Source of the DNA: Minisyncoccota bacterium
GTDB lineage: Bacteria; Patescibacteriota; Minisyncoccia; Phycocordibacterales; UBA918
Length of the DNA stretch: 64,000 nucleotides
Direction of reading: 5' to 3'
NCBI GenBank assembly: GCA_036275695.1
Contig: DASUDI010000021.1
Location: forward strand, 5,311 to 69,310
The position numbers were made by a program, and so were the translations under genes. This document shows positions 1-64,000 of the stretch, piece after piece. The first letter of the stretch is position 1. Every line of letters starts with the position of its first letter. Below the pieces are notes generated by a model. The model worked only from the letters and a program-made list of their open reading frames with translations. It was not told the DNA's origin and searched no databases.

Positions 1-71
1 AGACCACGAAGCAAAGCAGTTCGCTGATTGCGTGGTCGTCCAAATGTTCTGGTTTGTTTGTGGTGTCGCAT
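1..71 (-). CDS. rplQ: 50S ribosomal protein L17, N-terminal fragment running off the window edge
   Basis: The reverse complement of 1..71 translates to MRHHKQTRTFGRPRNQRTALLRGL, a classic L17 N-terminus. The ATG is the reverse complement of 69..71. It sits directly downstream of rpoA, the canonical alpha-operon order. Confidence 0.6.
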   Translation of the reverse strand, partial: MRHHKQTRTFGRPRNQRTALLRG

Positions 72-73
72 AA

Positions 74-1042
74 TTATTCTTTAAATGAAATGTTCATACT
101 TGCAAGAAGTGACTCAATTTCTGCAAGTCCCTTGGGACCCATGCCTTCAAGTTCAAGGATGTCGTCTTTACGCTTCCGGACAAGACCGCCAAGCGTTCGA
201 ATGTTGGCATTTTCAAGCGCATTGAGTGTTCTGTTTGAAAGGTCAAGTGTTTCAATACGTGTTTTGAGTACATCGTTATCAATTGCGTCTTCGCCAGCCA
301 CATGAGTAACGGCTTCTGTTGTAACGGTCTGAGTTTCGGGCTGCTTGTGTGTCTCTTGAAATCCAATGATTGCTTTAAGTTGATGAATCATTATCTCAAT
401 TGAGTTTTCAAGCGCTTCACGTGCTGAGAGTGTACCGTCGGTCTCGACAAACATACGAAGTCGGTTGTAATCAGTACGATCGCCAACGCGCATATTTTCA
501 ACCTCGTAATTTACGCGTCGAATGGGGGTAAATACCGCATCAAGCGCTATGGTTCCAATCTCTACCTTATCTTTCTGATGAACTTCACGAGGTACGTAGC
601 CTAACCCTTGTTCGATAGTACACTCGATTGAGAGTGTTGTCTTGTCAGTTATCTCTGCAATTACTTGTTCAGGATTAAGAATGGTGATTTGGCTTGGGAG
701 TGTAAAGTCAGCAGCGGTAACCACTTTCGGACCCTGTACTTTGAGGTTTATGGTAAGCGCAGTATCGCTATGCATGTGAAGGCGAACGCGCTTAAGATTG
801 AGTAAAAGAGTGATACCGTCCTCTCTGACACCCTTAATGGTAGAAAATTCATGTTCGAGACCATCAATTTTTACTTGAGTTATCGCTGCACCTGGGAGTG
901 AAGAAAGAATAATGCGACGAAGTGAATTGCCTAGCGTGTGTCCATAACCTGGGTAAAGTCCGTCAATTTCAAAGATTCCAGAAAATTCCTCTTCTTTAAT
1001 AACGCGTGGCTTTGATGGTAGTGCTACATTTGTTTCAAGCAT
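74..1042 (-). CDS. rpoA: DNA-directed RNA polymerase subunit alpha
   Basis: ORF 74..1171 (-). Its translation matches RpoA (…LEHEFSTIKGVREDGITLLLNLK…, C-terminal alpha-CTD HhH GMGPKGLAEIE). The 43-codon N-terminal extension overlaps rpsD, so the start is placed at the internal Met (MLETNVALPSKP) at 1042. Confidence 0.9.
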   Translation of the reverse strand: MLETNVALPSKPRVIKEEEFSGIFEIDGLYPGYGHTLGNSLRRIILSSLPGAAITQVKIDGLEHEFSTIKGVREDGITLLLNLKRVRLHMHSDTALTINLKVQGPKVVTAADFTLPSQITILNPEQVIAEITDKTTLSIECTIEQGLGYVPREVHQKDKVEIGTIALDAVFTPIRRVNYEVENMRVGDRTDYNRLRMFVETDGTLSAREALENSIEIMIHQLKAIIGFQETHKQPETQTVTTEAVTHVAGEDAIDNDVLKTRIETLDLSNRTLNALENANIRTLGGLVRKRKDDILELEGMGPKGLAEIESLLASMNISFKE

Positions 1043-1067
1043 AATATGTTTATTATAGTAACTAATA

Positions 1068-1679
1068 TTATCGGCTGTAGTACTCAAGGACTTGCTGTGG
1101 ATCAAATACCGTTGCGGATGGTTCATACAGTGGCTCTGACTTCTTTTCACCAGATAGGTTTTTAATATCAAGTGTGAGCCAATTTGGTGCGGTGTATGTG
1201 GTAAGTGTCTCTTTTAAGGTGGTGAAGAGGGGTGACTCCTTACTCTGTTCACGCACAGACACCACGTCACCAATCTTAACTTTGTGCGAGGGGATATTGA
1301 GCCTTCGGCCATTGAGACAAATGTGGCCATGAGAAACCATCTGACGCGCAAGGCGACGTGTTTTGGCAAGACCAAGGCGATACACGACATTATCAAGACG
1401 TGACTCAAGACGCGCGATAAGTTGGCTAATAGGTTGATGCCCTTGTGCAAATGCATCATGCACGTACCGTGAAAGTTGTTTTTCAGAAATGCCGTACGAG
1501 AAACGCATTTTTTGCTTCTCAATCAACTGTTTCTTGTAATCAGACGCACCACCAGGACGTTTACTTGACTTATTGCGAGCTGAACGTGCCTCAGAAAGCG
1601 CAAATTTTTGTGTTTGCGTTTTTTCAAAAATAGGAGCGCCGAGCCGCTTTGCAATTTTATATTTTGGACCAATGATCAT
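1068..1679 (-). CDS. rpsD: 30S ribosomal protein S4
   Basis: 203 aa. MIIGPKYKIAKRLG… and the S4 domain (…RLDNVVYRLGLAKTRRLARQMVSHGHICLNGRRLNIPSHKV). Confidence 0.9.
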   Translation of the reverse strand: MIIGPKYKIAKRLGAPIFEKTQTQKFALSEARSARNKSSKRPGGASDYKKQLIEKQKMRFSYGISEKQLSRYVHDAFAQGHQPISQLIARLESRLDNVVYRLGLAKTRRLARQMVSHGHICLNGRRLNIPSHKVKIGDVVSVREQSKESPLFTTLKETLTTYTAPNWLTLDIKNLSGEKKSEPLYEPSATVFDPQQVLEYYSR

Positions 1680-1696
1680 ATAAATTTCATTATTTA

Positions 1697-2125
1697 CTAT
1701 ACACGACGTGGCTTTGGAGCACGTGGACCGTTGTGTGGTACAGGTGTCATGTCAGAAATCTTAGTAATAGTAATTCCCTTTCCTGAAAAACCTCGAAGTG
1801 CGGATTCTCGACCAGCGCCAATACCTCGAATGATGACATTTGCATCCTTCATACCCATTTGAAGCGCCTTATCACCGATTATTTCACCCACCTTTGCAGC
1901 AGCGAAGGGTGTGCTCTTTCGTGAACCCTTAAAACCAATTGCTCCACTTGAAGCAGCGATGAGCGTATTACCCTTTGTATCACAAAGTGTAAGTAGTGTG
2001 TTGTTGAATGTTGCGAGGATGTTAAGCGTACCAGCGGCAACTTTCTTTTTTGGAATTCGCGCAAGTGCTTTTGAAGAAGCACTTGCGTCGCCTCCACCTT
2101 TTTTAATAATTCGTTTTTTTCCCAT
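1697..2125 (-). CDS. rpsK: 30S ribosomal protein S11
   Basis: 142 aa. …GTLNILATFNNTLLTLCDTKGNTLIAASSGAIGFKGSRKSTPFAA… is typical S11. Confidence 0.9.
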   Translation of the reverse strand: MGKKRIIKKGGGDASASSKALARIPKKKVAAGTLNILATFNNTLLTLCDTKGNTLIAASSGAIGFKGSRKSTPFAAAKVGEIIGDKALQMGMKDANVIIRGIGAGRESALRGFSGKGITITKISDMTPVPHNGPRAPKPRRV

Positions 2126-2165
2126 ATTTTAAGTACTAAACAATAAAACAAGCGATTCCTAATTT

Positions 2166-2543
2166 CTAGGTCTTCTCTAGTTTTCGACGACCAGATCCCA
2201 TGGTCTTCTTAACGCCTTTAAGTGTGCGCGCGTTTGTTTTGGTGCGCTGACCACGTGCAGGAAGTTTTTTTGCGTGACGACTACCGCGGTACGATTGAAT
2301 ATCCTTAAGTCGCTTGATGTTCGATGATGTTGCGCGTTTTAGGTCACCTTCTATGGTAAATGATTCTACTTTTTCACGAATCGCATTCTCCTCTTCGGTA
2401 GAAAGATCAGTGACTTTTTTTCTAACGTCAATTTTGAGTTCAGAAAGAATTGACTGTGCCCTAGAAAGTCCAACTCCGTATACTGCCGTGAGAGCGTATT
2501 CGAGATGCTTATTTTCTGGGATGGTAATACCTGAAATTCTCAT
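2166..2543 (-). CDS. rpsM: 30S ribosomal protein S13
   Basis: 125 aa. MRISGITIPENKHLEYALTAVYGVGLSRAQ… is the canonical S13 N-terminus. Confidence 0.9.
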   Translation of the reverse strand: MRISGITIPENKHLEYALTAVYGVGLSRAQSILSELKIDVRKKVTDLSTEEENAIREKVESFTIEGDLKRATSSNIKRLKDIQSYRGSRHAKKLPARGQRTKTNARTLKGVKKTMGSGRRKLEKT

Positions 2544-2545
2544 AA

Positions 2546-2662
2546 TTATCCTTGTCGTTGCTTATTGCGAGGTTTCTTCTTATTAATAACATAAATGCGA
2601 CCGCGTCTTCGCACTATCTTGTCGTCGGGACTTATTTTTTTGACTGATGATCGAACTTTCAT
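2546..2662 (-). CDS. rpmJ: 50S ribosomal protein L36
   Basis: This gene is absent from the ORF track (38 aa). The reverse complement of 2546..2662 translates to [38 protein letters not shown]. It lies between infA and rpsM, as expected. Confidence 0.8.
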
Positions 2663-2664
2663 AT

Positions 2665-2886
2665 TTATAAACGTTTAGCTATACGTGCTTTACCGCCGTA
2701 AGGTTCAGGAACCACACCTACTCTATCCCCCACAAGAACGCGTATTTTAAATTTACGCATTTTACCTGCAAGATATGCGAGTGTCGGCTTTTCTTCGCCA
2801 TCGAGTACAACACGAAAAAGCGCATTAGGGAGCGCCTCCTCTACGGTACCATAGACGAGATTATCTTTGTCTGATTTTTCCTGCAT
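2665..2886 (-). CDS. infA: translation initiation factor IF-1
   Basis: …[67 protein letters not shown]. The start is taken at MQEKSDK (2886) rather than the ORF-track Met at 2907. Confidence 0.85.
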
Positions 2887-2897
2887 CAAACGTGAGA

Positions 2898-2926
2898 AGT
2901 GTAACAAATTGTTTTTAAAACGTCAA
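2898..2926 (-). promoter_or_regulatory. possible sigma-70-type promoter for infA-rpmJ-rpsM… (-35 TTGACG, 17-nt spacer, -10 TACACT, read on the minus strand)
   Basis: The reverse complement of 2898..2926 is TTGACGTTTTAAAAACAATTTGTTACACT. It is very close to the infA ATG, so the leader would be short or absent. Confidence 0.3.
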
Positions 2927-2954
2927 GGCAAACTCAGTGGAATATCTATTTTCT

Positions 2955-4277
2955 CTATTGCATCTCTGTGATAACTTCAATTTCTTCTATATCATCAGGG
3001 AATGTGGTAGCCCAAAATGGTCGCACTACGGTATTTGCATTTTCAATTGATTTGTAATTTGAGAGGACTTGCGTTGAGTCAGTCTTGCGCTTCCCGATGA
3101 GGTCATTTTTAAGTTTTTGCTCGTCAAATTGCCAAATGACTTTTGTATTGCCTCTAAGGGTGAAATCGAGAGAATCAAGTGTCGAAATATCGAGTAAAGA
3201 TGTTTGGGGATCAGTGTACGAAAATACTAGAGATTTTGGATCACTGAGTGTGACGGGTTCATTATTATATTCAGGGACACCTAATTCTGCTAGGTACTGT
3301 GAAAACATATTTTCCTTAAATATTGGAGCGTGTAGTGTCGCGGTCTCTTTGATGGTTGCAAGTGTGTCACCATATTCTGTTGCAGGAAGTGAGGTAAAGG
3401 TAAAGGTTATGGCGTCATCATAGAGTAGAAAGCCAGCGGGTACCTTTTCTTTGATCTGAGTTAATAAAATATTACGTAACTCGACATGAAGTTCCTGTTG
3501 TGCAGTTTGAAGGTCTGTTGGATCAATGATGTACCGATCCCCCTCAAAGCCACCTGTAAATGCCGTTGTTGATTCGGCGTAGACGGCGTCAAACTGAGGT
3601 GAACCCTTGAGTCCCGGAACAGTAAAGCGTGTTGGTTGGATGTTGTACTTCTCTCCCACTTGGTCAGCAAAAACATCTACCACAATTTTTCCTGGTATGA
3701 CATCCTCCGCGCTTGCTGATGCGGCGGGCACTTCGATACTTTCTTTGATTCTAAAAATAAGTCCATCGGGTGACTCAAAACGAGTATTCGCAATAAGTTT
3801 CTGTGGTGAGCTATTGGTGTTGTAGACGAATATTTTTCCAGAGGCGGGAACCTTTGCTTCCTCTTTACCTTTTGCTTGCACTTGCTTTTCTGCGGAGGCA
3901 TCAAGAGTTAGTAATTCATAACTTAACTCGCCCGCCATGGGAGTTTTCTTGGCAGATATTTCTGATTGAACCGTAATTTCACGCACTTTTGGTTGTATCG
4001 TGATGGTTGCGCCACCAATAAGAATGTTGAAGAAATACGCTCCACTGATGATTAAAAGAGAAATAAGTGCAGTAAAAAAAGCACGCTTTTTCTTTACCTT
4101 ATTACCGTCAATGATATCTATCGTGTCGATATCAGATACCTGAGAGATTTCGGTAGGTGCTGGTCTTTGAATACGTGGAGAAATATCTGTCCGAGGTTGT
4201 GATGATGGCTGACGTACCTGTGTGGGGCGCTGTTGAGTTGCGGGACGAATATCTTGAAGATTCCATTTCTTTTGCAT
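2955..4277 (-). CDS. hypothetical bitopic membrane protein with a Pro/Gln-rich cytoplasmic N-terminus
   Basis: 440 aa. The N-terminal ~85 aa are P/Q/R-rich, followed by one TM helix (FFTALISLLIISGAYFFNILIGG) and a large extracytoplasmic domain. No family recognised. Confidence 0.5.
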   Translation of the reverse strand: MQKKWNLQDIRPATQQRPTQVRQPSSQPRTDISPRIQRPAPTEISQVSDIDTIDIIDGNKVKKKRAFFTALISLLIISGAYFFNILIGGATITIQPKVREITVQSEISAKKTPMAGELSYELLTLDASAEKQVQAKGKEEAKVPASGKIFVYNTNSSPQKLIANTRFESPDGLIFRIKESIEVPAASASAEDVIPGKIVVDVFADQVGEKYNIQPTRFTVPGLKGSPQFDAVYAESTTAFTGGFEGDRYIIDPTDLQTAQQELHVELRNILLTQIKEKVPAGFLLYDDAITFTFTSLPATEYGDTLATIKETATLHAPIFKENMFSQYLAELGVPEYNNEPVTLSDPKSLVFSYTDPQTSLLDISTLDSLDFTLRGNTKVIWQFDEQKLKNDLIGKRKTDSTQVLSNYKSIENANTVVRPFWATTFPDDIEEIEVITEMQ

Positions 4278-4292
4278 ACGTTTATTATAATA

Positions 4293-5507
4293 CTATTCGG
4301 GGTCATTAATGTCGGTACATCCGTGAAGTTTGTGGAAAAAGCGAGCTCCGAGTGCGAGATACGGATCGGGTGTGGTGCCGGGCATAACCGCGCGCATGGT
4401 TTCTTCGGTGACCGTGTGTATTGTGAAATTTGAAAAATTCATTTCAGATAACGTATCTGAAATGATTGTCTGGCACGCGTTGTAAAAATGAGGGGGAGTG
4501 ATAAGAATGAAATTTTTAGGAAGCACATGCTGCTCCTGCATTGCTTCTAATGCGTCTACAATGTTTTTGCGGTATTCTGCAACTGCGCTACCAAGTGGCG
4601 TCTCATCTGAGCACGTGGTACTTGTGTACTCACTAAATTGACGTTCTAAGTCTGAAATAGGGTTACCACGGGCTCTTGAAACAGCACGAAGTGTGGTGTT
4701 TATTCCCCAAGGAACGTATGAGTTATCGATGAGTAGATTACGTTCCACAAAGCCAAATTCCGTTGCCTCTCCTGTGATGTCAATGATACAGGCGGTGTGA
4801 ACATTGGGAAAAATATCGCGCAAAATACAGTATGTGACAAGCATGGTTGTGTGCGCATTCATGATCGCCTTTGGAAATATTTTTTCATGCGCTTCTTCAG
4901 CAGCATCAAGAAGTTCCTGTGGAATGATGCCAACCACATGAGATAAGGATAAGGTCTTCCCCGTTAGTCCAAATGGTGATGAGACTGCATAGCCATTAAT
5001 AGTGGTATCGACGGTTGCACGTTCGACAATTTGATATGTTTTGTGCTCATCATGTGTCACCGCAACATGTTCGAGGATGTCACGCTCAACGCTATTGACG
5101 AGATCAGTGATGATAGATTTATTTATCTTAAAATCAGTGTCGTTGTTGTATTGGGCACTTCGCGCGATGGTGAGCGCCCATGGTGATGAACAGGTAATAA
5201 ATATCTTTGATATCTCTGCGTGTTCATCGATGTGACGTAGCGCATTCAATCCATCACTGGAAAGCATGAGTGATGCTGAGAGCAATGCCTCACGTACTCT
5301 TCGTGTATCAAGGATATCGCTCATCGTGTAATGTGCTGTTTGCCGAAAAGGTATGCGCTCGGTATACACAATGCGTGGGAGAGGCTTCTGTGGATCAGAA
5401 AGTAGTATTGCAATACCTATTGAGCCTGATGATATATCAATAAGCGCACCATATTGCGCATCATCGTGTTTTTTACCCCAAAAGAGCATAGGCTCATTAT
5501 ACCTCAT
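4293..5507 (-). CDS. hypothetical protein, possibly an ASKHA (actin-like ATPase) fold of the Ppx/GppA, PilM or FtsA type
   Basis: 404 aa. There is an N-terminal phosphate-1-like motif (ALIDISSGSIGIAILL) and a second motif (ACIIDITGEATEFGFV). The family assignment is tentative. Confidence 0.4.
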   Translation of the reverse strand: MRYNEPMLFWGKKHDDAQYGALIDISSGSIGIAILLSDPQKPLPRIVYTERIPFRQTAHYTMSDILDTRRVREALLSASLMLSSDGLNALRHIDEHAEISKIFITCSSPWALTIARSAQYNNDTDFKINKSIITDLVNSVERDILEHVAVTHDEHKTYQIVERATVDTTINGYAVSSPFGLTGKTLSLSHVVGIIPQELLDAAEEAHEKIFPKAIMNAHTTMLVTYCILRDIFPNVHTACIIDITGEATEFGFVERNLLIDNSYVPWGINTTLRAVSRARGNPISDLERQFSEYTSTTCSDETPLGSAVAEYRKNIVDALEAMQEQHVLPKNFILITPPHFYNACQTIISDTLSEMNFSNFTIHTVTEETMRAVMPGTTPDPYLALGARFFHKLHGCTDINDPE

Positions 5508-5559
5508 GCCACGTATGATTTGTATGTATATATGGGAATACGGATGAGTAGCGGCGTGT

Positions 5560-7503
5560 TTATGAAAGCACAGCCTTTATGCGACGAATCCCTCGTGCTG
5601 ACGACTCTTCTTTAATAATTTTGAATGTGCCCGTAATAAGTCCCGTCTCCTCGACATGTGGACCGCCACATAATTCTCGTGAATATACCACACCGTCAGT
5701 GTCAGTAATAGTATACACCTTTACAGTATCTGGATATTTGTCCCAGAAACTTCCCTCAATGCTTGAGTCGTTTTGCGCCTCACTTTTGGGAATGGTTTCA
5801 ATTGATACCCGCGCTTGTTTCTGTATGGCATTATTCACATAGGATTCGACGCGGGTAATGACATCAGGGGCAACTTTATCATCGTGAGTAAAATCAAAAC
5901 GAAGGCGTTCGCTGGTGATATTTGACCCCGCTTGATGTACGTGGCTCCCTAATTCTTTTCGCAATCCCGCAAGAAGGAGGTGTGTCGCAGTATGGTACAT
6001 GACCACTTTTTCTGAGTGATCAGCAAGTCCGCCTTTGAATTTTTGCTCGGAGCCCGCTCTTGATGTCTCTCGGTGTTTTTCCATGAGTGACTTAAATTCG
6101 TCTATGGCAACGGTCATGCCCCGTTCCTTCGCGATTTCAATGGTGAGTTCAACGGGAAAACCGTACGTCGTAAACAAGTTAAATGCATTTTCGCCCGTTA
6201 TAAAACGAGCTTGTTGTACCTCACGCGATGAATCCTTCACTACCACATTTCCTTCACGTTTCACGGGCACAGTAAGCTTGATTGCTATTTTATTAAACTC
6301 TTTGAGTCCGTTTTCAAGTGTTTTTCTGAACTGCGTTTCCTCACCAATGATGCTATCAATAATATCAGACTCACGTTCTGTAAGGGTGGGGTAGTGATTT
6401 TTGTAGTGCGCAATAACCGTGCGCGCGAGCGATGCAAGTTCATGGTGTGGTATGCCAACAATATCTGCGTAGCGTACCGTACGCCGTAGGAGTCTGCGTG
6501 TAAAATATCCCTGATCAGTGTTGCTTGGGTACACTCCATCAGCAATCATAAATACAGCCCCACGAATATGATCAGCAATGATGCGAAATGCCTGTGTGTG
6601 CTCTGAATACTTCTTACCCGTTAATTTTTCGATATGCTCGATGATTGCATAGAGCGTGTCAATCATAAATACGTCAGCATTGTTGTTTGCTGCCGCGGTA
6701 ATGCGCTCCAATCCCCCTCCAAAATCGACATTTTGCTTGGGAAGTTTTGAAAAAGTGCCGTCCGCGTTCTTGATGTATTCAATGAATACATTGTTGCCAA
6801 TTTCGATGAAACGACCACAGTCACAGTTTGGGTGACAATGCTCCCCATAGGCTGTGTCATGCGGTATTCCAAAGTCATAAAACATTTCTGTATCAGGACC
6901 ACCTATTTCACCAACCGGCATGTTGTCGGGTATACCCGCGCGTGACCACCAGTTCTTTTTTGCGTTGTAGTAAAATATGCGTTCACCTTCACGCATGCCT
7001 CGCTTACTCCCCTCTTCCTCGGTGCCAATGTCAGCGGCTATACACGAAATACCACGCTCAGCAAAAAGTTTCTGCCACAATTCAGCCGAAACAGTATCTT
7101 TAGGTACTCCGGTGTGATTGTCGCCAATAAATGCACTTACATAGAGGTTTTGGGGATTAAGTCCAATTTCATCAATGAGAAATTGAAACATCCACGGTAT
7201 TTGTTCCTCCTTAAAGAAGTCACCAAGTGACCAATTTCCAAGCATTTCAAAAAAAGTAGTGTGGCGATTATCCCCAACGTCCTCAATATCTTCTGCACGA
7301 AAACATTTTTGAGAATCAGTGAGTCGTGTACCCATAGGGTGTGTCTCCCCCATGAGAAAAGGCACAAGCGGCTGCATACCACTTCCCGTGAAGAGTGTCG
7401 TAGGGTCATTTTCGGGTACGAGTGAAGATGAGGGAATAATTACGTGTCCCCGCTTCTCCATATACGCAAGAAAGCGGGCGCGAATGTCATGTGCTGATAT
7501 CAT
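5560..7503 (-). CDS. alaS: alanine--tRNA ligase (compact form lacking the C-Ala domain)
   Basis: 647 aa. The class II catalytic core is present (…FTGSGMQPLVPFLMGE…, …FFEMLGNWSLGDFFK…). The editing-domain motifs HTATHLL and CGGPHV are present. The ORF ends shortly after the editing domain. Confidence 0.9.
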   Translation of the reverse strand: MISAHDIRARFLAYMEKRGHVIIPSSSLVPENDPTTLFTGSGMQPLVPFLMGETHPMGTRLTDSQKCFRAEDIEDVGDNRHTTFFEMLGNWSLGDFFKEEQIPWMFQFLIDEIGLNPQNLYVSAFIGDNHTGVPKDTVSAELWQKLFAERGISCIAADIGTEEEGSKRGMREGERIFYYNAKKNWWSRAGIPDNMPVGEIGGPDTEMFYDFGIPHDTAYGEHCHPNCDCGRFIEIGNNVFIEYIKNADGTFSKLPKQNVDFGGGLERITAAANNNADVFMIDTLYAIIEHIEKLTGKKYSEHTQAFRIIADHIRGAVFMIADGVYPSNTDQGYFTRRLLRRTVRYADIVGIPHHELASLARTVIAHYKNHYPTLTERESDIIDSIIGEETQFRKTLENGLKEFNKIAIKLTVPVKREGNVVVKDSSREVQQARFITGENAFNLFTTYGFPVELTIEIAKERGMTVAIDEFKSLMEKHRETSRAGSEQKFKGGLADHSEKVVMYHTATHLLLAGLRKELGSHVHQAGSNITSERLRFDFTHDDKVAPDVITRVESYVNNAIQKQARVSIETIPKSEAQNDSSIEGSFWDKYPDTVKVYTITDTDGVVYSRELCGGPHVEETGLITGTFKIIKEESSARGIRRIKAVLS

Positions 7504-7544
7504 GGTGATAACTATACAAGAAAGAATAATATTTTCTAGGGCTA

Positions 7545-8834
7545 CTACTCAGACACTTCTGCGGTTGGGAAAAGTTTCGCGAGGTCATTTTTAACCGTTA
7601 GAATAGGTCCCGCGCCACATATGATAAGTGCGTCAGGTGAGAGATATGTTTGCAATGCTTTGTGTACCTGCTCACACGTTAAAGCGGTGAGTGAACGCTT
7701 AAACAGTGTAAATGCATCCTCAGAAATACCGGTTTTGTACCGAGTGTGTGCTTCTGCTACTTTCTTTATGAGACTATCTTCAATCAGGGTATACCGTGTA
7801 ACGAGAATTTGTTTAAAACGATTGAGTTCTGCCTCTGTAATACCCTCTGTATGTATGGCGCGTATTTCACGAAGCGTCGAAGTAATGCCACGAATCGTGT
7901 CACGTGGACTAAAAAAGGTCATAATGCGCCATACGCCAGTTTCTTGGCTTGTGAGCGATTCAATACGTGCGTAAATCCCATACGTAAGACCTTCCTTTTC
8001 TCGTACGGTACTCATAAGTCTTCCGGTAAATCCACCGTAGAGTCCCAGTACACTTATGCCAAACAGTAACGCGGGGTAATCGTGATGAGTACGTGTAATG
8101 GGGATTGTGCCACCAATACTAAACTCTATATTTTGCTTACTGGGAACATGGCGGAGTGTGATGTTTGTCTCAGTATGTGACTGTATATCACGTGGTGTAT
8201 ACCATAAAGTATCCCCACTGATTTTTCTCGGGTGAATATGTGTAAGCTTCTTTTGAATTCGTGCGAGAGTTGCACTTTTTCCGCCAGCGGTATAGTGCCA
8301 GGGACAAGAAAGGAGTATCGCGTGCAACGTCCGTATATCTGAAACAGTGACGCGCGAAATTTCTGTAATTAACGCATCAATATCGAAGACAGCCCTTCTA
8401 TCATCAGGAGTAAATGATGCCTGCGCGAATAAGCGGTATGCATGAGATCGCGCGTCCTCTTTCGAGTCAGTGAGTGTGTTTGTGAGTAGTGTTTTAATTC
8501 GTTTCAATTCGTGTTGAGGAAATGTCGGTTCAATAAGCATTGCTTCAATGAGCGCAAGAACTTTCGGTACGGTTGAGTCTGTTGTCTGCATAATTACATC
8601 AATGTACCCAGCATCAAGTGATACTGAAATATCTGCCCCTAAAACTCCAAGTGCGTTTTGAAATTGCTCTCGTGTATGCATGCGGGTTCCAGCAGTAAGC
8701 AGTTCGCAATATACGAGACGACGAGCATGCTCCCGAGCACTATATGGTGTGAATGCGCGTATCGAAAGTATCATTGTGGTGAGATGTTCGTATTCACGGA
8801 CAATGTGTGTGTGGGTGAGTTTCTGTGTTTCCAT
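7545..8834 (-). CDS. M16 family peptidase-like protein (non-catalytic partner, no HxxEH)
   Basis: 429 aa with insulinase-like M16 architecture but no HxxEH zinc motif. It is directly downstream of an active M16 paralogue, the usual active/inactive pair arrangement. Confidence 0.65.
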   Translation of the reverse strand: METQKLTHTHIVREYEHLTTMILSIRAFTPYSAREHARRLVYCELLTAGTRMHTREQFQNALGVLGADISVSLDAGYIDVIMQTTDSTVPKVLALIEAMLIEPTFPQHELKRIKTLLTNTLTDSKEDARSHAYRLFAQASFTPDDRRAVFDIDALITEISRVTVSDIRTLHAILLSCPWHYTAGGKSATLARIQKKLTHIHPRKISGDTLWYTPRDIQSHTETNITLRHVPSKQNIEFSIGGTIPITRTHHDYPALLFGISVLGLYGGFTGRLMSTVREKEGLTYGIYARIESLTSQETGVWRIMTFFSPRDTIRGITSTLREIRAIHTEGITEAELNRFKQILVTRYTLIEDSLIKKVAEAHTRYKTGISEDAFTLFKRSLTALTCEQVHKALQTYLSPDALIICGAGPILTVKNDLAKLFPTAEVSE

Positions 8835-8843
8835 GATTATTGA

Positions 8844-10199
8844 TTATTTTGTAGGAATATTCGTGCCGATAAATGAGCCAATGGTGAGCACATCTTCTGC
8901 GAAGAGTGTTTGAATCCTTGTGAGAATTTCCTTTGCGGTAATGTGTCTGAGTATATCTTCTGTTTCGTAAAAATGTTCCCACGCATCCGCACTCATATAT
9001 TCAACTAATTCTTGCGCGATACCAAGACTGCTCGAGCGAGTGATGTATTCAGCGGTAATACTGCGCGCGATAACTTTTTTGAGGTGTGGCTGTATATCAG
9101 CAATGGTGAGAGTATCCAGAATTTTTCGTATTTTCGCGTAAATTTTTTTGTGATTAGTTTTCTTAGTGAGATGCACGGTAAGCATGCCAACATTCGTATC
9201 ATATGTTGGTTCGAGCATGGTAGAGACTGCTGAGGCAAGTCCTGTATCGACAAGTTTCTTGTGTAAAATACTATCCTCTTCTCCCGCAAGAATGGTCAGC
9301 GCAGTCATAGTTTCAAACCAAGATATGTGGGGAAAGCCGTCGTGTCGAAACGCAAGAGAAAGTATATTCTTTGTAGAATTTCGTTTAATGCTCACGGTAC
9401 GCACACCTTCTTGTTTTGGCTCGTGAATTGAAAGTCTTGATATTGTTTTTGTTGAGGAAGTAAGATGGGCAAAGTGCTCAATGACCACGTGCTTCATAGT
9501 CGATTCAGAAACATCTCCAACAATGATGAGGGTGGCGTTATTGGGGACATAGTATGTATTGTAGAATTGCGTTAACTTTTCACAGGTATACGATTCTATA
9601 TCTTCACGATAACCAATAGTTTCATGTCCATACGGGTGCGTGTGGAGTGCGGTACCAACTATACCCACTGAAAGAGCAAAATCTTCATCACCCGCGTACA
9701 TATCATATTCGCTGAGTACATTTGCTCGCTCTGGAAGAAATTCAGCGTCTGTGAGCACCATGTCTCGCATGCGCTCTGCTTCAATACGAAGCGCTCGACT
9801 AAAATGGTGTTTTGGATATGAAAAATAGTAACAGGTACGATCCTTCCATGTATTTGCGTTAAGTGTGATTCCTGTTTCTCGCTCAAATTGCATTGCGCTC
9901 GAATCTATCCCCGCGTCAATGTCGTGTTTTGTGGGTTTAAAGAGCATATGTTCGAGCATGTGTGCGATTCCGGTTTCACCACGATTTTCATCACGTGAGC
10001 CGACTTTATACATAATATTTGAGGTAATGATACCTGTTTTTGGCATATGCAGAAAAAGTACTTGCAAGCCATTGGTGCTCAATGTGTATAACGAGAGTGA
10101 GCCAACACTTTTTTGTAATGACAATACTGGTTTTTTAGTACGTTTCGGATTGTTCTTTGATGTCATGAATGAAGTTTTTATATTCTGCAAATACAGCAT
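8844..10199 (-). CDS. M16 family zinc metallopeptidase (pitrilysin/insulinase-like, active subunit)
   Basis: 451 aa with the inverted zincin motif GIAHMLEHMLFKPT (HxxEH) and the downstream E of the M16 family (…RETGITLNANT…). Confidence 0.8.
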   Translation of the reverse strand: MLYLQNIKTSFMTSKNNPKRTKKPVLSLQKSVGSLSLYTLSTNGLQVLFLHMPKTGIITSNIMYKVGSRDENRGETGIAHMLEHMLFKPTKHDIDAGIDSSAMQFERETGITLNANTWKDRTCYYFSYPKHHFSRALRIEAERMRDMVLTDAEFLPERANVLSEYDMYAGDEDFALSVGIVGTALHTHPYGHETIGYREDIESYTCEKLTQFYNTYYVPNNATLIIVGDVSESTMKHVVIEHFAHLTSSTKTISRLSIHEPKQEGVRTVSIKRNSTKNILSLAFRHDGFPHISWFETMTALTILAGEEDSILHKKLVDTGLASAVSTMLEPTYDTNVGMLTVHLTKKTNHKKIYAKIRKILDTLTIADIQPHLKKVIARSITAEYITRSSSLGIAQELVEYMSADAWEHFYETEDILRHITAKEILTRIQTLFAEDVLTIGSFIGTNIPTK

Positions 10200-10731
10200 T
10201 AAATTCTGAAAGTATGGGATTTCTCAATCTTCGATTGAGTGCGTTACTTAATTCTTGGTAATAATGAATGCGCTCATCGTGTTGGGTCCCGTACTCTGAT
10301 ATAAACCCAGTGTAGTCATTGATGTACTCTTCAATAATTGAGCGCATAGTATGAATCTTCCCTGCCGCAAGAACCATGAGTGCTTCGTCGGGAGCGATTT
10401 TTAATTGTTTAAAAAATTCCTTGCGCTGCTCATTGCGTCCACGAGTATCATCAGAGGTAAGTGGTGGTTCGGTTATGCTCTCAACGATATGCGTAACAGT
10501 TGGTCCAAAATCATCAGTCATTTCCTCACGTGAGTAATCAGTGTTATGCAATGTTTCGTGCAACAAGGCAGAAACAATTGTGTGCTCATCCTCCGTATAG
10601 TCAGCAATAATCATTGCAGTTGCAAATAGATGCGTGATATATGGATAAGGGACTGAACCCTTGCGCACCTGCCCCGCGTGGAGTACTGATGCAGCCCGAA
10701 TGGCTTGTTCTACTGGGAAAGTGTACCGCAT
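10135..10731 (-). CDS. HD-domain metal-dependent phosphohydrolase
   Basis: H…HD motif (YITHLFATAMIIADYTEDEHTIVSALLHETLHNTDY). The start is taken at MRYTFPVEQ; the ORF-track start at 10815 would overlap the neighbouring gene. Confidence 0.6.
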   Translation of the reverse strand: MRYTFPVEQAIRAASVLHAGQVRKGSVPYPYITHLFATAMIIADYTEDEHTIVSALLHETLHNTDYSREEMTDDFGPTVTHIVESITEPPLTSDDTRGRNEQRKEFFKQLKIAPDEALMVLAAGKIHTMRSIIEEYINDYTGFISEYGTQHDERIHYYQELSNALNRRLRNPILSEFNAVFAEYKNFIHDIKEQSETY

Positions 10732-10732
10732 A

Positions 10733-11017
10733 CTATGTGAGTGTTTTGAAATTTGTCTTTCGCTCTCTTTCAAGGATTCGTTTTTTAACAACTGATCCGC
10801 CCCTATTATACCCACCTAGGGTACCATTTGCACGTATAACACGATGGCATGGGATATTTGGGTTAAAATTCGCGCTCATGATGCGTGCAACCGCACGCGC
10901 CGCGTGAGGATTGCCTGCCAAAATAGAGACCTCTTTATAACTCTTTGTGTGACCTGCGGGGATTGAGGCAACGATTTCGAGCACGTGTGATTTAAAATCA
11001 TTTTTTGCGTTGCGCAT
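10733..11017 (-). CDS. methylated-DNA--protein-cysteine methyltransferase DNA-binding domain protein (Ogt/MGMT family, small)
   Basis: …IPAGHTKSYKEVSILAGNPHAARAVARIMSANFNPNIPCHRVIRANGTLGGY… carries the PCHRV active-site signature of the MGMT C-terminal domain. Start chosen at MRNAKNDF. Confidence 0.65.
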   Translation of the reverse strand: MRNAKNDFKSHVLEIVASIPAGHTKSYKEVSILAGNPHAARAVARIMSANFNPNIPCHRVIRANGTLGGYNRGGSVVKKRILERERKTNFKTLT

Positions 11018-11783
11018 ATATTTTCTGTAACTTTTTACCAGCTGCTTCACGATAGGGACAGAACTCACAGGATTCACCCACTTTAGGAAATATATCACAT
11101 TCAAGGCATGATTTAATATCGCTCAGGGTTTGTTCAATCCATAGATAGTCACCTTCACAGGGGACAAGTGTAGTCTTGAAGTGGAGGGTGTCATCAAATG
11201 AATCATAGTCAGTCCGCGCGTTTGCGTATACAAAATACCCTGTTTTTTCGACATCAAATCCATTTTTCATGAGAAGCCATTGGTACACACCAATCTGCCT
11301 CCTATACTGCTCCTCCCATGATGAATCAGCAAGTGTCTCGATGGATCCCTCCTTTGATGTTGCTTTATAATCAACCACAATGAGTTTGCCCGTGTCATTG
11401 ACCCAAATATCATCAACAGCTCCTGATACTGTGAACCCTGTATTGTCGTGCTTGTGCTCAAGTCCCAAAAAATTATCTCTCCATACCGGTAATTCGGGAT
11501 GTGCAAATGGTCTCGCATGTACACCATATGCTTGCATGATGGGATGTTGTGTCTCGTTTTTACGATGCACATCAAACTCTTTTTTAAACAATTCATCAAC
11601 GGCAACATTTAGGGTAAATGCAGGTCCTCGCGGTCGAGCGGTACCGAGTTTGTTGTCAAGGTAAAAACATCTCGGACATTCAATGTACAAATCTATTTTT
11701 GATCGAGAAAGGCGCCACTTCGGCCCCCCATAATTCCAGTCACTATTTCTGTTTGGATTATATTTTTTAGTAAAAGTTGCCAT
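10998..11783 (-). CDS. Cas4-like/DUF83 PD-(D/E)xK nuclease with a predicted 4Fe-4S cluster (solo, no cas neighbourhood)
   Basis: 261 aa. There is an N-terminal Cys (IECPRCFY) and a RecB-type motif (…LIVVDYKATSK…, D-x-K in DYK). A C-terminal Cys triad is present (CLECD…CEFCPY). This is the Cas4/RecB-nuclease Fe-S arrangement. Confidence 0.55.
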   Translation of the reverse strand: MATFTKKYNPNRNSDWNYGGPKWRLSRSKIDLYIECPRCFYLDNKLGTARPRGPAFTLNVAVDELFKKEFDVHRKNETQHPIMQAYGVHARPFAHPELPVWRDNFLGLEHKHDNTGFTVSGAVDDIWVNDTGKLIVVDYKATSKEGSIETLADSSWEEQYRRQIGVYQWLLMKNGFDVEKTGYFVYANARTDYDSFDDTLHFKTTLVPCEGDYLWIEQTLSDIKSCLECDIFPKVGESCEFCPYREAAGKKLQKIYAQRKK

Positions 11784-11814
11784 TTGTAAATTATACCACG
11801 AAGATATGACTTAC

Positions 11815-11842
11815 AAAAAAATCTCCGTATGGAGATTTTTTT
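11815..11842. terminator. bidirectional rho-independent terminator (A7-ATCTCC-gtat-GGAGAT-T7)
   Basis: A perfect 6-bp GC-containing stem is flanked by an A-run on one side and a T-run on the other. It lies just downstream of the stop of the 11865..12392 (-) gene. Confidence 0.6.
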
Positions 11843-11864
11843 GTGCGCATGATACATCAAATAT

Positions 11865-12392
11865 TTACGTTGCGGAGAAGGTAGTTGCAATTCCTTCAAT
11901 TACCACATCATCGCTGAGGCTGAAAGTCATATCGCCACCATTGGTGAAGAATACAACCTGGTAGCGTGAACCTGCGGTAGTTCCACGAATAAGTTCAATT
12001 GTTGTGGGTGTAAGCCCTGTTGTTGTGTCGAAACGAGCGGCTCCGAGGATATTACCTGCGGTGTCGTCATTAAACTCACGAACAACTACCCAACCCTTTT
12101 CTGTTGGAAGTGAAAGTGATTTAAGCGTAATTACACTACCTGCTGGTTGGTCATCGACAATTACTGAGCCCTCACCGACTTTAACGTTGGTATCACTTTT
12201 TACTGTGTCAGATTTCGCTTCTGGTTCCTGTGTACTCTTCACCTCTTCCGCTGACTGATCATCGCTATTTTCAGGCGCAGTCACATTTTCAGGTGATGAT
12301 GAAAAGACCCATACAAGTAATCCTCCAATGAGAAGACCTGATACAAACGCAACAACTGTCTTTTGACTCTCCTGCTTCTCTACCTCTGTCAT
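11865..12392 (-). CDS. hypothetical membrane-anchored secreted protein
   Basis: 175 aa. N-terminal TM/signal anchor (VVAFVSGLLIGGLLVWVFSS), then an acidic linker and a T/G-rich domain. Confidence 0.5.
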   Translation of the reverse strand: MTEVEKQESQKTVVAFVSGLLIGGLLVWVFSSSPENVTAPENSDDQSAEEVKSTQEPEAKSDTVKSDTNVKVGEGSVIVDDQPAGSVITLKSLSLPTEKGWVVVREFNDDTAGNILGAARFDTTTGLTPTTIELIRGTTAGSRYQVVFFTNGGDMTFSLSDDVVIEGIATTFSAT

Positions 12393-12509
12393 ATGTATGA
12401 AATACTTACCTTATGTGCTTCTTATAACATTTTGATTATATCACGCTAAAATATCCTTAAAATACAGGAACTACATTCGACGAGATATGCGGTTTTGTGT
12501 CAAAAACTA

Positions 12510-13337
12510 TTATTTTGAGCCACAAAGTGCTGATGCTTCACGGAGTACAGCATCAAACTTGGCATTTGACAAATGGAGTGTATGGAGCAGATGTGGTTTC
12601 CGCACAATGTCAGCACAGAGGATGGTCCCCTGTTTCAAAAGTGTTTGTTTTTGGTTATTAGAAATGTGCGTCAAGACCGTAATGGGATATAATCCGCTAC
12701 GTTCAATTTTATCTCTGAGCGAGTTATGTTTAGGGTAATTCCAACTGAGTAGATTGATGCCGGCACACTCAGCATATTTTGTCGCCGCGAGCGTAAACTT
12801 TGTATTGGTGACAACATACAATGAGACAATGCCACACACATCATCCTTACACACTTGCAAGGATTGTAGATCAAGAAAACGAGCGTATGAATACATTGCC
12901 ACTTGAAGATCTGATTTTATGCCCGGTTGCGCGTGATATTTTGCTTCAGCAACGAAACTGTGCTCAGGAGAGTATCCTGCGACGTCAATTTCATGCACCG
13001 CACACTTCCCTTTTATCATGAGTCGCTGTTTCGTCTTGTATCCCTCGGATTGAAATACACGACCAAGATAGTCTTCAAAAGCAAATCCACTTGGTCCCAG
13101 CGCAAAAATTGCACGTCTCATTGAGTATTTGGCCGCAACGGGATCCTCGCTATTTCGTAATAATTCAAATGCCCTTCGATAAATGTGCTGCGTGGTCATA
13201 CCCTCCGTTAATTCAGATTCAATGGTATGAACAATATTTTGAACCTCGCTCTGACTCGCACCCGCACCACGAAGTGAAGAGATTAGTTTTTGTGGTCTAA
13301 AATCTTCAGTATTTCCATCTGCTTTGATTATTTTCAT
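12510..13337 (-). CDS. ATP-cone domain fused to an Mrr-like restriction-endonuclease (PD-(D/E)xK) domain
   Basis: The N-terminus MKIIKADGNTEDFRPQKLISSLRGAGAS… is NrdR-type ATP-cone-like. The downstream part carries …FEDYLGRVFQSEGYKTKQ…VHEIDVAGYSPEHSFVAEAKYH… (E…D…EAK, Mrr_cat-like). Start placed at the internal Met (13337). Confidence 0.55.
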   Translation of the reverse strand: MKIIKADGNTEDFRPQKLISSLRGAGASQSEVQNIVHTIESELTEGMTTQHIYRRAFELLRNSEDPVAAKYSMRRAIFALGPSGFAFEDYLGRVFQSEGYKTKQRLMIKGKCAVHEIDVAGYSPEHSFVAEAKYHAQPGIKSDLQVAMYSYARFLDLQSLQVCKDDVCGIVSLYVVTNTKFTLAATKYAECAGINLLSWNYPKHNSLRDKIERSGLYPITVLTHISNNQKQTLLKQGTILCADIVRKPHLLHTLHLSNAKFDAVLREASALCGSK

Positions 13338-13369
13338 GTTCACACAGTATAGCACGCACAAAGTGGAGG

Positions 13370-14455
13370 TCACATATTCTCAGTTTCAATACTGTCAATT
13401 ATGCCACCACCAATACATTGCGTTTCTTTGTACCAGACACAGGACTGTCCTAGTGAAGGAAGTTCGACATGGTTGTTGGGTAATGTAACCCGAGCGGTGG
13501 TCTCTCCTGTGCGTGTGAGCGTGATAGGAAAAGGCTTTTGTCGGTATCGAAATTGAGCGGTGTATGAATTGGTATCAAGCTCACTAATAAAGTTACATTC
13601 AGTAAGTAGTACTACGGCGCCGTCGCGGAGATGTACCGGCGCAGTTCCTGCGGTAATGGTATTACGTTCTATGTCACGTGAAATGACATAGTGTGCACTT
13701 TCTGAGGCGCTCTGCGCGTGAATCCTAAAACCTTGTCGCTGCCCGAGTGTGTAAAAAAGCGCCCCATCGTGCGTACCTATAACATTTCCCTTTTCATCAA
13801 CCACATCACCAGGTTGCACGTCAATGTAGTGTGAGAGAAAGTCTTTCATATCTATTTCACCCAGAAAGCAAACACCCTGACTGTCTCCCTTTTTGTGAGT
13901 TGCAAGACCTACGTGTTCAGCTTCACTGCGTACATGTTGCTTTACCGTATCACCGACCGGAAAGATCGTACGCTCAAGTTGTCCTTGCGTGAGTGTCCAA
14001 AGAAAATACGACTGATCTTTGTCTGTGTCTACACCACGGTGTAACTGAAAGGCACCCCCGTGTTCGATTACCCGCGCGTAGTGCCCTGTTGCAATTTTTG
14101 TAGCACCATATGAAGACGCAAAATCAAGAAACGTACCGAATTTCACATACTTGTTACACATAACGTCAGGATTAGGTGTCCTACCTTTGCGGTACTCATC
14201 AATCATATACATCGCAACAGCATCGCGATAATTTTCCACGGCGTCACAGGTATAAAATGGAATACCCAGGTGGGCGGCTACACGCATAGCGTCAAGTCGT
14301 TCTGCTTGCCAGGTACAACGAATAAAATCAGGTTGCCACGTCTTTATGAACACACCAATGACATTGTATCCAGCATTGAGAAGTCTTTGTGCTGCCACAC
14401 TTGAATCAACTCCCCCTGAAAGTCCGACACACACCGTATCTTTTGCATTGCTCAT
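13370..14455 (-). CDS. mnmA: tRNA-specific 2-thiouridylase
   Basis: 361 aa. PP-loop VCVGLSGGVDSSVAA, then …QSYFLW…, and the C-terminal MnmA domains. Confidence 0.9.
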   Translation of the reverse strand: MSNAKDTVCVGLSGGVDSSVAAQRLLNAGYNVIGVFIKTWQPDFIRCTWQAERLDAMRVAAHLGIPFYTCDAVENYRDAVAMYMIDEYRKGRTPNPDVMCNKYVKFGTFLDFASSYGATKIATGHYARVIEHGGAFQLHRGVDTDKDQSYFLWTLTQGQLERTIFPVGDTVKQHVRSEAEHVGLATHKKGDSQGVCFLGEIDMKDFLSHYIDVQPGDVVDEKGNVIGTHDGALFYTLGQRQGFRIHAQSASESAHYVISRDIERNTITAGTAPVHLRDGAVVLLTECNFISELDTNSYTAQFRYRQKPFPITLTRTGETTARVTLPNNHVELPSLGQSCVWYKETQCIGGGIIDSIETENM

Positions 14456-14481
14456 GCGCGCATCATAAATGATAAAAAGCC

Positions 14482-15471
14482 TTACTTCAAGTATAATTTT
14501 TTATTACGCACATGTTCTTCAAATGTCTTTGCGTAATAAAAATACCCATCGTCTCCCGTGAGGTAGAAGTAATCATCACTTTTTATGGGATTGAGTGTGG
14601 CGTCAATTGCCATGATACCAGGATTTGCAATGGGTGTGGGTGGAAGTCCTTTGTATAGGTACGTATTGTACGGTGAATCGACCGCAAGATCATCGATGGT
14701 AAGTTCCGCACTTGTCTTTTTGAGAAAGTAGGTAAGTGTCGCGTCAACTTGTAGTGGCATGTTTGCGTTGAGGCGGTTGTGGAGTATTCCCGAGACCCTA
14801 CGCATAGACGTCTCATCATTTGCTTCTCGTTCGAGAATTGACGCAAAGGTGAGCACCTCGTGTGTCGTGAGTCCTGATGATGCGATTTGTTCACGTAGTG
14901 GGATAAGTGCCTCATGCATGGTATCAGTGAGTATTTTCAAGATATCTGTAACGCTCATAGTGTTCGCAATGTAGTATGTGTCTGGAAAGAGATATCCTTC
15001 ATACTCTGCGTGGTCGATTGTATCGAAAGTTCCATGATAGCCTTCTGGAAAATACTTTTGAATGTCTTGCACGCTGAAACCCTCCGGGAGTGTGAGTATG
15101 AGGCTTGGTGTGTAGTACTCGCCCGCTATAAGCGCCCGCGCGACACGATATGATGAAATTGGATGCGTAAAAATATAATTTCCTGCTTGAACATGAATAT
15201 CACGCGCATGTAATCGGAGTTGGAATCTGAGAAGTAGCGGTGAGCGTATAATTTTTTTCTCGGCAAGAATATGAGCAACCTCCCGTTGTGACGCGCCCTC
15301 AGGAATTTCTATGGAAATGTGCGTGGGGAACTCCCGAGGTGATGTATTAGTGCTCCTAAGTATAAGCAAGCATACCGTTATAATGAGTACAAAAAAAAGA
15401 ACACCCGCGAAAATTTTTTTACGTGAGGGAATTTTATGATGCTGTTGCAAAAAATCAGTATGTAACTCCAT
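14482..15471 (-). CDS. mltG: endolytic murein transglycosylase (YceG family)
   Basis: 329 aa. N-terminal TM, then the YceG-like domain (…LLLRFQLRLHARDIHVQAGNYIF…, …YNTYLYKGLPPTPIANPG…). Confidence 0.8.
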   Translation of the reverse strand: MELHTDFLQQHHKIPSRKKIFAGVLFFVLIITVCLLILRSTNTSPREFPTHISIEIPEGASQREVAHILAEKKIIRSPLLLRFQLRLHARDIHVQAGNYIFTHPISSYRVARALIAGEYYTPSLILTLPEGFSVQDIQKYFPEGYHGTFDTIDHAEYEGYLFPDTYYIANTMSVTDILKILTDTMHEALIPLREQIASSGLTTHEVLTFASILEREANDETSMRRVSGILHNRLNANMPLQVDATLTYFLKKTSAELTIDDLAVDSPYNTYLYKGLPPTPIANPGIMAIDATLNPIKSDDYFYLTGDDGYFYYAKTFEEHVRNKKLYLK

Positions 15472-15473
15472 AG

Positions 15474-16793
15474 TTAGCCAACGGGAAGATTTGAGGGTGC
15501 TTCTGATCGTTTTGAAGGAATGCGATTAAGTGTTGGTGTGGTGACTACCTTTCCAGGAAAATGAAAGATGGTTGCAAGCTCTTCGGTAGTAAGTACTTTT
15601 TTGGTGTCTGCTCCACTATAATTTTCGTACGCTCGTCGTTTGTGTCGATCGAGTTCTTCCTCCTTCCATTTTAAGGAATTTCGCTCACCTCTATCTTGCC
15701 ACCACTTCCAATCAACGCCTGAGCGCCACCGCACCCCAATGGCATTACGGTTGAGGTCATCGTATGTGCGCCACATGGTATTCATCGCGCCAATTCTCTC
15801 TCCAGGTTGAAAGTTTTCTTTTTGAGCGAGATAAATACCGCGAATCGCTGTATTGAAAGCTGGCTTCGCAAGACTCCGCTCTATTGCTTTTACGGTGTCA
15901 CGTTCTGTGTCGGTGAGTAACTGCATTGCATTTCCCTTTGTCTCCGCGCCAGCACGCTTGACTGCGTTTTCGATAATTTTTTTAATTTCATCACGCGCGG
16001 GCCCGGTCCAATCAGATGTTTTATGGAGCGATCCTTCTTTAAACGTCATGGCACGATTTGCGTCAATGAGTATCTGAATCCACATGTACTCGCCCTGACC
16101 TATTGATCCAAGGGTCTCAAGGACTGTGGCAATTGGATCAACCTTCTCTTCCTCCTTCGGCATATCCTTGAGTCCGTAATCAATGTATGTCTTGATAGGA
16201 TACGCGTCCGCTTTTTTAAGACCATAATGAAATACCATCATAGAGTATTTTTTAGGATTCCACGGTATCTCTGCGGTATAATCAATATCGAGCTCGTATA
16301 CCTCTATACCAGGATATTGTGCATATAGTTGTGTCTCGATAAGATTTTTAAATTTCTTTTTTGGTGTATTAATATAAAATGAAACTTCACCATGACGCGA
16401 GACTATTTCCAGACCATACGTTGGAGGTTTTTTTCCATCAATATACGTTTCTATATGATTATCAGGACCTGCAGTCTGATGCATTTGAACGAGCACAAGT
16501 TCCATCGCTTCTGGTGATTTAAGAATTTCTTGTGGTAGTCGAATTTCAAGAGTGGTGCGACCTTGCGCCCAGTCAAATTCTTTTCGTACGTAATCAAGCC
16601 ATGCCTCAAAAAAAAGAAAAAAAAGTGTAAAAGGGAGCCATACAGGGGCGGTGGCGACAATAAATCCGAGTGACTCAGTGGGGACATCAATAAAATTTAC
16701 AAATACAAATACCATTAGGAGAATACCAAAAAGCGCAAGTATGTATTTACTGTCTATGCCAAACCCCTCAAAAAATTTTAGAAATGCGTCCAT
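15474..16793 (-). CDS. hypothetical membrane protein (two N-terminal TM helices plus a large soluble domain)
   Basis: 439 aa. No recognisable family. The C-terminal part is Trp/Arg-rich (…RWRSGVDWKWWQDRGERNSLKWKEEELDRHKRR…). Confidence 0.5.
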   Translation of the reverse strand: MDAFLKFFEGFGIDSKYILALFGILLMVFVFVNFIDVPTESLGFIVATAPVWLPFTLFFLFFEAWLDYVRKEFDWAQGRTTLEIRLPQEILKSPEAMELVLVQMHQTAGPDNHIETYIDGKKPPTYGLEIVSRHGEVSFYINTPKKKFKNLIETQLYAQYPGIEVYELDIDYTAEIPWNPKKYSMMVFHYGLKKADAYPIKTYIDYGLKDMPKEEEKVDPIATVLETLGSIGQGEYMWIQILIDANRAMTFKEGSLHKTSDWTGPARDEIKKIIENAVKRAGAETKGNAMQLLTDTERDTVKAIERSLAKPAFNTAIRGIYLAQKENFQPGERIGAMNTMWRTYDDLNRNAIGVRWRSGVDWKWWQDRGERNSLKWKEEELDRHKRRAYENYSGADTKKVLTTEELATIFHFPGKVVTTPTLNRIPSKRSEAPSNLPVG

Positions 16794-16807
16794 GTCTTTA
16801 TTTTACT

Positions 16808-16849
16808 AGAAACCCCCAGAAAAACCGAAGGTTTTTCTGGGGGTTTCTC
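16808..16849. repeat. perfect 19-bp inverted repeat (AGAAACCCCCAGAAAAACC-gaag-GGTTTTTCTGGGGGTTTCT), a strong hairpin and possible intergenic terminator or attenuator
   Basis: Read directly from the sequence. It lies between the stop of 16864..17943 (-) and the start of 15474..16793 (-). Confidence 0.55.
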
Positions 16850-16863
16850 TGATATAGATGCAT

Positions 16864-17943
16864 CTACGCAACAAGGATGTAGTTACCATCTGGTAACCTC
16901 TTAAAGAGAGTTGTGTCTTGAAGGTTTACAATAATAGTGTTGTCCTTAACGTAACGTTCGCGGCGCACTTTATCAATAATCTCCTCACGTGTCAGTGGCC
17001 CATGAGTTTGGAGCACATCGCGAAGTACGTCTTTTACAACTCCCGCAGAGTACCCCCATTCTGTGAGCGCGTATAAACCTCTTCCCACAAGCACAAATCG
17101 CTCATCTTTGATGAGTTCATTATGAGTAGTAGCAACGTGTGCCTTTTTTTCAAAAAGTGATTTGATTGAGTCCGCAACTTCCTTAAAGTGCATGGGTGAA
17201 CCATGACGTTTTACCGCGAGATACGCATAGTCTCTGATACCTTTCGCACGTACATTAGGACTCGATGCGTGACCCCACTCACCAAGCGGATTTTTATCAA
17301 TTTGTTTAGAAATGCTGAGCCATCGCTTAAATATTGCTTCATCGCGATAGCACTCCTCAACCTCTCCAAGCTCGTGCTTCAATCGCGCAATAATCTCTTC
17401 TTCTGTTATGAGGTCATCTTCACTAAGTGAGTCAAAAATATTTTTGAGCGCTTTCTCTACGGTGCCAGAGAGCTTTTGTTCCAAGCACCATCGATAGTTA
17501 AACGAGCTGTCTTCCTTGATGCGACGAAATGGCTCACCAACCATAAGAATGAAAAAAAGATGATTTCGTAGTGAAGAATCTTTCGTAAGTTCGTCAAAAA
17601 GCGCTTTCTCATTTACTACGCCTCCAAGCTGTTGAATTGCGTCCTTGAGTTCCTCAAACGTATGAGTAAACTCGCGGTATACCGATGACTTCTGAATAGA
17701 CTGAATACCGTAATTTTCGATCTGACGCACTCGCTCACGGGTGATGCCATATATCTTTCCAATTGCTTCAAGTGTTTGTGATTCAGAGTTGGCGCCAAGT
17801 CCGTACCTCTTTTCGAGAACATCTCGCGCTCTGTCGGGAAGAACAGAAAGAAGTTTCTTCGTCACCTGTTTTGGTTTGAATGTGATCATAAATTCTTTCA
17901 TCAAAATATCCATCTTTTTATCACAGTATTTTTCTGTCGTCAA
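16864..17943 (-). CDS. sigma-70 region 4 (HTH) domain-containing protein, not a full sigma factor
   Basis: 359 aa. Near the N-terminus …LEAIGKIYGITRERVRQIENYGIQSI… is the sigma-70 r4 HTH signature. The rest of the protein is unassigned. Confidence 0.55.
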   Translation of the reverse strand: MTTEKYCDKKMDILMKEFMITFKPKQVTKKLLSVLPDRARDVLEKRYGLGANSESQTLEAIGKIYGITRERVRQIENYGIQSIQKSSVYREFTHTFEELKDAIQQLGGVVNEKALFDELTKDSSLRNHLFFILMVGEPFRRIKEDSSFNYRWCLEQKLSGTVEKALKNIFDSLSEDDLITEEEIIARLKHELGEVEECYRDEAIFKRWLSISKQIDKNPLGEWGHASSPNVRAKGIRDYAYLAVKRHGSPMHFKEVADSIKSLFEKKAHVATTHNELIKDERFVLVGRGLYALTEWGYSAGVVKDVLRDVLQTHGPLTREEIIDKVRRERYVKDNTIIVNLQDTTLFKRLPDGNYILVA

Positions 17944-17974
17944 GTTTTTAATAACTCAGTCAGATTGTACCAGT

Positions 17975-20362
17975 CTACTGGACAATGATATTGATAATTT
18001 TGTTAGGGACAAAAACTACGCGCCTCACCTCACCGGTAAGGCGAGAATTTAAAAGCGAATCTTGCGTTACTGTGGCAAAAACAACCTCTTCTGGTGCGTC
18101 AGTATCTACCTCAACAGTTCCACGCATTTTACCGTTGATTTGGACACCGATAGTGGTCCTTTTTGTGATGATTTTTGTAACGTCTGCAACTGGTAGTAAT
18201 TCGTTATGAATTGATGTTATATTTCCTTCATTGCTCCACAGTTCCTCTGCTAGGTGAGGGGCAAATGGCGCGAGCATGCGAAGGAATGTTTGATATGAAT
18301 CATGACTTAATCCATGTTGTTCCGCGTGATTTACAAAAATCATAAGTGCACTGATTGCGGTATTAAATTTATAAAGCATGATGTCACTCGTTACCTTCTG
18401 AATTGTTTTTTGAAGCAACTGCGTTGTTTCAGTGTTCTCCTGAGTACTTATTTTGTGTTCATGTAATCCGTTTACACGCTCAAGAAAGCGTCTGATGCCC
18501 GCTATACCACCCACATCCCACGGATAACTTCCTGGCTCCCCGTAGGGACCCATGAACGCAAGAAACATTTTGACCGTATCCGCACCAAGGAGAGTAACCT
18601 GCGCGTCGGGATCGATAACATTTCCTTTTGATTTACTCATTTTATTACCATCAGGACCTAACACAAGACCACGGTTCACGCGCTTGCGGTACGGCTCCGT
18701 TTCAGCAACTAATCCAAGTGAGTAAAGTGCCTTATGCCAAAATCGTGAATACAAAAGGTGCATGGTGGTATGCTCAGATCCACCAAAGTAGACATCAATC
18801 GGTAGCCACGCATCCTGATTTTCTTGTGTGCAGAACGTTTCATTGTTATGGGTGTCAAGATAGCGCAGGTAGTACCACGAAGAATCAACAAAAGTATCCA
18901 TAGTTTCAACCTCAGGCGTCCATCCCTCGCCGAATATGCGTTCAGTGCGTTCCTTTAATTCTGAACTTTTCGCAAGTGGTGGTTCGCCTGTGGGGGTGAA
19001 ATCAACATCAGTGGGCAAATGCCATGGAAGATGCTCGCGAGGAATCGAGTGAGGTACTCCCTCGGGGCTATATACAATGGGTATCGGCACACCCCAATAC
19101 CGTTGGCGACCAATTGACCAGTCGCGAAGACGATAGGTGTTTGTAAGTCTTCCTCCCACGTGCTCAGCTATTGCTTTTTTTGCTTGCTCTGAATGCATGC
19201 CGTCATAGGGGCCTGAATTTTTGAGCACGCCCACACGAGTTGTGGGTAATTCGTCAATAGTTTCAGAGTCAATTACTGAAATGATGTTAATGTTATATTT
19301 TTTAGCAAAAGCGAAATCACGTTCATCGTGCGCAGGGACTGCCATGATGGCACCGGTGCCATATGCTTTAAGTACGTAGTCTGCGATGTATACGGGTATC
19401 GACTCTCCATTTGCGGGGTTTACTGCGGTTATTCCAATGAGACACACTCCTGTCTTTTCTTTTTCATTTTTGGTTCGAGTAACATCATCCTTTGTGGCAG
19501 TCGCGCGTATATACGCATCGACCGCATCCCAGTTTTTAATGCTTGCTTTATGCTTCTGTACAAGGTCATGTTCGGGTGCGAGAACGAGATACGTTGTACC
19601 GTAGAGTGTGTCGGGACGAGTGGTAAATACGGTTACACTGTCTCCTGTAGAAAGTGGAAAATCTATTTCCGCGCCTCTGCTTCTCCCAATCCACTGACGC
19701 TGTGCTTCCTTGATATATTCAGGCCATTCGGTGAGTGTGTCGAGATCATCAATGAGCGCATCAGCAAATTGCGTAATGCGAAGCATCCATTGAGGCATCT
19801 CCTTTCGAATAATTTCATCACCTGAACGTTCACATAACCCATTATGGACTTGTTCGTTGGCAATAACGGTATTGCATCCAGGACACCAATTTACCATTGC
19901 CGTACCCCGATACGCAATGTCATTTTCAAAAAATTGCGTAAACATCCACTGTGTCCATTTATAATACTCTGGATCAGTTGATTGTGTGGTTTTATCCCAT
20001 GAAAATGAGTTACCCATGCTCTCCAACTGTTTAGTCATGTAGGTGATGTTTTCAGTAGTCCATATATCAGGATTCTTACCATGTTTTATCGCTGCGTTTT
20101 CCGCAGGAAGTCCAAACGCGTCAAAGCCAATGGGAAAAAGAACTTGTTTCCCCTTCATGCGTGCAGCGCGCGCATAAATATCTACCACCGCAAACGCATG
20201 CCAGTGACCTATATGAAGATTTCCAGATGGGTATGGCCACTCGACAAGTATATATTCTTTCTCCCTTTTTTTGTCGCGAGTACCAACGTCATAGATTCTT
20301 TGCTCCTTCCATTGTTTCTGCCATTTCTGTTCAATGGAAATGTGGTCGAACTTCTTGTGCAT
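17975..20362 (-). CDS. leuS: leucine--tRNA ligase
   Basis: 795 aa. MHKKFDHISIEQKWQKQW…, the HIGH motif (PYPSGNLHIGHW), and KMSKS (NKMSKSKGNVI). Confidence 0.9.
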   Translation of the reverse strand: MHKKFDHISIEQKWQKQWKEQRIYDVGTRDKKREKEYILVEWPYPSGNLHIGHWHAFAVVDIYARAARMKGKQVLFPIGFDAFGLPAENAAIKHGKNPDIWTTENITYMTKQLESMGNSFSWDKTTQSTDPEYYKWTQWMFTQFFENDIAYRGTAMVNWCPGCNTVIANEQVHNGLCERSGDEIIRKEMPQWMLRITQFADALIDDLDTLTEWPEYIKEAQRQWIGRSRGAEIDFPLSTGDSVTVFTTRPDTLYGTTYLVLAPEHDLVQKHKASIKNWDAVDAYIRATATKDDVTRTKNEKEKTGVCLIGITAVNPANGESIPVYIADYVLKAYGTGAIMAVPAHDERDFAFAKKYNINIISVIDSETIDELPTTRVGVLKNSGPYDGMHSEQAKKAIAEHVGGRLTNTYRLRDWSIGRQRYWGVPIPIVYSPEGVPHSIPREHLPWHLPTDVDFTPTGEPPLAKSSELKERTERIFGEGWTPEVETMDTFVDSSWYYLRYLDTHNNETFCTQENQDAWLPIDVYFGGSEHTTMHLLYSRFWHKALYSLGLVAETEPYRKRVNRGLVLGPDGNKMSKSKGNVIDPDAQVTLLGADTVKMFLAFMGPYGEPGSYPWDVGGIAGIRRFLERVNGLHEHKISTQENTETTQLLQKTIQKVTSDIMLYKFNTAISALMIFVNHAEQHGLSHDSYQTFLRMLAPFAPHLAEELWSNEGNITSIHNELLPVADVTKIITKRTTIGVQINGKMRGTVEVDTDAPEEVVFATVTQDSLLNSRLTGEVRRVVFVPNKIINIIVQ

Positions 20363-20416
20363 ACTAAATAACGCTTAAAATAAAGATAATTTTGTAAAAT
20401 ACTACACTGTAATGAC

Positions 20417-21403
20417 TTATTTTAGAATAGAAGTATCGGTAATTACGCGAGTGTAGCACCAGTCACCACTGCCGTGTTCCCAGGTAATTGGCCTGCTCAG
20501 CGAATCAAGTGGCGTTGAATAGTTTATGTATTCTTCACCAAGTTTTGATGATGTGTAGAATTGAGCGCAAAGTTTATAGGTACTTTCATCTACTACGTCA
20601 TATGTATATGGTGTACGTGTCTTCGGTGCGTGCGGTACTTCGATACCCACAAAAGTCGCTTCTAGATTAGTGGGAAGTGTTTTGTTTGTGTAGTAGTAGA
20701 CTTCTATCTGTGATTGTATAATTATGAGATCTTGCACTTGTTTATCATCGAGCCGCATCTCACGAACTTCCGCAGGTCCTTCCATATTTGTATAGCCGAA
20801 AATAATAGATGCGATAACAAATATCGATGCCATGATGCCATATTTTTGTGAATCACGTTCATGTGTCTGCCAGTATCCGCGCACATCAAAAATGTAGTAG
20901 GTAAATGCACTCCCCACAACCGCGAGAAATACACACGCTTTAAGGATAAAGCGCACAGTGAGTTCACCATTGAGAAAAGTGTTTATAATCATAACAAGAT
21001 CACCAAGCAATACCCCGCCACCAATAAGCAACGATAAGTACATGAGCCAGCGAGTGAGTGAAAGATATGAGCCATCATGTACTCGTCGTGCACGATTTAC
21101 AAGTTTCGTAAGTGAAACATACGTTGGGAAGAAAACTATGAGCATCGCAATAGCAACACGTATATTTGACGCTGCGCTCTCATACTCCCAATAAGCATTT
21201 ACCTCATCTGGGTAGATAATGGTTATAGTGCCCAAAAAGAGCATAATGAGCGCAGTGAGCGACACGTAAAGCGAGATGAGAGCGCCTAACTGGATCGCGA
21301 AGTTCTTTGCATTGTGTTCCATGTATTGTATTGTGCATCCGATACTCATTTTTGTAAACAGACCACTGATGTGTGGCGAGTGTGGTATGATTACGAAAAT
21401 CAT
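20417..21403 (-). CDS. hypothetical polytopic membrane protein
   Basis: 328 aa with about 6 predicted TM helices. No family recognised. Confidence 0.5.
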   Translation of the reverse strand: MIFVIIPHSPHISGLFTKMSIGCTIQYMEHNAKNFAIQLGALISLYVSLTALIMLFLGTITIIYPDEVNAYWEYESAASNIRVAIAMLIVFFPTYVSLTKLVNRARRVHDGSYLSLTRWLMYLSLLIGGGVLLGDLVMIINTFLNGELTVRFILKACVFLAVVGSAFTYYIFDVRGYWQTHERDSQKYGIMASIFVIASIIFGYTNMEGPAEVREMRLDDKQVQDLIIIQSQIEVYYYTNKTLPTNLEATFVGIEVPHAPKTRTPYTYDVVDESTYKLCAQFYTSSKLGEEYINYSTPLDSLSRPITWEHGSGDWCYTRVITDTSILK

Positions 21404-21423
21404 TATTTAATAAATGCATATTC

Positions 21424-21693
21424 ATGAAATCAGATGACCTACAAAAAGCACCAAAGATGTTTTGTGAGAATATTAAGATAGGTTTTACGCCAGAATATTT
21501 TGTACTTGGGCTTAGTTCGGGATCACAAGCAACCATCTATTCACTCACACCTCAACACGCCAAGCGACTCCAACAGTATCTTGCGCACGAGATAGAACAA
21601 TATGAGAAATCACATGATGTCATTAGTGCTGAATGGAACCCGAATATTGTGAGCCCAGTGCAACACATCAAGCCCCCAGGAGATTTAAGTTAG
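21424..21693 (+). CDS. hypothetical small protein
   Basis: 89 aa. One of the few plus-strand ORFs. It is divergent from the neighbouring membrane protein and is followed by a hairpin terminator. Confidence 0.4.
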   Translation: MKSDDLQKAPKMFCENIKIGFTPEYFVLGLSSGSQATIYSLTPQHAKRLQQYLAHEIEQYEKSHDVISAEWNPNIVSPVQHIKPPGDLS

Positions 21694-21700
21694 CTGTATC

Positions 21701-21727
21701 AAAACCCCACGTATGCGTGGAGTTTTG
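21701..21727. terminator. bidirectional hairpin terminator (AAAACCCCACG-tatg-CGTGGAGTTTT)
   Basis: Stem with one mismatch, flanked by A/T runs. It lies between the convergent genes 21424..21693 (+) and dsbB (-). Confidence 0.5.
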
Positions 21728-21728
21728 A

Positions 21729-22274
21729 TTAAGTGGTGGGATGTGTATTAGTTCTTGTTTTCAAAATGTAGGTATACCACACAACGAGAAATGCAAATAG
21801 AATCGCTGCCAAAAGTGGAAAGGTAACAAAACCAAACTCAAACATAAATCGCTTCGCACAATCTCCTCCCGAGCTTGGGCAAGCTATGAATGAAGACCCA
21901 CCCATTTGTATGTAGTGATGATACAGTGATATGACAAGCCCAATCCATGAGAGTACAATTCCATGACGAGGCATGAAGCGCTCCTTAAAATATAGGGCGG
22001 TGAGTACGAGTGGCACTTGTGTCCACAACATCATTCGCTCAAGCCAACAAAATCCGCACGGGACAAGACCAAATACCTCAGAATAGAGGAGCGTAAGAAG
22101 TGTAGCGAAAAACGTAAGAAAAAGTGCCCCATGCATACCTACCTTTTCAATAATCTCGCGAAAATTTTGCTTAGTACGCAAATCAATGAAGAGGAGCACT
22201 CCAAATACCCCTAGTATAAGTGACGTAGTCGCAAGCAGAATGTTTGTCTGCTGGATGAGTTCGATGGTCACCAT
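21729..22274 (-). CDS. dsbB: disulfide bond formation protein B (DsbB/BdbC family)
   Basis: 181 aa, 4 TM. The first-loop CxxC (LVPCGFCWLERM) and second-loop Cys pair (FIACPSSGGDCAKR) are typical of DsbB. Confidence 0.75.
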   Translation of the reverse strand: MVTIELIQQTNILLATTSLILGVFGVLLFIDLRTKQNFREIIEKVGMHGALFLTFFATLLTLLYSEVFGLVPCGFCWLERMMLWTQVPLVLTALYFKERFMPRHGIVLSWIGLVISLYHHYIQMGGSSFIACPSSGGDCAKRFMFEFGFVTFPLLAAILFAFLVVWYTYILKTRTNTHPTT

Positions 22275-22280
22275 ACTGGT

Positions 22281-22706
22281 TTAAGATTGTGGAGGTGTGG
22301 GTATCACGCACCCCGTCTTTTCAGCAAGTTTTTCAAATGTTAATTCCCCATTCTCTCGTGAACCATCAGCAAAAACCCACGTAGGGTACCCCGTAATTTC
22401 CTTATCAATGCAAATTGGTAATTGACCTTTGCCATCTGGCGTTGAACACTCTACGTAGGGTAATTTCTTTGAATTATTAAAAAGTTTCTTTTGCGCCTGG
22501 CAGTGTGGACACCAATATGCTCCGTAGAATGTGGCACCACTATCTCCAATGCACTGCGCGAATGTGTCGTATGGAGTCACTGAATTTGTCGCGGTATCGG
22601 ACTCTTTATTTGAAAGTGTTTTAATGCCAATCACTCCGCCCACTATAAGAATGGCCACGATAATGTATATGTGTGTTGTTTTCATATGCGTAAGTATATC
22701 ATACAC
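22281..22706 (-). CDS. membrane-anchored thioredoxin-fold oxidoreductase with a DsbA-type CPHC active site
   Basis: N-terminal TM (IYIIVAILIVGGVIG), then …GAYWCPHCQAQKKLF… Immediately upstream and co-directional with dsbB, as in BdbC/BdbD-like pairs. Confidence 0.7.
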   Translation of the reverse strand: MYDILTHMKTTHIYIIVAILIVGGVIGIKTLSNKESDTATNSVTPYDTFAQCIGDSGATFYGAYWCPHCQAQKKLFNNSKKLPYVECSTPDGKGQLPICIDKEITGYPTWVFADGSRENGELTFEKLAEKTGCVIPTPPQS

Positions 22707-22730
22707 AATGAATATACAAGTAACACATCA

Positions 22731-24530
22731 CTACCCTCTCCGAGTGCGTGAACGCTCTCCCTCTTTCAAAACCTGTTTACGAAGTCGTACTGACTGTGGC
22801 GTTACTTCAAGATAATCATCGTCACTCATAATTTCAAGTCCGATTTCAATACTTAATGGTCGGTGAGGGGTGAGCATAATGGCGTCATCCGAACCCGATG
22901 CACGAACGTTTGTGAGCTGTTTGCCCTTTGTGGGGTTTACCATCATTTCTTCACCTTTTGAAGTATTGCCAATTATCATGCCTTCGTATACCTCAGCGCC
23001 TGGTCCTACATAGAGTTCACCTCTATCTTGTAGGTTCCATAACGAAAATCCAAGTGCCTTCCCTGATGCCATTGAGACCATTGATCCCGTTTGTCGTTTC
23101 TTTATCTCACCCGCGTATGGCTTAAAGCCAATGACGGTTGAACATAAAATGCCTTCGCCGCGTGTATCAACAATAAATTGATTTTTATACCCAAGAAGTC
23201 CGCGCGTAGGTCCTTCGAGGATAATGCGCACCTGGTCTCCGTGCATAATCATATTGGTCATAATAAACCCTCGTCTACCAAGTTTTTCAATTACCGCACC
23301 TTGATACTCACTCGGTATATCGACAGTCACTTCTTCAAAAGGCTCGTACTTCCCATCTGCGCGCTCCTCAATGATGGCTTGTGGTTGTGAGACTTGCAAT
23401 TCATATCCCTCGCGACGCATGTTTTCAAGAAGAATGGATATATGCATTTCTCCACGTCCATATACTTTAAAAATATCGCCGGTACCAAAATCAACTTTGA
23501 GGCCAACGTTAATTTCTAGCTCCTTTTCAAGTCGCTCGCGTATTTGTCGTGAGGTCACGAACTTTCCTTCTCTCCCTGCGAATGGAGAATTATTGACAAG
23601 AAAATCAAGTGCGATAGTCGGTTGATCGACCGCTATCGCGGGGAGTGGAGTGGCACTCTCGGTGTCAGTGAGAGTCTCGCCAATATATATATCCTCAAAT
23701 CCAGACACGATAACAATATCACCTGCGTAGGCAACGTCAGACTCAACGCGTTCGATACCCTTAAAGGTAAAAAGTTTTGTAACCTTCCCTTTTCGAAATG
23801 AGCCACCATCATGAATGATGAATAGGTTTTGTCCGTTCTTAATTGCGCCCTCATAAATACGTGCGATAGCAAGTCTTCCAAGAAAATTATCATAGCCAAG
23901 ATTAAATACCTGCGCTCGGAGCGGAGATCCTTCTACATAACTCTGTGCGGGTGGTACTTTCTCAAGAATGGTATCAAGAAGTGGCGTGAGATCTTTTCGT
24001 TCATCACTGAGCGCGCGCATCGCGACACCATCACGACCAATAGCGTACACAACAGTAAAGTCCGCCTGCTCATCATTTGCGCCAAGTTCAAGGAAAAGTT
24101 CGAGCACCAATTCTTCAGCGTGAGCGGGGTTTGCTGCGGGTTTATCAATTTTGTTAATTACTACAATTGGTTTAAGGCCGAGTTCGAGTGATTTTTTGAG
24201 TACAAAACGCGTTTGTGGCATCGGACCTTCTTGTGCATCTACGACGAGGAGTACAGAATCTATGGAACGAAGTACACGTTCTACCTCTGAGCCAAAGTCA
24301 GCGTGTCCGGGAGTGTCAACAATATTTATCTTAGTATCTTTATAGGTAATCGAAGTATTTTTCGCGTAAATGGTGATGCCGCGTTCCTTTTCAAGCGCGT
24401 TAGAATCCATAGAGGCAGTTTCATCCGAGAGTGCGCCTGTTTGCTTCATGATTGCATCAGTGAGTGTTGTCTTTCCGTGGTCTACGTGCGCAATGATAGC
24501 GATATTTCGTGTTTCTTGTGTATGTGACAT
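22731..24530 (-). CDS. typA: translational GTPase TypA/BipA
   Basis: 599 aa. …[21 protein letters not shown]…, [13 protein letters not shown]. The length and EF-G-like domain order are typical of BipA. Confidence 0.9.
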
Positions 24531-24641
24531 AAAATAAAAATGCCCGTTTCGGGCTGGAATATGGCTCTATAATACTAATAATACGTATTTTCGTCAAGTT
24601 CAAACTATCGCCTTCTGGTATTGATATGGTAAAATATACTT

Positions 24642-24962
24642 ATGAGCGAAATTCGCGGTGGGACGCATACGACCCTTACTGAAACTTCGGAAGAAGTGGT
24701 TCGCGTACTCACATTAATCCCTGGTGTTACAAAAATAGCGCCCGGAGTTATAAGTTCAGAGCGCTCGAAAGGTGGAAAGCGATATATCACTGCCTCATTT
24801 ACTAATGCTGGCATGGAGTTACTTATTGTGGGTCAGGGAGCCCAAAAAGTCGCAGTGCACTGTAACCCCGACATTGCTCCTTATATTTATGCCACACTTT
24901 CTCAACATAAAGTCCTAAAAAATTATACATTCAGGACTCGCGTACGGCGACCAGGTCTCTGA
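24642..24962 (+). CDS. hypothetical protein
   Basis: 106 aa plus-strand ORF. It is preceded by a TGgTAAAAT extended -10-like sequence at about 24622..24630. Confidence 0.4.
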   Translation: MSEIRGGTHTTLTETSEEVVRVLTLIPGVTKIAPGVISSERSKGGKRYITASFTNAGMELLIVGQGAQKVAVHCNPDIAPYIYATLSQHKVLKNYTFRTRVRRPGL

Positions 24963-25212
24963 TTAGTATTTCCTTCTGTTTCCTCGAAAGTTTTTTAATG
25001 CGAGCTTCTTCTTTTTGCGCCTCACTTCGCGTGAGTGCGTACGATACGTGAAACATTTTTTTGACTCCATGAGTACGTGTGTATTTTGCACTATGCTTGT
25101 CGCTCAGGTGTTCCCTAAAACGTCTTTCAAGGTTGGTGGAAATTCCCGTATAAAGCGTGTCGTCCTTGCATTTAATGATGTATACGTACCACATGCATTG
25201 AGTATACTGCAT
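24931..25212 (-). CDS. GIY-YIG nuclease family protein (UPF0213/YhbQ-like, stand-alone)
   Basis: …YVYIIKCKDDTLYTGISTNLERRFREH… is a GIY-YIG motif with the R and E residues. 93 aa. Confidence 0.65.
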   Translation of the reverse strand: MQYTQCMWYVYIIKCKDDTLYTGISTNLERRFREHLSDKHSAKYTRTHGVKKMFHVSYALTRSEAQKEEARIKKLSRKQKEILIRDLVAVRES

Positions 25213-25255
25213 TTATTTTTCGTACCTGCAATGTAACTGTTTACTGTAAGAGATA

Positions 25256-26356
25256 TTATCCTACCATGAACTCAATCACATCACCGTCATGTACAATATA
25301 CTCCTTGCCCTCGGTGCGTAATTTTCCTTGTTCTCGTGCTTTTGCAAATGAGCCCGCACGCACTAAGTCATCAAAAGTTACAACCTGAGCGCGAATGTAT
25401 CGCGTTTTAAAATCAGTGTGGATTGCAGCTCCCGCCTCAGGACCTGACGCTCCGATAGGAACGGTCCACGCGCGCGTTTCTTTCTCGCCTGTGGTGAAAT
25501 ATGACATGAGACCGAGTCGGTGGTAGCACGCGCGAATGAGCGTATCAATACCCGAGTCTAGCGTCGCGTATTCGCGACGAAACATAACTTTTTCCTCTTC
25601 ATCAAGATCCCTAAGCTCATGCTCCACGCCCGCATCAATAATGACATACTCAGAGTTGGTCTCATCCATGAAATTCATAAGTTCTACCCAACGCTCATCA
25701 TTAGTTTCGTCAAAATTATACGCGCCATGTTTCTTATTGAGTACATAAAGTATTTTTTTCATGGTAAGCAAATGAAGGTGCTTTATACTATTACGCTCAC
25801 TATCTTCAAATTCAAAAGAGCGCGCAAGTCTCCCTGTTTCCAAGTGCCGACCAAGGCGTGTGAGAAGTTCATATTCAGTACTCGCATCCTTGTCGCCGCG
25901 CTTTGCGTCACGCTCCACGTTGATAAGGCGTTTTGAAACCGTTTCCGCGTCCGCCATAATGAGTTCAAGATTAATTACCTCAATGTCTGACATGGGGTCT
26001 ACCGCACCCGAGACGTGTACTACATCTGAGTCCTCAAAAATGCGCACCACTTCTGCAATCATGTCTACTTCACGAATATTTGCAAGAAATTTATTACCAA
26101 GTCCTTCTCCTGCGGATGCACCCTTCACAAGTCCCGCAATATCAACAAATTCAACAATTGCGGGTATGACTTTCTCTGACCCTGAAAGATTTGAAAGTGT
26201 CGCGAGGCGAGGGTCGGGTACCGCAACGATACCGACAGAGGGGTCGATAGTACAAAACGGATAGTTTTCCGCAGGTACTGAGTTTTTAGTAAGCGCATTA
26301 AATAAAGTGCTCTTCCCCACATTTGGGAGACCGACAATTCCGACTGATAGTGACAT
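25256..26356 (-). CDS. ychF: ribosome-binding ATPase YchF (Obg-like)
   Basis: 366 aa. G1 motif GIVGLPNVGKSTLFNALT, then …NYPFCTIDP…, and a C-terminal TGS domain. Confidence 0.9.
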   Translation of the reverse strand: MSLSVGIVGLPNVGKSTLFNALTKNSVPAENYPFCTIDPSVGIVAVPDPRLATLSNLSGSEKVIPAIVEFVDIAGLVKGASAGEGLGNKFLANIREVDMIAEVVRIFEDSDVVHVSGAVDPMSDIEVINLELIMADAETVSKRLINVERDAKRGDKDASTEYELLTRLGRHLETGRLARSFEFEDSERNSIKHLHLLTMKKILYVLNKKHGAYNFDETNDERWVELMNFMDETNSEYVIIDAGVEHELRDLDEEEKVMFRREYATLDSGIDTLIRACYHRLGLMSYFTTGEKETRAWTVPIGASGPEAGAAIHTDFKTRYIRAQVVTFDDLVRAGSFAKAREQGKLRTEGKEYIVHDGDVIEFMVG

Positions 26357-26522
26357 GGTGCTAGACTACCAGAATTTCAAATAAAAATACAGTGTTTAAA
26401 ATAATTCAAAAGTGTGCTCTTTTTTAATCAACCTAAATACAGTGGACTTCAATACAATCGTGTGATAATTTTTTATAAATTTGTACATTCAGTTTGTTCT
26501 TTATAACTAAGTGAGGTATGAC

Positions 26523-27008
26523 ATGGGGTACGCTCCTACACTCGGTGGCCTTTATAAATTACAGGAATTTCTCACCCAACATGGTCACGAAATGCCCATT
26601 TTTTTTATGGACATTGATAACGCCACCGCGGGATATGAATGGTCACTTTCTAGTCAGCGTCAAGGTAGAAAAATTACAATTGAACGCGCAATCAAGAAGT
26701 ACGGTAAAACATCAGCTGTAATGAATGTTAAACTCAGCAGTGAATGCGAGAGGCGTTCCATAATTTTTTCCTCACCCACACATCTATCACTCAACAACCA
26801 CTGCGAACGCGACGTAATTTCACCACGTATGCCATCAGTAGTACTTAGCTATGTGGCACGAGAAAATGAATTTCTCCACTTTGTAAGTGGAAAAGATATT
26901 CACTCAAAAATCATTAATCTCTCGCGATGGGGAAAAGAAGACGTCACGCGAGGCGACCGAATACTCTTTAGTTTGTTTCCGTGGTACTACGCAAAAAAGT
27001 CATTTTAA
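26523..27008 (+). CDS. hypothetical protein
   Basis: The start is taken at ATG 26523 (MGYAPTLGG…), preceded by the SD-like GTGAGGT at 26510..26516. The ORF track begins at GTG 26511. No family recognised. Confidence 0.45.
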   Translation: MGYAPTLGGLYKLQEFLTQHGHEMPIFFMDIDNATAGYEWSLSSQRQGRKITIERAIKKYGKTSAVMNVKLSSECERRSIIFSSPTHLSLNNHCERDVISPRMPSVVLSYVARENEFLHFVSGKDIHSKIINLSRWGKEDVTRGDRILFSLFPWYYAKKSF

Positions 27009-27069
27009 ACGCATAACTACAAGTCCCCCGACAAAATGCCGGGGGACTTAATTTTTAAAATAAATATCG

Positions 27070-27645
27070 CTACATTCCCTTTGTACCTAAGTGATGGACT
27101 TTAACAATCCAGCGATTAAGTATTTTTTCCTCAACACGTTCGGATGGACCGAAAACACTTACATGTGTTTTTATTCCTGCAAAGCCAAGAATGCCATGTG
27201 TAATTTCGTTAGTGAAGTCACCAAATTTCCACCATGTTTTAAATGGTGAGTGCGTTCCAGCGACAACAATTACTCGCGCTGTTTTGCCCTTGAGTCTTTG
27301 AACAAGTTTTTTAGTTTGTTTGTCAAAATTGAATGCGAATCCAGGTAACCACATGCGGTCAAAAAGACCCTTTAAAACTGCGGGCATAGTGCACCACCAG
27401 TTTGGATAGATAAAGACGACATGATCAGCCTGAATAATTTCCTCTTGAAGATGTATGAGGTCTGGTTCGAGTGCTTGTATTTCTCGATATCCCGCGTGAA
27501 GAATTGGATCAAATTTAAGATCACTTATGTTTACTCGTTCAACATCAAAACCGGCGTCTTTCGCGCCACTCACATACGCATCTGCGAGCTTACCCGTAAA
27601 AGAATCGGTGTGAGGATTCCCCAGAAAAACTAGAATTTTTTTCAT
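27070..27645 (-). CDS. NAD(P)H dehydrogenase (quinone)-like flavodoxin-fold oxidoreductase (Flavodoxin_2 / general stress protein 14 family)
   Basis: MKKILVFLGNPHTDSFTGKLADAYVSGAKDAGFDVERVNISDLKFDPIL… matches the MdaB/NQO-like N-terminus. Confidence 0.65.
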   Translation of the reverse strand: MKKILVFLGNPHTDSFTGKLADAYVSGAKDAGFDVERVNISDLKFDPILHAGYREIQALEPDLIHLQEEIIQADHVVFIYPNWWCTMPAVLKGLFDRMWLPGFAFNFDKQTKKLVQRLKGKTARVIVVAGTHSPFKTWWKFGDFTNEITHGILGFAGIKTHVSVFGPSERVEEKILNRWIVKVHHLGTKGM

Positions 27646-27712
27646 AACAATTTACAACATCTTATCATACGTAAGAAACGTAAAAGATGTATTCGTGTGT
27701 ATTGTGGATATA

Positions 27713-28012
27713 TTATCTATGTATCGTGCCATTAGGGTTGAATTGTGTAGCGCTTCGATTTTGCGTTTGTGGCATTTTATCACCCATGAGTGCTTGCAAT
27801 TCTGCTTGATACTTTGGTAACACCTTCATAGCTGCTGCCATTTGATCTTTTCCACCTTTCATTTCTGCCTGAATTTCAAGAGCGATTTTTTCAAATAATT
27901 TTGGATCTTTTTCTACCATAGTCATGATGAGTTCTTGTTGATCCTTTGGCACATCCTTGAGTTGTTTCTCAAGAAGTTTACGCATCATGAAATTTTTTGC
28001 TTTACCTAACAT
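27713..28012 (-). CDS. hypothetical small helical protein
   Basis: 99 aa, Lys/Glu/Met-rich. No family recognised. Confidence 0.4.
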   Translation of the reverse strand: MLGKAKNFMMRKLLEKQLKDVPKDQQELIMTMVEKDPKLFEKIALEIQAEMKGGKDQMAAAMKVLPKYQAELQALMGDKMPQTQNRSATQFNPNGTIHR

Positions 28013-28157
28013 AGATGTAAATTATATCAGAAAGTACGCGGTACACAAAGTACTCGTTATTATGTTTTTGTAGTTATTACGCTCTATCCTGCTTGTGTAT
28101 TTTACAGGTACTTAAAACGTGATATATTTTGTTGGGTTTATTTTAATGGAGGTTCTA

Positions 28158-28379
28158 ATGACTGCGGGGAGTTCCTTGAATTTTAAGCAACGCAAAACCG
28201 TGTGCGACTGCGGTCGTCCACTACGACTTACGAACACTGATGGTGTGTGTGGGGCGTGTGCGTTAAAGAATGGTGCCATTGTGGGCGTACTTGGGCAAGA
28301 TTCGCCTGAAACTCGCTCCTATGGGAAGCCACACTCTGCACGAGCGTGGTATAGCGCAAGGCAAGAGCGAAGTTTGTGA
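28158..28379 (+). CDS. hypothetical small Cys4 (zinc-ribbon-like) protein
   Basis: The start is taken at ATG 28158 (MTAGSSLNF…), preceded by GGAGG at 28148..28152 with a 5-nt spacer. It carries CDC…CGAC. A strong terminator follows. Confidence 0.45.
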   Translation: MTAGSSLNFKQRKTVCDCGRPLRLTNTDGVCGACALKNGAIVGVLGQDSPETRSYGKPHSARAWYSARQERSL

Positions 28380-28384
28380 TAAAA

Positions 28385-28430
28385 ACACCCCCTTACACAA
28401 GGTGACAAGGGGGTGTTTTTTTTATTTTTA
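28385..28430. terminator. bidirectional rho-independent terminator (AAAAACACCCCC…GGGGGTGTTTTTTTTATTTTT)
   Basis: A GC-rich stem is flanked by an A-run and a long T-run. It lies between the convergent plus-strand ORF and atpC. Confidence 0.65.
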
Positions 28431-28434
28431 AAAC

Positions 28435-30100
<1,666 letters not shown>

Positions 30101-30156
30101 TCATAAACGCTGTATGCGACACATCACCTGTGTGGTGTGTCGGAACAGTGTTTATT

Positions 30157-31065
30157 CTATCGCTGCATCGCTTCGATACCTCCCGTAATCTCTGACACCT
30201 CTGCGGTAATCATTGCCTGGCGCTCTTTGTTGTAGAGTAACGTCAGAGAACGCACCATATCTTTTGTTTTATCAGTTGCGTTTTTCATTGCAATCATGCG
30301 CGCTGAATGCTCCGAGGCTTTATTTTCGAGAAGCGCGTGATACACCATAATTTCTACAATAAGTGCAAATATCACATCGAAAAGTGCGGTGGGTGGCTGT
30401 TCAGTAATGTACACAACAGGTGAGGATGGTGACGCATCATTACTATATCTACCTTCTCGTGGAAGAATATCGTGAACCATCCTTCTTACTTCATCAGGCA
30501 CCACAGGAAGAATTTGATGCGTTCGGGGATGCTGTTCAAATGTTGAGATGAAATTTTGGAATACTATGTGTACGGTATGATATGTGTTCGAAGAAAACGC
30601 GTTGAGGATGTGTGTTACGGTTGATTGCACGTCAGTAATCTGTATGTCGTCAGAAATATTGATAAAGTGTCGCGGTACTACATATCCTCGATTTTTGAAG
30701 TACTCGTATCCCTTTTTCCCAAAAGCAACAATTTCAACTTCATTTTTATTGTAGTGCGAGATATGCGACTCAGCCTCCTTGATGACCGCACTATTGAGGT
30801 TTCCCGCGAGCCCCTTATCTGACGTAACAACAATTACACAATGATGCGTTCCCGCACCGGGCGTGAGGAAACTGTGCGACTGTGCGTCATGGCTGCGAGA
30901 AATGTTTTCAAGAATACGAAACGCCGCCTCGGCAAAATGACGTCCTTCAAGCGCTCGTTGCTGACTTTTGCGCATTTTAACCGCAGAAACCGCCTCCATT
31001 GCCTTGGTGACTTTTCCTGTTTTCTGTGTTGCGATTATTTTGTTTTTAACGTGTTTTAGTGCCAT
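30157..31065 (-). CDS. atpG: F0F1 ATP synthase subunit gamma
   Basis: 302 aa. MALKHVKNKIIATQKTGKVTKAMEAVSAVKMRKSQ… and a conserved C-terminus (…ITAEVSEITGGIEAM). Confidence 0.9.
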   Translation of the reverse strand: MALKHVKNKIIATQKTGKVTKAMEAVSAVKMRKSQQRALEGRHFAEAAFRILENISRSHDAQSHSFLTPGAGTHHCVIVVTSDKGLAGNLNSAVIKEAESHISHYNKNEVEIVAFGKKGYEYFKNRGYVVPRHFINISDDIQITDVQSTVTHILNAFSSNTYHTVHIVFQNFISTFEQHPRTHQILPVVPDEVRRMVHDILPREGRYSNDASPSSPVVYITEQPPTALFDVIFALIVEIMVYHALLENKASEHSARMIAMKNATDKTKDMVRSLTLLYNKERQAMITAEVSEITGGIEAMQR

Positions 31066-31073
31066 GGAGCCAG

Positions 31074-32645
31074 TTAGGTGGTGGTTGCGTAATAATGTTG
31101 ATGTGCATTCTTGAAATCAGCAATTGATGTTGTAATGTCAGAAATAAGCGCGTCAGTGAGTTCGCGACCTTTTTCGAGCGTATCAAGAATATGGGTACGA
31201 TCACGCTCAATAAATTCGATAAACATCTCTTCTACTGCACGCACCTTTTCAGGTTGTACGCCATTGAATATGCCGTTATTTGCCGCAAAAATAGCAACAA
31301 CTTGTTTAAAGAATGGCACTGGCTGATTTTGTGGCTGTTTTAATAATTCAACGTACGTGCGTCCTGAATCAATGCGCTTTTTGGTTTCCTCATCAAGATC
31401 AGACGCAAACTGCATGAATGCTTCAAGTTCACGAAACTGCGCTAATTCAAGTCGAATTTTACCTGAAACTTTTTTCATTGCTTTTGTCTGTGCTGATGAT
31501 CCTACGCGTGACACTGAGATACCGACATTGAGCGCGGGTCGGATACCCTTATTAAAGAGGTCAGTTTCTAGGAATATTTGTCCATCAGTAATTGAAATGA
31601 CGTTTGTTGGAATATACGCAGACACATCCCCTTCCTGTGTTTCAATAATAGGAAGTGCGGTAATTGAACCTCCTCCACGTTCTTTTGAAAGTTTTGCTGA
31701 ACGTTCGAGGAGTCGAGAATGAAGATAAAAAATATCACCAGGGTATGCTTCACGACCTGGCGGACGGCGTAAAAGAAGTGACATCTGTCGGTACGCGTTT
31801 GCGTGTTTTGATAAGTCATCAAGTACCACAACAACGTCCTTACCCTGTTGCATGAAGTATTCAGCAATTGCCATACCTGCAAAAGGCGCAAGGAATAAAA
31901 GAGGGGATGCTTCTGATGCTGAGGTGGCAACGATAGTTGTGTACTCCATTGCCCCCGCATCCTCAAGCTTCGCCATAAGTGTTGCGGTTTTAGAACGTTT
32001 TTGTCCTATGGCAACATAAATACATAATGGGCGTTTTTCCTTAGGTTCATATTTTTGATTGATAATCGTATCAATCGCGATAGTCGTCTTGCCTGTACCT
32101 CGGTCACCAATAATAAGCTCTCGCTGTCCCCGTCCGATGGGGATCATTGCATCAATTGCTTTGATACCGGTATGAATGGGCTCATTTACTGATGATCGAT
32201 CCATGACACCATACGCAACCCGTTCGATAGGCATTTCTGCCTGGGTGGCGATTGCACCCTTACCATCAATTGGTTCTCCAAGTGGATTTATGACACGACC
32301 TACTGTTCCCTCTCCGACGGGGATTGAAAGTAGTTTTTTTGTACGATATACGTGCATACCCTCTTTTACACGCCTCGTTTCTCCAAGCACCACAACTTTG
32401 ACGACATCTTCTTCAAGATTAAGAATGAGTCCTACGAGTGCTTGTTTGCTTGAGATAACTTCTTCAAGCGACTTTCCCATTCCATCATCAAATACCACCA
32501 TTTCCATCATCTGTGCCGTCCGCAAACCTGAAATCTCAGCAATACCATCACCCACCGAAATAACCTCTCCAACATCTTCTGGAATAGCGCTAGTTTCCAT
32601 GCGTGCAATTTCGTTCTTTATCGTCTCAATGATTGTTGTGCTCAT
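31074..32645 (-). CDS. atpA: F0F1 ATP synthase subunit alpha
   Basis: The start is taken at [13 protein letters not shown]… (32645). The 41-codon ORF-track extension would overlap atpH. P-loop [18 protein letters not shown]. Confidence 0.95.
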
Positions 32646-32664
32646 AGGTATGTGGTTGCTAAAA

Positions 32665-33042
32665 TTATTGAATAACAGTTTTGTAGAGGTGGATAAGTTT
32701 CTTTTTGAATGATGTATCAATGACGCGATTTTGATACTGTACACGCATACCGCCAATAAGTGACGCATCTACGTCTATATCATAATCCTTTGCACCAAGT
32801 GTTGTTAGTAACTTTGCTATTGAATTTGCTTCAATGTTCTGCGCATCCGCGCGTGCAAGTGTAACATGTGCCTTATTGCTTGATTCTGAATTTTTAATTT
32901 CACACATAAGACCACGTAGTACAGGTATCAGAAGTTTTTCGTGTCCACGAGTGCGCAGAGTGTATGTGAGACCCTCAATAACTGAATCAATAGGTTGCGT
33001 ATTGAGTGCTTCACGTGCTGCTTTGATATATCTATCTTTCAT
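32665..33042 (-). CDS. atpH: F0F1 ATP synthase subunit delta (short OSCP)
   Basis: 125 aa. The C-terminus (…[23 protein letters not shown]…) is delta-like. Its position between atpF and atpA is canonical. Confidence 0.7.
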
Positions 33043-33048
33043 ATATCA

Positions 33049-33498
33049 TTACACATTTTTCTCCCGCAATATTTTTTCTGCCATAAGTATGGCTGTTTTT
33101 ACAATCTCTGCCTCACTCTCTTTCTGTGCGTTTTTTTGAATTTCTCTGCTTCGTGTTTCAGCACCCTCAATGATGAGTTTCGCTTTATGATGTGCTTCGT
33201 CAATGGAGGTTTGTGAGGTAGCTTCCGCGTACTGCTTTGCTCGCACACTAATCGCTTCTGCTTCTTGATGTGCGGTACTAAGTATTTGATTTTTTTGAAT
33301 ATCAGCGCGTGCGAGTGCCTGTTCAGCATTCTTCGCATCTTCGAGACCTTTTTTAATTTTTGCTTCGCGTTCTGAGAGGATTTTTAGAATTGGGTTATAG
33401 AGAAAATACGTTAAAACACTTGCGAGAATTGCAAAGTTAATGATTTGAATAACAATTAATTTTCCGTTTATACCAAATGCATGTAGTATTTCCTCCAT
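33049..33498 (-). CDS. atpF: F0F1 ATP synthase subunit b
   Basis: 149 aa. N-terminal TM helix followed by a long charged coiled coil. Confidence 0.75.
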   Translation of the reverse strand: MEEILHAFGINGKLIVIQIINFAILASVLTYFLYNPILKILSEREAKIKKGLEDAKNAEQALARADIQKNQILSTAHQEAEAISVRAKQYAEATSQTSIDEAHHKAKLIIEGAETRSREIQKNAQKESEAEIVKTAILMAEKILREKNV

Positions 33499-33509
33499 AT
33501 GTTTTCTCT

Positions 33510-33761
<252 letters not shown>

Positions 33762-33834
33762 CTATAATGTTATCTCAAGCATACTGGATAACTGATGAAG
33801 CGCGATACTCACGCACCATCAGTTATCCACTAGA

Positions 33835-34614
33835 CTAATGCGGTTCCGCAATTGCAAGTTTAATAAAAAAGAGCGTCAAAACCGCAAATATGAATGCTTG
33901 TATGAACCCCACAAACATTTCAAACGCGAGGATGGGGACAGGAAGTACAAATGGTACAAAAAACATTGCAATAACGAGTAATGTTTTGCCAGCAAAAATA
34001 TTCCCGAATAAACGAAATGAAAATGACACAAGGCGCGCAAGCTCGCTAAATAACTCAATAATACCAATTAAAAATGCGAGAGGTGATGAGAAGTTGATAA
34101 ATTTTGATCCATACTTAAAAAATCCTAATGAAATAATTCCAATAATTTCAATGGCGAAAAAGGCAACAAGTGCGAAGCTGATGGTGATATTGAGGTCAGT
34201 GTTTGCCGGATGAAGAAAAGGAACAAGTGTCTCTTCTCCATGTACCCCCTTTATAATACCGATAGAATCAACACCAGGAAGGAGTCCAACCCAATTAAGG
34301 GTGAGTACAAACATAAATATTGTCATGAGGAGCGGAAAGTAACTTCGCGCAAGTTTCTTACTTTCAAGAGTATCAGCAACATAATCAAACGCACCACCCA
34401 CAACGATTTCCATTGAAGATTGGAGTTTGCTAGGGGCGAGGCGTATGTTTCGATATATAGCAAATGCAAGTGCGGTAAGTAGACCCATCACAAACCATGA
34501 CATTATAAGCGTGCTTGTGATAGGTACACCAAAAGCGTACCCAAGAATACTGGGAGCAAGGTGAATTTCAATCCCCCCTTCACTTGCCGCAAATGCAGTC
34601 TGTGCTAAAAACAT
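33835..34614 (-). CDS. atpB: F0F1 ATP synthase subunit a
   Basis: 259 aa polytopic. …LSFSFRLFGNIFAGKTLL… contains the essential Arg of subunit a. Confidence 0.85.
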   Translation of the reverse strand: MFLAQTAFAASEGGIEIHLAPSILGYAFGVPITSTLIMSWFVMGLLTALAFAIYRNIRLAPSKLQSSMEIVVGGAFDYVADTLESKKLARSYFPLLMTIFMFVLTLNWVGLLPGVDSIGIIKGVHGEETLVPFLHPANTDLNITISFALVAFFAIEIIGIISLGFFKYGSKFINFSSPLAFLIGIIELFSELARLVSFSFRLFGNIFAGKTLLVIAMFFVPFVLPVPILAFEMFVGFIQAFIFAVLTLFFIKLAIAEPH

Positions 34615-34718
34615 AAATACGCCCGCATTTTAACAAAAAATTTTATAAAAACAAGAAAGATTTGTTTTTGTTCTGTGATTTATCCACAAAATAAAAAATA
34701 TCATATACGCTCGTGATA

Positions 34719-34746
34719 TTGACGCACTGCCGTAAAATGGTAGTAT
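34719..34746 (+). promoter_or_regulatory. sigma-70-like promoter upstream of tRNA-Ala (-35 TTGACG, 16-nt spacer, extended -10 TGgTAGTAT)
   Basis: TTGACG at 34719..34724 and TAGTAT at 34741..34746. The tRNA begins 31 nt downstream of the -10. Confidence 0.4.
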
Positions 34747-34776
34747 ACGTGGGTTCTATCGTATAGAACATACTTC

Positions 34777-34850
34777 GGGCCCGTAGCTCAGTTGGCTAGA
34801 GCGTCTGTTTTGCACTCAGAAGGTCGCTGGTTCAAGTCCAGTCGGGTCCA
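34777..34850 (+). tRNA. tRNA-Ala (anticodon TGC); CCA not encoded
   Basis: Hand-folded. Acceptor GGGCCCG/CGGGTCC. D-arm GCTC-AGTTGGCTA-GAGC. Anticodon stem-loop TCTGT-TTTGCAC-TCAGA (U31·U39 mismatch). T-arm GCTGG-TTCAAGT-CCAGT. Discriminator A. Confidence 0.75.
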
Positions 34851-34851
34851 C

Positions 34852-34889
34852 AAAAAAATCACTCAGTTATCTGACTGAGTGATTTTTTA
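34852..34889 (+). terminator. rho-independent terminator after tRNA-Ala (AAAAAATCACTCAG…CTGAGTGATTTTTT)
   Basis: 14-bp perfect inverted repeat with a trailing T-run. Confidence 0.6.
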
Positions 34890-34969
34890 GTCTCTAATGA
34901 CATAGTGCGCGAATTGCGCATACGTACCAGTGTGAAAAAAATTCTAATCTGATATACTAGCGCGTATCA

Positions 34970-35040
34970 CAGGCTATAGTATACCGGTAGTACGCGTCCA
35001 TGGGGTGGATGTAGACTGGGTTCAATTCCCAGTAGCCTGA
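34970..35040 (+). tRNA. tRNA-Pro (anticodon GGG); CCA not encoded
   Basis: Hand-folded. Acceptor CAGGCTA/TAGCCTG with C1:G72 and an A73 discriminator, the bacterial tRNA-Pro identity set. D-arm GTAT-ACCGGTA-GTAC. Anticodon stem-loop CGTCC-ATGGGGT-GGATG. T-arm CTGGG-TTCAATT-CCCAG. Confidence 0.65.
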
Positions 35041-35056
35041 CACGCACAAATCGCTG

Positions 35057-35350
35057 TCAATGCTTAAAAATTGTTTCAATTTTTAGTGCAAGACGCATGT
35101 CATCTCTTGAAATTTTTTGTGACGTATCTTTTTTTACAATCGTGACAGATACCTGATCGTGTTGTATTTGCACAACTGGGTAGTGCTTGTATATTTCTGC
35201 GTACACCGCGATGCGTGCGACATGCGCAAGCGCGTCGATGTAACTATCAACCACAAACGACTTATTGAGTCTTGAATGAGTCTTATTCAAGACCCAACCA
35301 GATAAAAGTTCTGTGTCAGCGCCCACCTTTTGAGTATTGTGTCTCTTCAT
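35057..35350 (-). CDS. putative pterin-4a-carbinolamine dehydratase (PCD/DCoH-like)
   Basis: 97 aa. …AEIYKHYPVVQIQHDQVSV… resembles the PCD [E]-x3-H-[HY]-P…H-[DE] signature. Weak call. Confidence 0.4.
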   Translation of the reverse strand: MKRHNTQKVGADTELLSGWVLNKTHSRLNKSFVVDSYIDALAHVARIAVYAEIYKHYPVVQIQHDQVSVTIVKKDTSQKISRDDMRLALKIETIFKH

Positions 35351-35362
35351 GGTGTAATAGTA

Positions 35363-36331
35363 TCACGACCTTCGCATCGCATCAGTAATTAAGTGTGTAA
35401 TAAAATCCTGATATTGCGCACCGACTGCGGTGAGTGCTTTTGGAAAAATCGATTTCATAGAAAGTCCTGGTAGCGTATTTACTTCAAGAAAATAAATAGT
35501 ATCGTTTGCAATGATAAAGTCAGAGCGCGAATACTGGGATAAATCTAACGTCTGATGTACGAGCTTTGCAAGACGAATAACCTCGCGTTTTGTCTCGTGA
35601 CTAAATCGTGCGGGACATATCTCCTCAGTCATGCCATCATATTTACTCTGAGTATCAAAAAAATCACCTTTGGGAACAATCTCAACTGGTGGCAGTCCGT
35701 AGAGATTTTCATTGCGAAAACGTTCTATGACTCCACAAGTAACTTCCCTTCCTGGTATTCGTGCCTCCACCATTATTTCGTCATAGCGCGAAAGTGCGTC
35801 TGAAATTGCTTGTGAAAGCATGAGTGGGTTTTTTACCATCATGGTACCCGAGGACGATCCAGAACATGTGGGTTTTATCACATATTGAGGTCCGAACATG
35901 TCGGCTATTTTTTCAGCAATGCGCGCGGTGTCAGCAAGTGAATCTCGAGAAATGTGAAGATGTGGTGCCATAGGAATCCCTGTCTGTTCAAGAAATTTCT
36001 TCGTAGTCACTTTATTCATTGCAACCGCAGAGGAAAATGCCTTACTGCCTGTATAGGGAACACCGTACCTGTCCATAAGTCGTTGCACTACACCATCCTC
36101 TCCATACGTGCCGTGTAGCGCGTTAAAAACGACATCAACAGACTGAAAAATATGTTCTGGGAGCCACACTTTACCATTACAGAGCCACTCACCTTGTCTT
36201 GTGATGATGACGTCAATTGGGTCAAAATGTGTCCTGTCAATAAACTCGAGCACCGTGGCACCCGTCCACAACGACACTTCATATTCATCGCTGAGACCAC
36301 CACGAAGCACTGCAACTCTAATTTTTTGCAT
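35363..36331 (-). CDS. ddl: D-alanine--D-alanine ligase
   Basis: The start is taken at MQKIRVAVLRGGLSDEYEVS… ATP-grasp motifs (…DFIIANDTIYFLEVNTLPGLS…). Confidence 0.85.
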   Translation of the reverse strand: MQKIRVAVLRGGLSDEYEVSLWTGATVLEFIDRTHFDPIDVIITRQGEWLCNGKVWLPEHIFQSVDVVFNALHGTYGEDGVVQRLMDRYGVPYTGSKAFSSAVAMNKVTTKKFLEQTGIPMAPHLHISRDSLADTARIAEKIADMFGPQYVIKPTCSGSSSGTMMVKNPLMLSQAISDALSRYDEIMVEARIPGREVTCGVIERFRNENLYGLPPVEIVPKGDFFDTQSKYDGMTEEICPARFSHETKREVIRLAKLVHQTLDLSQYSRSDFIIANDTIYFLEVNTLPGLSMKSIFPKALTAVGAQYQDFITHLITDAMRRS

Positions 36332-36387
36332 AGTAATATGTATATATAGTGTAACACTCACGTATGCAAGTTACTATGTGCTTATGT

Positions 36388-37617
36388 TTATTTTATGCGA
36401 GCACGTCTTTTCTTCCTGTGCAATGATAAGGCAAAACGATGTGACTCAGCATTTGCGAGGACGATTTGCTGCCGATATTCTTGAATTATTCTTTCATCAC
36501 CGCGTATATCTTTCGGTTTGTGGTGTTCATCTTTGACAACTCCGACGACGGGAATGACAAGTTTATTTTGCTTTAACACTGACTCAGCAATTCGTATCTG
36601 TGCAACCCCGCCATCTACCACAACTAACCCCGGATGCTCCCATTCTGTATGTTTAAAGCGACGCGTGAGTGTTTCTTTTAATGCTTGCGTGTCGTGTGAC
36701 TTCTTGACTGACTGTATGTTGAAGGCGCGATATGCTGATTGCTTGCGTTCGCCCCTATCTACGACCACCATTACTCCCGTCATGTCGTCACCCTGAAGGT
36801 GCGCGACATCAAATGCTTCAATGCGAAAGGATAACGCATCCTTATAGTCACGCAGATCGTCACGGATGAGCGCAATATCTTGAATGTGTCTCAAAGCAAA
36901 AATCCTTCGTTTAAGTTGCTGAGCCTCCTCAAACGCTTCTTTTTTTGCGGCACGCATCATGTTTCGTTCAAGTTCAGTGATAATCTGCTTCTTTTTGCCC
37001 TCAAACAGAAGTCGTATATGACGTATAGTTTGCGCATAGGCTTCACTACTTACATTTTTTGGATACAACCCAATTTGCGTATTGAAATTGAGTTTTCCCT
37101 TGTCGAGTTTCGTGGTGTGTGCTTTCGCTGATACGCTACCATCAAAAAATTGAAAGAGTTTTCGAATAATGCGCATTGCCTCCCTAAATTGCGTACCATT
37201 GGGAAATGGCCCAAATATATGGCTGTATGTGCTATCTGCATCATTGGCAAGATCTTTTCCACGCACAATGAGTACGCGAGGGAATGATTCCTTTGTAATA
37301 ACTACATGGTTGAAACTTTTGTCATCCTTTGTACGTGTGTTGTAGTGTGGCTTGTGTGTGCGTATGAGGTTTGCCTCCATAAGCATTGCTTCAAGGACGG
37401 AGTCGGTTATCTCCCATTCGACAGTACAGGCTTCACGCACCATTTTCTCAATGAGGACACTTCGTTTCTCATGTATCGAGTTGTCAAAGTAACTCCGGAT
37501 ACGTGTTCTGAGTGAAGTCGCTTTGCCAATGTATAAGATTTTTTTTTGAGTATCGAGAAAAAAGTAAACACCAGGGGCATTGGGGATTTTAAGTTTTTGA
37601 AACATTTCAAGATTCAT
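36388..37617 (-). CDS. uvrC: excinuclease ABC subunit C (compact, 409 aa)
   Basis: N-terminal GIY-YIG (…APGVYFFLDTQKKILYIGKATSLRTRIRSYF…). C-terminal UvrC endonuclease domain (…GLVVVDGGVAQIRIAE…). No room for the (HhH)2 tail. Confidence 0.8.
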   Translation of the reverse strand: MNLEMFQKLKIPNAPGVYFFLDTQKKILYIGKATSLRTRIRSYFDNSIHEKRSVLIEKMVREACTVEWEITDSVLEAMLMEANLIRTHKPHYNTRTKDDKSFNHVVITKESFPRVLIVRGKDLANDADSTYSHIFGPFPNGTQFREAMRIIRKLFQFFDGSVSAKAHTTKLDKGKLNFNTQIGLYPKNVSSEAYAQTIRHIRLLFEGKKKQIITELERNMMRAAKKEAFEEAQQLKRRIFALRHIQDIALIRDDLRDYKDALSFRIEAFDVAHLQGDDMTGVMVVVDRGERKQSAYRAFNIQSVKKSHDTQALKETLTRRFKHTEWEHPGLVVVDGGVAQIRIAESVLKQNKLVIPVVGVVKDEHHKPKDIRGDERIIQEYRQQIVLANAESHRFALSLHRKKRRARIK

Positions 37618-37635
37618 ACCACTACTATGGTTACG

Positions 37636-40272
37636 TTACAAAATGTTTTTAAGATATGTTCCTGTATGAGATTTTTGATTATGGGCAACTTCTTCGGGAG
37701 TTCCTTTTGCCACCAATGAGCCGCCACCACTCCCGCCCTCAGGACCAATATCAATGATGTAATCTGCGCACTTTATTAAATCAAGATTATGCTCAATCAC
37801 TATTACCGTGTTTCCCTTTATAACAAGTTCCTGCAATATCTCAATAAGTTTCCGCACATCTTCGTAATGAAGACCGATAGTTGGTTCATCCAGGAGATAT
37901 ATTGTTTTTTGTGTATGTGGTCGATACAATTCGGAAGCGATTTTTACACGCTGCGCCTCGCCCCCAGAGAGAGTTGTGGCGCTTTGTCCAAGCTCTAAAT
38001 ACCCAAGTCCTACATGAAGGAGCGATTGTAAGCGATCATGAATCGCGGGTACATCATTGAAAAATGCACCCGCTTCTTCAATGGTCATGTGAAGCACTTC
38101 ATCAATATTTTTGCCTTTATAATGTACTTCAAGTGTTTCTTTGGTAAACCGTTTGCCGTCACACACATCGCAGGTCACAAATACGGTGGGGAGAAAATGC
38201 ATTTCAACAGCAACTTCACCGTTTCCTTGACATGCTTCACAGCGTCCGCCTTTTACGTTAAATGAAAATCTATTTGGCTTCCAACCTCGCGCGCGTGCCT
38301 CATTTGAATGTGCGAAAAGGTCACGTATATGGGTAAACGCCCCCGTATATGTTGCGGGGTTTGAGCGTGGCGTTCTCCCAATTGGTGATTGATCGATAAG
38401 AATTTCCCTGCCAAGATATTCTGTACCGTTAAATGATGTTGCGTTGTAGGTATGTGGAGTCCTAAATTTTTTATCAAGGCGCGAACGGAGGTTACGATGT
38501 ACAATTTCATACATGAAAGTAGATTTGCCACTCCCTGAAACTCCGGTAATGGCCACGAGCCTTCCGAGAGGAATATCCACATTCATATTTTTAATATTGA
38601 ATGCCTTTCCACCTCTTACTTTGAGTGAGCCTTTTTCGCTATCACGTCTTTTCTTAGGTACCTCAATTTTTTTAGTACCACGTAGGTAATCAAGGGTACA
38701 TGAGCCAGAAGTATTTGAAGGTGCGTCGAGAAGAGGTTTTAGATATCCTGAAACAACCACTTCCCCACCATGTATACCTGCTCCTGGTCCAATATCTACA
38801 ATGTAATCAGATGCGAATATCGTATCTTCATCATGTTCCACAATAATGATACTGTTACCGAGGTCACGAAGTTCGGTGAGTGTTTTAATAAGTCGAGCAT
38901 TATCACGCTGATGTAATCCTATGGTTGGTTCATCAAGGACATACATTGCACCCACAAGCCCTGAACCAAGTTGTGAGGCGAGGCGTATACGCTGCGCCTC
39001 GCCTCCCGAGAGAGTATTTGCTCGCCGATTGAGTGTGAGATACTCAATGCCAACATTTATCATAAAATCAAGTCTCTCAATTATTTCGCGAAGAGCTGGC
39101 CACGCAATTTCCTGATCTTTTTTTGAAAGTTTGAGTGCTGAAACAAATTCTACAGCCTCCGCTATGGTCATATTAGTAAAATCAACAATATTTTTTCCAA
39201 GGTGTTTTGCGTCACCGCCAATATATACGCGAAGCGCTTCTGGTCGAAGACGAGCACCATTGCACGCAGAACAGGTGTCAGTATTAAAAATGCCTGTCGT
39301 GCCAAGTCCGTTACATTCAGAACAAGCACCGTACGGTGAATTAAATGAAAAGAGGCGTGGCTCAACTTCTGGAAACGATGAACCATCAGTTGGGCAAATA
39401 AATTTTGCTGAGAGCATACGTTCATCGCCATCCGGTGTACGCACTTTTACGAGTCCACCCGATTCACGAAGTGCTAATTCTACCGCTTCTGAAAGTCGTT
39501 CTCTTGCATTTTTGGGTGAGTGTTCAAATTCACTCACATATATTTCATCAACAAGCACGTCAATATCATGACGCTTTGTCTTAGTAAGTATAATTTTTTC
39601 ACGAAGTTGCTTTACTTCACCATCGATTCGAATAGTTTCGTATCCCTTAGAAAGCAAATCATACAATAGTTGGTAGTACTCACCTTTTCTACCAACGACA
39701 ACGGGTGAAAAGATTGAGACTCGTGCTGAACTCACTTCAACACCAAGTACATTGGTAACATCGGACTTTAATCGTTTGACTTCCCTATCTTCAATTGATT
39801 TTTGAATAATTCCGAGAATTTCGTCTTGTGATAGTTTCTGAATCGGAATATCAACGTCGAGACAGTATGGCTGACCTATGCGCGCGTATAAAATACGAAG
39901 ATAATCATATATCTCAGTAATTGTCGCAACGGTCGATCGAGGGTTGCGTGACGCTGATTTCTGATCAATTGATATTGCGGGCGAAAGTCCGCGTATCTCA
40001 TCAACATCAGGTTTCTGCATTTGCCGTAGAAACTGACGAGCATACGATGAAAGTGATTCGACATACCGTCGCTGACCTTCGGCAAAGATGGTGTCAAACG
40101 CAAGTGATGATTTGCCACTTCCAGAAAGTCCGGTAAATACCACCATCTTATTTCTTGGAATTTCTAAATCAATATTCTTTAGATTGTGGGTACGGGCTCC
40201 GCGAATCGTAATTTTTTCATCATGTGGACCATCACATGCAGCCTTATTTTTTGAGTCTTTTTTGTGCACCAT
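37636..40272 (-). CDS. uvrA: excinuclease ABC subunit A
   Basis: 878 aa. Two ABC ATPase modules ([15 protein letters not shown]… and [15 protein letters not shown]…), zinc-finger Cys clusters, LSGGEAQR signatures. Confidence 0.9.
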
Positions 40273-40312
40273 GAAGCATAGTATAGCTTAAAACCGCAAT
40301 TTAAGAAACGAG

Positions 40313-41641
40313 CTATTTAGGTAGTGTGACGACAATCTGAGTTCCAACTCCTTTGATGGACTCTACACCAATTGAACCATTCATTAGATCGATAAGTTGT
40401 TTGGTGATCCACATACCAAGTCCCGTACCCACAATTGCATCCACCTCTGTCCTACGAACTCTGAAAAAAGGTGCAAAGAGGTTCTTTTGATTTTCAGCAC
40501 TAATTCCCATTCCAGTATCCTTAACACGTAATTCAATTGATGGCCCGATATCAGAGACTTCAAGGGTAATAATACCCTTGGGTGTGTATTTAATGGCATT
40601 ACTTACAAGATTTGTAAGTGCTTGATGTAGTCGTTTACCATCAATATTAATCATGACATCACCAAAAAGTCCTTCCTTTTTAAGAGTGATGTTTTTTGCC
40701 TCAGCTTGAAATCTCATAATATCAAGTACAGCAGTAATAATAGGTTGAATATTAGTTCGCGTCGGTTGCATTTCAAGTTTGCCGGATTGTATGCGTGCAA
40801 CATCAAGCAAATCACCCACAAGGATCACCAATTGTTCTGACGAACTCTCGATGCGCTCAGCAAACTTTTTCACCTCATCAGTGGCGTCATCTTTTTGTCG
40901 AATCATACTCGCGTAACCACGCATTGAGGTAAGTGGTGCACGCAGCTCATGAGCTATCATATTAGTAAACATGTCTTTTGCGTCACTTGCTTTTTTTGTT
41001 TCCTTATAGAGATATGAGTAATCAATTAAACGAATGTGTCGCATAATTAGTACGAGGATCACAATGAGCATTGCGATAAGCCAATATACAGCCTCTATAA
41101 TTCTATTTGCAAAAAGGGTATCTATGTGACTGAGTGAGGTTTCCGTAAAAATATAGTACACATCACCCACATCAGTCCGTACGAGTCGATAACTCCTCCA
41201 ATAACGTACTCCATTTTCGGCATACGGTGTGATGATACTTTCATCTGGATGTGTGTTCGTAATTCTATAATTTGTGCTTAAAATATCACTTGTATCAGCA
41301 TCCGCATTGTGTACAATGACTTCAACATCAGGAATTCCTTCCTTTGCAACAATGAATCTTCGAATATCTGGATTTAATTTAGTAAGTGTGTCTATCTCTT
41401 GCTTAATAATTTCAGGATCAAAATTAACTGCCTCAACATATGAAGCGAATACATCATGCATGATGCCAATCCTATCCTTCTCTAAGCGCTCTTGATTTTG
41501 TCTGCCAGCGTCAAGGAATTTTTGTCCAGAAATTATGAATGCAACAGGTATCACAACGATGAGAACCATCGTCATTAACACCTGGGGGTGCTTATGGATA
41601 TACGCGTAACTACTTTTTAACGGGGTGATAAAATGCGACAT
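40313..41641 (-). CDS. two-component sensor histidine kinase (no cognate response regulator adjacent)
   Basis: 442 aa. Two TM helices flank a sensor domain of about 150 aa. HisKA H-box IAHELRAPLTSMRGY. HATPase_c N/G boxes (…LVSNAIKYTPKG…, …DTGMGIS…, …GTGLGMWI…). Confidence 0.8.
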   Translation of the reverse strand: MSHFITPLKSSYAYIHKHPQVLMTMVLIVVIPVAFIISGQKFLDAGRQNQERLEKDRIGIMHDVFASYVEAVNFDPEIIKQEIDTLTKLNPDIRRFIVAKEGIPDVEVIVHNADADTSDILSTNYRITNTHPDESIITPYAENGVRYWRSYRLVRTDVGDVYYIFTETSLSHIDTLFANRIIEAVYWLIAMLIVILVLIMRHIRLIDYSYLYKETKKASDAKDMFTNMIAHELRAPLTSMRGYASMIRQKDDATDEVKKFAERIESSSEQLVILVGDLLDVARIQSGKLEMQPTRTNIQPIITAVLDIMRFQAEAKNITLKKEGLFGDVMINIDGKRLHQALTNLVSNAIKYTPKGIITLEVSDIGPSIELRVKDTGMGISAENQKNLFAPFFRVRRTEVDAIVGTGLGMWITKQLIDLMNGSIGVESIKGVGTQIVVTLPK

Positions 41642-44424
41642 TATAGGGTAACGTTGTCAATTGGCTTGGGGAGTTTACGATTTGTCGCATACATGCCGAG
41701 AAGCATGAGAACAAGCCCCAGTGAAACTATTGAAATCGAAGCAATGAGTAAGAGCATATTTCCGGTGAGGAATGATGGCGTGAGTTCGCTAAACGAATCA
41801 TTTACAAATGGATTTGTCTGCGCAAACGCTTCAGCGGTCTTTACAAAAGGAAATGCAGCGCTTTTTGCAACAATGGCGCCAGTATTATCGGTAATACCAA
41901 CATAGATCTCATGATCACCATCTTCTATTTCTTTATCAAAAATATAACTCCAACTTCCTTCCGCGTCAGTTTTAACTGAAACTACTATTGGTGTGCTATA
42001 AATATAGAGATTGATAAAACTATGCGGTAATGCCTTGCCGGTGATAAGCGCTTTTGGAGTACCTGTCGCTGAATCTGGATGTATTGTAGAAATTGACGCA
42101 ATTGAAAGAACATCATCACGAACAATTCCTGATTCTTTTGCGGACTCATACGCAAGTAATGACTCCTGTTCTGGATTGTTTGGGTCATATCCACGCGCAA
42201 TTTCTGCACCATCAGAAAAACCATCAGTATCTGTATCGGCAACAAATGGATTTGTTTTATATAAATTAATTTCATCAAAATCTAGAATACCATCGTTGTC
42301 AGAATCAATATGTGCTCTGTTGGCGAGTCGGTCTGCGATGATGCGCTCATTGTTTTCTGCCGTGTCAAGTACGTTAAAAGTCAATTGAGATACATATGTA
42401 TTGATGGAGTCAATGAGATTCTTATCTAATAAAATCTCTGATAATTTTGAAATTGTGTCAGATTGAAAGGATTCAATTGTACTTTTAAGAGCGCGGGTCG
42501 CGTCAGTGTCATTTGTTCGTATTGCATGAGCGTATTGTGTCACATACTCATTAAGCTTATTTCTATACTCAAGAATTAGATTTTTGACCTCCGTGCTCGT
42601 ATGTGTACCTTCATCTAAGGAACTATTTAATGATTGGGTAAAATCCTCCACAGACTGTATATATGTGACTTTCTTGTCAGACACTGCAACACTCTCAGCA
42701 CCTTCGGCGTCATCTGCATCGTTCGCGGGTGAAACTGATGGTGTACTCTGAGTTGTTTTTGTAAGTTCCGCATCAACTGCTCGGTATTCTTCTATAAGTT
42801 CCTCTTGTTCAGGTGTGTACTCAATTTCAGAAACATTAAATATGCGTATACCGGTTTTATCAGAAGTATATTCTCCATACTCATTCTTAACACGTGCAAA
42901 TAGTATATATTCACCATTTGGTGAATTATTCGTATTCCACGCATATTTCCACGTTGTATCGCTAATTTTAAATGCAGTACCAATAAATATTTCACGTAAT
43001 GAGTTATTGGGTGTGTGATATAACTCAATTTTGCGCGCGAGAGGCGCGAATAACGAAATTTCTACAAAGTTTGAGAGTGGACTTTGCTTTGAAAGTGACA
43101 CACTAACTTGAGGAGTTTTTCCCTCCGTAGCAATAGTGGTTGTGGAAGAAGCAACCACAGCATCTGTAACATTATCTAAAATCTCATCAACGTTGTCTAC
43201 GGTACGAGTCACCTTGTTGCTCTCAATGATATTGTCTTGGTAATACCCTTTTGCGAAAAAGTAATACGTACCGTCATTTAGTGTTTCTGAATTTAATACA
43301 TATCGCCACTCGTCAATACTTTTCTTAATTGCATTACCTATGAGAAATTGCGTACCACTTAATTTATTAAGTGCGTAAATTGTAACCTTAGATGCATCTG
43401 TACTAGATAATAATTTCATAGACACGTCACCGCGTAGTGGAGATGGTTCATCAATGGTGAGACTAACTCGCGTCGATGTAGAAGTGTCGTTATTAGAATC
43501 TGAATCAGAAGGCGCTTGATCAAGAACACTAGCGAGCTCATTGTGAACTGTATACGTCTCGGAAAAACCTTGGTTATATGAACCAAAACTATTAGAAATA
43601 TTTACAGAAATACGATATTCCCCATTAAGGTAGTAATGTGTGTCCCAACTGATTTGCCATTCTAGATCATTTACTTTATGTGCTGTGCCGAGCGGATGAG
43701 TTGTGCTTGTGTCAATGTGCTTAGCATACACGGTAACATTTGTTGCAGAAGGTACCGTAATAATAATGGGTACGATATCATGAAGTGGCACCTGCCCATC
43801 AATTCTAATATTCGCAGAAGGTGTTTCATCAACATCAGTGAGTTCACCCGAATCTTCAGGTGATGACGTTGCTATCAGACTTGCGGTGTTCCTGTATCCA
43901 CGAGCATAATCCTCAATTTCTGAATTGTTATTGATAAAACCAAAGTGGATTGAGGTTAAAAATGCCCCTATGAGTAGGACCACCATCCCCGCGGTGCGGG
44001 AAAACTGTGAAATAGTAATATTCTGAATAACAGGAAATCGAGTGATTGAGGGGATAGAAACCCTAAATTCAGGTCGCTTCATGAGCACCCCTCCTTTCCG
44101 CGACTGACGCTTCTTTTTTGATAATAAGGTGCTGTTATGAAGTTTAGTCTCAACCACTTTCTTCGTGTTATTTGAAATTTTAACAACATGCCTCTTACCT
44201 TCAAGACGTGCGAGTGTTAATTTTTTAGGTAACTCGTTTTGATTAATCTTTGAACGTGAAGTGTGCGTGGGAGTGCGTCTCATTGTTTTTTTGAGACTTT
44301 GTGTCGGTATGACTTTGGAAGTTCGTTTAACTTCTTCACGCGACTTAATGCCGATACGCTTACGTGTCACATGCTTAGCGCTCGCGCTCGAACGAGGGAC
44401 TGCTTTGGGTGCAGGTTTTACCAT
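41641..44424 (-). CDS. hypothetical large cell-surface protein with internal repeats and Asp-rich Ca-binding-like motifs
   Basis: 927 aa. Lys/Arg-rich N-terminal ~115 aa, then a TM/signal anchor (AGMVVLLIGAFLTSIHFGF). Three similar modules (…NGEYRISVNISN…, …DGTYYFFAKGYY…, …NGEYILFARVKN…). DSDNDGILDFDE…DTDTDGFSDGAE (thrombospondin-type-3-like). C-terminal TM anchor plus a basic tail. Confidence 0.55.
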   Translation of the reverse strand: MVKPAPKAVPRSSASAKHVTRKRIGIKSREEVKRTSKVIPTQSLKKTMRRTPTHTSRSKINQNELPKKLTLARLEGKRHVVKISNNTKKVVETKLHNSTLLSKKKRQSRKGGVLMKRPEFRVSIPSITRFPVIQNITISQFSRTAGMVVLLIGAFLTSIHFGFINNNSEIEDYARGYRNTASLIATSSPEDSGELTDVDETPSANIRIDGQVPLHDIVPIIITVPSATNVTVYAKHIDTSTTHPLGTAHKVNDLEWQISWDTHYYLNGEYRISVNISNSFGSYNQGFSETYTVHNELASVLDQAPSDSDSNNDTSTSTRVSLTIDEPSPLRGDVSMKLLSSTDASKVTIYALNKLSGTQFLIGNAIKKSIDEWRYVLNSETLNDGTYYFFAKGYYQDNIIESNKVTRTVDNVDEILDNVTDAVVASSTTTIATEGKTPQVSVSLSKQSPLSNFVEISLFAPLARKIELYHTPNNSLREIFIGTAFKISDTTWKYAWNTNNSPNGEYILFARVKNEYGEYTSDKTGIRIFNVSEIEYTPEQEELIEEYRAVDAELTKTTQSTPSVSPANDADDAEGAESVAVSDKKVTYIQSVEDFTQSLNSSLDEGTHTSTEVKNLILEYRNKLNEYVTQYAHAIRTNDTDATRALKSTIESFQSDTISKLSEILLDKNLIDSINTYVSQLTFNVLDTAENNERIIADRLANRAHIDSDNDGILDFDEINLYKTNPFVADTDTDGFSDGAEIARGYDPNNPEQESLLAYESAKESGIVRDDVLSIASISTIHPDSATGTPKALITGKALPHSFINLYIYSTPIVVSVKTDAEGSWSYIFDKEIEDGDHEIYVGITDNTGAIVAKSAAFPFVKTAEAFAQTNPFVNDSFSELTPSFLTGNMLLLIASISIVSLGLVLMLLGMYATNRKLPKPIDNVTL

Positions 44425-44477
44425 ATGTGTACAGTATAAATCATAATTTTATACGTACGCGCCACACATGTCGATAA

Positions 44478-46523
44478 CTATTTTCTTGCTTTAGTTTTTT
44501 TAGTGATGCCACTCTTTTCCAATCGTTGTATCTCGTCACGTATGAGCGCTGCTGTTTCAAAATCAAGAATTTTAACTGCTTCAGCCATTTGTTGTCGTTT
44601 CTCTCGAATAGTACCTTTTGGGTCATTACGATATTGTTCTAAATCAATGGTAATCAGTGTGTCGAGAGTCTTTTCATGTTCGGACTTGATGTGTTCGGTA
44701 ATATCCTTAATTTCTTTTGAAATTGATTTTGGGGTAATGTTATGTGTCTTATTATGTGCGAGTTGGAGTGTACGCCTACGATCAGTTTCCTCAACTGCGT
44801 ATTTCAGTGAAGGTGTCATCTCATCAGCATAAAGCAACACTCTTCCATGAATATTCCGCGCCGCTCGTCCAATAGTTTGTATAAGCGCGGTCTGTGATCG
44901 CAAAAAACCCTCTTTATCAGCGTCGAGAATAGCGACAAGTGCCACTTCAGGTAAGTCAAGTCCTTCTCGCAGTAAGTTTACCCCCACAAGGCAGTCAAAA
45001 ATGCCTTTTCTAAAATCAGTCAAAATTTGTATTCGTTCGATTGTCTTTACATCACTGTGGACATACTTTGCCGAAACACCACGTTCAGTAAGAAAATCTG
45101 CAAGGTCTTCTGCCATTTGTTTTGTGAGCGTAGTCACCAAAACTCGAGCCCCAGTCTCGATGGTGGAGACTGCTTCGTCAATAAAATCCTTGATCTGTCC
45201 TTGATGTGCACCTCGCTCAGTCACGGGACGAGTTGCAATAATCGGATCAACGAGTCCGGTCGGTCGAATTATCTGTTCCACGAGATTTCCGTGCGGTGGC
45301 GCTGAGTGTTCGTATTCGTATGTGCCTGGCGTTGCGGACGTGTAAATGCATTGTCCGACACTGCGCTCAAATTCTGCGAAATTAAGTGGTCGATTATCAA
45401 GCGCGCTAGGAAGTCGGAACCCGTGTTCTATGAGGGTGAGTTTTCGAGAGCGATCACCCGCATACATACCTCCAATTTGTGGAATGGTAACATGTGACTC
45501 ATCAATAATAGTAAGAAAATCAGGTGTCCCATCAGGAAGGTGCGGAAAATATGAAAGTAATGTGAATGGCGCGTTTCCCTCTTTTCGTCCATCAAAATGT
45601 CGTGAGTAATTTTCAATGCCATTGCAATACCCAACTTCCCTAATGAGTGCTAGATCATGTTCTGTACGACGTTTCAGTCGTTGCATTTCAAGATGTTTTT
45701 CTTCTCTTTTAAATACATCAAGTTGCGTGTGAAGTTCTGCGGTAATATCAGTAATTGCGCGAGCACGTTCGTGTTCAGGTGTTACAAAGTGCTTTGCGGG
45801 AAAAAGGTAAAATACCGAAATACTACCTATAAGGACTCGAGTTAGTGCATCAATTTGTGTAATTTCAGATACCGACATTCCGTCGAAGTGCAGGCGGTAG
45901 ATTACGCGCTCATTAATGGGCATAATCTCAACAAAGTTACCCACCGCGCGGAATTGACCTGGTTTTAAATCTGCGTTCGTGCGTTCAAAATACATCTCAA
46001 CAAGCAAGCGCATAATCCCCGCCCTGTCGGTATTGAAACCTTTCTCAATCTTTTTGTGAACTTTTTCGTATTCAGTGGGTGAGCCGAGTCCGTAGATACA
46101 TGATACGGATGCGACGATGATAACGTCACGCCGTGTTAAAAGTGCTTGTGTTGAGGCATGTCGCAAACGATCAATCTCTTCATTGATCATTGCTTCCTTC
46201 TCTATATACGTGTCACTTCCCGGCATATATGCTTCCGGTTGATAGTAATCATAATAGGAGACAAAATAATGCACCGCGTTATGTGGAAAAAAGTCCTTAT
46301 ATTCTTGCGCAAGCTGAGCTGCGAGTGTCTTATTGTGCGCAATTACGAGTGTTGGTTTCTGTATGCGCGCAATAACATTTGCAGCCGTAAAAGTCTTTCC
46401 CGATCCCGTAACCCCGAGAAGTGTTTGGTGACGGACTCCTCGTTGGATTCCCGCCACCAGTGATTCAATGGCCTTGGGTTGGTCGCCCGCCGGTTGCTTT
46501 TCAGAAGAAAGTTCAAATCGCAT
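44478..46523 (-). CDS. uvrB: excinuclease ABC subunit B
   Basis: 681 aa. …LLGVTGSGKTFTAANVI… helicase motifs and a C-terminal UvrB/UvrC interaction helix. Confidence 0.9.
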   Translation of the reverse strand: MRFELSSEKQPAGDQPKAIESLVAGIQRGVRHQTLLGVTGSGKTFTAANVIARIQKPTLVIAHNKTLAAQLAQEYKDFFPHNAVHYFVSYYDYYQPEAYMPGSDTYIEKEAMINEEIDRLRHASTQALLTRRDVIIVASVSCIYGLGSPTEYEKVHKKIEKGFNTDRAGIMRLLVEMYFERTNADLKPGQFRAVGNFVEIMPINERVIYRLHFDGMSVSEITQIDALTRVLIGSISVFYLFPAKHFVTPEHERARAITDITAELHTQLDVFKREEKHLEMQRLKRRTEHDLALIREVGYCNGIENYSRHFDGRKEGNAPFTLLSYFPHLPDGTPDFLTIIDESHVTIPQIGGMYAGDRSRKLTLIEHGFRLPSALDNRPLNFAEFERSVGQCIYTSATPGTYEYEHSAPPHGNLVEQIIRPTGLVDPIIATRPVTERGAHQGQIKDFIDEAVSTIETGARVLVTTLTKQMAEDLADFLTERGVSAKYVHSDVKTIERIQILTDFRKGIFDCLVGVNLLREGLDLPEVALVAILDADKEGFLRSQTALIQTIGRAARNIHGRVLLYADEMTPSLKYAVEETDRRRTLQLAHNKTHNITPKSISKEIKDITEHIKSEHEKTLDTLITIDLEQYRNDPKGTIREKRQQMAEAVKILDFETAALIRDEIQRLEKSGITKKTKARK

Positions 46524-46571
46524 GTACTGAGTATACGCTAGTGTGAGCGTAAAGAAAAACTCTACGTTTGG

Positions 46572-47780
46572 TTACAATCCAAGCAAAATATTCTCACGCA
46601 ACTGCTTCGTGTGCCGTACGATTACGTATAAATTATGCAGAGATGCGAGATGTGCGCCCAACATTTCATTTGCTCTAAAAAGGTGCGCTAGGTATGCTCT
46701 CGTATAGTGGGTACACACATAGCAATCACACCCCTCATCTGGCTTACCTAAGTCATTTTGATACTGACTATTTCGCAGACTGATGCGAACAATACCTTCG
46801 TGTGTATGTGCGTAAATACTTCCATTGCGGGCGATGCGTGTTGGTGCGACACAGTCAAATGTGTCACAACCCATTTCTACTCCATCACAAATATCGAGCG
46901 GCTCACCGATACCGAGCAAGTGTCGTGGCTTTTCTTCTGGCAACACTTCGTTCACGACACGTAGCGCATCACCAAGATCGTCTTTGGTGAATGAACCACC
47001 AATCCCATATCCATCAAAATCCATGTCACGCAAAGTTCGTGCGCTTTTTTCACGCAGGTCGAGATACCGCCCACCTTGAATGACACCATACAAACCTTGC
47101 GTTTTTCGTGCATCATAATTACGCATGTGAGCTAGAATAGAGCGCTTAGCCCAGCGATGAGTCCGTTCCATTGCTTCTTCCTGATATTGCTTATCAGCGG
47201 TCGGTGACGTGCACTCATCAAAAGCCACTATAATATCCGCTCCAATTGCGTGTTGAATTTCGATTGAACGCTCTGCGGTGAAGCGATGCATTGATCCATC
47301 GATGTGTGAAGTGAACGTAACCCCATCCTCATCTATGACGCATAATTTTCCATGACTCTGCGCTAATTCTTTCGAGTATGGGTGGAGCGCTCCTTCCTCA
47401 GCATCCTCACGCTCATGTTCTGATGTGGCGAACTTTGTGACCCCCTTGCCAAATGCTGCACCCAACGAAAATACCTGAAATCCTCCGGAGTCAGTCATGG
47501 TAGGAGTTTTTATGTTTGAAAATGTATTGAGCCCCCCCGCTTTTTGAATGAGCTCGTGTCCTGGTTGAAGGTAGAGGTGGTAGGTGTTTGCAAGCGTCAC
47601 CTGATTTCCAACATACATTTCCAAATCTTCAGGTTTAAGTGACTTCACTGTACCCTTTGTTCCCACAACCACAAATGCAGGAGTTTCAATTGCTCCATGC
47701 GGTGTATGAATAACACCCGCTCGAGCAAGTGACCCAGGCTTTCGTTTCTGTATTTCAAATGAAATTGGAGACGTCATCAC
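46572..47780 (-). CDS. tgt: queuine tRNA-ribosyltransferase
   Basis: 402 aa. …GVIHTPHGAIETPAFVVVGTKGTVK…, zinc site CxCxxC…H (…DEGCDCYVCTHYTRAYLAHL…). Confidence 0.85.
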   Translation of the reverse strand: MMTSPISFEIQKRKPGSLARAGVIHTPHGAIETPAFVVVGTKGTVKSLKPEDLEMYVGNQVTLANTYHLYLQPGHELIQKAGGLNTFSNIKTPTMTDSGGFQVFSLGAAFGKGVTKFATSEHEREDAEEGALHPYSKELAQSHGKLCVIDEDGVTFTSHIDGSMHRFTAERSIEIQHAIGADIIVAFDECTSPTADKQYQEEAMERTHRWAKRSILAHMRNYDARKTQGLYGVIQGGRYLDLREKSARTLRDMDFDGYGIGGSFTKDDLGDALRVVNEVLPEEKPRHLLGIGEPLDICDGVEMGCDTFDCVAPTRIARNGSIYAHTHEGIVRISLRNSQYQNDLGKPDEGCDCYVCTHYTRAYLAHLFRANEMLGAHLASLHNLYVIVRHTKQLRENILLGL

Positions 47781-48343
47781 TTCTTAATTTCAAGGAGTTC
47801 AACTGCAAAGATAAGTGGTGTATTGGGCGGTATGTTCCCAACCTGACGGTTGCCATACGCCATGTCGCTCGGTATGACGAGAATACGTCGTCCACCCACT
47901 TTCATGCCTATGAGTCCTTCCTCCCAACCTTTAATAACAATTCCCTTCCCTATTGTGAATGTAAATGTTTGACCTCTATCGTATGAGCTATCAAATTTAG
48001 TGCCATCTTGAAGTGTTCCAACATAGTGTACCGTTACCGTATCACCATTTTTCACTGATTCCCCAACCGTCCCTAAATGTGCGTCATTAATAACCAACTT
48101 CACGAGCTCACCGTTTACTGAGTGCGCGTCTTTCAGAATCTGCTCTAGTTCAGTAATCTTTGTGTCGCTGCTTGTGCTTGTATTCTGTGTACCGAGCGCT
48201 ACACTCCCCTCTTGTGTTTCGTTTGGTAGTGCATATCGAGCACCAAGAATATCAGTCTTTGTTTTGAGAATGCTGAGGACACATACCATAATGAGTACGC
48301 TCCCCACAATACCTACTATTTCGAATTTTTTACTTGCTTTCAT
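47777..48343 (-). CDS. FKBP-type peptidyl-prolyl cis-trans isomerase (membrane-anchored)
   Basis: N-terminal TM, then …GDTVTVHYVGTLQDGTKFDSSYDRGQTFTFTIGKGIVIKGWEEGLIGMKVGGRRILVIPSDMAYG…. Confidence 0.8.
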   Translation of the reverse strand: MKASKKFEIVGIVGSVLIMVCVLSILKTKTDILGARYALPNETQEGSVALGTQNTSTSSDTKITELEQILKDAHSVNGELVKLVINDAHLGTVGESVKNGDTVTVHYVGTLQDGTKFDSSYDRGQTFTFTIGKGIVIKGWEEGLIGMKVGGRRILVIPSDMAYGNRQVGNIPPNTPLIFAVELLEIKK

Positions 48344-48401
48344 ACTGTTTCAGATTATGGCAACATGATAACCTCCGTACAAAATACCGCAAGTAGACAC
48401 G

Positions 48402-49538
48402 TCACGGTACATGCGATGTGACGATAGTACCTAAATGCGAATTGACACCAGCATCATTACTTATGGACAAAAATATTCTTTCGAGGAGTCGTGTCTGCCC
48501 ATCAGGAGGCATGAGCCGTGGTTGCGAACGTGTGCTCCTTGATTCAACTCCTACCACTGAAAATGTTGTGGTCGATGCTGATAGGTGCACCGTTAGCATT
48601 GCGCCCTCTTGTACTTCATCACTAAAATACTGATCAAAAACAAAATTGCCAAGTGAGTAAAAAATGGGCACTCCCTTGTACATTCCAACATCCTGTACTA
48701 CATGTGGATGATGACCCACAATAACATCGGCACCTGCATCAATGAGCGCGTGGGCAAATGCCTCTTGTTTAGAACTGTGAGTTAATTCATACTCATTTCC
48801 CCAGTGAACGTACACAAACTGCATGTCAGTCTTCTCCGAAAGTTTCAATAATGCCACTTGCGCACTTTCCTTGGGATATGACCATACTGCATGTATAGGC
48901 AAAATCCCCACGCGGACACCAGTACCAGTTTCAATTATCTGCGCGTCACTGTACAACACACTGGTTGGGTCTCCCACACATACTATATCTGCATCAATAC
49001 ATGAGAGACGCGTAGCGCGCAAACCGTCATCACCGTAATCAAATGAGTGATTGTTAGCGATTGACAGTATATCAAAACCGACGTTTTTCATACCCATGAG
49101 GGTTGTTGCGGGAACTGAAAAACGCATTGTACCAGACGGTGTGGGCACGTGTGTATGAGGTACCGCACTTTCAAAATTTGCAATCGCGTAATCGAATGAA
49201 GTGATGTATTGACGTAGAACACTGAAAGGATACGAAAGTCCATACACTTCGGTCAATTTTTCAACATGTCTACCGAGCATGATGTCGCCAACGAATAAGA
49301 GACGAATATTTGTTTTTTGTTCGGGGGCACTACTTACATCCACATACTGAGCAGACGTTGAAATTGATGCTTCTTGGGTGTGTGTTTTGTACTCAAAACT
49401 ATTCTCATTCAGACGTATGTGTATCACCACAATAAGAATGAATGACACATAAAAAAATATGAATCCGCGAACTGGTTTAAGATGCGTGCTAACCCACTTC
49501 ATTGAGATAGTTTGAACGAGCGTGGTAGAGTTCCACAA
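48402..49538 (-). CDS. CapA/PgsA-family metallophosphoesterase-like protein (poly-gamma-glutamate/capsule synthesis-type)
   Basis: …LLFVGDIMLGRHV…, …ANNHSFDYGDDG…, …VYVHWGNEY… The start is probably an internal Met, since the ORF-track start overlaps the next gene by 50 nt. Confidence 0.65.
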   Translation of the reverse strand: MWNSTTLVQTISMKWVSTHLKPVRGFIFFYVSFILIVVIHIRLNENSFEYKTHTQEASISTSAQYVDVSSAPEQKTNIRLLFVGDIMLGRHVEKLTEVYGLSYPFSVLRQYITSFDYAIANFESAVPHTHVPTPSGTMRFSVPATTLMGMKNVGFDILSIANNHSFDYGDDGLRATRLSCIDADIVCVGDPTSVLYSDAQIIETGTGVRVGILPIHAVWSYPKESAQVALLKLSEKTDMQFVYVHWGNEYELTHSSKQEAFAHALIDAGADVIVGHHPHVVQDVGMYKGVPIFYSLGNFVFDQYFSDEVQEGAMLTVHLSASTTTFSVVGVESRSTRSQPRLMPPDGQTRLLERIFLSISNDAGVNSHLGTIVTSHVP

Positions 49539-50535
49539 TTACAAGGAAAAAACTAAGTATGACAGGACCTAACACGAACCCGAGTGGACCAAACTTTGCG
49601 ATACCACCGAGGACTGCAATGAGAACAAGGAATGGGTGAAGGTTGTTGCCTCGACTCATAAGGTGGGGACCAATCATGTTGTCAATGAGTCCAACAGCGA
49701 GAACACCCCAGAGCGCAAGAAGAAGCGCAGAAAGGTGTGCTCCCGTGACAATGAGGTATACGACTGATGGAACAATGACAATTGCAGTACCGACACCAGG
49801 CACAAGTGCGCCAATAGAAGCTATGGCACCCCAAAGGATTGCTCTCTCAAAACCAAAAATAGTGAGCCCAACGGAAGTCAAAAGACCTTGAATGAGCGAA
49901 ACCGCAACAGAACCAAGTGCTACCGATCGGACTGCGCGTGCCATTCGATTGAGGATGTGCATGTCCTCAGTATCATTGAGCGGACTAAGTCGAATGAGAT
50001 ATTTTGCAAAATAATCGCCATCTTTAAAGAAGTAATACATTCCTATTAGAGCAAGAAAAAACAAAAAAAGTGTTGACGCGGTTCCCGCAAAGAGCACCAC
50101 AAGATGCTCAACAAAAAACTGGGCTGTCTGACGAGCGACATGTGCCATGTCAATTGAAAATCCAGGAATAAATTGACGCGCAAGCAGTTCGACTTGATTG
50201 ACTGTGTGAGTAAATGACGCGCCACCCGAACTGCTGTTAAACAGAGAGTAAATGGCAACCGCTTCTCCCAAAACTAGGTACGAAAGAAGAATAAGGGGTA
50301 TGATAACTACCACAAAAACAACCGCGACTGACATGAGTGAGAGGAGGCTTGGTCGAAGACGCGGAAAACGGTTTTTAAAATAAGTATGAAGTGGGTAGCA
50401 AATAGTCACCACGATTGCCGACAGTGCCAAAGCGCCTAAAAACGGTAGTAAAAGTTGCCATACGAGGTACCCACCCACAAAAAGCAAGACAAAAAAGAAT
50501 AATTCAGTAATGAGACGCTCACGACTTACCATCAT
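49489..50535 (-). CDS. AI-2E family transporter (UPF0118/PerM-like)
   Basis: 348 aa with about 8 TM. It has the characteristic layout, with a conserved Gly-rich C-terminal half (…IGALVPGVGTAIVIVPSVVYL…). Confidence 0.7.
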   Translation of the reverse strand: MMVSRERLITELFFFVLLFVGGYLVWQLLLPFLGALALSAIVVTICYPLHTYFKNRFPRLRPSLLSLMSVAVVFVVVIIPLILLSYLVLGEAVAIYSLFNSSSGGASFTHTVNQVELLARQFIPGFSIDMAHVARQTAQFFVEHLVVLFAGTASTLFLFFLALIGMYYFFKDGDYFAKYLIRLSPLNDTEDMHILNRMARAVRSVALGSVAVSLIQGLLTSVGLTIFGFERAILWGAIASIGALVPGVGTAIVIVPSVVYLIVTGAHLSALLLALWGVLAVGLIDNMIGPHLMSRGNNLHPFLVLIAVLGGIAKFGPLGFVLGPVILSFFLVIVELYHARSNYLNEVG

Positions 50536-50570
50536 ATTTTAATAGTATACTATATATCTATAATCAACAA

Positions 50571-50592
50571 AGGTCAGATATATATCTGACCT
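50571..50592. repeat. 22-nt perfect palindrome AGGTCAGATATATATCTGACCT in a 390-bp intergenic region, candidate operator
   Basis: Read directly. It is centred about 45 nt upstream of the AI-2E transporter start codon. Confidence 0.5.
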
Positions 50593-50923
50593 TGTATGTC
50601 ATGGAATGGGGGTAGGTGCTGGTATCGTAATCTTTGCTGAACGCGCAGTTGCTTCAAGCGCGTTAAATGTGGCTGATATTGCCCTATCTGCTGCATCGAA
50701 ACTCGCACTGAACAGTGACGAAAGATACCAAATGACCAAGATCATTCCTATTGACTTAAACATACATATGTAATTTGCAACTATAACAACACAGGACGAA
50801 TGTGTTGTCTGAATAAAATCAGTAGTCGCGCATATGAAATGATTAAGAACAGTATCCGCATACAGTATAGCATATATGCTATATATGTAAACTACACGGA
50901 GGATGAAGTCATGCGAGATCAGG

Positions 50924-51661
50924 TTAATAAACACACAGTGGCGCCAATCCAAAAAAATGATATATCTGAAAACCAAAGTCACTCATCAATATACTCTGTG
51001 ACGAGAGCAACGATACTCCGAGGACAATAAGGAATACTCCACTGAACTTTGAAAGATATCGTTCATAGCGTGCGTAGCCTGTAAAAGCGTGGACTGACTG
51101 CGCATATAATAAACCTGTCAAAATAAAGGGGACTGCCAAACCCAATGAAAAAGTAAGTAATAATACTCCTCCCTGCATAAGCGTTGCAGACTGTGACGCG
51201 AGGAGAAGGATTGAGGCGAGAATGGGTCCGGCACAGGGAGACCATCCGAGTGCAAATACAACTCCTAGTAACAAAGGGCGAGCAAATCTACCTTTTTCCA
51301 TATGTGGCACGCGAATTCGCTGAAAGGTATTTTTAAGTAGCGGTAGTTCAAAGACTCCAAGTATCGCAAGACCAAACAGTATAATTAACACCGATCCAAC
51401 TTGAGAAAAAATTACTTTGTAATGCTGAGTCCATGATCCAAGATAAGCACTCAATAGACCAAATAGAAAAAAAATAATACTAAAACCAAACGTAAAGGTA
51501 ATGGTACGTATCGTAATCTCACGTCGCTTATTGTGACGCACCGTATCAGGCACCAAGGACGCGAGAAAAGCCGGCACAATGGGAAGTGTGCATGGCGCAA
51601 GAAACATGACGACTCCACCCGCAAACGCACTCACCATGAGTATAAGTGAAAGTTCGTGCAT
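50924..51661 (-). CDS. ccdA: cytochrome c-type biogenesis protein CcdA (DsbD-family transmembrane thiol:disulfide electron transporter)
   Basis: Start taken at MHELSLILMV… Conserved Cys in TM1 (LAPCTLPIVPAF) and TM4 (GWSPCAGPILASI). Confidence 0.75.
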   Translation of the reverse strand: MHELSLILMVSAFAGGVVMFLAPCTLPIVPAFLASLVPDTVRHNKRREITIRTITFTFGFSIIFFLFGLLSAYLGSWTQHYKVIFSQVGSVLIILFGLAILGVFELPLLKNTFQRIRVPHMEKGRFARPLLLGVVFALGWSPCAGPILASILLLASQSATLMQGGVLLLTFSLGLAVPFILTGLLYAQSVHAFTGYARYERYLSKFSGVFLIVLGVSLLSSQSILMSDFGFQIYHFFGLAPLCVY

Positions 51662-51662
51662 A

Positions 51663-52217
51663 CTACTGTGTGAGAGTTTGTAATATACTGGTAAGCTCTG
51701 CTTCGTCGAAAACACCGCGCGCGTGATACACCTTCACGCCATCCTTATCGTACACAAGAGTCTCTGGCATCGCGTAGCCGTTGATTGAAGTATAAAAATG
51801 ATCACTCGGGTCTAAAAGAACGTGAATATCCTCAGATACAGGATACACACTCAGAAATGAACGTACCGTACCGACTTGTTCCATGCGGTTAATGGCGAGA
51901 ACGTATATATCTTGCGCGTACGTGTGTGCCAATCGAGCAAGTATTGGTAGTTCTGTTTGAGAAAATGGTGTCCACGTTGCCCATGAATTAATAATAATAG
52001 GCTTGCCACGAAAATTGTGTAAATTGACGGGATTTCCTGAGAGGTCTGTATACATCTGTCCATCATCTGGCTCAATGACTTTTAGATCATTTTCAAGATC
52101 ACCCAAGTAACCACCTGGTGACACAGACAAAAAGGTAATCATCCCAAGGGCACATACCACAACCATGATGAGAGTAACCTGTTTCCAATATTGCCGCAGA
52201 TGCACTCCCATATACAC
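51663..52217 (-). CDS. TlpA/ResA-like thioredoxin-fold protein lacking the catalytic CxxC (WATWTPF in place of WCxxC)
   Basis: 184 aa. N-terminal TM, then …FRGKPIIINSWATWTPFSQTELPIL…, which aligns to the TlpA active-site region. Both cysteines are absent. Confidence 0.6.
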   Translation of the reverse strand: MYMGVHLRQYWKQVTLIMVVVCALGMITFLSVSPGGYLGDLENDLKVIEPDDGQMYTDLSGNPVNLHNFRGKPIIINSWATWTPFSQTELPILARLAHTYAQDIYVLAINRMEQVGTVRSFLSVYPVSEDIHVLLDPSDHFYTSINGYAMPETLVYDKDGVKVYHARGVFDEAELTSILQTLTQ

Positions 52218-52219
52218 TC

Positions 52220-52702
52220 CTATCCCTTAATGAATAATTCAAAATCCTCAGGAGTCTCACCCTCCATGGGAGGGATAAGATTGAGTTCGACTTCTCTACT
52301 CATAATGAACGCGCGTATTTTTGCTTGCTCACTTGCCTCAAACGACACTAAAAACCTCTGCGGTGTCACTACCTGAGCACATGTTTGTGCGTGATTGACA
52401 ACCTTAAAATCTATCATTACTTGTTCTGGACTCGATTCAAGAATACGCGTATCCCAATTAAGCAAATCACATGGAGTCGGCATTGCTATCTCACCAGCTA
52501 GGGTATGTTTTCCATTAATAAAAAAATGTTTTGCATCAATGCGAATTATATCTCCGTATGGAGAAGTTTCATCAATAACAACAGGAGATGTTTCACTCTT
52601 ATCTTCCTGCATTTCTTGTTTTTTGATGTACGTAAACGTAAACATACCGACGACAATAAGCACTAAAATAGTAGTTGCTATAATTATATTATTTTTACCC
52701 AT
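52220..52702 (-). CDS. hypothetical membrane-anchored protein
   Basis: 160 aa. N-terminal TM, two Cys in the extracytoplasmic domain. It is co-directional with and immediately downstream of the TlpA-like gene. Confidence 0.45.
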   Translation of the reverse strand: MGKNNIIIATTILVLIVVGMFTFTYIKKQEMQEDKSETSPVVIDETSPYGDIIRIDAKHFFINGKHTLAGEIAMPTPCDLLNWDTRILESSPEQVMIDFKVVNHAQTCAQVVTPQRFLVSFEASEQAKIRAFIMSREVELNLIPPMEGETPEDFELFIKG

Positions 52703-52748
52703 ATAACGTTTAACTAGTACTGATAATATTTTTTATTATACCATATAT

Positions 52749-54086
52749 CTACTGAGCACTATTTACGCCTTCAACATACTCCATCCCTTCATCAACGGTG
52801 ATTTGATAGCGGTTATGTTCTTCAGTTGCTTTTGCAATATACATAACGGTGATAATAAAAATTATAATGATGATAAGTAGGGATATGAAAAACTTTTTGT
52901 ACACGCGTACAAAACCTATGATTGTCTCCATAACATCCATTGTCTCGCGAGTCGCGTGCATACGCGCGCGCAAATCAAGTACACCATATCGCAGCGGCGC
53001 GGTGATGTGCGTTTGTGGTACGGAGCGGGTATTGGGTTGTCCTCTCTCCCATAACATACTTCGTGGTGTGGTGTGTAAGTGAACATGACCCTCCTTTGGA
53101 TCTACACCAGCGAGTATGAGCATTCTACGTACATACGCACGCACCATCCACACAAGACTCGAAATAATAAGTGTCAAAATAGACACAACAATAAGCGTCG
53201 CTTTCAGCGGGATAACCCAAAAATATACTGTTGCGGATTCACTCTTTACACCATCAGTCCCGTAGCCAAGGGTAACAATTGCCTTATAGCGACCAATATC
53301 GCTAAGGTTAAAGTCACTACTCCATGTATAATGATATTCACGTATACTTTTCGGCAGTACGTTTCCAAATTGGGTCTGATAATTAACGGGGATCACTCCT
53401 CGTTCGGTACCCCACATATTAGTGATACGTATTTCACCTCGCGGGAGAAGGTGCACGTTGCCTTTATTCTCAAATCGTAGTGAAAATTCTGCCTGTGGTT
53501 TTTCAAGTATGGAATCAGATAGTCGAAATTCACGAATGGAACCTTGCTCGATTACGTCACCTTCGACCCTCAAAAAAAATAATGAGGTGACTGCTTGTGA
53601 TGTCCTGACGAGAGGACCATTTGCAATATTATTTGGTGGTTCGGTACTTATGAGTACTGCTGCATAATGTCCTCCCGGTGACGCATTCTTTGGAATGTCC
53701 ACAATGAACGATATCTCCTGAGTCTGTTCTGGCTGTATCTGGTGTGGCCCAGGGGGAATCTCAACCCACTCCGCAAGTGTTGCGCCATCGGTATCTGGCG
53801 AATCGATAATTTGTGCCTCATCTTTTTTGACGGAAAAAAATTCACCTTGCCCATTTTCGCCCGTTGGTGAAAAATTTACCACTTCTGCATATACCGTCAT
53901 GGGGAATGGGTTGCCGTTTACAACTTTAATAGTACTTTGCCACACATCTCCGGGAAGCGCGGTTATTTGAAAAAGTGGTGGGGTGACACTCAAAATTTGC
54001 GAAGATTGAGCGTTTACCGAAGATGAGCACATGAGCAGAAAAAAAGTGCCAATGATCTGTGTGAATCTAAAAAGTACATTTCTCAT
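52749..54086 (-). CDS. hypothetical cell-surface protein (signal peptide, beta-rich ectodomain, C-terminal TM anchor; DUF916/DUF3324-like organisation)
   Basis: 445 aa. Signal MRNVLFRFTQIIGTFFLLMCSSSVNA. Then …LSVTPPLFQITALPGDVWQSTIKVVNG… C-terminal TM (LKATLIVVSILTLIISSLVWMV) plus a tail. It is a paralogue of the next gene. Confidence 0.5.
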   Translation of the reverse strand: MRNVLFRFTQIIGTFFLLMCSSSVNAQSSQILSVTPPLFQITALPGDVWQSTIKVVNGNPFPMTVYAEVVNFSPTGENGQGEFFSVKKDEAQIIDSPDTDGATLAEWVEIPPGPHQIQPEQTQEISFIVDIPKNASPGGHYAAVLISTEPPNNIANGPLVRTSQAVTSLFFLRVEGDVIEQGSIREFRLSDSILEKPQAEFSLRFENKGNVHLLPRGEIRITNMWGTERGVIPVNYQTQFGNVLPKSIREYHYTWSSDFNLSDIGRYKAIVTLGYGTDGVKSESATVYFWVIPLKATLIVVSILTLIISSLVWMVRAYVRRMLILAGVDPKEGHVHLHTTPRSMLWERGQPNTRSVPQTHITAPLRYGVLDLRARMHATRETMDVMETIIGFVRVYKKFFISLLIIIIIFIITVMYIAKATEEHNRYQITVDEGMEYVEGVNSAQ

Positions 54087-55087
54087 AAGTTGTTACGTGT
54101 TAGATCAATATCATGATGACGTGGGTCGCGTTTCCCTTCACGCACATGAACCATAAGGCGCTCTGAGTCATCCATATCAGTATCATCGAAATAACGTTTA
54201 TGAACATACCACGCGCCAAAAATTACCACAGTAATTAAGCCTGAGAGTAGTATGAGTAAATACTTTATCGGAAAGGCGTAAAAGAAACTTGTGTCTTGGA
54301 CCGTCGCTCGCTGTGTTGAACCGTATTCAACTGATAAAAAAGCCTTGTATTTACCGAAAAGACCGTCACGCGATATCTTGGTTTCGAATACATGCTCACC
54401 ATTGGGAGGAACCTCTACGCGATCCTCATTGACGCGGGCAACCCCCACTTCCTTGCCCTTGCTATCATAAATAATGATTTCTCCTTCAGGAACAAGACTC
54501 TCACTGCTCGGATTGTTAAAGGTGTAGCGGGCTACATTATTAGAATCATTGGTAATGAAGCGATTTACAACAAACCCCGAAAGTTTGAGAAATTCAGTAT
54601 TCTTCTCCTCAATGGTGACATTAATGATCGTTCCTGGTGCCTGACCCTGTGCCACAAGTCGCTCTGCCTCGTCGCGATTATCACCATGACCAAATCCAAT
54701 AAATGCATGATATGTACCTGGTGACGGGGTTGGGTGCACACGGAGTGTAATGGGGATTTTTATTTCATCACCCGGTCGCACGAGGATGCCAAGTCTGCTA
54801 ACTTCAATCCACGACGCAAGTGAGGTGGTACGGTCACTCTCAACTGGTGGCAGGAATTCTTCAATTGTCCCACCATCCTGAATCGAAATGTTGTTGACGG
54901 AGGGATAAAGAGTGGCTGGTTGAGCTCCCGTATTTTTAATAGTAATTTCCTTTTGAATAATATCCCTTCCCTCTGCATCTATATCCATTACCAGTGGCGA
55001 TACCGAAAAGGTGGGCGCCGCGTATGCGACGACAGGTGTCGTGTATAGCGAGAGTGTTATTAAACTTATGATGTAAAAATATCTCAT
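54083..55087 (-). CDS. hypothetical cell-surface protein, paralogue of 52749..54086
   Basis: The start is taken at MRYFYIISLITLSLYTTPVVAYA (signal peptide). Then …FSVSPLVMDIDAEGRDIIQKEITIKNTG… C-terminal TM (IKYLLILLSGLITVVIFGAWYV). Its start abuts the stop of the giant gene. Confidence 0.5.
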   Translation of the reverse strand: MRYFYIISLITLSLYTTPVVAYAAPTFSVSPLVMDIDAEGRDIIQKEITIKNTGAQPATLYPSVNNISIQDGGTIEEFLPPVESDRTTSLASWIEVSRLGILVRPGDEIKIPITLRVHPTPSPGTYHAFIGFGHGDNRDEAERLVAQGQAPGTIINVTIEEKNTEFLKLSGFVVNRFITNDSNNVARYTFNNPSSESLVPEGEIIIYDSKGKEVGVARVNEDRVEVPPNGEHVFETKISRDGLFGKYKAFLSVEYGSTQRATVQDTSFFYAFPIKYLLILLSGLITVVIFGAWYVHKRYFDDTDMDDSERLMVHVREGKRDPRHHDIDLTRNNL

Positions 55088-55088
55088 A

Positions 55089-58000
55089 CTAAAAAACGGG
55101 TACTGAAATGTATCGCATGTGTGCTTCGTATGTTCCCGCATCCTGCATTTGACGTACGAGTAATCTAAATACAACATCAATAAACTCGCCCACCACCGGC
55201 TGTGAACTATACCCCACCTCATCAAGTGTTGTTGTGCTCATACGTGCCCATGTATCGACTGCTGAAAACCGAGTTGAGCCACCATACAGTGTATCATCTG
55301 CAGAGTGGTAACCAAAACAACTGCGAGCACTCGCGTTACACCCTGAAGCCCATGAGGTCGGGGTACCGTTGGTACCTATGACCTGATCGATTTTTTCACC
55401 AAATGATGTGAGCATATCCCCTGAAAGAGTCGTGAAGAGTCGATATCCTGAAGTTCCATTTGTGTCAATGGTGAAACGATGTGCACCTTCAACAAACGTA
55501 TCAACAGGGACTGAACCAAATGGAATTGTGGACGGTGTTGTTGCGATATCAGTAGTGATTCCTTCAATGGTCTGTCCAGAGGATATCCCTGTCATAGTAA
55601 AGACCAGACTTGCGCCCTTGGTCAGAAGACTTGGGTACGTTTCTCCCTGCGCGAGTGGCACGACGCTATTATTAGTCGCGTCATATGCCCTAAAATAATA
55701 CACTCGATTGACGCGTGCGCCACTACTCCTCAATGTAAACGCAAACTCAGTTGCAGCATTTATTTGATGATCAAAGGTGCTTGTAGTGGTGCCACTTTCA
55801 TTATGTGTACCGCATCCGACACCAACTTGTGACACACACGCGCCCACATCAGAAAGTAATTTTGTTTGTATAGACACGTCATCTGCTCCACCCCCGTTCT
55901 CATAGCACCAGTAGGAAAGATTGGTGCATGTACCCATTTCAGATACAAAGGTCGATGTTGCAAATGTAGGTGATTCTGAAAACTGCAGACGAAATCGAAC
56001 ATTAGTCCCCACGGCACCGTTGGATTCTTGGAGCGTAAGACGCAATTGAATAGGATTATTTACATCAATGTCAATGGGAGCCACTGTTTCATTCGCAAGT
56101 GGAGTTGTGGGTGTTTCATTTTCCGCATCATCATACCATCTCCAATTTTTTGATTCTGCACCATATCCCACCGTGCGAATTGTGGGGTAATTATTATACG
56201 CAGTCAGTAGTGTTCCATTTGCTTCAGTCATCCTAAAACAGTATGACGTCCTATCAGCGGCACCATTATTTTGAATTGCCCAGTCATACTCAATATCCTG
56301 ATTGGCATTTGTTTTATATGGTGCGAGCGCGGTATTGTTTTGCTCTTCAAAGGTTCCCGCGACGTCTGAAACAGACAAAAGTAAATCACCACCCGTAGGC
56401 GGGTCTCCTGAAAGTACCGCCCCATCAGTAATCGGAGTTGAGGTACCTCTCCATAATGCGGTAGTACTCCCAATCGCACCCAGATTTTTCCACTCAGTTG
56501 TTTGAATAGCACTACACGTGGTGATTCGTGGTGCGTATTGAAGCTTAAATGCGTCGGTATTCGCAATAAGTGCCGCGGCACTTATTGCGAGTGACATGCG
56601 TAGTCGCAGTGTTCCACCATTAAGTATCGGGGTGTCGAACCCTGTCATCTCCGTATTTTCTCCAAGGTCAGTAGCACCCACTGGCCATGGATCCGTAGGT
56701 TTTAAAGCGTTGTTATTGACATAGAGTCTGTAGTAATTTTGAGATATCTTTCTACGTGCGGTTGGCCACTCAACAACCTCTGTTCTGTAATTTCTTGTGT
56801 CACCCGTATTACTCATCCATATTTCATACTGTGTCGTAGAGATAAGACGAGTCGCAATCATTGGTTCAGGCCACGATGTTCCCGTCCCCGAACTTCTGTT
56901 ATTCATAAAAATTGAAGCGATACCCACGTCATCAAGTGTTTTACCGATATTTATATTTGAAGTAAAGGGAGCCGTACCACCTGACTGCGTGCCATTTGAG
57001 CGGGTGACCACCATCGTGGTGCCCACCGTCTGAAGATTCTCAATAATCCACGCCACTGATACGTGCCCTGTTGGTGTTGTTGCCGCGCCATCTAAAAGAA
57101 ACGACACCTGTCCAACACTTGAAAGCCACACCTCGTGTCCAAAGTTTGCATGCGAATCAAGCCCTGATCCAACACGCTTTTGTGTATGCACAAAAGCTCG
57201 CGTAAGACTTCCGATTGCGGTAATTGATTCAGTTTCAGTACTTCCCGCAGATGAGTAGGTGTGTTCAGCGCGCTGAACTACCCAGTTAGAGCCGGTAAAT
57301 TCTACTACCGCGTAACTTACATACACCGCATCACTCCCCGCTTCACCGCGCGTAAATGTTGCCGTGTCAGCACCCGCGTCCCATGACGCGGTGGAAAGTA
57401 CGGTATTGTAGTCCGCTCGGCCTGAGTCAGGATTGTATTGACCAGTGACGAACACTGCCACATCAGTATCATCAGTGATACCCGCGACAGTATTTGACGT
57501 AAGCGTCGTACCTGTCGTGGTGTACGCGCGCGCTTGCTGCTGTCGCACAATGAATTCATTCTCTCCCCCGGCAGTTCCTTTGTACTCTACAATTTCCCAC
57601 GCAACTCTTGTATCACCCGAAGGAGTACCATTTCTTTGAAAAGTGATACTATTAGTGATATTTGAGGGATTGGTGATATACACCGTAACATCGTTAGCGT
57701 TCTGGTTTCCAGTCGCACCAGAATCTCCTGCGCCCGTACTATGCGTATTGGTAATGCGAATAAATGCCGAGGTCGAGGCACTCGGTGCTACATAGTCAGT
57801 CCCTGCGTTAATGGTAAGTGAGCCACCAGTAATTGTCGAAACACCTCGCTGCACTCGGAAGTCAGTGGGTAATTTAATGGTCACCTCGGGATAGACCGAG
57901 TATGCGGGGAGTGCCGTTCCTGCGTTTGTAAGACGAAAACAATAGGTGGCACCTTCCACTGATGACGCGGTTGCGTTGAGTGAGTACTCGAATTCAACGA

Positions 58001-60560
58001 ATTGAGTTTCTGAGAGAGTAATAGAACCCGTCTGAGATGTTGTTTCTCGCTGTCCTCCATTTGAGGTCACGAAGCTGGCATTTTCGTCATTCATACCTCC
58101 ACTTGATACGGTAATATTTGTGGTGTTATTGCCTTCAACAAGTTGTGACGCGGACATGTCCCACGCACCACCTCCAGTACTCACGTCACTCCACCCTGTT
58201 GCAGCACTACATGTTGAGATTTTTTGCGCAAATTCAAGGCGGTATTGGATACCTTGCGTAGTGGTGCCACCTTCATTTGATACTTGCACACGAAGTCGCT
58301 GTATATCAAGTTGTGCTACTTTGGTAAGTGGCGTATCAGCAGTACCACCCGTAGCCGAAGTCGCGCCAGACTCTGTTCCATCGTTGTTGCGCCAATGATA
58401 GTGTGTTTGCGTAGGTATACTTTTATATAGTCGCGTTACTCCTGGTACAGCAACATTTGTATTAGGTGCCACGTTGGCACCACTTGCATTAATGTGCGTA
58501 TTAGGATTAGTGATTTGTAAATCAAGTGATTGATTATTTGTAGAACTGGCGGTTATATCAAGCATTGTATATATACACGCACTCTGTGTCGAAGAAACGC
58601 TGATTGAGCCGACGAATGTAGATGTTCCTGTGGTCGAAAATCCATCAGTGTCAGTTGTACCATACTGAGATTCAGTCCCTATGTACGACTCACTCGCGCA
58701 ATTATATGGTGCAGAAGTATCATACTCATAGTACAGTTTGATATTATCGAGTCCATATACCACATCAACCGTTCCACTCGCGGTAATGGTTATACCGGAA
58801 ATGGTGTGTGGGCCAGCCGTCTGCGCCTCAATATTAAAACTACCTCCAAGGTATACATTTGAAGTGGTTATATCGATACTTGTGCGCTGTGTTCCAGCAC
58901 TGGTAACCAAGACATCCGCGGTAACAGTTGCTTCTGGGTACACCGAGTAGGTAATCTCTGATGCTGAACCAGCATCAGTAAGCCTAAAACAATAAGTCCC
59001 TCCATCGGTTGCGTTGGTAGTTGGTGAGATTGAATATTCTAATTCCGCAAACTGACTTGATGTAAGCGTGAGTCCACCCACCTGTGATGAAGTGTCCTTC
59101 ACTCCTCCATTAGGAGTGAGAAATGTTGTGTTCTCATTCGTTACTCCTCCCGTTGAAACTACTATATCGGTGGTGTCACTTCCATCGGTAATATTACTTG
59201 AATTAAACATATCCCAATCACCTCCACCCGCACCAACATCAGTCCAGCCGGACGCCGCGGAACACGTAGACACCTTTGATGCGTATTCAATGCGATATTG
59301 TTTTGAGGTCGACGTTTTATTTCCTTCGTTTGATATTTCAAAACGAAGACGTTTTCCCACGAGTTTGCCAATCGCAGAGAGGTGCGTGCTCTCAGTGCCT
59401 CCTGTTGCTGAAGTAGCTCCCGATTCACTTCCGTTATCATTACGCCAATGAAAACGCATTTGTCGCAAATCAACTTTTTGCACCGTACCTGCACCAGAAA
59501 TTGAAAGCGCTGTTGTGGGATCTATGACTGGTGAGCTTGCGGCCACAACATCAATAGACGGATTGGTCATCTGAATATCGATAGTATCACCCGCACCTGC
59601 ACTTGATTGAACATCAGCAACAACATATACGCATAACGCTTTTGTGGTGTTGATATTTATACCTGATGCGGTAAAAACGGATGAGCCGTCAGCACCACTG
59701 AATCCATCCGCATCGGTGGACCCATACTGAGACTCAGTACCCGCATAACTTTCACTTGCGCAGTTATACGGCGATGAGGTATCGTTTTCGTAGAATAATT
59801 TAATATTTTTAAGGTTTGAGGACGCGTCAATAGTACCGTGTTCATATACAGTGATTGAAGTCACATCACGGTTACTCACGGATGAGTTTTCAGTTATTGC
59901 AAAACTCCCACCAAGATGCGCGTTATTCGTTCCCGCATCAATATTTTGCATCGTGCCCTGCGTTGATACAGTGATATTAATTACTGGCGTATAGGTAACA
60001 TACGCGTAGAGTGCGTAGTTGATACAGTTGGTGGCACCTCCCGCACCGGGCTTAGTACAGGTGGTACGAACACGCAACCCGTCAAGATCAGATTGCGTGA
60101 GCGTGAGCCCCGTGAAGTTGACACTTGACCACGTGCTTACGGTACTAATAGTGACATTCTGTGTCGTGCCAATCTGGGTAGTTTCTGCGGCATTCCAAAG
60201 TGAAACCTGGAACTGCATATTTGAACCACCTTCTTTGTGATACAAAAATACGGTCACCGCGGACGCAGTCTGAACATTTGAAATCGTACCCATTTGGTAC
60301 GAATCGAGCTGATTGCGCGTGAATGTAAGATAATCACCTGTTGTACTGGGTGCTGTTGTTGAACTCACACCATCATTAACACAATCATAATTATTCGCAG
60401 TAGCACACGTTGTTCGCGCCCCCTGAGAGGTGTTTCCTGCACCATCAGGGTTTATTTGTTGCCCCAATGCCTCAGTAATAAGTGTATATATAAAAAAACC
60501 ACACAGCACAAATAGAGCAGTTATACCTGCAACGGTGACCATTTCCATGCTCTTACGCAT
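55089..60560 (-). CDS. giant (about 1820-aa) repeat-containing extracellular protein
   Basis: A single uninterrupted ORF. N-terminal signal anchor (MVTVAGITALFVLCGFFIYTLI). Ser/Thr/Gly/Asn-rich. It contains a ~355-aa tandem duplication. A …WR…YCFR[LM]T[DN]AG-type subdomain is repeated at least 4 times. Confidence 0.6.
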   Translation of the reverse strand: MRKSMEMVTVAGITALFVLCGFFIYTLITEALGQQINPDGAGNTSQGARTTCATANNYDCVNDGVSSTTAPSTTGDYLTFTRNQLDSYQMGTISNVQTASAVTVFLYHKEGGSNMQFQVSLWNAAETTQIGTTQNVTISTVSTWSSVNFTGLTLTQSDLDGLRVRTTCTKPGAGGATNCINYALYAYVTYTPVINITVSTQGTMQNIDAGTNNAHLGGSFAITENSSVSNRDVTSITVYEHGTIDASSNLKNIKLFYENDTSSPYNCASESYAGTESQYGSTDADGFSGADGSSVFTASGININTTKALCVYVVADVQSSAGAGDTIDIQMTNPSIDVVAASSPVIDPTTALSISGAGTVQKVDLRQMRFHWRNDNGSESGATSATGGTESTHLSAIGKLVGKRLRFEISNEGNKTSTSKQYRIEYASKVSTCSAASGWTDVGAGGGDWDMFNSSNITDGSDTTDIVVSTGGVTNENTTFLTPNGGVKDTSSQVGGLTLTSSQFAELEYSISPTTNATDGGTYCFRLTDAGSASEITYSVYPEATVTADVLVTSAGTQRTSIDITTSNVYLGGSFNIEAQTAGPHTISGITITASGTVDVVYGLDNIKLYYEYDTSAPYNCASESYIGTESQYGTTDTDGFSTTGTSTFVGSISVSSTQSACIYTMLDITASSTNNQSLDLQITNPNTHINASGANVAPNTNVAVPGVTRLYKSIPTQTHYHWRNNDGTESGATSATGGTADTPLTKVAQLDIQRLRVQVSNEGGTTTQGIQYRLEFAQKISTCSAATGWSDVSTGGGAWDMSASQLVEGNNTTNITVSSGGMNDENASFVTSNGGQRETTSQTGSITLSETQFVEFEYSLNATASSVEGATYCFRLTNAGTALPAYSVYPEVTIKLPTDFRVQRGVSTITGGSLTINAGTDYVAPSASTSAFIRITNTHSTGAGDSGATGNQNANDVTVYITNPSNITNSITFQRNGTPSGDTRVAWEIVEYKGTAGGENEFIVRQQQARAYTTTGTTLTSNTVAGITDDTDVAVFVTGQYNPDSGRADYNTVLSTASWDAGADTATFTRGEAGSDAVYVSYAVVEFTGSNWVVQRAEHTYSSAGSTETESITAIGSLTRAFVHTQKRVGSGLDSHANFGHEVWLSSVGQVSFLLDGAATTPTGHVSVAWIIENLQTVGTTMVVTRSNGTQSGGTAPFTSNINIGKTLDDVGIASIFMNNRSSGTGTSWPEPMIATRLISTTQYEIWMSNTGDTRNYRTEVVEWPTARRKISQNYYRLYVNNNALKPTDPWPVGATDLGENTEMTGFDTPILNGGTLRLRMSLAISAAALIANTDAFKLQYAPRITTCSAIQTTEWKNLGAIGSTTALWRGTSTPITDGAVLSGDPPTGGDLLLSVSDVAGTFEEQNNTALAPYKTNANQDIEYDWAIQNNGAADRTSYCFRMTEANGTLLTAYNNYPTIRTVGYGAESKNWRWYDDAENETPTTPLANETVAPIDIDVNNPIQLRLTLQESNGAVGTNVRFRLQFSESPTFATSTFVSEMGTCTNLSYWCYENGGGADDVSIQTKLLSDVGACVSQVGVGCGTHNESGTTTSTFDHQINAATEFAFTLRSSGARVNRVYYFRAYDATNNSVVPLAQGETYPSLLTKGASLVFTMTGISSGQTIEGITTDIATTPSTIPFGSVPVDTFVEGAHRFTIDTNGTSGYRLFTTLSGDMLTSFGEKIDQVIGTNGTPTSWASGCNASARSCFGYHSADDTLYGGSTRFSAVDTWARMSTTTLDEVGYSSQPVVGEFIDVVFRLLVRQMQDAGTYEAHMRYISVPVF
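57878..59993. repeat. intragenic tandem duplication, two copies of about 1.06 kb, inside the giant surface-protein gene
   Basis: The protein blocks …NNAHLGGSFAITENSS…YCFRLTDAGSASEITYSVYPEATV and …SNVYLGGSFNIEAQTA…YCFRLTNAGTALPAYSVYPEVTI are collinear, about 355 aa apart. Two similar antisense ORFs end about 1.05 kb apart (58398 and 59451). Confidence 0.7.
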
Positions 60561-60622
60561 ACATAAATACCTCCGAATATATCGGATACCTCTATTATGA
60601 AGCAAAACACCAGAAATGCGAC

Positions 60623-62344
60623 CTACTGTTGTGGGTTTGAAGTTGTTGCAGCATCATCTAGCGGTTCAATGTACGGTGTAATGATCAGATCATACGGAGT
60701 ACTTTCATCATGGATAGGTAACGTTGAGGATGACTGGGTAGACATACTAATATCATAGGAAGTATTTTGATACTGACCAACAGTTGTTGTCGCACCCAGA
60801 AGTAGAGATGTGTCATCATCAGTAATGGGAACATACGGAGTAACGACAATATCAGATTCAGATATATCAATATTGCTATCATTTGTTGAATCATCAGGTG
60901 AACCGTCACCCTCTACTGTGGATTGCTTCTCCTTTAATTGTGGCGTCTGAGAGACGAGCGCGCGCTTTTGACCAGTTTGCTCAGGATCAGGGATTTCATC
61001 AGGAAGAGAGACAGGTTTTGCGCCAAGCTCTATATTTTCACCACTACCGAGATCGTAACCACGAATTAACACATCGCCCGACTCTGATTTTGAGTCATAT
61101 ACAAGTACGAAACGGGGATTTTCAATGGTGCCACCGTCATTACCCTCGATTGTCTCAGTGTGCTTTGTGCGAATATCATACACTTTCATTACCCACACAT
61201 CATGCTCGAATGACTGCCACACAACATGGGTACCATTAATTTGTGGGGAAATATCGTGCACTACATTGTCAGTAAGCATATATGGCTCGTCTGTGCCATG
61301 CATCATAAATATCTCCCAATCATTACCTATCCACCCCTGCCAAACAGTTATTTCACCAAAACGTGAGGGGTGCATATTATTATATCTATCGAACGTAATT
61401 TGTTGTTCGTCTGTGTGCTCAATGTCATAAATCATAATTTGGTATCGGCCATCTATAAGTCTATGCCATGTAATAGTATTAGTTGATTCATCAAAATATG
61501 GCGCATCATCATCAAATGTGTTTCGGGTAATCTGTGTAATATCTCCGCCCTTCTCAATGAAGATTTCGAGATCACCATCCTCATCAGGAGCAGAATAAAC
61601 TCTATCCGTATACACAATCTCAGATTCCTCTTTTTGTTTTACACAATAATACGTGCCATCATCCATGGTTGCGCACTCTGATTGAGCAAAAGACAATCTA
61701 TTCTCGTCGTTTGTTACTGTATTAATAAGTGGTTGCGCCGGCTCAGTATATGCAGCAGCATCGGAGACATCAGTGTCACTGTGTACCTCATGTAATGGAG
61801 TCGAGCCCCCCTCGTCAACCACGCTTGAAACTTCTGGAAAAACACTGTCTTCATTTGCTACGAGCGGAGGCGCGTCTCCACTACCATTATTAAAGGATAA
61901 GATATCTTCATTCTCAGAGCTTTGATCTTCACGCGAGTTATCAGAAACACCATGCTCAGGTGATTGATCAAAATTCTCATCTACCTCAATGAGACCAGCG
62001 TGGTTATTGTCTACATTATTATCCGCCTCAGTCATAATTACAGGGACACTATTCTCTGGTTCTAACTGTGAAGTTGTAGTGTCCACATCTACACTCGGCA
62101 CAACTGGTGGTACTGGCGAAGCGTCAAATGTACTTTCCATTTGCTCACCAACATTTGCTTCATGTACGGTTTCCGTATCCGTTGGCGAGGACAGTGTTTC
62201 TAACGCAACTTCATCCGCAAAAACAGGCGCAAGGGGAAGTGCCACAAGAAGTGACATAACAACAAAAGCACACAGTACCCACGCGTAGTAAGTTATGTAA
62301 TGACGTTTACGTATTTGAGTAATGTTATATGTGCTCCACATCAT
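60623..62344 (-). CDS. hypothetical acidic secreted protein with propeller-like W-containing repeats
   Basis: Likely start MMWSTYN… with a signal anchor (YYAWVLCAFVVMSLLVALPLAPVFA). Long D/E/S-rich linker. Repeated …ITWHRLIDGRYQIMIYD… / …ITVWQGWIGNDWEIFMMH… / …VVWQSFEHDVWVMKVYD… units. Confidence 0.5.
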   Translation of the reverse strand: MMWSTYNITQIRKRHYITYYAWVLCAFVVMSLLVALPLAPVFADEVALETLSSPTDTETVHEANVGEQMESTFDASPVPPVVPSVDVDTTTSQLEPENSVPVIMTEADNNVDNNHAGLIEVDENFDQSPEHGVSDNSREDQSSENEDILSFNNGSGDAPPLVANEDSVFPEVSSVVDEGGSTPLHEVHSDTDVSDAAAYTEPAQPLINTVTNDENRLSFAQSECATMDDGTYYCVKQKEESEIVYTDRVYSAPDEDGDLEIFIEKGGDITQITRNTFDDDAPYFDESTNTITWHRLIDGRYQIMIYDIEHTDEQQITFDRYNNMHPSRFGEITVWQGWIGNDWEIFMMHGTDEPYMLTDNVVHDISPQINGTHVVWQSFEHDVWVMKVYDIRTKHTETIEGNDGGTIENPRFVLVYDSKSESGDVLIRGYDLGSGENIELGAKPVSLPDEIPDPEQTGQKRALVSQTPQLKEKQSTVEGDGSPDDSTNDSNIDISESDIVVTPYVPITDDDTSLLLGATTTVGQYQNTSYDISMSTQSSSTLPIHDESTPYDLIITPYIEPLDDAATTSNPQQ

Positions 62345-62437
62345 AGCAAAACATGCGCGCATATTTAACCCAATGCACCCATATTCATCTATAATAGCAA
62401 CTATTTGCAATGATGAGTGACAGTGTTATCAACAGTG

Positions 62438-63181
62438 CTAATGATAAAATGACTCTGCGAGAAGTATTGAAAAATCAATAAATGTCATCCTTCCATCGTT
62501 ATTGAAATCAAAAGTAAATTTGCGCGAAATCCACGCAGCCATAAACTTCGACACATCATCCATATCCACATCATTATCGTTGTCTACATCAGTAACTACG
62601 TTGATTTGTGCCTCCGCGGTAAGCACACCATCTGAACCCGTTATGGCGAGTGAGACAATGCCCACGCCATCATTAGTCGCATTGACTGAGGTGCCATTTC
62701 CATCACCCGCAATGAGTTTGGTACTTTGCAGTATAATGCGTGCATCACCAGATTTGACCGCGTGAGCACGAATTCGCGCGACCTGGTGATTGCCTACAAA
62801 ACCCTTTCTGAAGGTACCGCCCTGCATATAAATTTTTCCATTTTCAGCGTATGGATTTTTATTCCATAAGGATATGACAGAAGTGCCCACATCTATACTA
62901 TCAATAACAAGAAATTCCTCTGGATACGTAAGTATAATATCGACTGCGTTAATGGGGACGTGTGCGGAAATGGTGACGTCTACATAAAATTGCTGATCCT
63001 GAGTCACCTTGTCGTCTGAAACTTGTAAGGAAATATATGAAGAGTTTTGAGTAGTTACTGCCGCGAGACCCGCGAAGATGGTGGTCAAAAATACAAATGA
63101 AAACGCGTATCGAACCGTGGTGTGGTGCTTTGCTTGATAATTGGGATAAAATAATTTAATGAAAAAACGTAACATACACAA
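62438..63181 (-). CDS. cohesin-domain plus C-terminal dockerin-like module protein
   Basis: Cohesin-like beta-sandwich segment (…FYVDVTISAHVPINAVDIILTYPEEFLVIDSIDVG…). Two dockerin-type Ca-binding repeats at the C-terminus (DVDNDNDVDMDDVSKFMAAW and DFNNDGRMTFIDFSILL). Confidence 0.55.
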   Translation of the reverse strand: MCMLRFFIKLFYPNYQAKHHTTVRYAFSFVFLTTIFAGLAAVTTQNSSYISLQVSDDKVTQDQQFYVDVTISAHVPINAVDIILTYPEEFLVIDSIDVGTSVISLWNKNPYAENGKIYMQGGTFRKGFVGNHQVARIRAHAVKSGDARIILQSTKLIAGDGNGTSVNATNDGVGIVSLAITGSDGVLTAEAQINVVTDVDNDNDVDMDDVSKFMAAWISRKFTFDFNNDGRMTFIDFSILLAESFYH

Positions 63182-63841
63182 TTACGGTACCAGCGTAGAC
63201 CTCAACGCGTCAATTTGGTGATTACTTACATCAAGTGACTCACTCACATTCTTTGCGTACGCAACGAGTGAAGCAACTTCTGAACTTTGAGCTGACGCAC
63301 CAGAAATAAGATGGGTGATGATGTCTTGTTGTATATCTGCAAGTTCTACAAGGAGACTGCTCCGCCCTTGTTCAAGGGTAACTAAGTTGGAAAATGCTTC
63401 GCTCACCGCATGATACTCCCCTACGTCTTTGAGTAGCGAGAGAATTGTAATATTTTCTTTAAGACGATCCACCGACTGTTCCAATCGTGTCACCATAAGT
63501 GCCTTTCGCTCACCATAAAAATTACCACAACTTTCAAACAAGCTTTGCATAGTGACCAATTCAGGTTTAGTAAGTGATGCGAGTCGTATAAGATATGACT
63601 CATACTCCTCTCGTCTCCCACAGTCTGCGATAATCTGCTCAGTTACTTCGTCTGCGCCATTTCTATCAGTAATTTCGGCGAGTGCTACCACATCAGCTAC
63701 GTTTTGAGAAATACTGTTTTCCAGGTATGTGACCACATGTTTTTTTTGATACGCACTAAAACCCGCACCGATACAAAGTGCGAGCGCACATATTCCTAAT
63801 GCGCGGGCGACTTTCAGATGTTGCAATAGTGATGCTTTCAT
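63182..63841 (-). CDS. hypothetical membrane-anchored helical protein
   Basis: 219 aa with an N-terminal TM (ALGICALALCIGAGFSAY). The rest is alpha-helical and low-complexity. Confidence 0.45.
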   Translation of the reverse strand: MKASLLQHLKVARALGICALALCIGAGFSAYQKKHVVTYLENSISQNVADVVALAEITDRNGADEVTEQIIADCGRREEYESYLIRLASLTKPELVTMQSLFESCGNFYGERKALMVTRLEQSVDRLKENITILSLLKDVGEYHAVSEAFSNLVTLEQGRSSLLVELADIQQDIITHLISGASAQSSEVASLVAYAKNVSESLDVSNHQIDALRSTLVP

Positions 63842-63850
63842 AAATATATT

Positions 63851-64000
63851 TTACGTGACGATATGTTCAACATCATCAATTTCTTTTGCGATATGTTCTT
63901 GCGCCCTAGTAATATCAGCACGGATTTCGTCTATGAGCGCGGATTCAGACTTAGTCAATTTACCTTTTCGTGAAATTGTGAGCGCCTCTACATTTTTATC
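63851..64000 (-). CDS. C-terminal fragment of an unidentified coiled-coil protein, running off the window
   Basis: The reverse complement gives an open frame …DKNVEALTISRKGKLTKSESALIDEIRADITRAQEHIAKEIDDVEHIVT* with the stop at 63851..63853. It is absent from the ORF track because it is incomplete. Confidence 0.3.
   Translation of the reverse strand, partial: DKNVEALTISRKGKLTKSESALIDEIRADITRAQEHIAKEIDDVEHIVT

Follow-up and report, generated by a model that had tools for sequence, protein, structure and literature searches.

The window analysed here, a 64,000-nucleotide stretch of genomic DNA from a Paceibacteria (CPR/Patescibacteria) bacterium, encodes on its minus strand a giant protein that is real, conserved and secreted. 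It carries an internal duplication that is old and fixed, and it is followed directly by two genes for distant homologs of the WxLIP proteins of Gram-positive bacteria. The explanation that we favour, at somewhat better than even probability, is that the giant protein forms an adhesin-like fibre whose C-terminus attaches it to the cell.

Gene, start site and conservation

As reported in the first-pass annotation, a stop-free minus-strand ORF spans positions 55089..60605. The length of 1838 aa given there, however, had to be corrected, since the TTG start at 60605 lies 15 codons too far upstream. The giant protein comprises 1,823 aa starting from the ATG at 60560, because a GGAGG Shine-Dalgarno sequence precedes this codon by 9 nt and because a 100% identical NCBI protein ('hypothetical protein VFV22_02080, Candidatus Paceibacterota bacterium') is also 1,823 aa long. 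As judged by comparison with an 82%-identical ortholog (pN 0.07-0.20, pS 0.65-0.79), the gene is under purifying selection, and the family is conserved in at least 77 Paceibacteria-type species. No recurrent match was obtained when the giant protein and 26 orthologs were compared with Pfam and NCBIfam, nor did sequence and profile searches of the PDB return a match. An LPXTG/sortase-anchored adhesin was rejected since LP.T[GAN] is absent throughout the protein, which ends in ...RYISVPVF.

Table 1. Positions of the giant gene, its domains and the neighbouring genes in the window; residue numbers follow the ORF 55089..60605.
Feature	Position	Strand	Remarks
Giant gene, true CDS	55089..60560	-	1,823 aa + TAG stop; starts at ATG 60560
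Shine-Dalgarno GGAGG	60570..60574	-	read straight from the sequence; 9 nt ahead of ATG 60560
Signal peptide	60468..60560	-	aa 16-46; hydrophobic helix, then [AV]-x-A site; N-terminal helix in AlphaFold
N domain	59985..60458	-	aa 50-207; beta-sandwich, two Cys pairs (AlphaFold model)
X1 domain	59466..59984	-	aa 208-380; first half of unit 1; beta-sandwich in AlphaFold model
W1 domain	58920..59465	-	aa 381-562; second half of unit 1; ...FHWRNDNG ... TC ... YCFRLTDAG ... YP
X2 domain	58410..58919	-	aa 563-732; first half of unit 2; hhalign
W2 domain	57873..58409	-	aa 733-911; ...YHWRNNDG ... YCFRLTNAG
Mid region	56748..57872	-	aa 912-1286; about three beta-sandwich domains (AlphaFold model); sub-boundaries (M1-M3) approximate
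W3 domain	56169..56747	-	aa 1287-1479; YYRLYVNN ... YCFRMTEAN; hhalign vs W1/W2
W4 domain	55617..56168	-	aa 1480-1663; NWRWYDD ... YYFRAYDATN; hhalign vs W3, W1/W2
C domain	55092..55616	-	aa 1664-1838; C-terminal module with two conserved motifs; proposed docking domain
WxLIP homolog 1	54083..55087	-	334 aa; signal peptide, DUF916-like domain, second Ig-like domain, TM helix, short tail
WxLIP homolog 2	52749..54086	-	445 aa; paralog of homolog 1, longer C-terminal tail
Upstream neighbour	60623..62410	-	up to 595 aa; TM segment, acidic low-complexity region, TolB-like beta-propeller signal
Small TM protein	52220..52702	-	160 aa; conserved in the block
Redoxin	51663-52217	-	Pfam; extracytoplasmic thiol-disulfide enzyme adjoining the block
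DsbD/CcdA-type membrane protein	50924-51715	-	Pfam; extracytoplasmic thiol-disulfide enzyme adjoining the block

Domain architecture and predicted structure

The giant protein is composed of a signal peptide, an N domain, two copies of a repeated unit made up of an X and a W domain, a Mid region, two further W domains and a C domain (Table 1). X occurs twice only, while W occurs four times. At least four copies of a W...YCFRxT subdomain had been noticed in the first-pass annotation, and hhalign on ortholog profiles confirmed four W...Y[CY]FR copies, all aligning over their full length. W1 and W2 match each other with an E value of 7e-94 and W3 with values of ~4e-18 and 4e-17, respectively; W4 was matched to W3 (E 1.9e-14) and to W1 and W2 (E 2.5e-7 and 2e-9). 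Invariant across the four copies are L-R, T-C, W, G, E, Y-x-F-R and Y-P, and W1 contains a conserved Cys448-Cys539 pair. The two X domains are likewise related (E 2.9e-63). N, Mid and C showed no relation to W or X by hhalign, and N is unrelated to any of the other domains of the protein by the same method.

Of 68 orthologs, 67 have Ala46 and 53 have A or V at position 44, against a conservation of only 21.5% in the remainder of the signal peptide; signal peptidase would be expected to cleave at this [AV]-x-A site. In more distant members of the family it is the N domain that differs or is exchanged, and most genome matches begin at residue ~195-207. Mid is the best-conserved part, with a mean ortholog identity of 56%. 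It also occurs by itself in giant ORFs from other lineages, such as L079 and L082, where it is the sole module. The C domain contains two conserved motifs, D-T-N-A-T-x-G-Y and A-G-x-Y-x3-[IVL]-x-[YF]-[ILV]-x-[VI]-P-x-F-end.

AlphaFold models of the two halves (pLDDT 94 and 91) are all-beta and predict about ten beta-sandwich domains. These models, the conserved signal-peptidase site and ten conserved cysteine pairs support the earlier reading of a surface or at least extracellular protein, for which beta-sandwich modules had been raised as a possibility. When both half-models were searched with Foldseek in the PDB, only generic matches to multi-beta-sandwich proteins were returned, all with TM values below 0.25; whole multi-domain models are poor queries. 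At least one domain, not assigned to a particular position, has a predicted beta-jelly-roll fold that resembles lectins and carbohydrate-binding modules (CBMs) and can be superposed on known CBMs. By sequence, no membership in a CBM or lectin family was detected in Pfam or NCBIfam, and identity to CBMs is at most 12%.

The internal duplication

An internal duplication of ~350 aa, as claimed in the first-pass annotation, was recovered by BLASTP (residues 166-596 against 511-936, 44-49% identity, E down to 2e-63). In a global alignment, unit 1 (aa 208-562) and unit 2 (aa 563-911) are 47.9% identical over 349 columns with 6 gap positions. The description of this duplication as near-exact did not hold, as the units share only 48% of their residues and 52.1% of their codon-aligned DNA. 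At the DNA level the claim of a duplication at ~1.06 kb stands in so far as the copies are collinear and the ends of the stop-free antisense stretches, at 58398 and 59451, are separated by exactly 1053 nt as stated, but not with regard to a near-exact DNA match. The longest exact word common to both units is 11 nt, which is the chance level (200 shuffles: mean 9.8, maximum 14). Within the gene, blastn found a single 107-nt stretch of 70% identity at an offset of 1062, and Tandem Repeats Finder reported no repeat.

Nearly all of the 120 orthologs (46-82% identity) contain exactly two full units, and in 229 of 232 cases a unit was closer to its positional counterpart in another species than to its sister unit; the same nearest-neighbour count gives no sign of concerted evolution of the two units. 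From these observations it follows that the duplication is old and fixed, and that it neither promotes slippage nor endangers assembly. Differing N-terminal add-ons, not repeat number, account for the family's length classes (~1830, ~2060, ~2460 and ~2700 aa).

These data bear on the suggestion that the gene contains a near-identical repeat that varies in copy number by slipped recombination, leading to strain-level length differences, or that the repeat is an assembly artefact. The collinear ~1.06-kb duplication and the 1053-nt antisense spacing are indeed real, and over very deep distances the number of X-W units does differ, from none in L058 and one in P0092 to about three in a few long variants. 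Nevertheless, with copies this diverged, no shared word beyond chance and no copy-number differences across nearly all of the orthologs, a contingency-type or otherwise unstable intragenic tandem repeat was rejected, and copies at 52% DNA identity are too diverged to collapse in assembly. At the level of sequence comparison this suggestion is already refuted for the present locus, and we regard it as extremely improbable. The finding in the form first described is incorrect and matters little; the protein family behind it is of more use.

The W domain outside the orthologous group

The W domain belongs to a wider, unnamed superfamily of 2,521 clusters at 50% identity. Proteins ranging from 342 to 7,591 aa contain between 1 and 21 full-length copies of the same ~180-aa module, for example 13 in a protein from a Chloroflexota bacterium (P0241). 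While these proteins have other architectures and a highly variable copy number, the orthologous group of the giant protein is fixed at four. The domain is widespread beyond the CPR, with ~2,500 clusters and sometimes on pilin-like proteins, and merits a family definition.

Gene neighbourhood

The giant gene is a single-copy, syntenic core gene beside housekeeping genes in many species, with occasional second copies per genome (L037/L050, L024/L052). At its 3' end, the junction TAGTATG places the ATG of WxLIP homolog 1 at 1 nt past the stop codon, and the start of WxLIP homolog 2 overlaps the stop of homolog 1 (ATGA). The giant gene is translationally coupled to these two genes for membrane-anchored proteins, which are 25% identical to each other (BLASTP, E 7e-18). 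Directly upstream, the five syntenic loci L001-L005 always contain a gene of 521-642 aa; its counterpart in the window gave weak NCBIfam matches to beta-propeller/TolB families. A gene of 139-172 aa corresponds to the small TM protein in the same five loci. The redoxin and DsbD/CcdA-type genes recur at this position in L002, L004 and L005, with an additional DsbA-like gene in L005, and these enzymes may be linked to the ten cysteine pairs of the giant protein.

Homology of the downstream proteins to WxLIP and a common C-terminal domain

The two downstream genes are, as judged by profile comparison, clear though distant homologs of Gram-positive WxLIP. When their family was aligned with five real WxLIPs, hhalign gave 96.3% (E 1.8e-9, 241 columns over both domains), compared with at most 0.5% for the controls. 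PF06030 was matched by 83 of 120 family members, each below Pfam's own cut-off; WxLIP homolog 2 itself matched it with E 0.098 (profile positions 19-118 of 121), and the top PDB sequence match of WxLIP homolog 1 is EfmWxLIP1. The second domain alone gave no match to PF11797, and a profile search for distant WxLIP-like relatives in a set of 5.8 billion proteins returned only close family members among the matches listed.

The C domain (175 aa) is found at full length at the C-terminus of secreted proteins of ~370 aa in L001, L003 and L005 (E ~1e-22) and in eight further loci. This small gene was seen in the syntenic loci and lies outside the window, five genes from the giant gene, while the published rule for WxL clusters allows at most four. 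Homology of the C domain to WxL domains was not supported. PF13731 (WxL) was matched neither by 26 giant orthologs at E<=1 nor by three small C-domain proteins, and hhalign against real WxL domains was non-significant both with thin profiles (0.4%) and with 123 against 12 sequences (0.9%). The motif D-T-N-A-T-x-G-Y-x-[VLI] is one residue shorter than the WxL motif and has no Arg and Tyr for Trp, and the second motif has [YF] in place of Trp. Since Y or F occurs in motif 2 of some genuine WxL-cluster proteins as well, Tyr/Phe alone is not decisive, and the resemblance seen by eye is a lead only.

Proposed function and alternatives

We propose that the giant protein is a non-enzymatic, fibre-like surface protein. 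Once the signal peptide has been cleaved off, some ten beta-sandwich domains stabilised by disulfides would follow one another in the order N, [X-W]x2, Mid, W, W, C, and the ancient, fixed X-W duplication would have lengthened the stalk. The two membrane-anchored WxLIP homologs would offer a non-covalent docking site to its C domain and likewise to the small secreted protein ending in the same domain. The free N-terminal end, which is variable between lineages, and the lectin-like jelly-roll domains would face outward, where their ligands might be glycans of a partner or host cell, or those of the bacterium's own envelope. The docking, the orientation, the glycan binding and the adhesive role are what we infer from the features described above.

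An unlikely alternative is that the giant protein is the main subunit of an S-layer lattice or of another structural envelope layer. The downstream membrane proteins would then support the lattice as stalks, much as SlaB does for SlaA in Sulfolobus, and the small C-domain protein would be a second lattice component. A single-copy, syntenic core gene, conservation that is even over all domains, a Thr and Ser content of 25%, a string of Ig-like or jelly-roll domains and translationally coupled membrane-anchored partners are all consistent with such a layer. However, the lineage-specific N-terminal heads of the family (BNR_2, DUF7483) and the occasional second copies look more like an adhesin family, and no known S-layer protein was among the top matches, whether by sequence or by fold; models of monomers allow no inference of lattice-forming contacts. 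We consider it improbable that the protein serves a type IV pilus as an accessory or tip adhesin, with the pilus machinery presenting or delivering it, even though the cluster in L002 lies directly after a type IV pilus operon (T2SSE, T2SSF, PilM and two N_methyl pilins) and the proteins richest in W among those from elsewhere (P0241, P0243, P0244) begin with a pilin-type N-methylation motif. This motif, G-[FLV]-[ST]-L-x-E, is present in none of the 120 family members and in only 5 of 154 W-domain proteins, and no pilus gene is found in the block in the window, L001, L003, L004 or L005. A type IV pilin-like protein with a class III signal peptide was also rejected, as the family gave no N_methyl match and has an ordinary [AV]-x-A signal-peptidase I site instead.

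Tentatively, and at less than even probability, we suggest that a surface apparatus is conserved across the whole Paceibacteria lineage and corresponds to the WxL system, from which it would have diverged strongly and long ago. In this apparatus, two WxLIP homologs would hold the giant and the small protein via a previously undescribed C-terminal docking domain, which either replaces WxL or has diverged from it beyond recognition, and the giant protein would be a fibre or lattice contacting partners. If this is true, the WxLIP anchoring principle extends beyond Bacillota, several widespread 'dark' domains (W alone in ~2,500 protein clusters) gain names and roles, and a concrete candidate for the attachment machinery of ultra-small episymbionts is at hand. 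To our knowledge, Paceibacteria have almost no cultivated members, and the attachment to partners and the envelope make-up of Paceibacteria and other CPR outside Saccharibacteria are largely unknown. Literature searches yielded no paper joining CPR with WxL and nothing specific on giant surface proteins of Parcubacteria. The present family is large and has no Pfam or NCBIfam model, and its modules W, X, Mid and C are undescribed in curated libraries; as a lectin-like fibre that is conserved and secreted, and for which a means of anchoring can plausibly be named, it would be a concrete and testable attachment candidate.

Comparison with known systems

The top Foldseek matches of both half-models, the Ig-like region of PrgB (Enterococcus), the legs of integrin alpha and the mastigoneme protein Mst1 (Chlamydomonas), are beads-on-a-string beta-sandwiches like the giant protein. 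At 7-11% identity the resemblance is one of generic architecture only, and these proteins are anchored differently, by LPXTG, a TM helix or filament assembly. To CBM6/32/35/36, F-type lectins and discoidin (galactose-binding-domain-like fold) the sequence identity is at most 12%, and a separate signature, W-R-x-D/N ... T-C ... Y-C-F-R ... Y-P, together with a conserved disulfide, sets the W domain apart from these.

The closest parallel in gene layout is the WxL cluster. WxLIPs consist of a signal peptide, DUF916 (PGBD), DUF3324 (HBD) and a C-terminal TM helix in ~320-380 aa. WxL domains (PF13731) are recognised by dual Trp-x-Leu motifs with D(W-8), R(W-6) and GTxAG-W-x-L. The clusters of Lactobacillales and Listeria encode a large WxL protein, a small WxL protein and a WxLIP of the type DUF916-DUF3324-TM (Hassan & Williamson, PMC9772566, PMC10599100), and a cluster is defined as adjacent genes with at least one WxLIP and at least two WxL proteins (PMC10599100). 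Insertion of a beta-strand has been predicted for the contact between WxL and WxLIP (PMC10599100). The locus of the giant protein contains two WxLIP paralogs, compared with one in WxL clusters, and no pair of proteins with PF13731. It differs further in that the giant protein has no LPXTG motif, that none of its passenger domains X, W and Mid is related to the modules found in large Firmicute WxL proteins (LRR, internalin or Ig), and that it belongs to a different phylum, Patescibacteria. The C domain lacks significant sequence or profile similarity to WxL and has Tyr/Phe for both Trp. On the other hand, it is C-terminal like WxL and contains a conserved hairpin motif ending in G-aromatic-x-hydrophobic, followed 111 residues on by an aromatic motif in the last strand, compared with ~106 residues from one motif to the other in small WxL domains. 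As in WxL clusters, a large multidomain and a small secreted protein, the latter found in the syntenic loci, end in the same domain of ~175 aa (160-190 aa in the WxL case) and are encoded alongside membrane-anchored proteins with a signal peptide, two Ig-like domains and a TM helix. By analogy, these features suggest that the locus mirrors WxL surface clusters in its layout, with the resemblance of the C domain to WxL as a lead.

Gene Structure and Distribution

On the minus strand at 55089..60605, the first-pass annotation had placed an open reading frame of 1838 aa. The frame was confirmed, and its start and length were revised: the true ATG lies at 60560, 9 nt behind a GGAGG, and yields a secreted protein of 1,823 aa (here the giant) identical to the NCBI entry hypothetical protein VFV22_02080 of Candidatus Paceibacterota bacterium. 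At least 456 homologs were found. The ortholog at the homologous locus L004 is 82% identical, with non-synonymous differences of 0.07-0.20 per site in every domain and saturated synonymous sites (0.65-0.79). Mean identity per domain among 26 orthologs is fairly even (42-56%) and highest in the Mid region. As judged by sequence comparison, the giant is a real, conserved gene.

A scan with one genome per species returned 77 giant loci, nearly all in Paceibacteria/Parcubacteria-type CPR genomes, including Kaiserbacteria, Nomurabacteria and Lloydbacteria; most matches start at residue ~200. A few genomes hold two copies (L037/L050 on the same 425-kb contig, UBA3466; L024/L052 in the same MAG), and the second copies, L037 and L052, have no WxLIP homologs directly downstream.

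The Internal Duplication

The gene had been described as carrying a near-exact tandem duplication prone to slipped recombination and assembly collapse. The duplication is evident at the protein level (aa 166-596 against 511-936, 44-49% identity); when delimited as one X and one W domain each, the two units (aa 208-562 and 563-911) align at 47.9% identity and need no more than six gap positions. It is far from exact in DNA, however: the codon-aligned units share just 52.1% identity, their longest common exact word is 11 nt (200 shuffles: mean 9.8, maximum 14), blastn returned a single 107-nt stretch at 70%, and Tandem Repeats Finder reported no repeat. The antisense stop-free stretches 1053 nt apart do exist, ending at 58398 and 59451; they arise from the duplication of the coding strand.

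Searched with a unit HMM, all but a few of the best 120 homologs (46-82% identical) showed exactly two full units. Homologs fall into length classes of ~1830, ~2060, ~2460 and ~2700 aa, N-terminal extensions account for the difference, and the first unit begins at residue 190, 441 or 834. In 229 of 232 cases a unit is closest to the unit at the same position in a different protein; mean identities are 46.8% for sister units and 51.9% and 46.9% for orthologous units. Since orthologous units are nearer than sister units and two units are near-universal, the duplication is older than the radiation of the family and its copies have not been homogenised. Unit number differs only at great evolutionary distance, with none in L058, one in the protein match P0092 and ~3 in a few long variants. 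Slipped recombination thus lacks a substrate, the copies being divergent and their number constant in nearly all of the 120 homologs, and the same divergence removes the risk of assembly collapse. The reading as an unstable repeat is refuted; the earlier observation is partly confirmed and its interpretation partly supported, but the reason given for its interest has fallen away.

Domain Architecture

Domains were mapped by profile-profile comparison of slices from the 26 orthologs together with AlphaFold secondary structure (Table). The four W copies of the earlier description were confirmed, and all pairwise matches among them are full length (E-values: W1 to W2, 7e-94; W1/W2 to W3, ~4e-18/4e-17; W3 to W4, 2e-14; W1/W2 to W4, 2.5e-7/2e-9), and L-R, T-C, W, G, E, Y-x-F-R and Y-P do not vary from copy to copy. 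The giant has two copies only of the X domain (X1 to X2, 3e-63), and its N, Mid and C domains showed no relation to other domains in this comparison. The 20 cysteines of the mature protein fall, domain by domain, into ten pairs, among them the one that W1 to W3 carry at T-C ... Y-C-F-R.

Features of the giant and associated loci (residue numbers follow the 1838-aa frame of the first-pass annotation)
Feature	Location	Strand
Giant gene	55089..60560	-
Signal peptide	aa 16-46	
N domain	aa 50-207	
X1 domain	aa 208-380	
W1 domain	aa 381-562	
X2 domain	aa 563-732	
W2 domain	aa 733-911	
Mid region	aa 912-1286	
W3 domain	aa 1287-1479	
W4 domain	aa 1480-1663	
C domain	aa 1664-1838	
WxLIP homologs	54083-55087; 52749-54086	-
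Redoxin and DsbD/CcdA-type genes	50924-52217	-
Redoxin/DsbD/CcdA-type and DsbA-like genes	L005:18659-20629	
Cohesin/dockerin-type genes of the block	window 62438-63181	-
Cohesin/dockerin-type genes of the block	L001:5071-6828; L003:4879-6594; L005:5044-6834; L005:635-1771	
927-aa Big_13/TSP3 protein	41641-44424	-
tRNA-Ala (TGC)	34777-34851	+
tRNA-Pro (GGG)	34970-35041	+
Giant cluster beside pilus operon	L002:305-9836	
Mid-only ORFs	L079:3503-9127; L082:3878-9100	
WxL-cluster proteins with Tyr/Phe in the second motif	L083:5032-5748; L083:6857-11335; L085:3745-5289; L085:6177-6785	

Behind the N-terminal helix, 67 of 68 orthologs share an Ala whose position -3 is A or V in 53 of 68, the surrounding segment being otherwise unconserved. 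These residues make up a classical site for signal peptidase I, and cleavage there would probably free the mature protein from the membrane. Longer variants carry an extra N-terminal BNR_2 (sialidase-like propeller) or DUF7483 domain, and in the L058 protein an unrelated N-terminal part of 1,300 aa precedes Mid-W-W-C. As N-terminal parts are added or swapped and the C-terminal part is shared, the latter is the constant base and the former the variable end.

W and Mid Modules in Other Proteins

When 1.84 billion representative proteins were searched with a profile built from the four W copies, 2,521 clusters matched at E<=1e-3, and 1,368 did so at E<=1e-10. The matched proteins have 342-7,591 aa and up to 21 copies; P0241 (2,536 aa, Chloroflexota bacterium) has 13. 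Pfam gave no model over the W region in ten W-domain proteins. An N-terminal type IV pilin motif occurs in 5 of the 154 best W matches, including the most W-rich, and in none of 120 members of the giant family. The W-richest proteins P0241, P0243, P0244 and P0330 (10-13 copies) bear this N-methylation motif, which indicates that W arrays can ride on pilin-like proteins in other phyla.

Mid occurs with no other giant domain in an Aenigmatarchaeota MAG (L079, 171-kb contig; ORF of at least 1,875 aa) and a Verrucomicrobia MAG (L082; at least 1,741 aa), at 47-51% identity to giant aa ~891-1269; both ORFs extend past the ends of their loci. Mid may be a mobile module shared by CPR, DPANN and other lineages; the alternative is that the two contigs were binned wrongly.

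WxLIP Homologs Downstream of the Giant

One base separates the giant stop from the next ATG (TAGTATG), and the stop of that gene overlaps the start of a further one (ATGA). Their products (334 and 445 aa) are related to each other as paralogs, at 25% identity (E 7e-18), and both combine a signal peptide with two beta-rich domains and a TM helix. Profile comparisons identify both as remote homologs of WxLIP (DUF916-DUF3324-TM), the holder of WxL surface proteins on Lactobacillales and Listeria (PMC10599100). Three results, which are not independent since all are sequence-profile similarity to the same family, point this way: PF06030, by far the commonest Pfam family among the members (best E 2.4e-5), was matched by 83 of 120, always over nearly the whole profile; the top matches of the family profile in the whole PDB were EfmWxLIP1 chains (9i25_C and 9i1y_A, E 0.06-0.08); and hhalign against real WxLIPs from annotated Enterococcus and Listeria plasmids gave 93.4% with two and 96.3% with five (E 1.8e-9, 241 columns spanning both domains), and at most 0.5% in seven control comparisons. 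A literature search found no paper on these two EfmWxLIP1 structures; 9i25, which contains several chains, may be a complex that would be worth comparing with the CPR WxLIP homologs. A homolog directly follows the giant in 49 of the 56 species-level loci with enough flank, and two do so in 38.

Gene Neighborhood

The surrounding block is syntenic in the window, L001, L003, L004 and L005. It runs from a cohesin protein through a 219-aa coiled-coil protein, a dockerin-like protein and a 521-595-aa TM/beta-propeller-like protein to the giant, and on through two WxLIP homologs, a ~160-aa TM protein, Redoxin and DsbD (plus DsbA in L005). Upstream of the giant, a conserved protein of ~580 aa matches Pfam Cohesin and Big_13; dockerin-like or EF-hand C-termini are present in a 247-aa window protein and a ~375-aa Big_6/DUF4215 protein with Dockerin_1. 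There are hints here of a cohesin-dockerin assembly on the CPR cell surface. Conserved Redoxin and DsbD/CcdA-type genes lie just 3' of the surface-protein block, and, given the ten conserved Cys pairs of the giant, a dedicated disulfide system for the block's secreted proteins is plausible. At L002 (1.08-Mb CPR genome) cohesin/dockerin genes are absent, and a type IV pilus operon with T2SSE, T2SSF, PilM and two N_methyl pilins immediately precedes the giant cluster.

Eleven kb downstream of the giant, beside a histidine kinase, lies the gene of a large secreted-type protein of 927 aa with Big_13 and bacterial TSP3 repeats and without any giant domain. Across positions 1-64000, ORFs of at least 150 aa are essentially all on the minus strand, GC is 39-48%, and the only tRNA genes are the two tabulated.

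Possible Function and Relation to WxL Clusters

We lean towards the view that the giant is a secreted, disulfide-stabilised fibre of ~ten beta-sandwich domains, retained at the cell by docking of its C domain on the WxLIP homologs. The C domain would dock on both homologs, along with a small C-domain protein; the variable end and lectin-like modules may face outward and bind glycans of partner cells, and the ancient X-W duplication would have done nothing but lengthen the stalk. The membrane stalks formed by the WxLIP homologs could instead hold an S-layer or other envelope lattice, which we consider unlikely. A role as type IV pilus accessory adhesin is suggested by the adjoining pilus operon in L002 and the pilin-type W proteins found elsewhere, but is contradicted by the signal peptide of the giant and by a family devoid of the pilin motif, and is very improbable. 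The giant is a modular beta-sandwich surface protein, made of undescribed domains, in a WxLIP-containing cluster of CPR bacteria.

Domain HMMs were run on every ORF of the window and of its syntenic loci. In L001, L003 and L005 they matched a ~370-aa secreted protein, encoded ~7 kb upstream, whose C-terminal part is a full-length giant C domain (E ~1e-22), and small C-domain ORFs occur in eight further loci; in the window's genome this gene would lie past position 64000. WxL clusters are defined by large and small secreted proteins with a common C-terminal domain, encoded with WxLIP (PMC10599100), a composition matched by the giant, the small C-domain protein and the WxLIP homologs. The C domain (175 aa) also resembles the WxL domain in layout, being likewise C-terminal. 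Its conserved hairpin motif, D-T-N-A-T-x-G-Y-x-[VLI], precedes a last-strand motif, A-G-x-Y-x3-[IVL]-x-[YF]-[ILV]-x-[VI]-P-x-F, by 111 residues, compared with a motif spacing of ~106 in small WxL domains.

Several proteins of real Enterococcus WxL clusters (L083, L085), among them L085:6177-6785 with no annotation beyond hypothetical, have Tyr or Phe instead of the second-motif Trp (ITYNL, ITFDL, ISYQL); the name WxL thus describes the motif too strictly. PF13731 (WxL) had no match in giant orthologs or small C-domain proteins, and hhalign of the C domain with real WxL domains was non-significant (0.4% and 0.9%, just the last 18-29 columns aligned); therefore, the locus is not classed as a WxL cluster. 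A literature search found no paper connecting CPR with WxL systems. The giant locus is nevertheless WxL-cluster-like in layout, and one component, WxLIP, is by sequence a member of the known family.

Follow-up and report, generated by a model that had tools for sequence, protein, structure and literature searches.

The target gene, g09, encodes a small protein that combines a cohesin-fold module and a dockerin and that is probably a membrane-anchored adaptor (mini-scaffoldin) in a non-enzymatic surface hetero-complex; the binding, the identity of the partners and the biological role are what we infer. Three cohesin sockets and two dockerin plugs are encoded side by side and co-inherited across a bacterial lineage, and all are predicted to be extracytoplasmic. 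The target lies in the window, i.e. the whole 64-kb stretch of DNA that was analysed, while the partners that decide its interpretation are encoded just outside it. The conserved cluster of 12 genes (g02-g13) to which it belongs is a more interesting object than the target alone.

Modular anatomy of the target protein

The minus strand of the target region is open over 247 codons without interruption, and the plus-strand frame is full of stops (Table 1). The TTG start codon follows the stop codon of the upstream gene g08 without a gap, and an ATG lies two codons downstream. The NCBI record, a hypothetical protein of 245 aa from a Candidatus Paceibacterota MAG, starts at this ATG (63175), and the methionine it encodes is the alignment start for most homologues. 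At least 239 homologues, nearly all of 244-247 aa, were found by word-indexed search. In an exhaustive profile search 967 clusters (50% identity) matched the target profile at E≤1e-10, most of them 220-270 aa long and matching end to end. The unusual TTG and the sub-threshold Pfam matches of the target sequence alone (see below) could be taken as signs of a chance ORF or an annotation artefact. Against this stand hundreds of full-length homologues with 36-69% identity in conserved synteny, a confident domain model and the nearby ATG. We regard this explanation as virtually without probability, refuted by the conservation data.

The layout of the protein was drawn from an alignment of 51 homologues, an AlphaFold model (mean pLDDT 72.7, overall pTM 0.52) and hydropathy and charge counts. 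A basic N-terminal tail precedes a single hydrophobic helix, whose flanks are basic on the N side and acidic on the C side. Across the alignment F27 and A40 are invariant and the juxtamembrane motif TVRYAF is conserved, which suggests that the hydrophobic helix is a retained signal anchor; a cleavable signal, with cleavage after AGLA, is a possible alternative for the same residues. By the positive-inside rule the protein is predicted to be of type II (N-in, C-out), with both modules facing outward. The N-terminal anchor had been missed in a preliminary description of this DNA, and with it the target is predicted to be a membrane-tethered rather than a free scaffold. The linker between the modules (~25 aa) is moderately conserved, with G185 nearly invariant.

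Table 1. Positions of the target protein, its parts and the neighbouring genes in the window (residue numbers refer to the target)
Feature	Position	Strand	Description
g09 (target, whole ORF)	62438-63181	minus	247 aa from TTG 63181, or 245 aa from ATG 63175; stop codon 62438-62440
Basic N-terminal tail, residues 1-22	63116-63181	minus	3 K/R, 2 H, no D/E; predicted cytoplasmic (positive-inside rule)
Single hydrophobic helix, residues 23-44	63050-63115	minus	Kyte-Doolittle 1.84 (19-residue window); AlphaFold helix 24-46
Cohesin-fold beta-sandwich module, residues 46-172	62666-63046	minus	all-beta, pLDDT 80-94
Linker, residues 173-196	62594-62665	minus	pLDDT <50; disordered or low-confidence in the model
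Dockerin module, residues 197-247	62441-62593	minus	two loop-helix (F-hand) repeats; family matches to Dockerin_1, 2y3n_B and the g04 dockerin
Predicted Ca-binding loop 1, DVDNDNDVDMDD, residues 198-209	62555-62590	minus	followed by helix VSKFMAAWIS; model helix 207-219
Predicted Ca-binding loop 2, DFNNDGRMTFID, residues 225-236	62474-62509	minus	followed by helix FSILLAESFY; model helix 234-246
g07 end, last 49 codons and stop	63851-64000	minus	cohesin module past the window edge; from comparison with L004
g08	63182-63841	minus	219 aa, N-terminal TM helix, helical ectodomain; immediately upstream of the target
g10	60623-62410	minus	595 aa, N-terminal TM helix, acidic linker, TolB-like beta-propeller; downstream neighbour
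g11	55089-60605	minus	1838-aa giant surface protein, no Pfam domain
g12	54083-55225	minus	signal peptide, beta-sandwich domains, C-terminal TM anchor; paralogue of g13
g13	52749-54086	minus	signal peptide, beta-sandwich domains, C-terminal TM anchor; end of the conserved block

Searches with the complete target gave little for either module. phmmer of the target sequence against the PDB returned no match, and a full-length family profile gave only weak EF-hand, dockerin and cohesin matches. Informative PDB matches needed module-only profiles, which were made from modules of the cluster (A2, 119 cohesin modules; A3, 69 dockerin modules).

The Pfam Cohesin model (PF00963, gathering cut-off 24.1 bits) did not match the target at E≤1; across the family, E≤0.1 was reached by 11 of the 51 sequences and E≤1e-4 by none, the best value being 1.6e-4. 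With the A2 profile, nine PDB sequences were found at E≤1, all nine of them cohesins (best 5m2o_A, E 0.0013). When the fold of the middle domain was compared, cohesins ranked above every other fold, at a sequence identity between the target and solved cohesins of only 13-19%. The ScaC cohesin 5lxv was among both the sequence-profile and the fold matches. For residues 46-172 the predicted fold is the compact, flattened beta-sandwich of ~9 strands that is typical of cohesins, and the family carries the hallmarks NAVD, G-x-S-V-I-x-LW-x-x-x-P, GG-x-x-x-GF-x-G and DG-x-GT.

Two proteins of the same cluster, g06 and g07, carry related modules. The target module is 33% identical to the g07 cohesin over 94 residues (BLASTP, E 3.6e-7), and hhalign aligned the target family with g07 over 110 columns (E 5.7e-8, probability 94.7%) and the target with the cohesin-like module of g06 (E 1e-4). 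g06 and g07 are 35% identical to each other, a second BLASTP match among the three modules has E 4e-14, and all three share N-A-x-D, S-x-x-x-L-W-x-x-x-P, GG-x-x-x-G-[YF]-x-G and D-G-x-G-T. Taken together, the sequence profile, the paralogy to g07, which passes the Pfam cut-off, and the predicted fold support a cohesin-fold module at residues 46-172.

The C-terminus consists of tandem segments of ~22 residues, each with a 12-residue Ca loop followed by a helix. Both loops have D1, D12 and a hydrophobic residue at position 8 in all 51 homologues, and D/N3 is likewise found throughout. D5 and G6 are kept by 49-51 of them; the copy in the window, with N in place of G6 in loop 1, is a divergent family member. 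Searched alone by hmmscan (Pfam and NCBIfam), the target scored 14.6 bits with Dockerin_1 (PF00404; E 0.038), below the gathering cut-off of 22.9, and 14 bits with dockerin_GC. EF-hand models score about as high as Dockerin_1 on this C-terminus (PF00036 and PF13405; 16.3 and 12.2 bits) and are likewise sub-threshold (cut-offs 25). Across the family, Dockerin_1 matched 49 of the 51 sequences at E≤0.1 and 26 at E≤1e-4 (best 1.9e-7). The A3 profile matched the solved dockerin 2y3n_B at E 5e-7 over both repeats (positions 2-53 of 55) and the dockerins 1daq_A, 2mte_A, 4fl4_A and 6kg9_A, each in one stretch over both repeats, whereas calmodulin-type EF-hand proteins mostly matched via one loop only. 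The dockerin of g04, another gene of the cluster, aligned with that of the target at E 2.1e-6 (hhalign).

The dockerin part of the AlphaFold model is of moderate confidence (pLDDT about 70-75). In the model no helix enters loop 1, residues 173-196 being unstructured, which is the F-hand arrangement of dockerins. At loop position 12, Asp is a dockerin signature, whereas canonical EF-hands have a bidentate Glu. A canonical EF-hand was rejected for the target C-terminus on account of the invariant Asp12 in both loops and the missing helix before loop 1. At the level of the family sequences the C-terminus is clearly a dockerin, with predicted Ca binding.

On another reading there is no cohesin-dockerin pairing at all. 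The target would then be a simple Ca-dependent adhesin, its beta-sandwich a generic Ig-like domain for adhesion or glycan binding and its C-terminus an extracellular EF-hand-type Ca stabiliser or sensor. This is improbable given the dockerin-like Asp12, the loop 1 without entering helix, the matches to dockerins over both repeats in a single stretch, the ranking of cohesins above all other folds, and the paralogues of both modules in the same cluster that score above the Pfam cut-offs for Cohesin and Dockerin.

The preliminary description had read the target as a cohesin and a dockerin on one polypeptide, and this agrees with the module profiles, the paralogy and the predicted fold. Both peptide motifs that it quoted, TISAHVPINAVDIILTYPEEFLVID (residues 70-94) and DFNNDGRMTFIDFSILL (residues 225-241), occur in the ORF. 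Its central cohesin-like segment is upheld by the cohesin-only matches of A2 and the alignment to g07, and its two-repeat C-terminal dockerin by the canonical loops, the Dockerin_1 matches in the family and the match to 2y3n_B. Of the checks it proposed, hmmscan had a divided outcome: neither model recognised the target alone above its cut-off, Cohesin giving no match, and Dockerin_1 recognised the family. Structure prediction returned both the cohesin-type sandwich and the two dockerin helices.

The conserved envelope gene cluster

To place the target in its genomic context we used 43 loci, five from exact-protein look-ups and 38 from species-representative genomes, and assigned each ORF to its best reference. 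The loci, from MAGs, are mostly labelled Kaiserbacteria, Paceibacteria, Parcubacteria or Patescibacteria; two of the five exact-protein loci (L004 and L005) are other assemblies with the identical protein of the window. In essentially all 43 loci, wherever the sequence was long enough, g02-g13 were co-linear on one strand, with the target as gene 9. The target was accompanied by g07 in 42 of the 43 loci, by g06 in 41, g10 in 40, g08 in 39 and g11 in 37. The block is often preceded by a gene for an FtsX/MacB-type permease. All proteins encoded by g02-g13 carry a signal peptide or TM anchor, and Pfam detected no catalytic domain in them, of glycoside hydrolases or of other enzymes.

Homologues on long contigs have a recurrent upstream protein of ~580 aa with a Cohesin match and another of ~370 aa with Dockerin_1 matches. 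For the species of the window, the 10 kb upstream of position 64000 were taken from L004, a second assembly with the identical target protein and 99.4% identical DNA over 1,966 shared bases. There the g04 protein (380 aa) combines Ig-like domains and a Cys-rich DUF4215 repeat with a textbook dockerin above the Dockerin_1 cut-off (31.7 > 22.9 bits). The g07 protein (573 aa) carries a cohesin above the Pfam cut-off (31.6 > 24.1 bits) along with Big_13, and has its TM helix at the C-terminus, with a cytoplasmic tail. In the g06 protein (341 aa), a C-terminal TM helix accompanies a weaker, cohesin-like module that stays below the Pfam threshold (E 0.012). All three proteins have signal peptides. 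These three genes lie 2-5 genes upstream of the target, with their modules just past position 64000. All three cohesin proteins (g06, g07 and g09) are predicted to be membrane-anchored, and g04 is the only dockerin protein without an anchor.

Inside the 64-kb window, family and cluster-wide HMMs detected no cohesin or dockerin other than those of the target in any six-frame ORF, and the cluster's own profiles detected no cryptic cohesin or dockerin module in the giant protein g11. A pair of DxDxDG motifs in a 927-aa ORF (41641-44424) was considered as a dockerin and turned out to be a bacterial TSP3 repeat. The target had been described as a stand-alone protein with no partner module in sight. 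The latter holds within the window, where the profiles find the target only, and fails just beyond position 64000; 'stand-alone' has to be given up, as the g04 dockerin and the g07 and g06 cohesins are encoded in the same operon-like cluster.

The remaining products of the cluster are also surface proteins by prediction. g05 and g11 are similar at their C-termini, over ~180 residues of g05 (33% identity, E 3e-18), and by fold, compared with the PDB, this common domain is TasA-like or pilin-like. g12 and g13 are 25% identical. A resemblance of the cluster to the Csc/WxL surface-complex loci of Firmicutes was considered and found no support, with no Pfam match to WxL, DUF916 or DUF3324.

Proposed pairing of the modules

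We propose that the target would display one cohesin outside the cell, followed by a flexible linker and the Ca-binding dockerin. Its cohesin socket would capture a dockerin, either from g04, the one dockerin protein of the cluster that has no tether, or from a second g09 molecule, and its own dockerin would plug into the cohesin of g07, of g06 or of another g09 copy. Ca-dependent contacts of this kind would wire the surface proteins of the cluster into a defined cell-envelope complex, which may plausibly serve surface architecture or attachment to a host. A point against this reading is that the target has a membrane anchor of its own, and cargo could strictly be tethered without an adaptor.

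In a mirror-tree analysis of 23 loci with two dockerin and three cohesin module sets, no cohesin-dockerin pair was singled out. The only raised partial correlation was that between the dockerin and the cohesin of g09 (0.33), a value that is confounded since both modules reside in one polypeptide and share one gene. As the highest cohesin-dockerin partial correlation it would nevertheless fit a self-polymerising unit, an idea of the preliminary description, in which each g09 molecule would dock onto the cohesin of its neighbour and membrane-tethered chains or a two-dimensional lattice would result. The presence of both modules on one chain with a flexible linker between them points in the same direction, and auto-recognition has a precedent in Amy4 of Ruminococcus bromii (PMC4611034). 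However, the strict co-occurrence with three other cohesin/dockerin proteins (41-42 of 43 loci) argues for hetero-partners, and a TM anchor on each monomer limits the geometry of chains. We consider self-polymerisation unlikely.

The linker, with its ~25 flexible residues of pLDDT <50, would also be long enough for the dockerin to fold back in cis onto its own cohesin, and its moderate conservation is compatible with such a role. The outcome would be an intramolecular clasp, i.e. a closed or auto-inhibited form that is perhaps opened by a competitor or a change in Ca. With an overall pTM of only 0.52 the model lends this arrangement little weight, and we give it a slim chance.

For the proposed adaptor, the dockerin repeats offer a further clue. 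Those of the target are unlike each other, with ~7 of 22 consensus positions identical, while those of g04 are near-duplicates; the DFSILL helix of the second target repeat recurs in both g04 repeats. From these features of the sequences, the target dockerin hints at a single binding mode via helix 3 and a possible competition for one socket.

In the ~74 kb of genome examined there was no dockerin-bearing carbohydrate-active enzyme, as a cellulosome or amylosome would have; further partners of the target may be encoded outside these ~74 kb. Three cohesin-type modules, one of them above the Pfam cut-off, and two dockerins were found in an enzyme-free cluster, and the target belongs with the known non-cellulosomal cohesin-dockerin systems. 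The preliminary description had assumed a reduced, non-cellulolytic genome, which is consistent with the Paceibacterota assignment and the lack of enzyme domains in the cluster, and had proposed a role in surface architecture, which fits the conserved envelope cluster.

Relation to known systems and biological meaning

ScaC of Ruminococcus flavefaciens, an adaptor scaffoldin, is like the target a small, non-catalytic protein with one cohesin and one C-terminal dockerin. As a secreted protein it links enzymes to ScaA in a cellulosome that degrades plant fibre. Unlike ScaC, the target has an N-terminal TM anchor of its own, and no dockerin-bearing enzyme is encoded in the cluster or the window. 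Non-cellulosomal cohesin/dockerin proteins occur in Archaeoglobus fulgidus (cohesin 2xdh) and Clostridium perfringens (2vo8, 2jh2). Phylum and context differ from those of the target, and in C. perfringens the modules are appendages of large glycoside hydrolases and toxins. We know of no conserved multi-gene envelope cluster around the proteins of either species.

Non-cellulosomal cohesins and dockerins are found across all three domains of life, including A. fulgidus and ANME archaea (PMC9012536), and such systems have been treated by Peer et al. 2009 (as cited in PMC9012536). For the ANME proteins, a role in fixing functional proteins to the cell's outer layer and in cell-cell interaction has been proposed (PMC9012536). 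ANME archaea and, apparently, the organism that carries the target are non-cellulolytic and dependent on partners. The ANME proteins differ from the target in being archaeal and variable (up to five cohesins), in often being S-layer or substrate-binding fusions and in lacking a fixed co-linear cluster.

In Amy4 of the R. bromii amylosome, which like the target has both modules in one protein, the cohesin binds the dockerins of Amy4 itself and of other proteins, leading to multimerisation (PMC4611034). This is an experimental precedent for self-assembly, in a secreted GH13 amylase of 1356 aa from a Firmicute, whereas the target is a non-catalytic membrane protein of 245 aa from Patescibacteria.

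Within the Patescibacteria, SEML1_0315 of Saccharibacteria is an envelope protein with a dockerin domain that is essential in Tn-seq and was speculated to act in host adhesion (PMC10633639). By description it is like the target; it belongs to a different class, and no cohesin partner was reported for it. In a literature search that combined cohesin or dockerin with the names CPR, Patescibacteria, Parcubacteria and Kaiserbacteria it was the only protein to come up; within the incomplete coverage of that search, no description of the target family or the cluster was found. Particular to the target system are the N-terminal TM anchor instead of SLH or sortase attachment, the absence of enzyme cargo and the fixed cluster of 12 genes.

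The Patescibacteria (CPR), which live attached to the cells of a host, account for a large part of bacterial diversity, most of it uncultured. Little is understood of how their surface is assembled and how they keep hold of the host, and the target family bears on both questions. It comprises hundreds of sequence clusters, and its neighbours in the cluster are two more cohesin proteins, the secreted dockerin protein, the giant surface protein and a number of anchored proteins of Ig-like type. The cluster thus offers a concrete, testable wiring diagram for a CPR envelope complex, with three sockets and two plugs, all of them small and expressible. As a bolder and rather unlikely extension, g02-g13 might be a hitherto undescribed, lineage-wide envelope machine of Kaiserbacteria/Paceibacteria, in which the three anchored cohesins and two dockerins, with the target as the double-ended adaptor at the centre, assemble and hold a surface fibre or giant adhesin (candidates g05 and g11, with their common TasA/pilin-like C-terminal domain) by which these ultra-small, host-dependent bacteria would attach to their hosts. 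If this were true, cellulosome-type wiring would have been repurposed as an 'adhesosome' rather than for enzymes. With the target system, cohesin-dockerin biology, whose best-known setting is the cellulosome, would gain a structural or adhesive role in a symbiont with a reduced genome.

Strand bias and organization of the cluster

Nearly all long ORFs in the window (1-64000) lie on the minus strand. On the plus strand the ORFs are no longer than 178 aa, and most of them overlap with a longer ORF of the minus strand. The cumulative GC skew drops steadily over the same stretch, from about +0.25 to -0.57. The distribution of ORFs and the falling skew indicate that genes are very strongly biased to one strand for 64 kb or more, which is consistent with a single replichore.

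The TAA stop codon of g08, the gene for a transmembrane (TM) protein upstream of the gene for the membrane-anchored cohesin-dockerin protein (g09, the target), directly abuts the two candidate start codons of the latter, TTG and ATG. This junction contains neither a spacer nor an obvious ribosome-binding site, which suggests that g08 and g09 are translationally coupled.

At the downstream end of the 12-gene envelope cluster (g02-g13), g12 is a paralogue of g13 (25% identity, E 2e-16); both products combine a signal peptide with beta-sandwich domains and a TM anchor at the C-terminus. The g03 product has the same layout, although homology to g12 or g13 was not detected. A C-terminal domain is common to g05 and the giant protein g11. 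Together with the paralogy and the g03 layout, this common domain makes the cluster reminiscent of the Csc/WxL surface-complex loci of Firmicutes. A Pfam search for WxL, DUF916 and DUF3324 domains gave no match.

Features and their coordinates
Feature	Source	Position	Strand
g03	L004 (second assembly, same species)	2966-3886	
g04, secreted dockerin protein	L004	3892-5034	
g08-target junction	window	63179-63184	-
Target dockerin	window	62441-62593	-
g12 and g13	window	52749-55225	-
927-aa envelope protein	window	41641-44424	-
IS200-type Y1 transposase gene	L003 (related genome)	6430-7095	

Deviating loci in other genomes

In one related genome (L003), a transposase gene (PF01797) has inserted between g05 and g06, within the conserved cluster; a separate g08 ORF was not detected at that locus. 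Gene order deviates at a single locus, Kaiserbacteria SKGH01000075.1, which runs g06 g07 g09, then g02 g03 g04, and lacks g08; this may reflect a rearrangement or an artefact of assembly or circular permutation. An 87-kb contig titled 'Acidimicrobiales bacterium' (JBLIMJ010000001.1) carries g02-g09 and is probably a mis-binned Patescibacteria contig; g10-g13 were not detected in the 10 kb that the locus reaches beyond the target. Many TPA MAGs with the target family bear the name 'uncultured Candidatus Saccharibacteria'; this name may have been assigned by default and not reflect their true taxonomy.

Calcium-binding repeats and dockerin conservation

The 927-aa envelope protein has TM helices near its basic N-terminus and at its C-terminus, and between them Ig-like modules in several copies, TSP3 repeats and Big_13; the next gene encodes a histidine kinase. 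Its DxDxDG loops were considered as dockerin and rejected, as they belong to Ca-binding repeats of the bacterial TSP3 type (PF18884, E 2.5e-8).

The representative-library match P0155 (2148 aa) is a giant protein built from repeated Ca-loop units, with 15 separate dockerin-like stretches matching the target-family profile (E 2.9e-51). It resembles the dockerin-type giant proteins of bioRxiv 10.1101/2023.11.21.568195.

Among 23 genomes, the g04 dockerin (mean pairwise distance 0.18) is far more conserved than the target dockerin (0.41), and also than each of the three cohesins (0.35-0.51). One possible reading is that the g04 dockerin serves several sockets.
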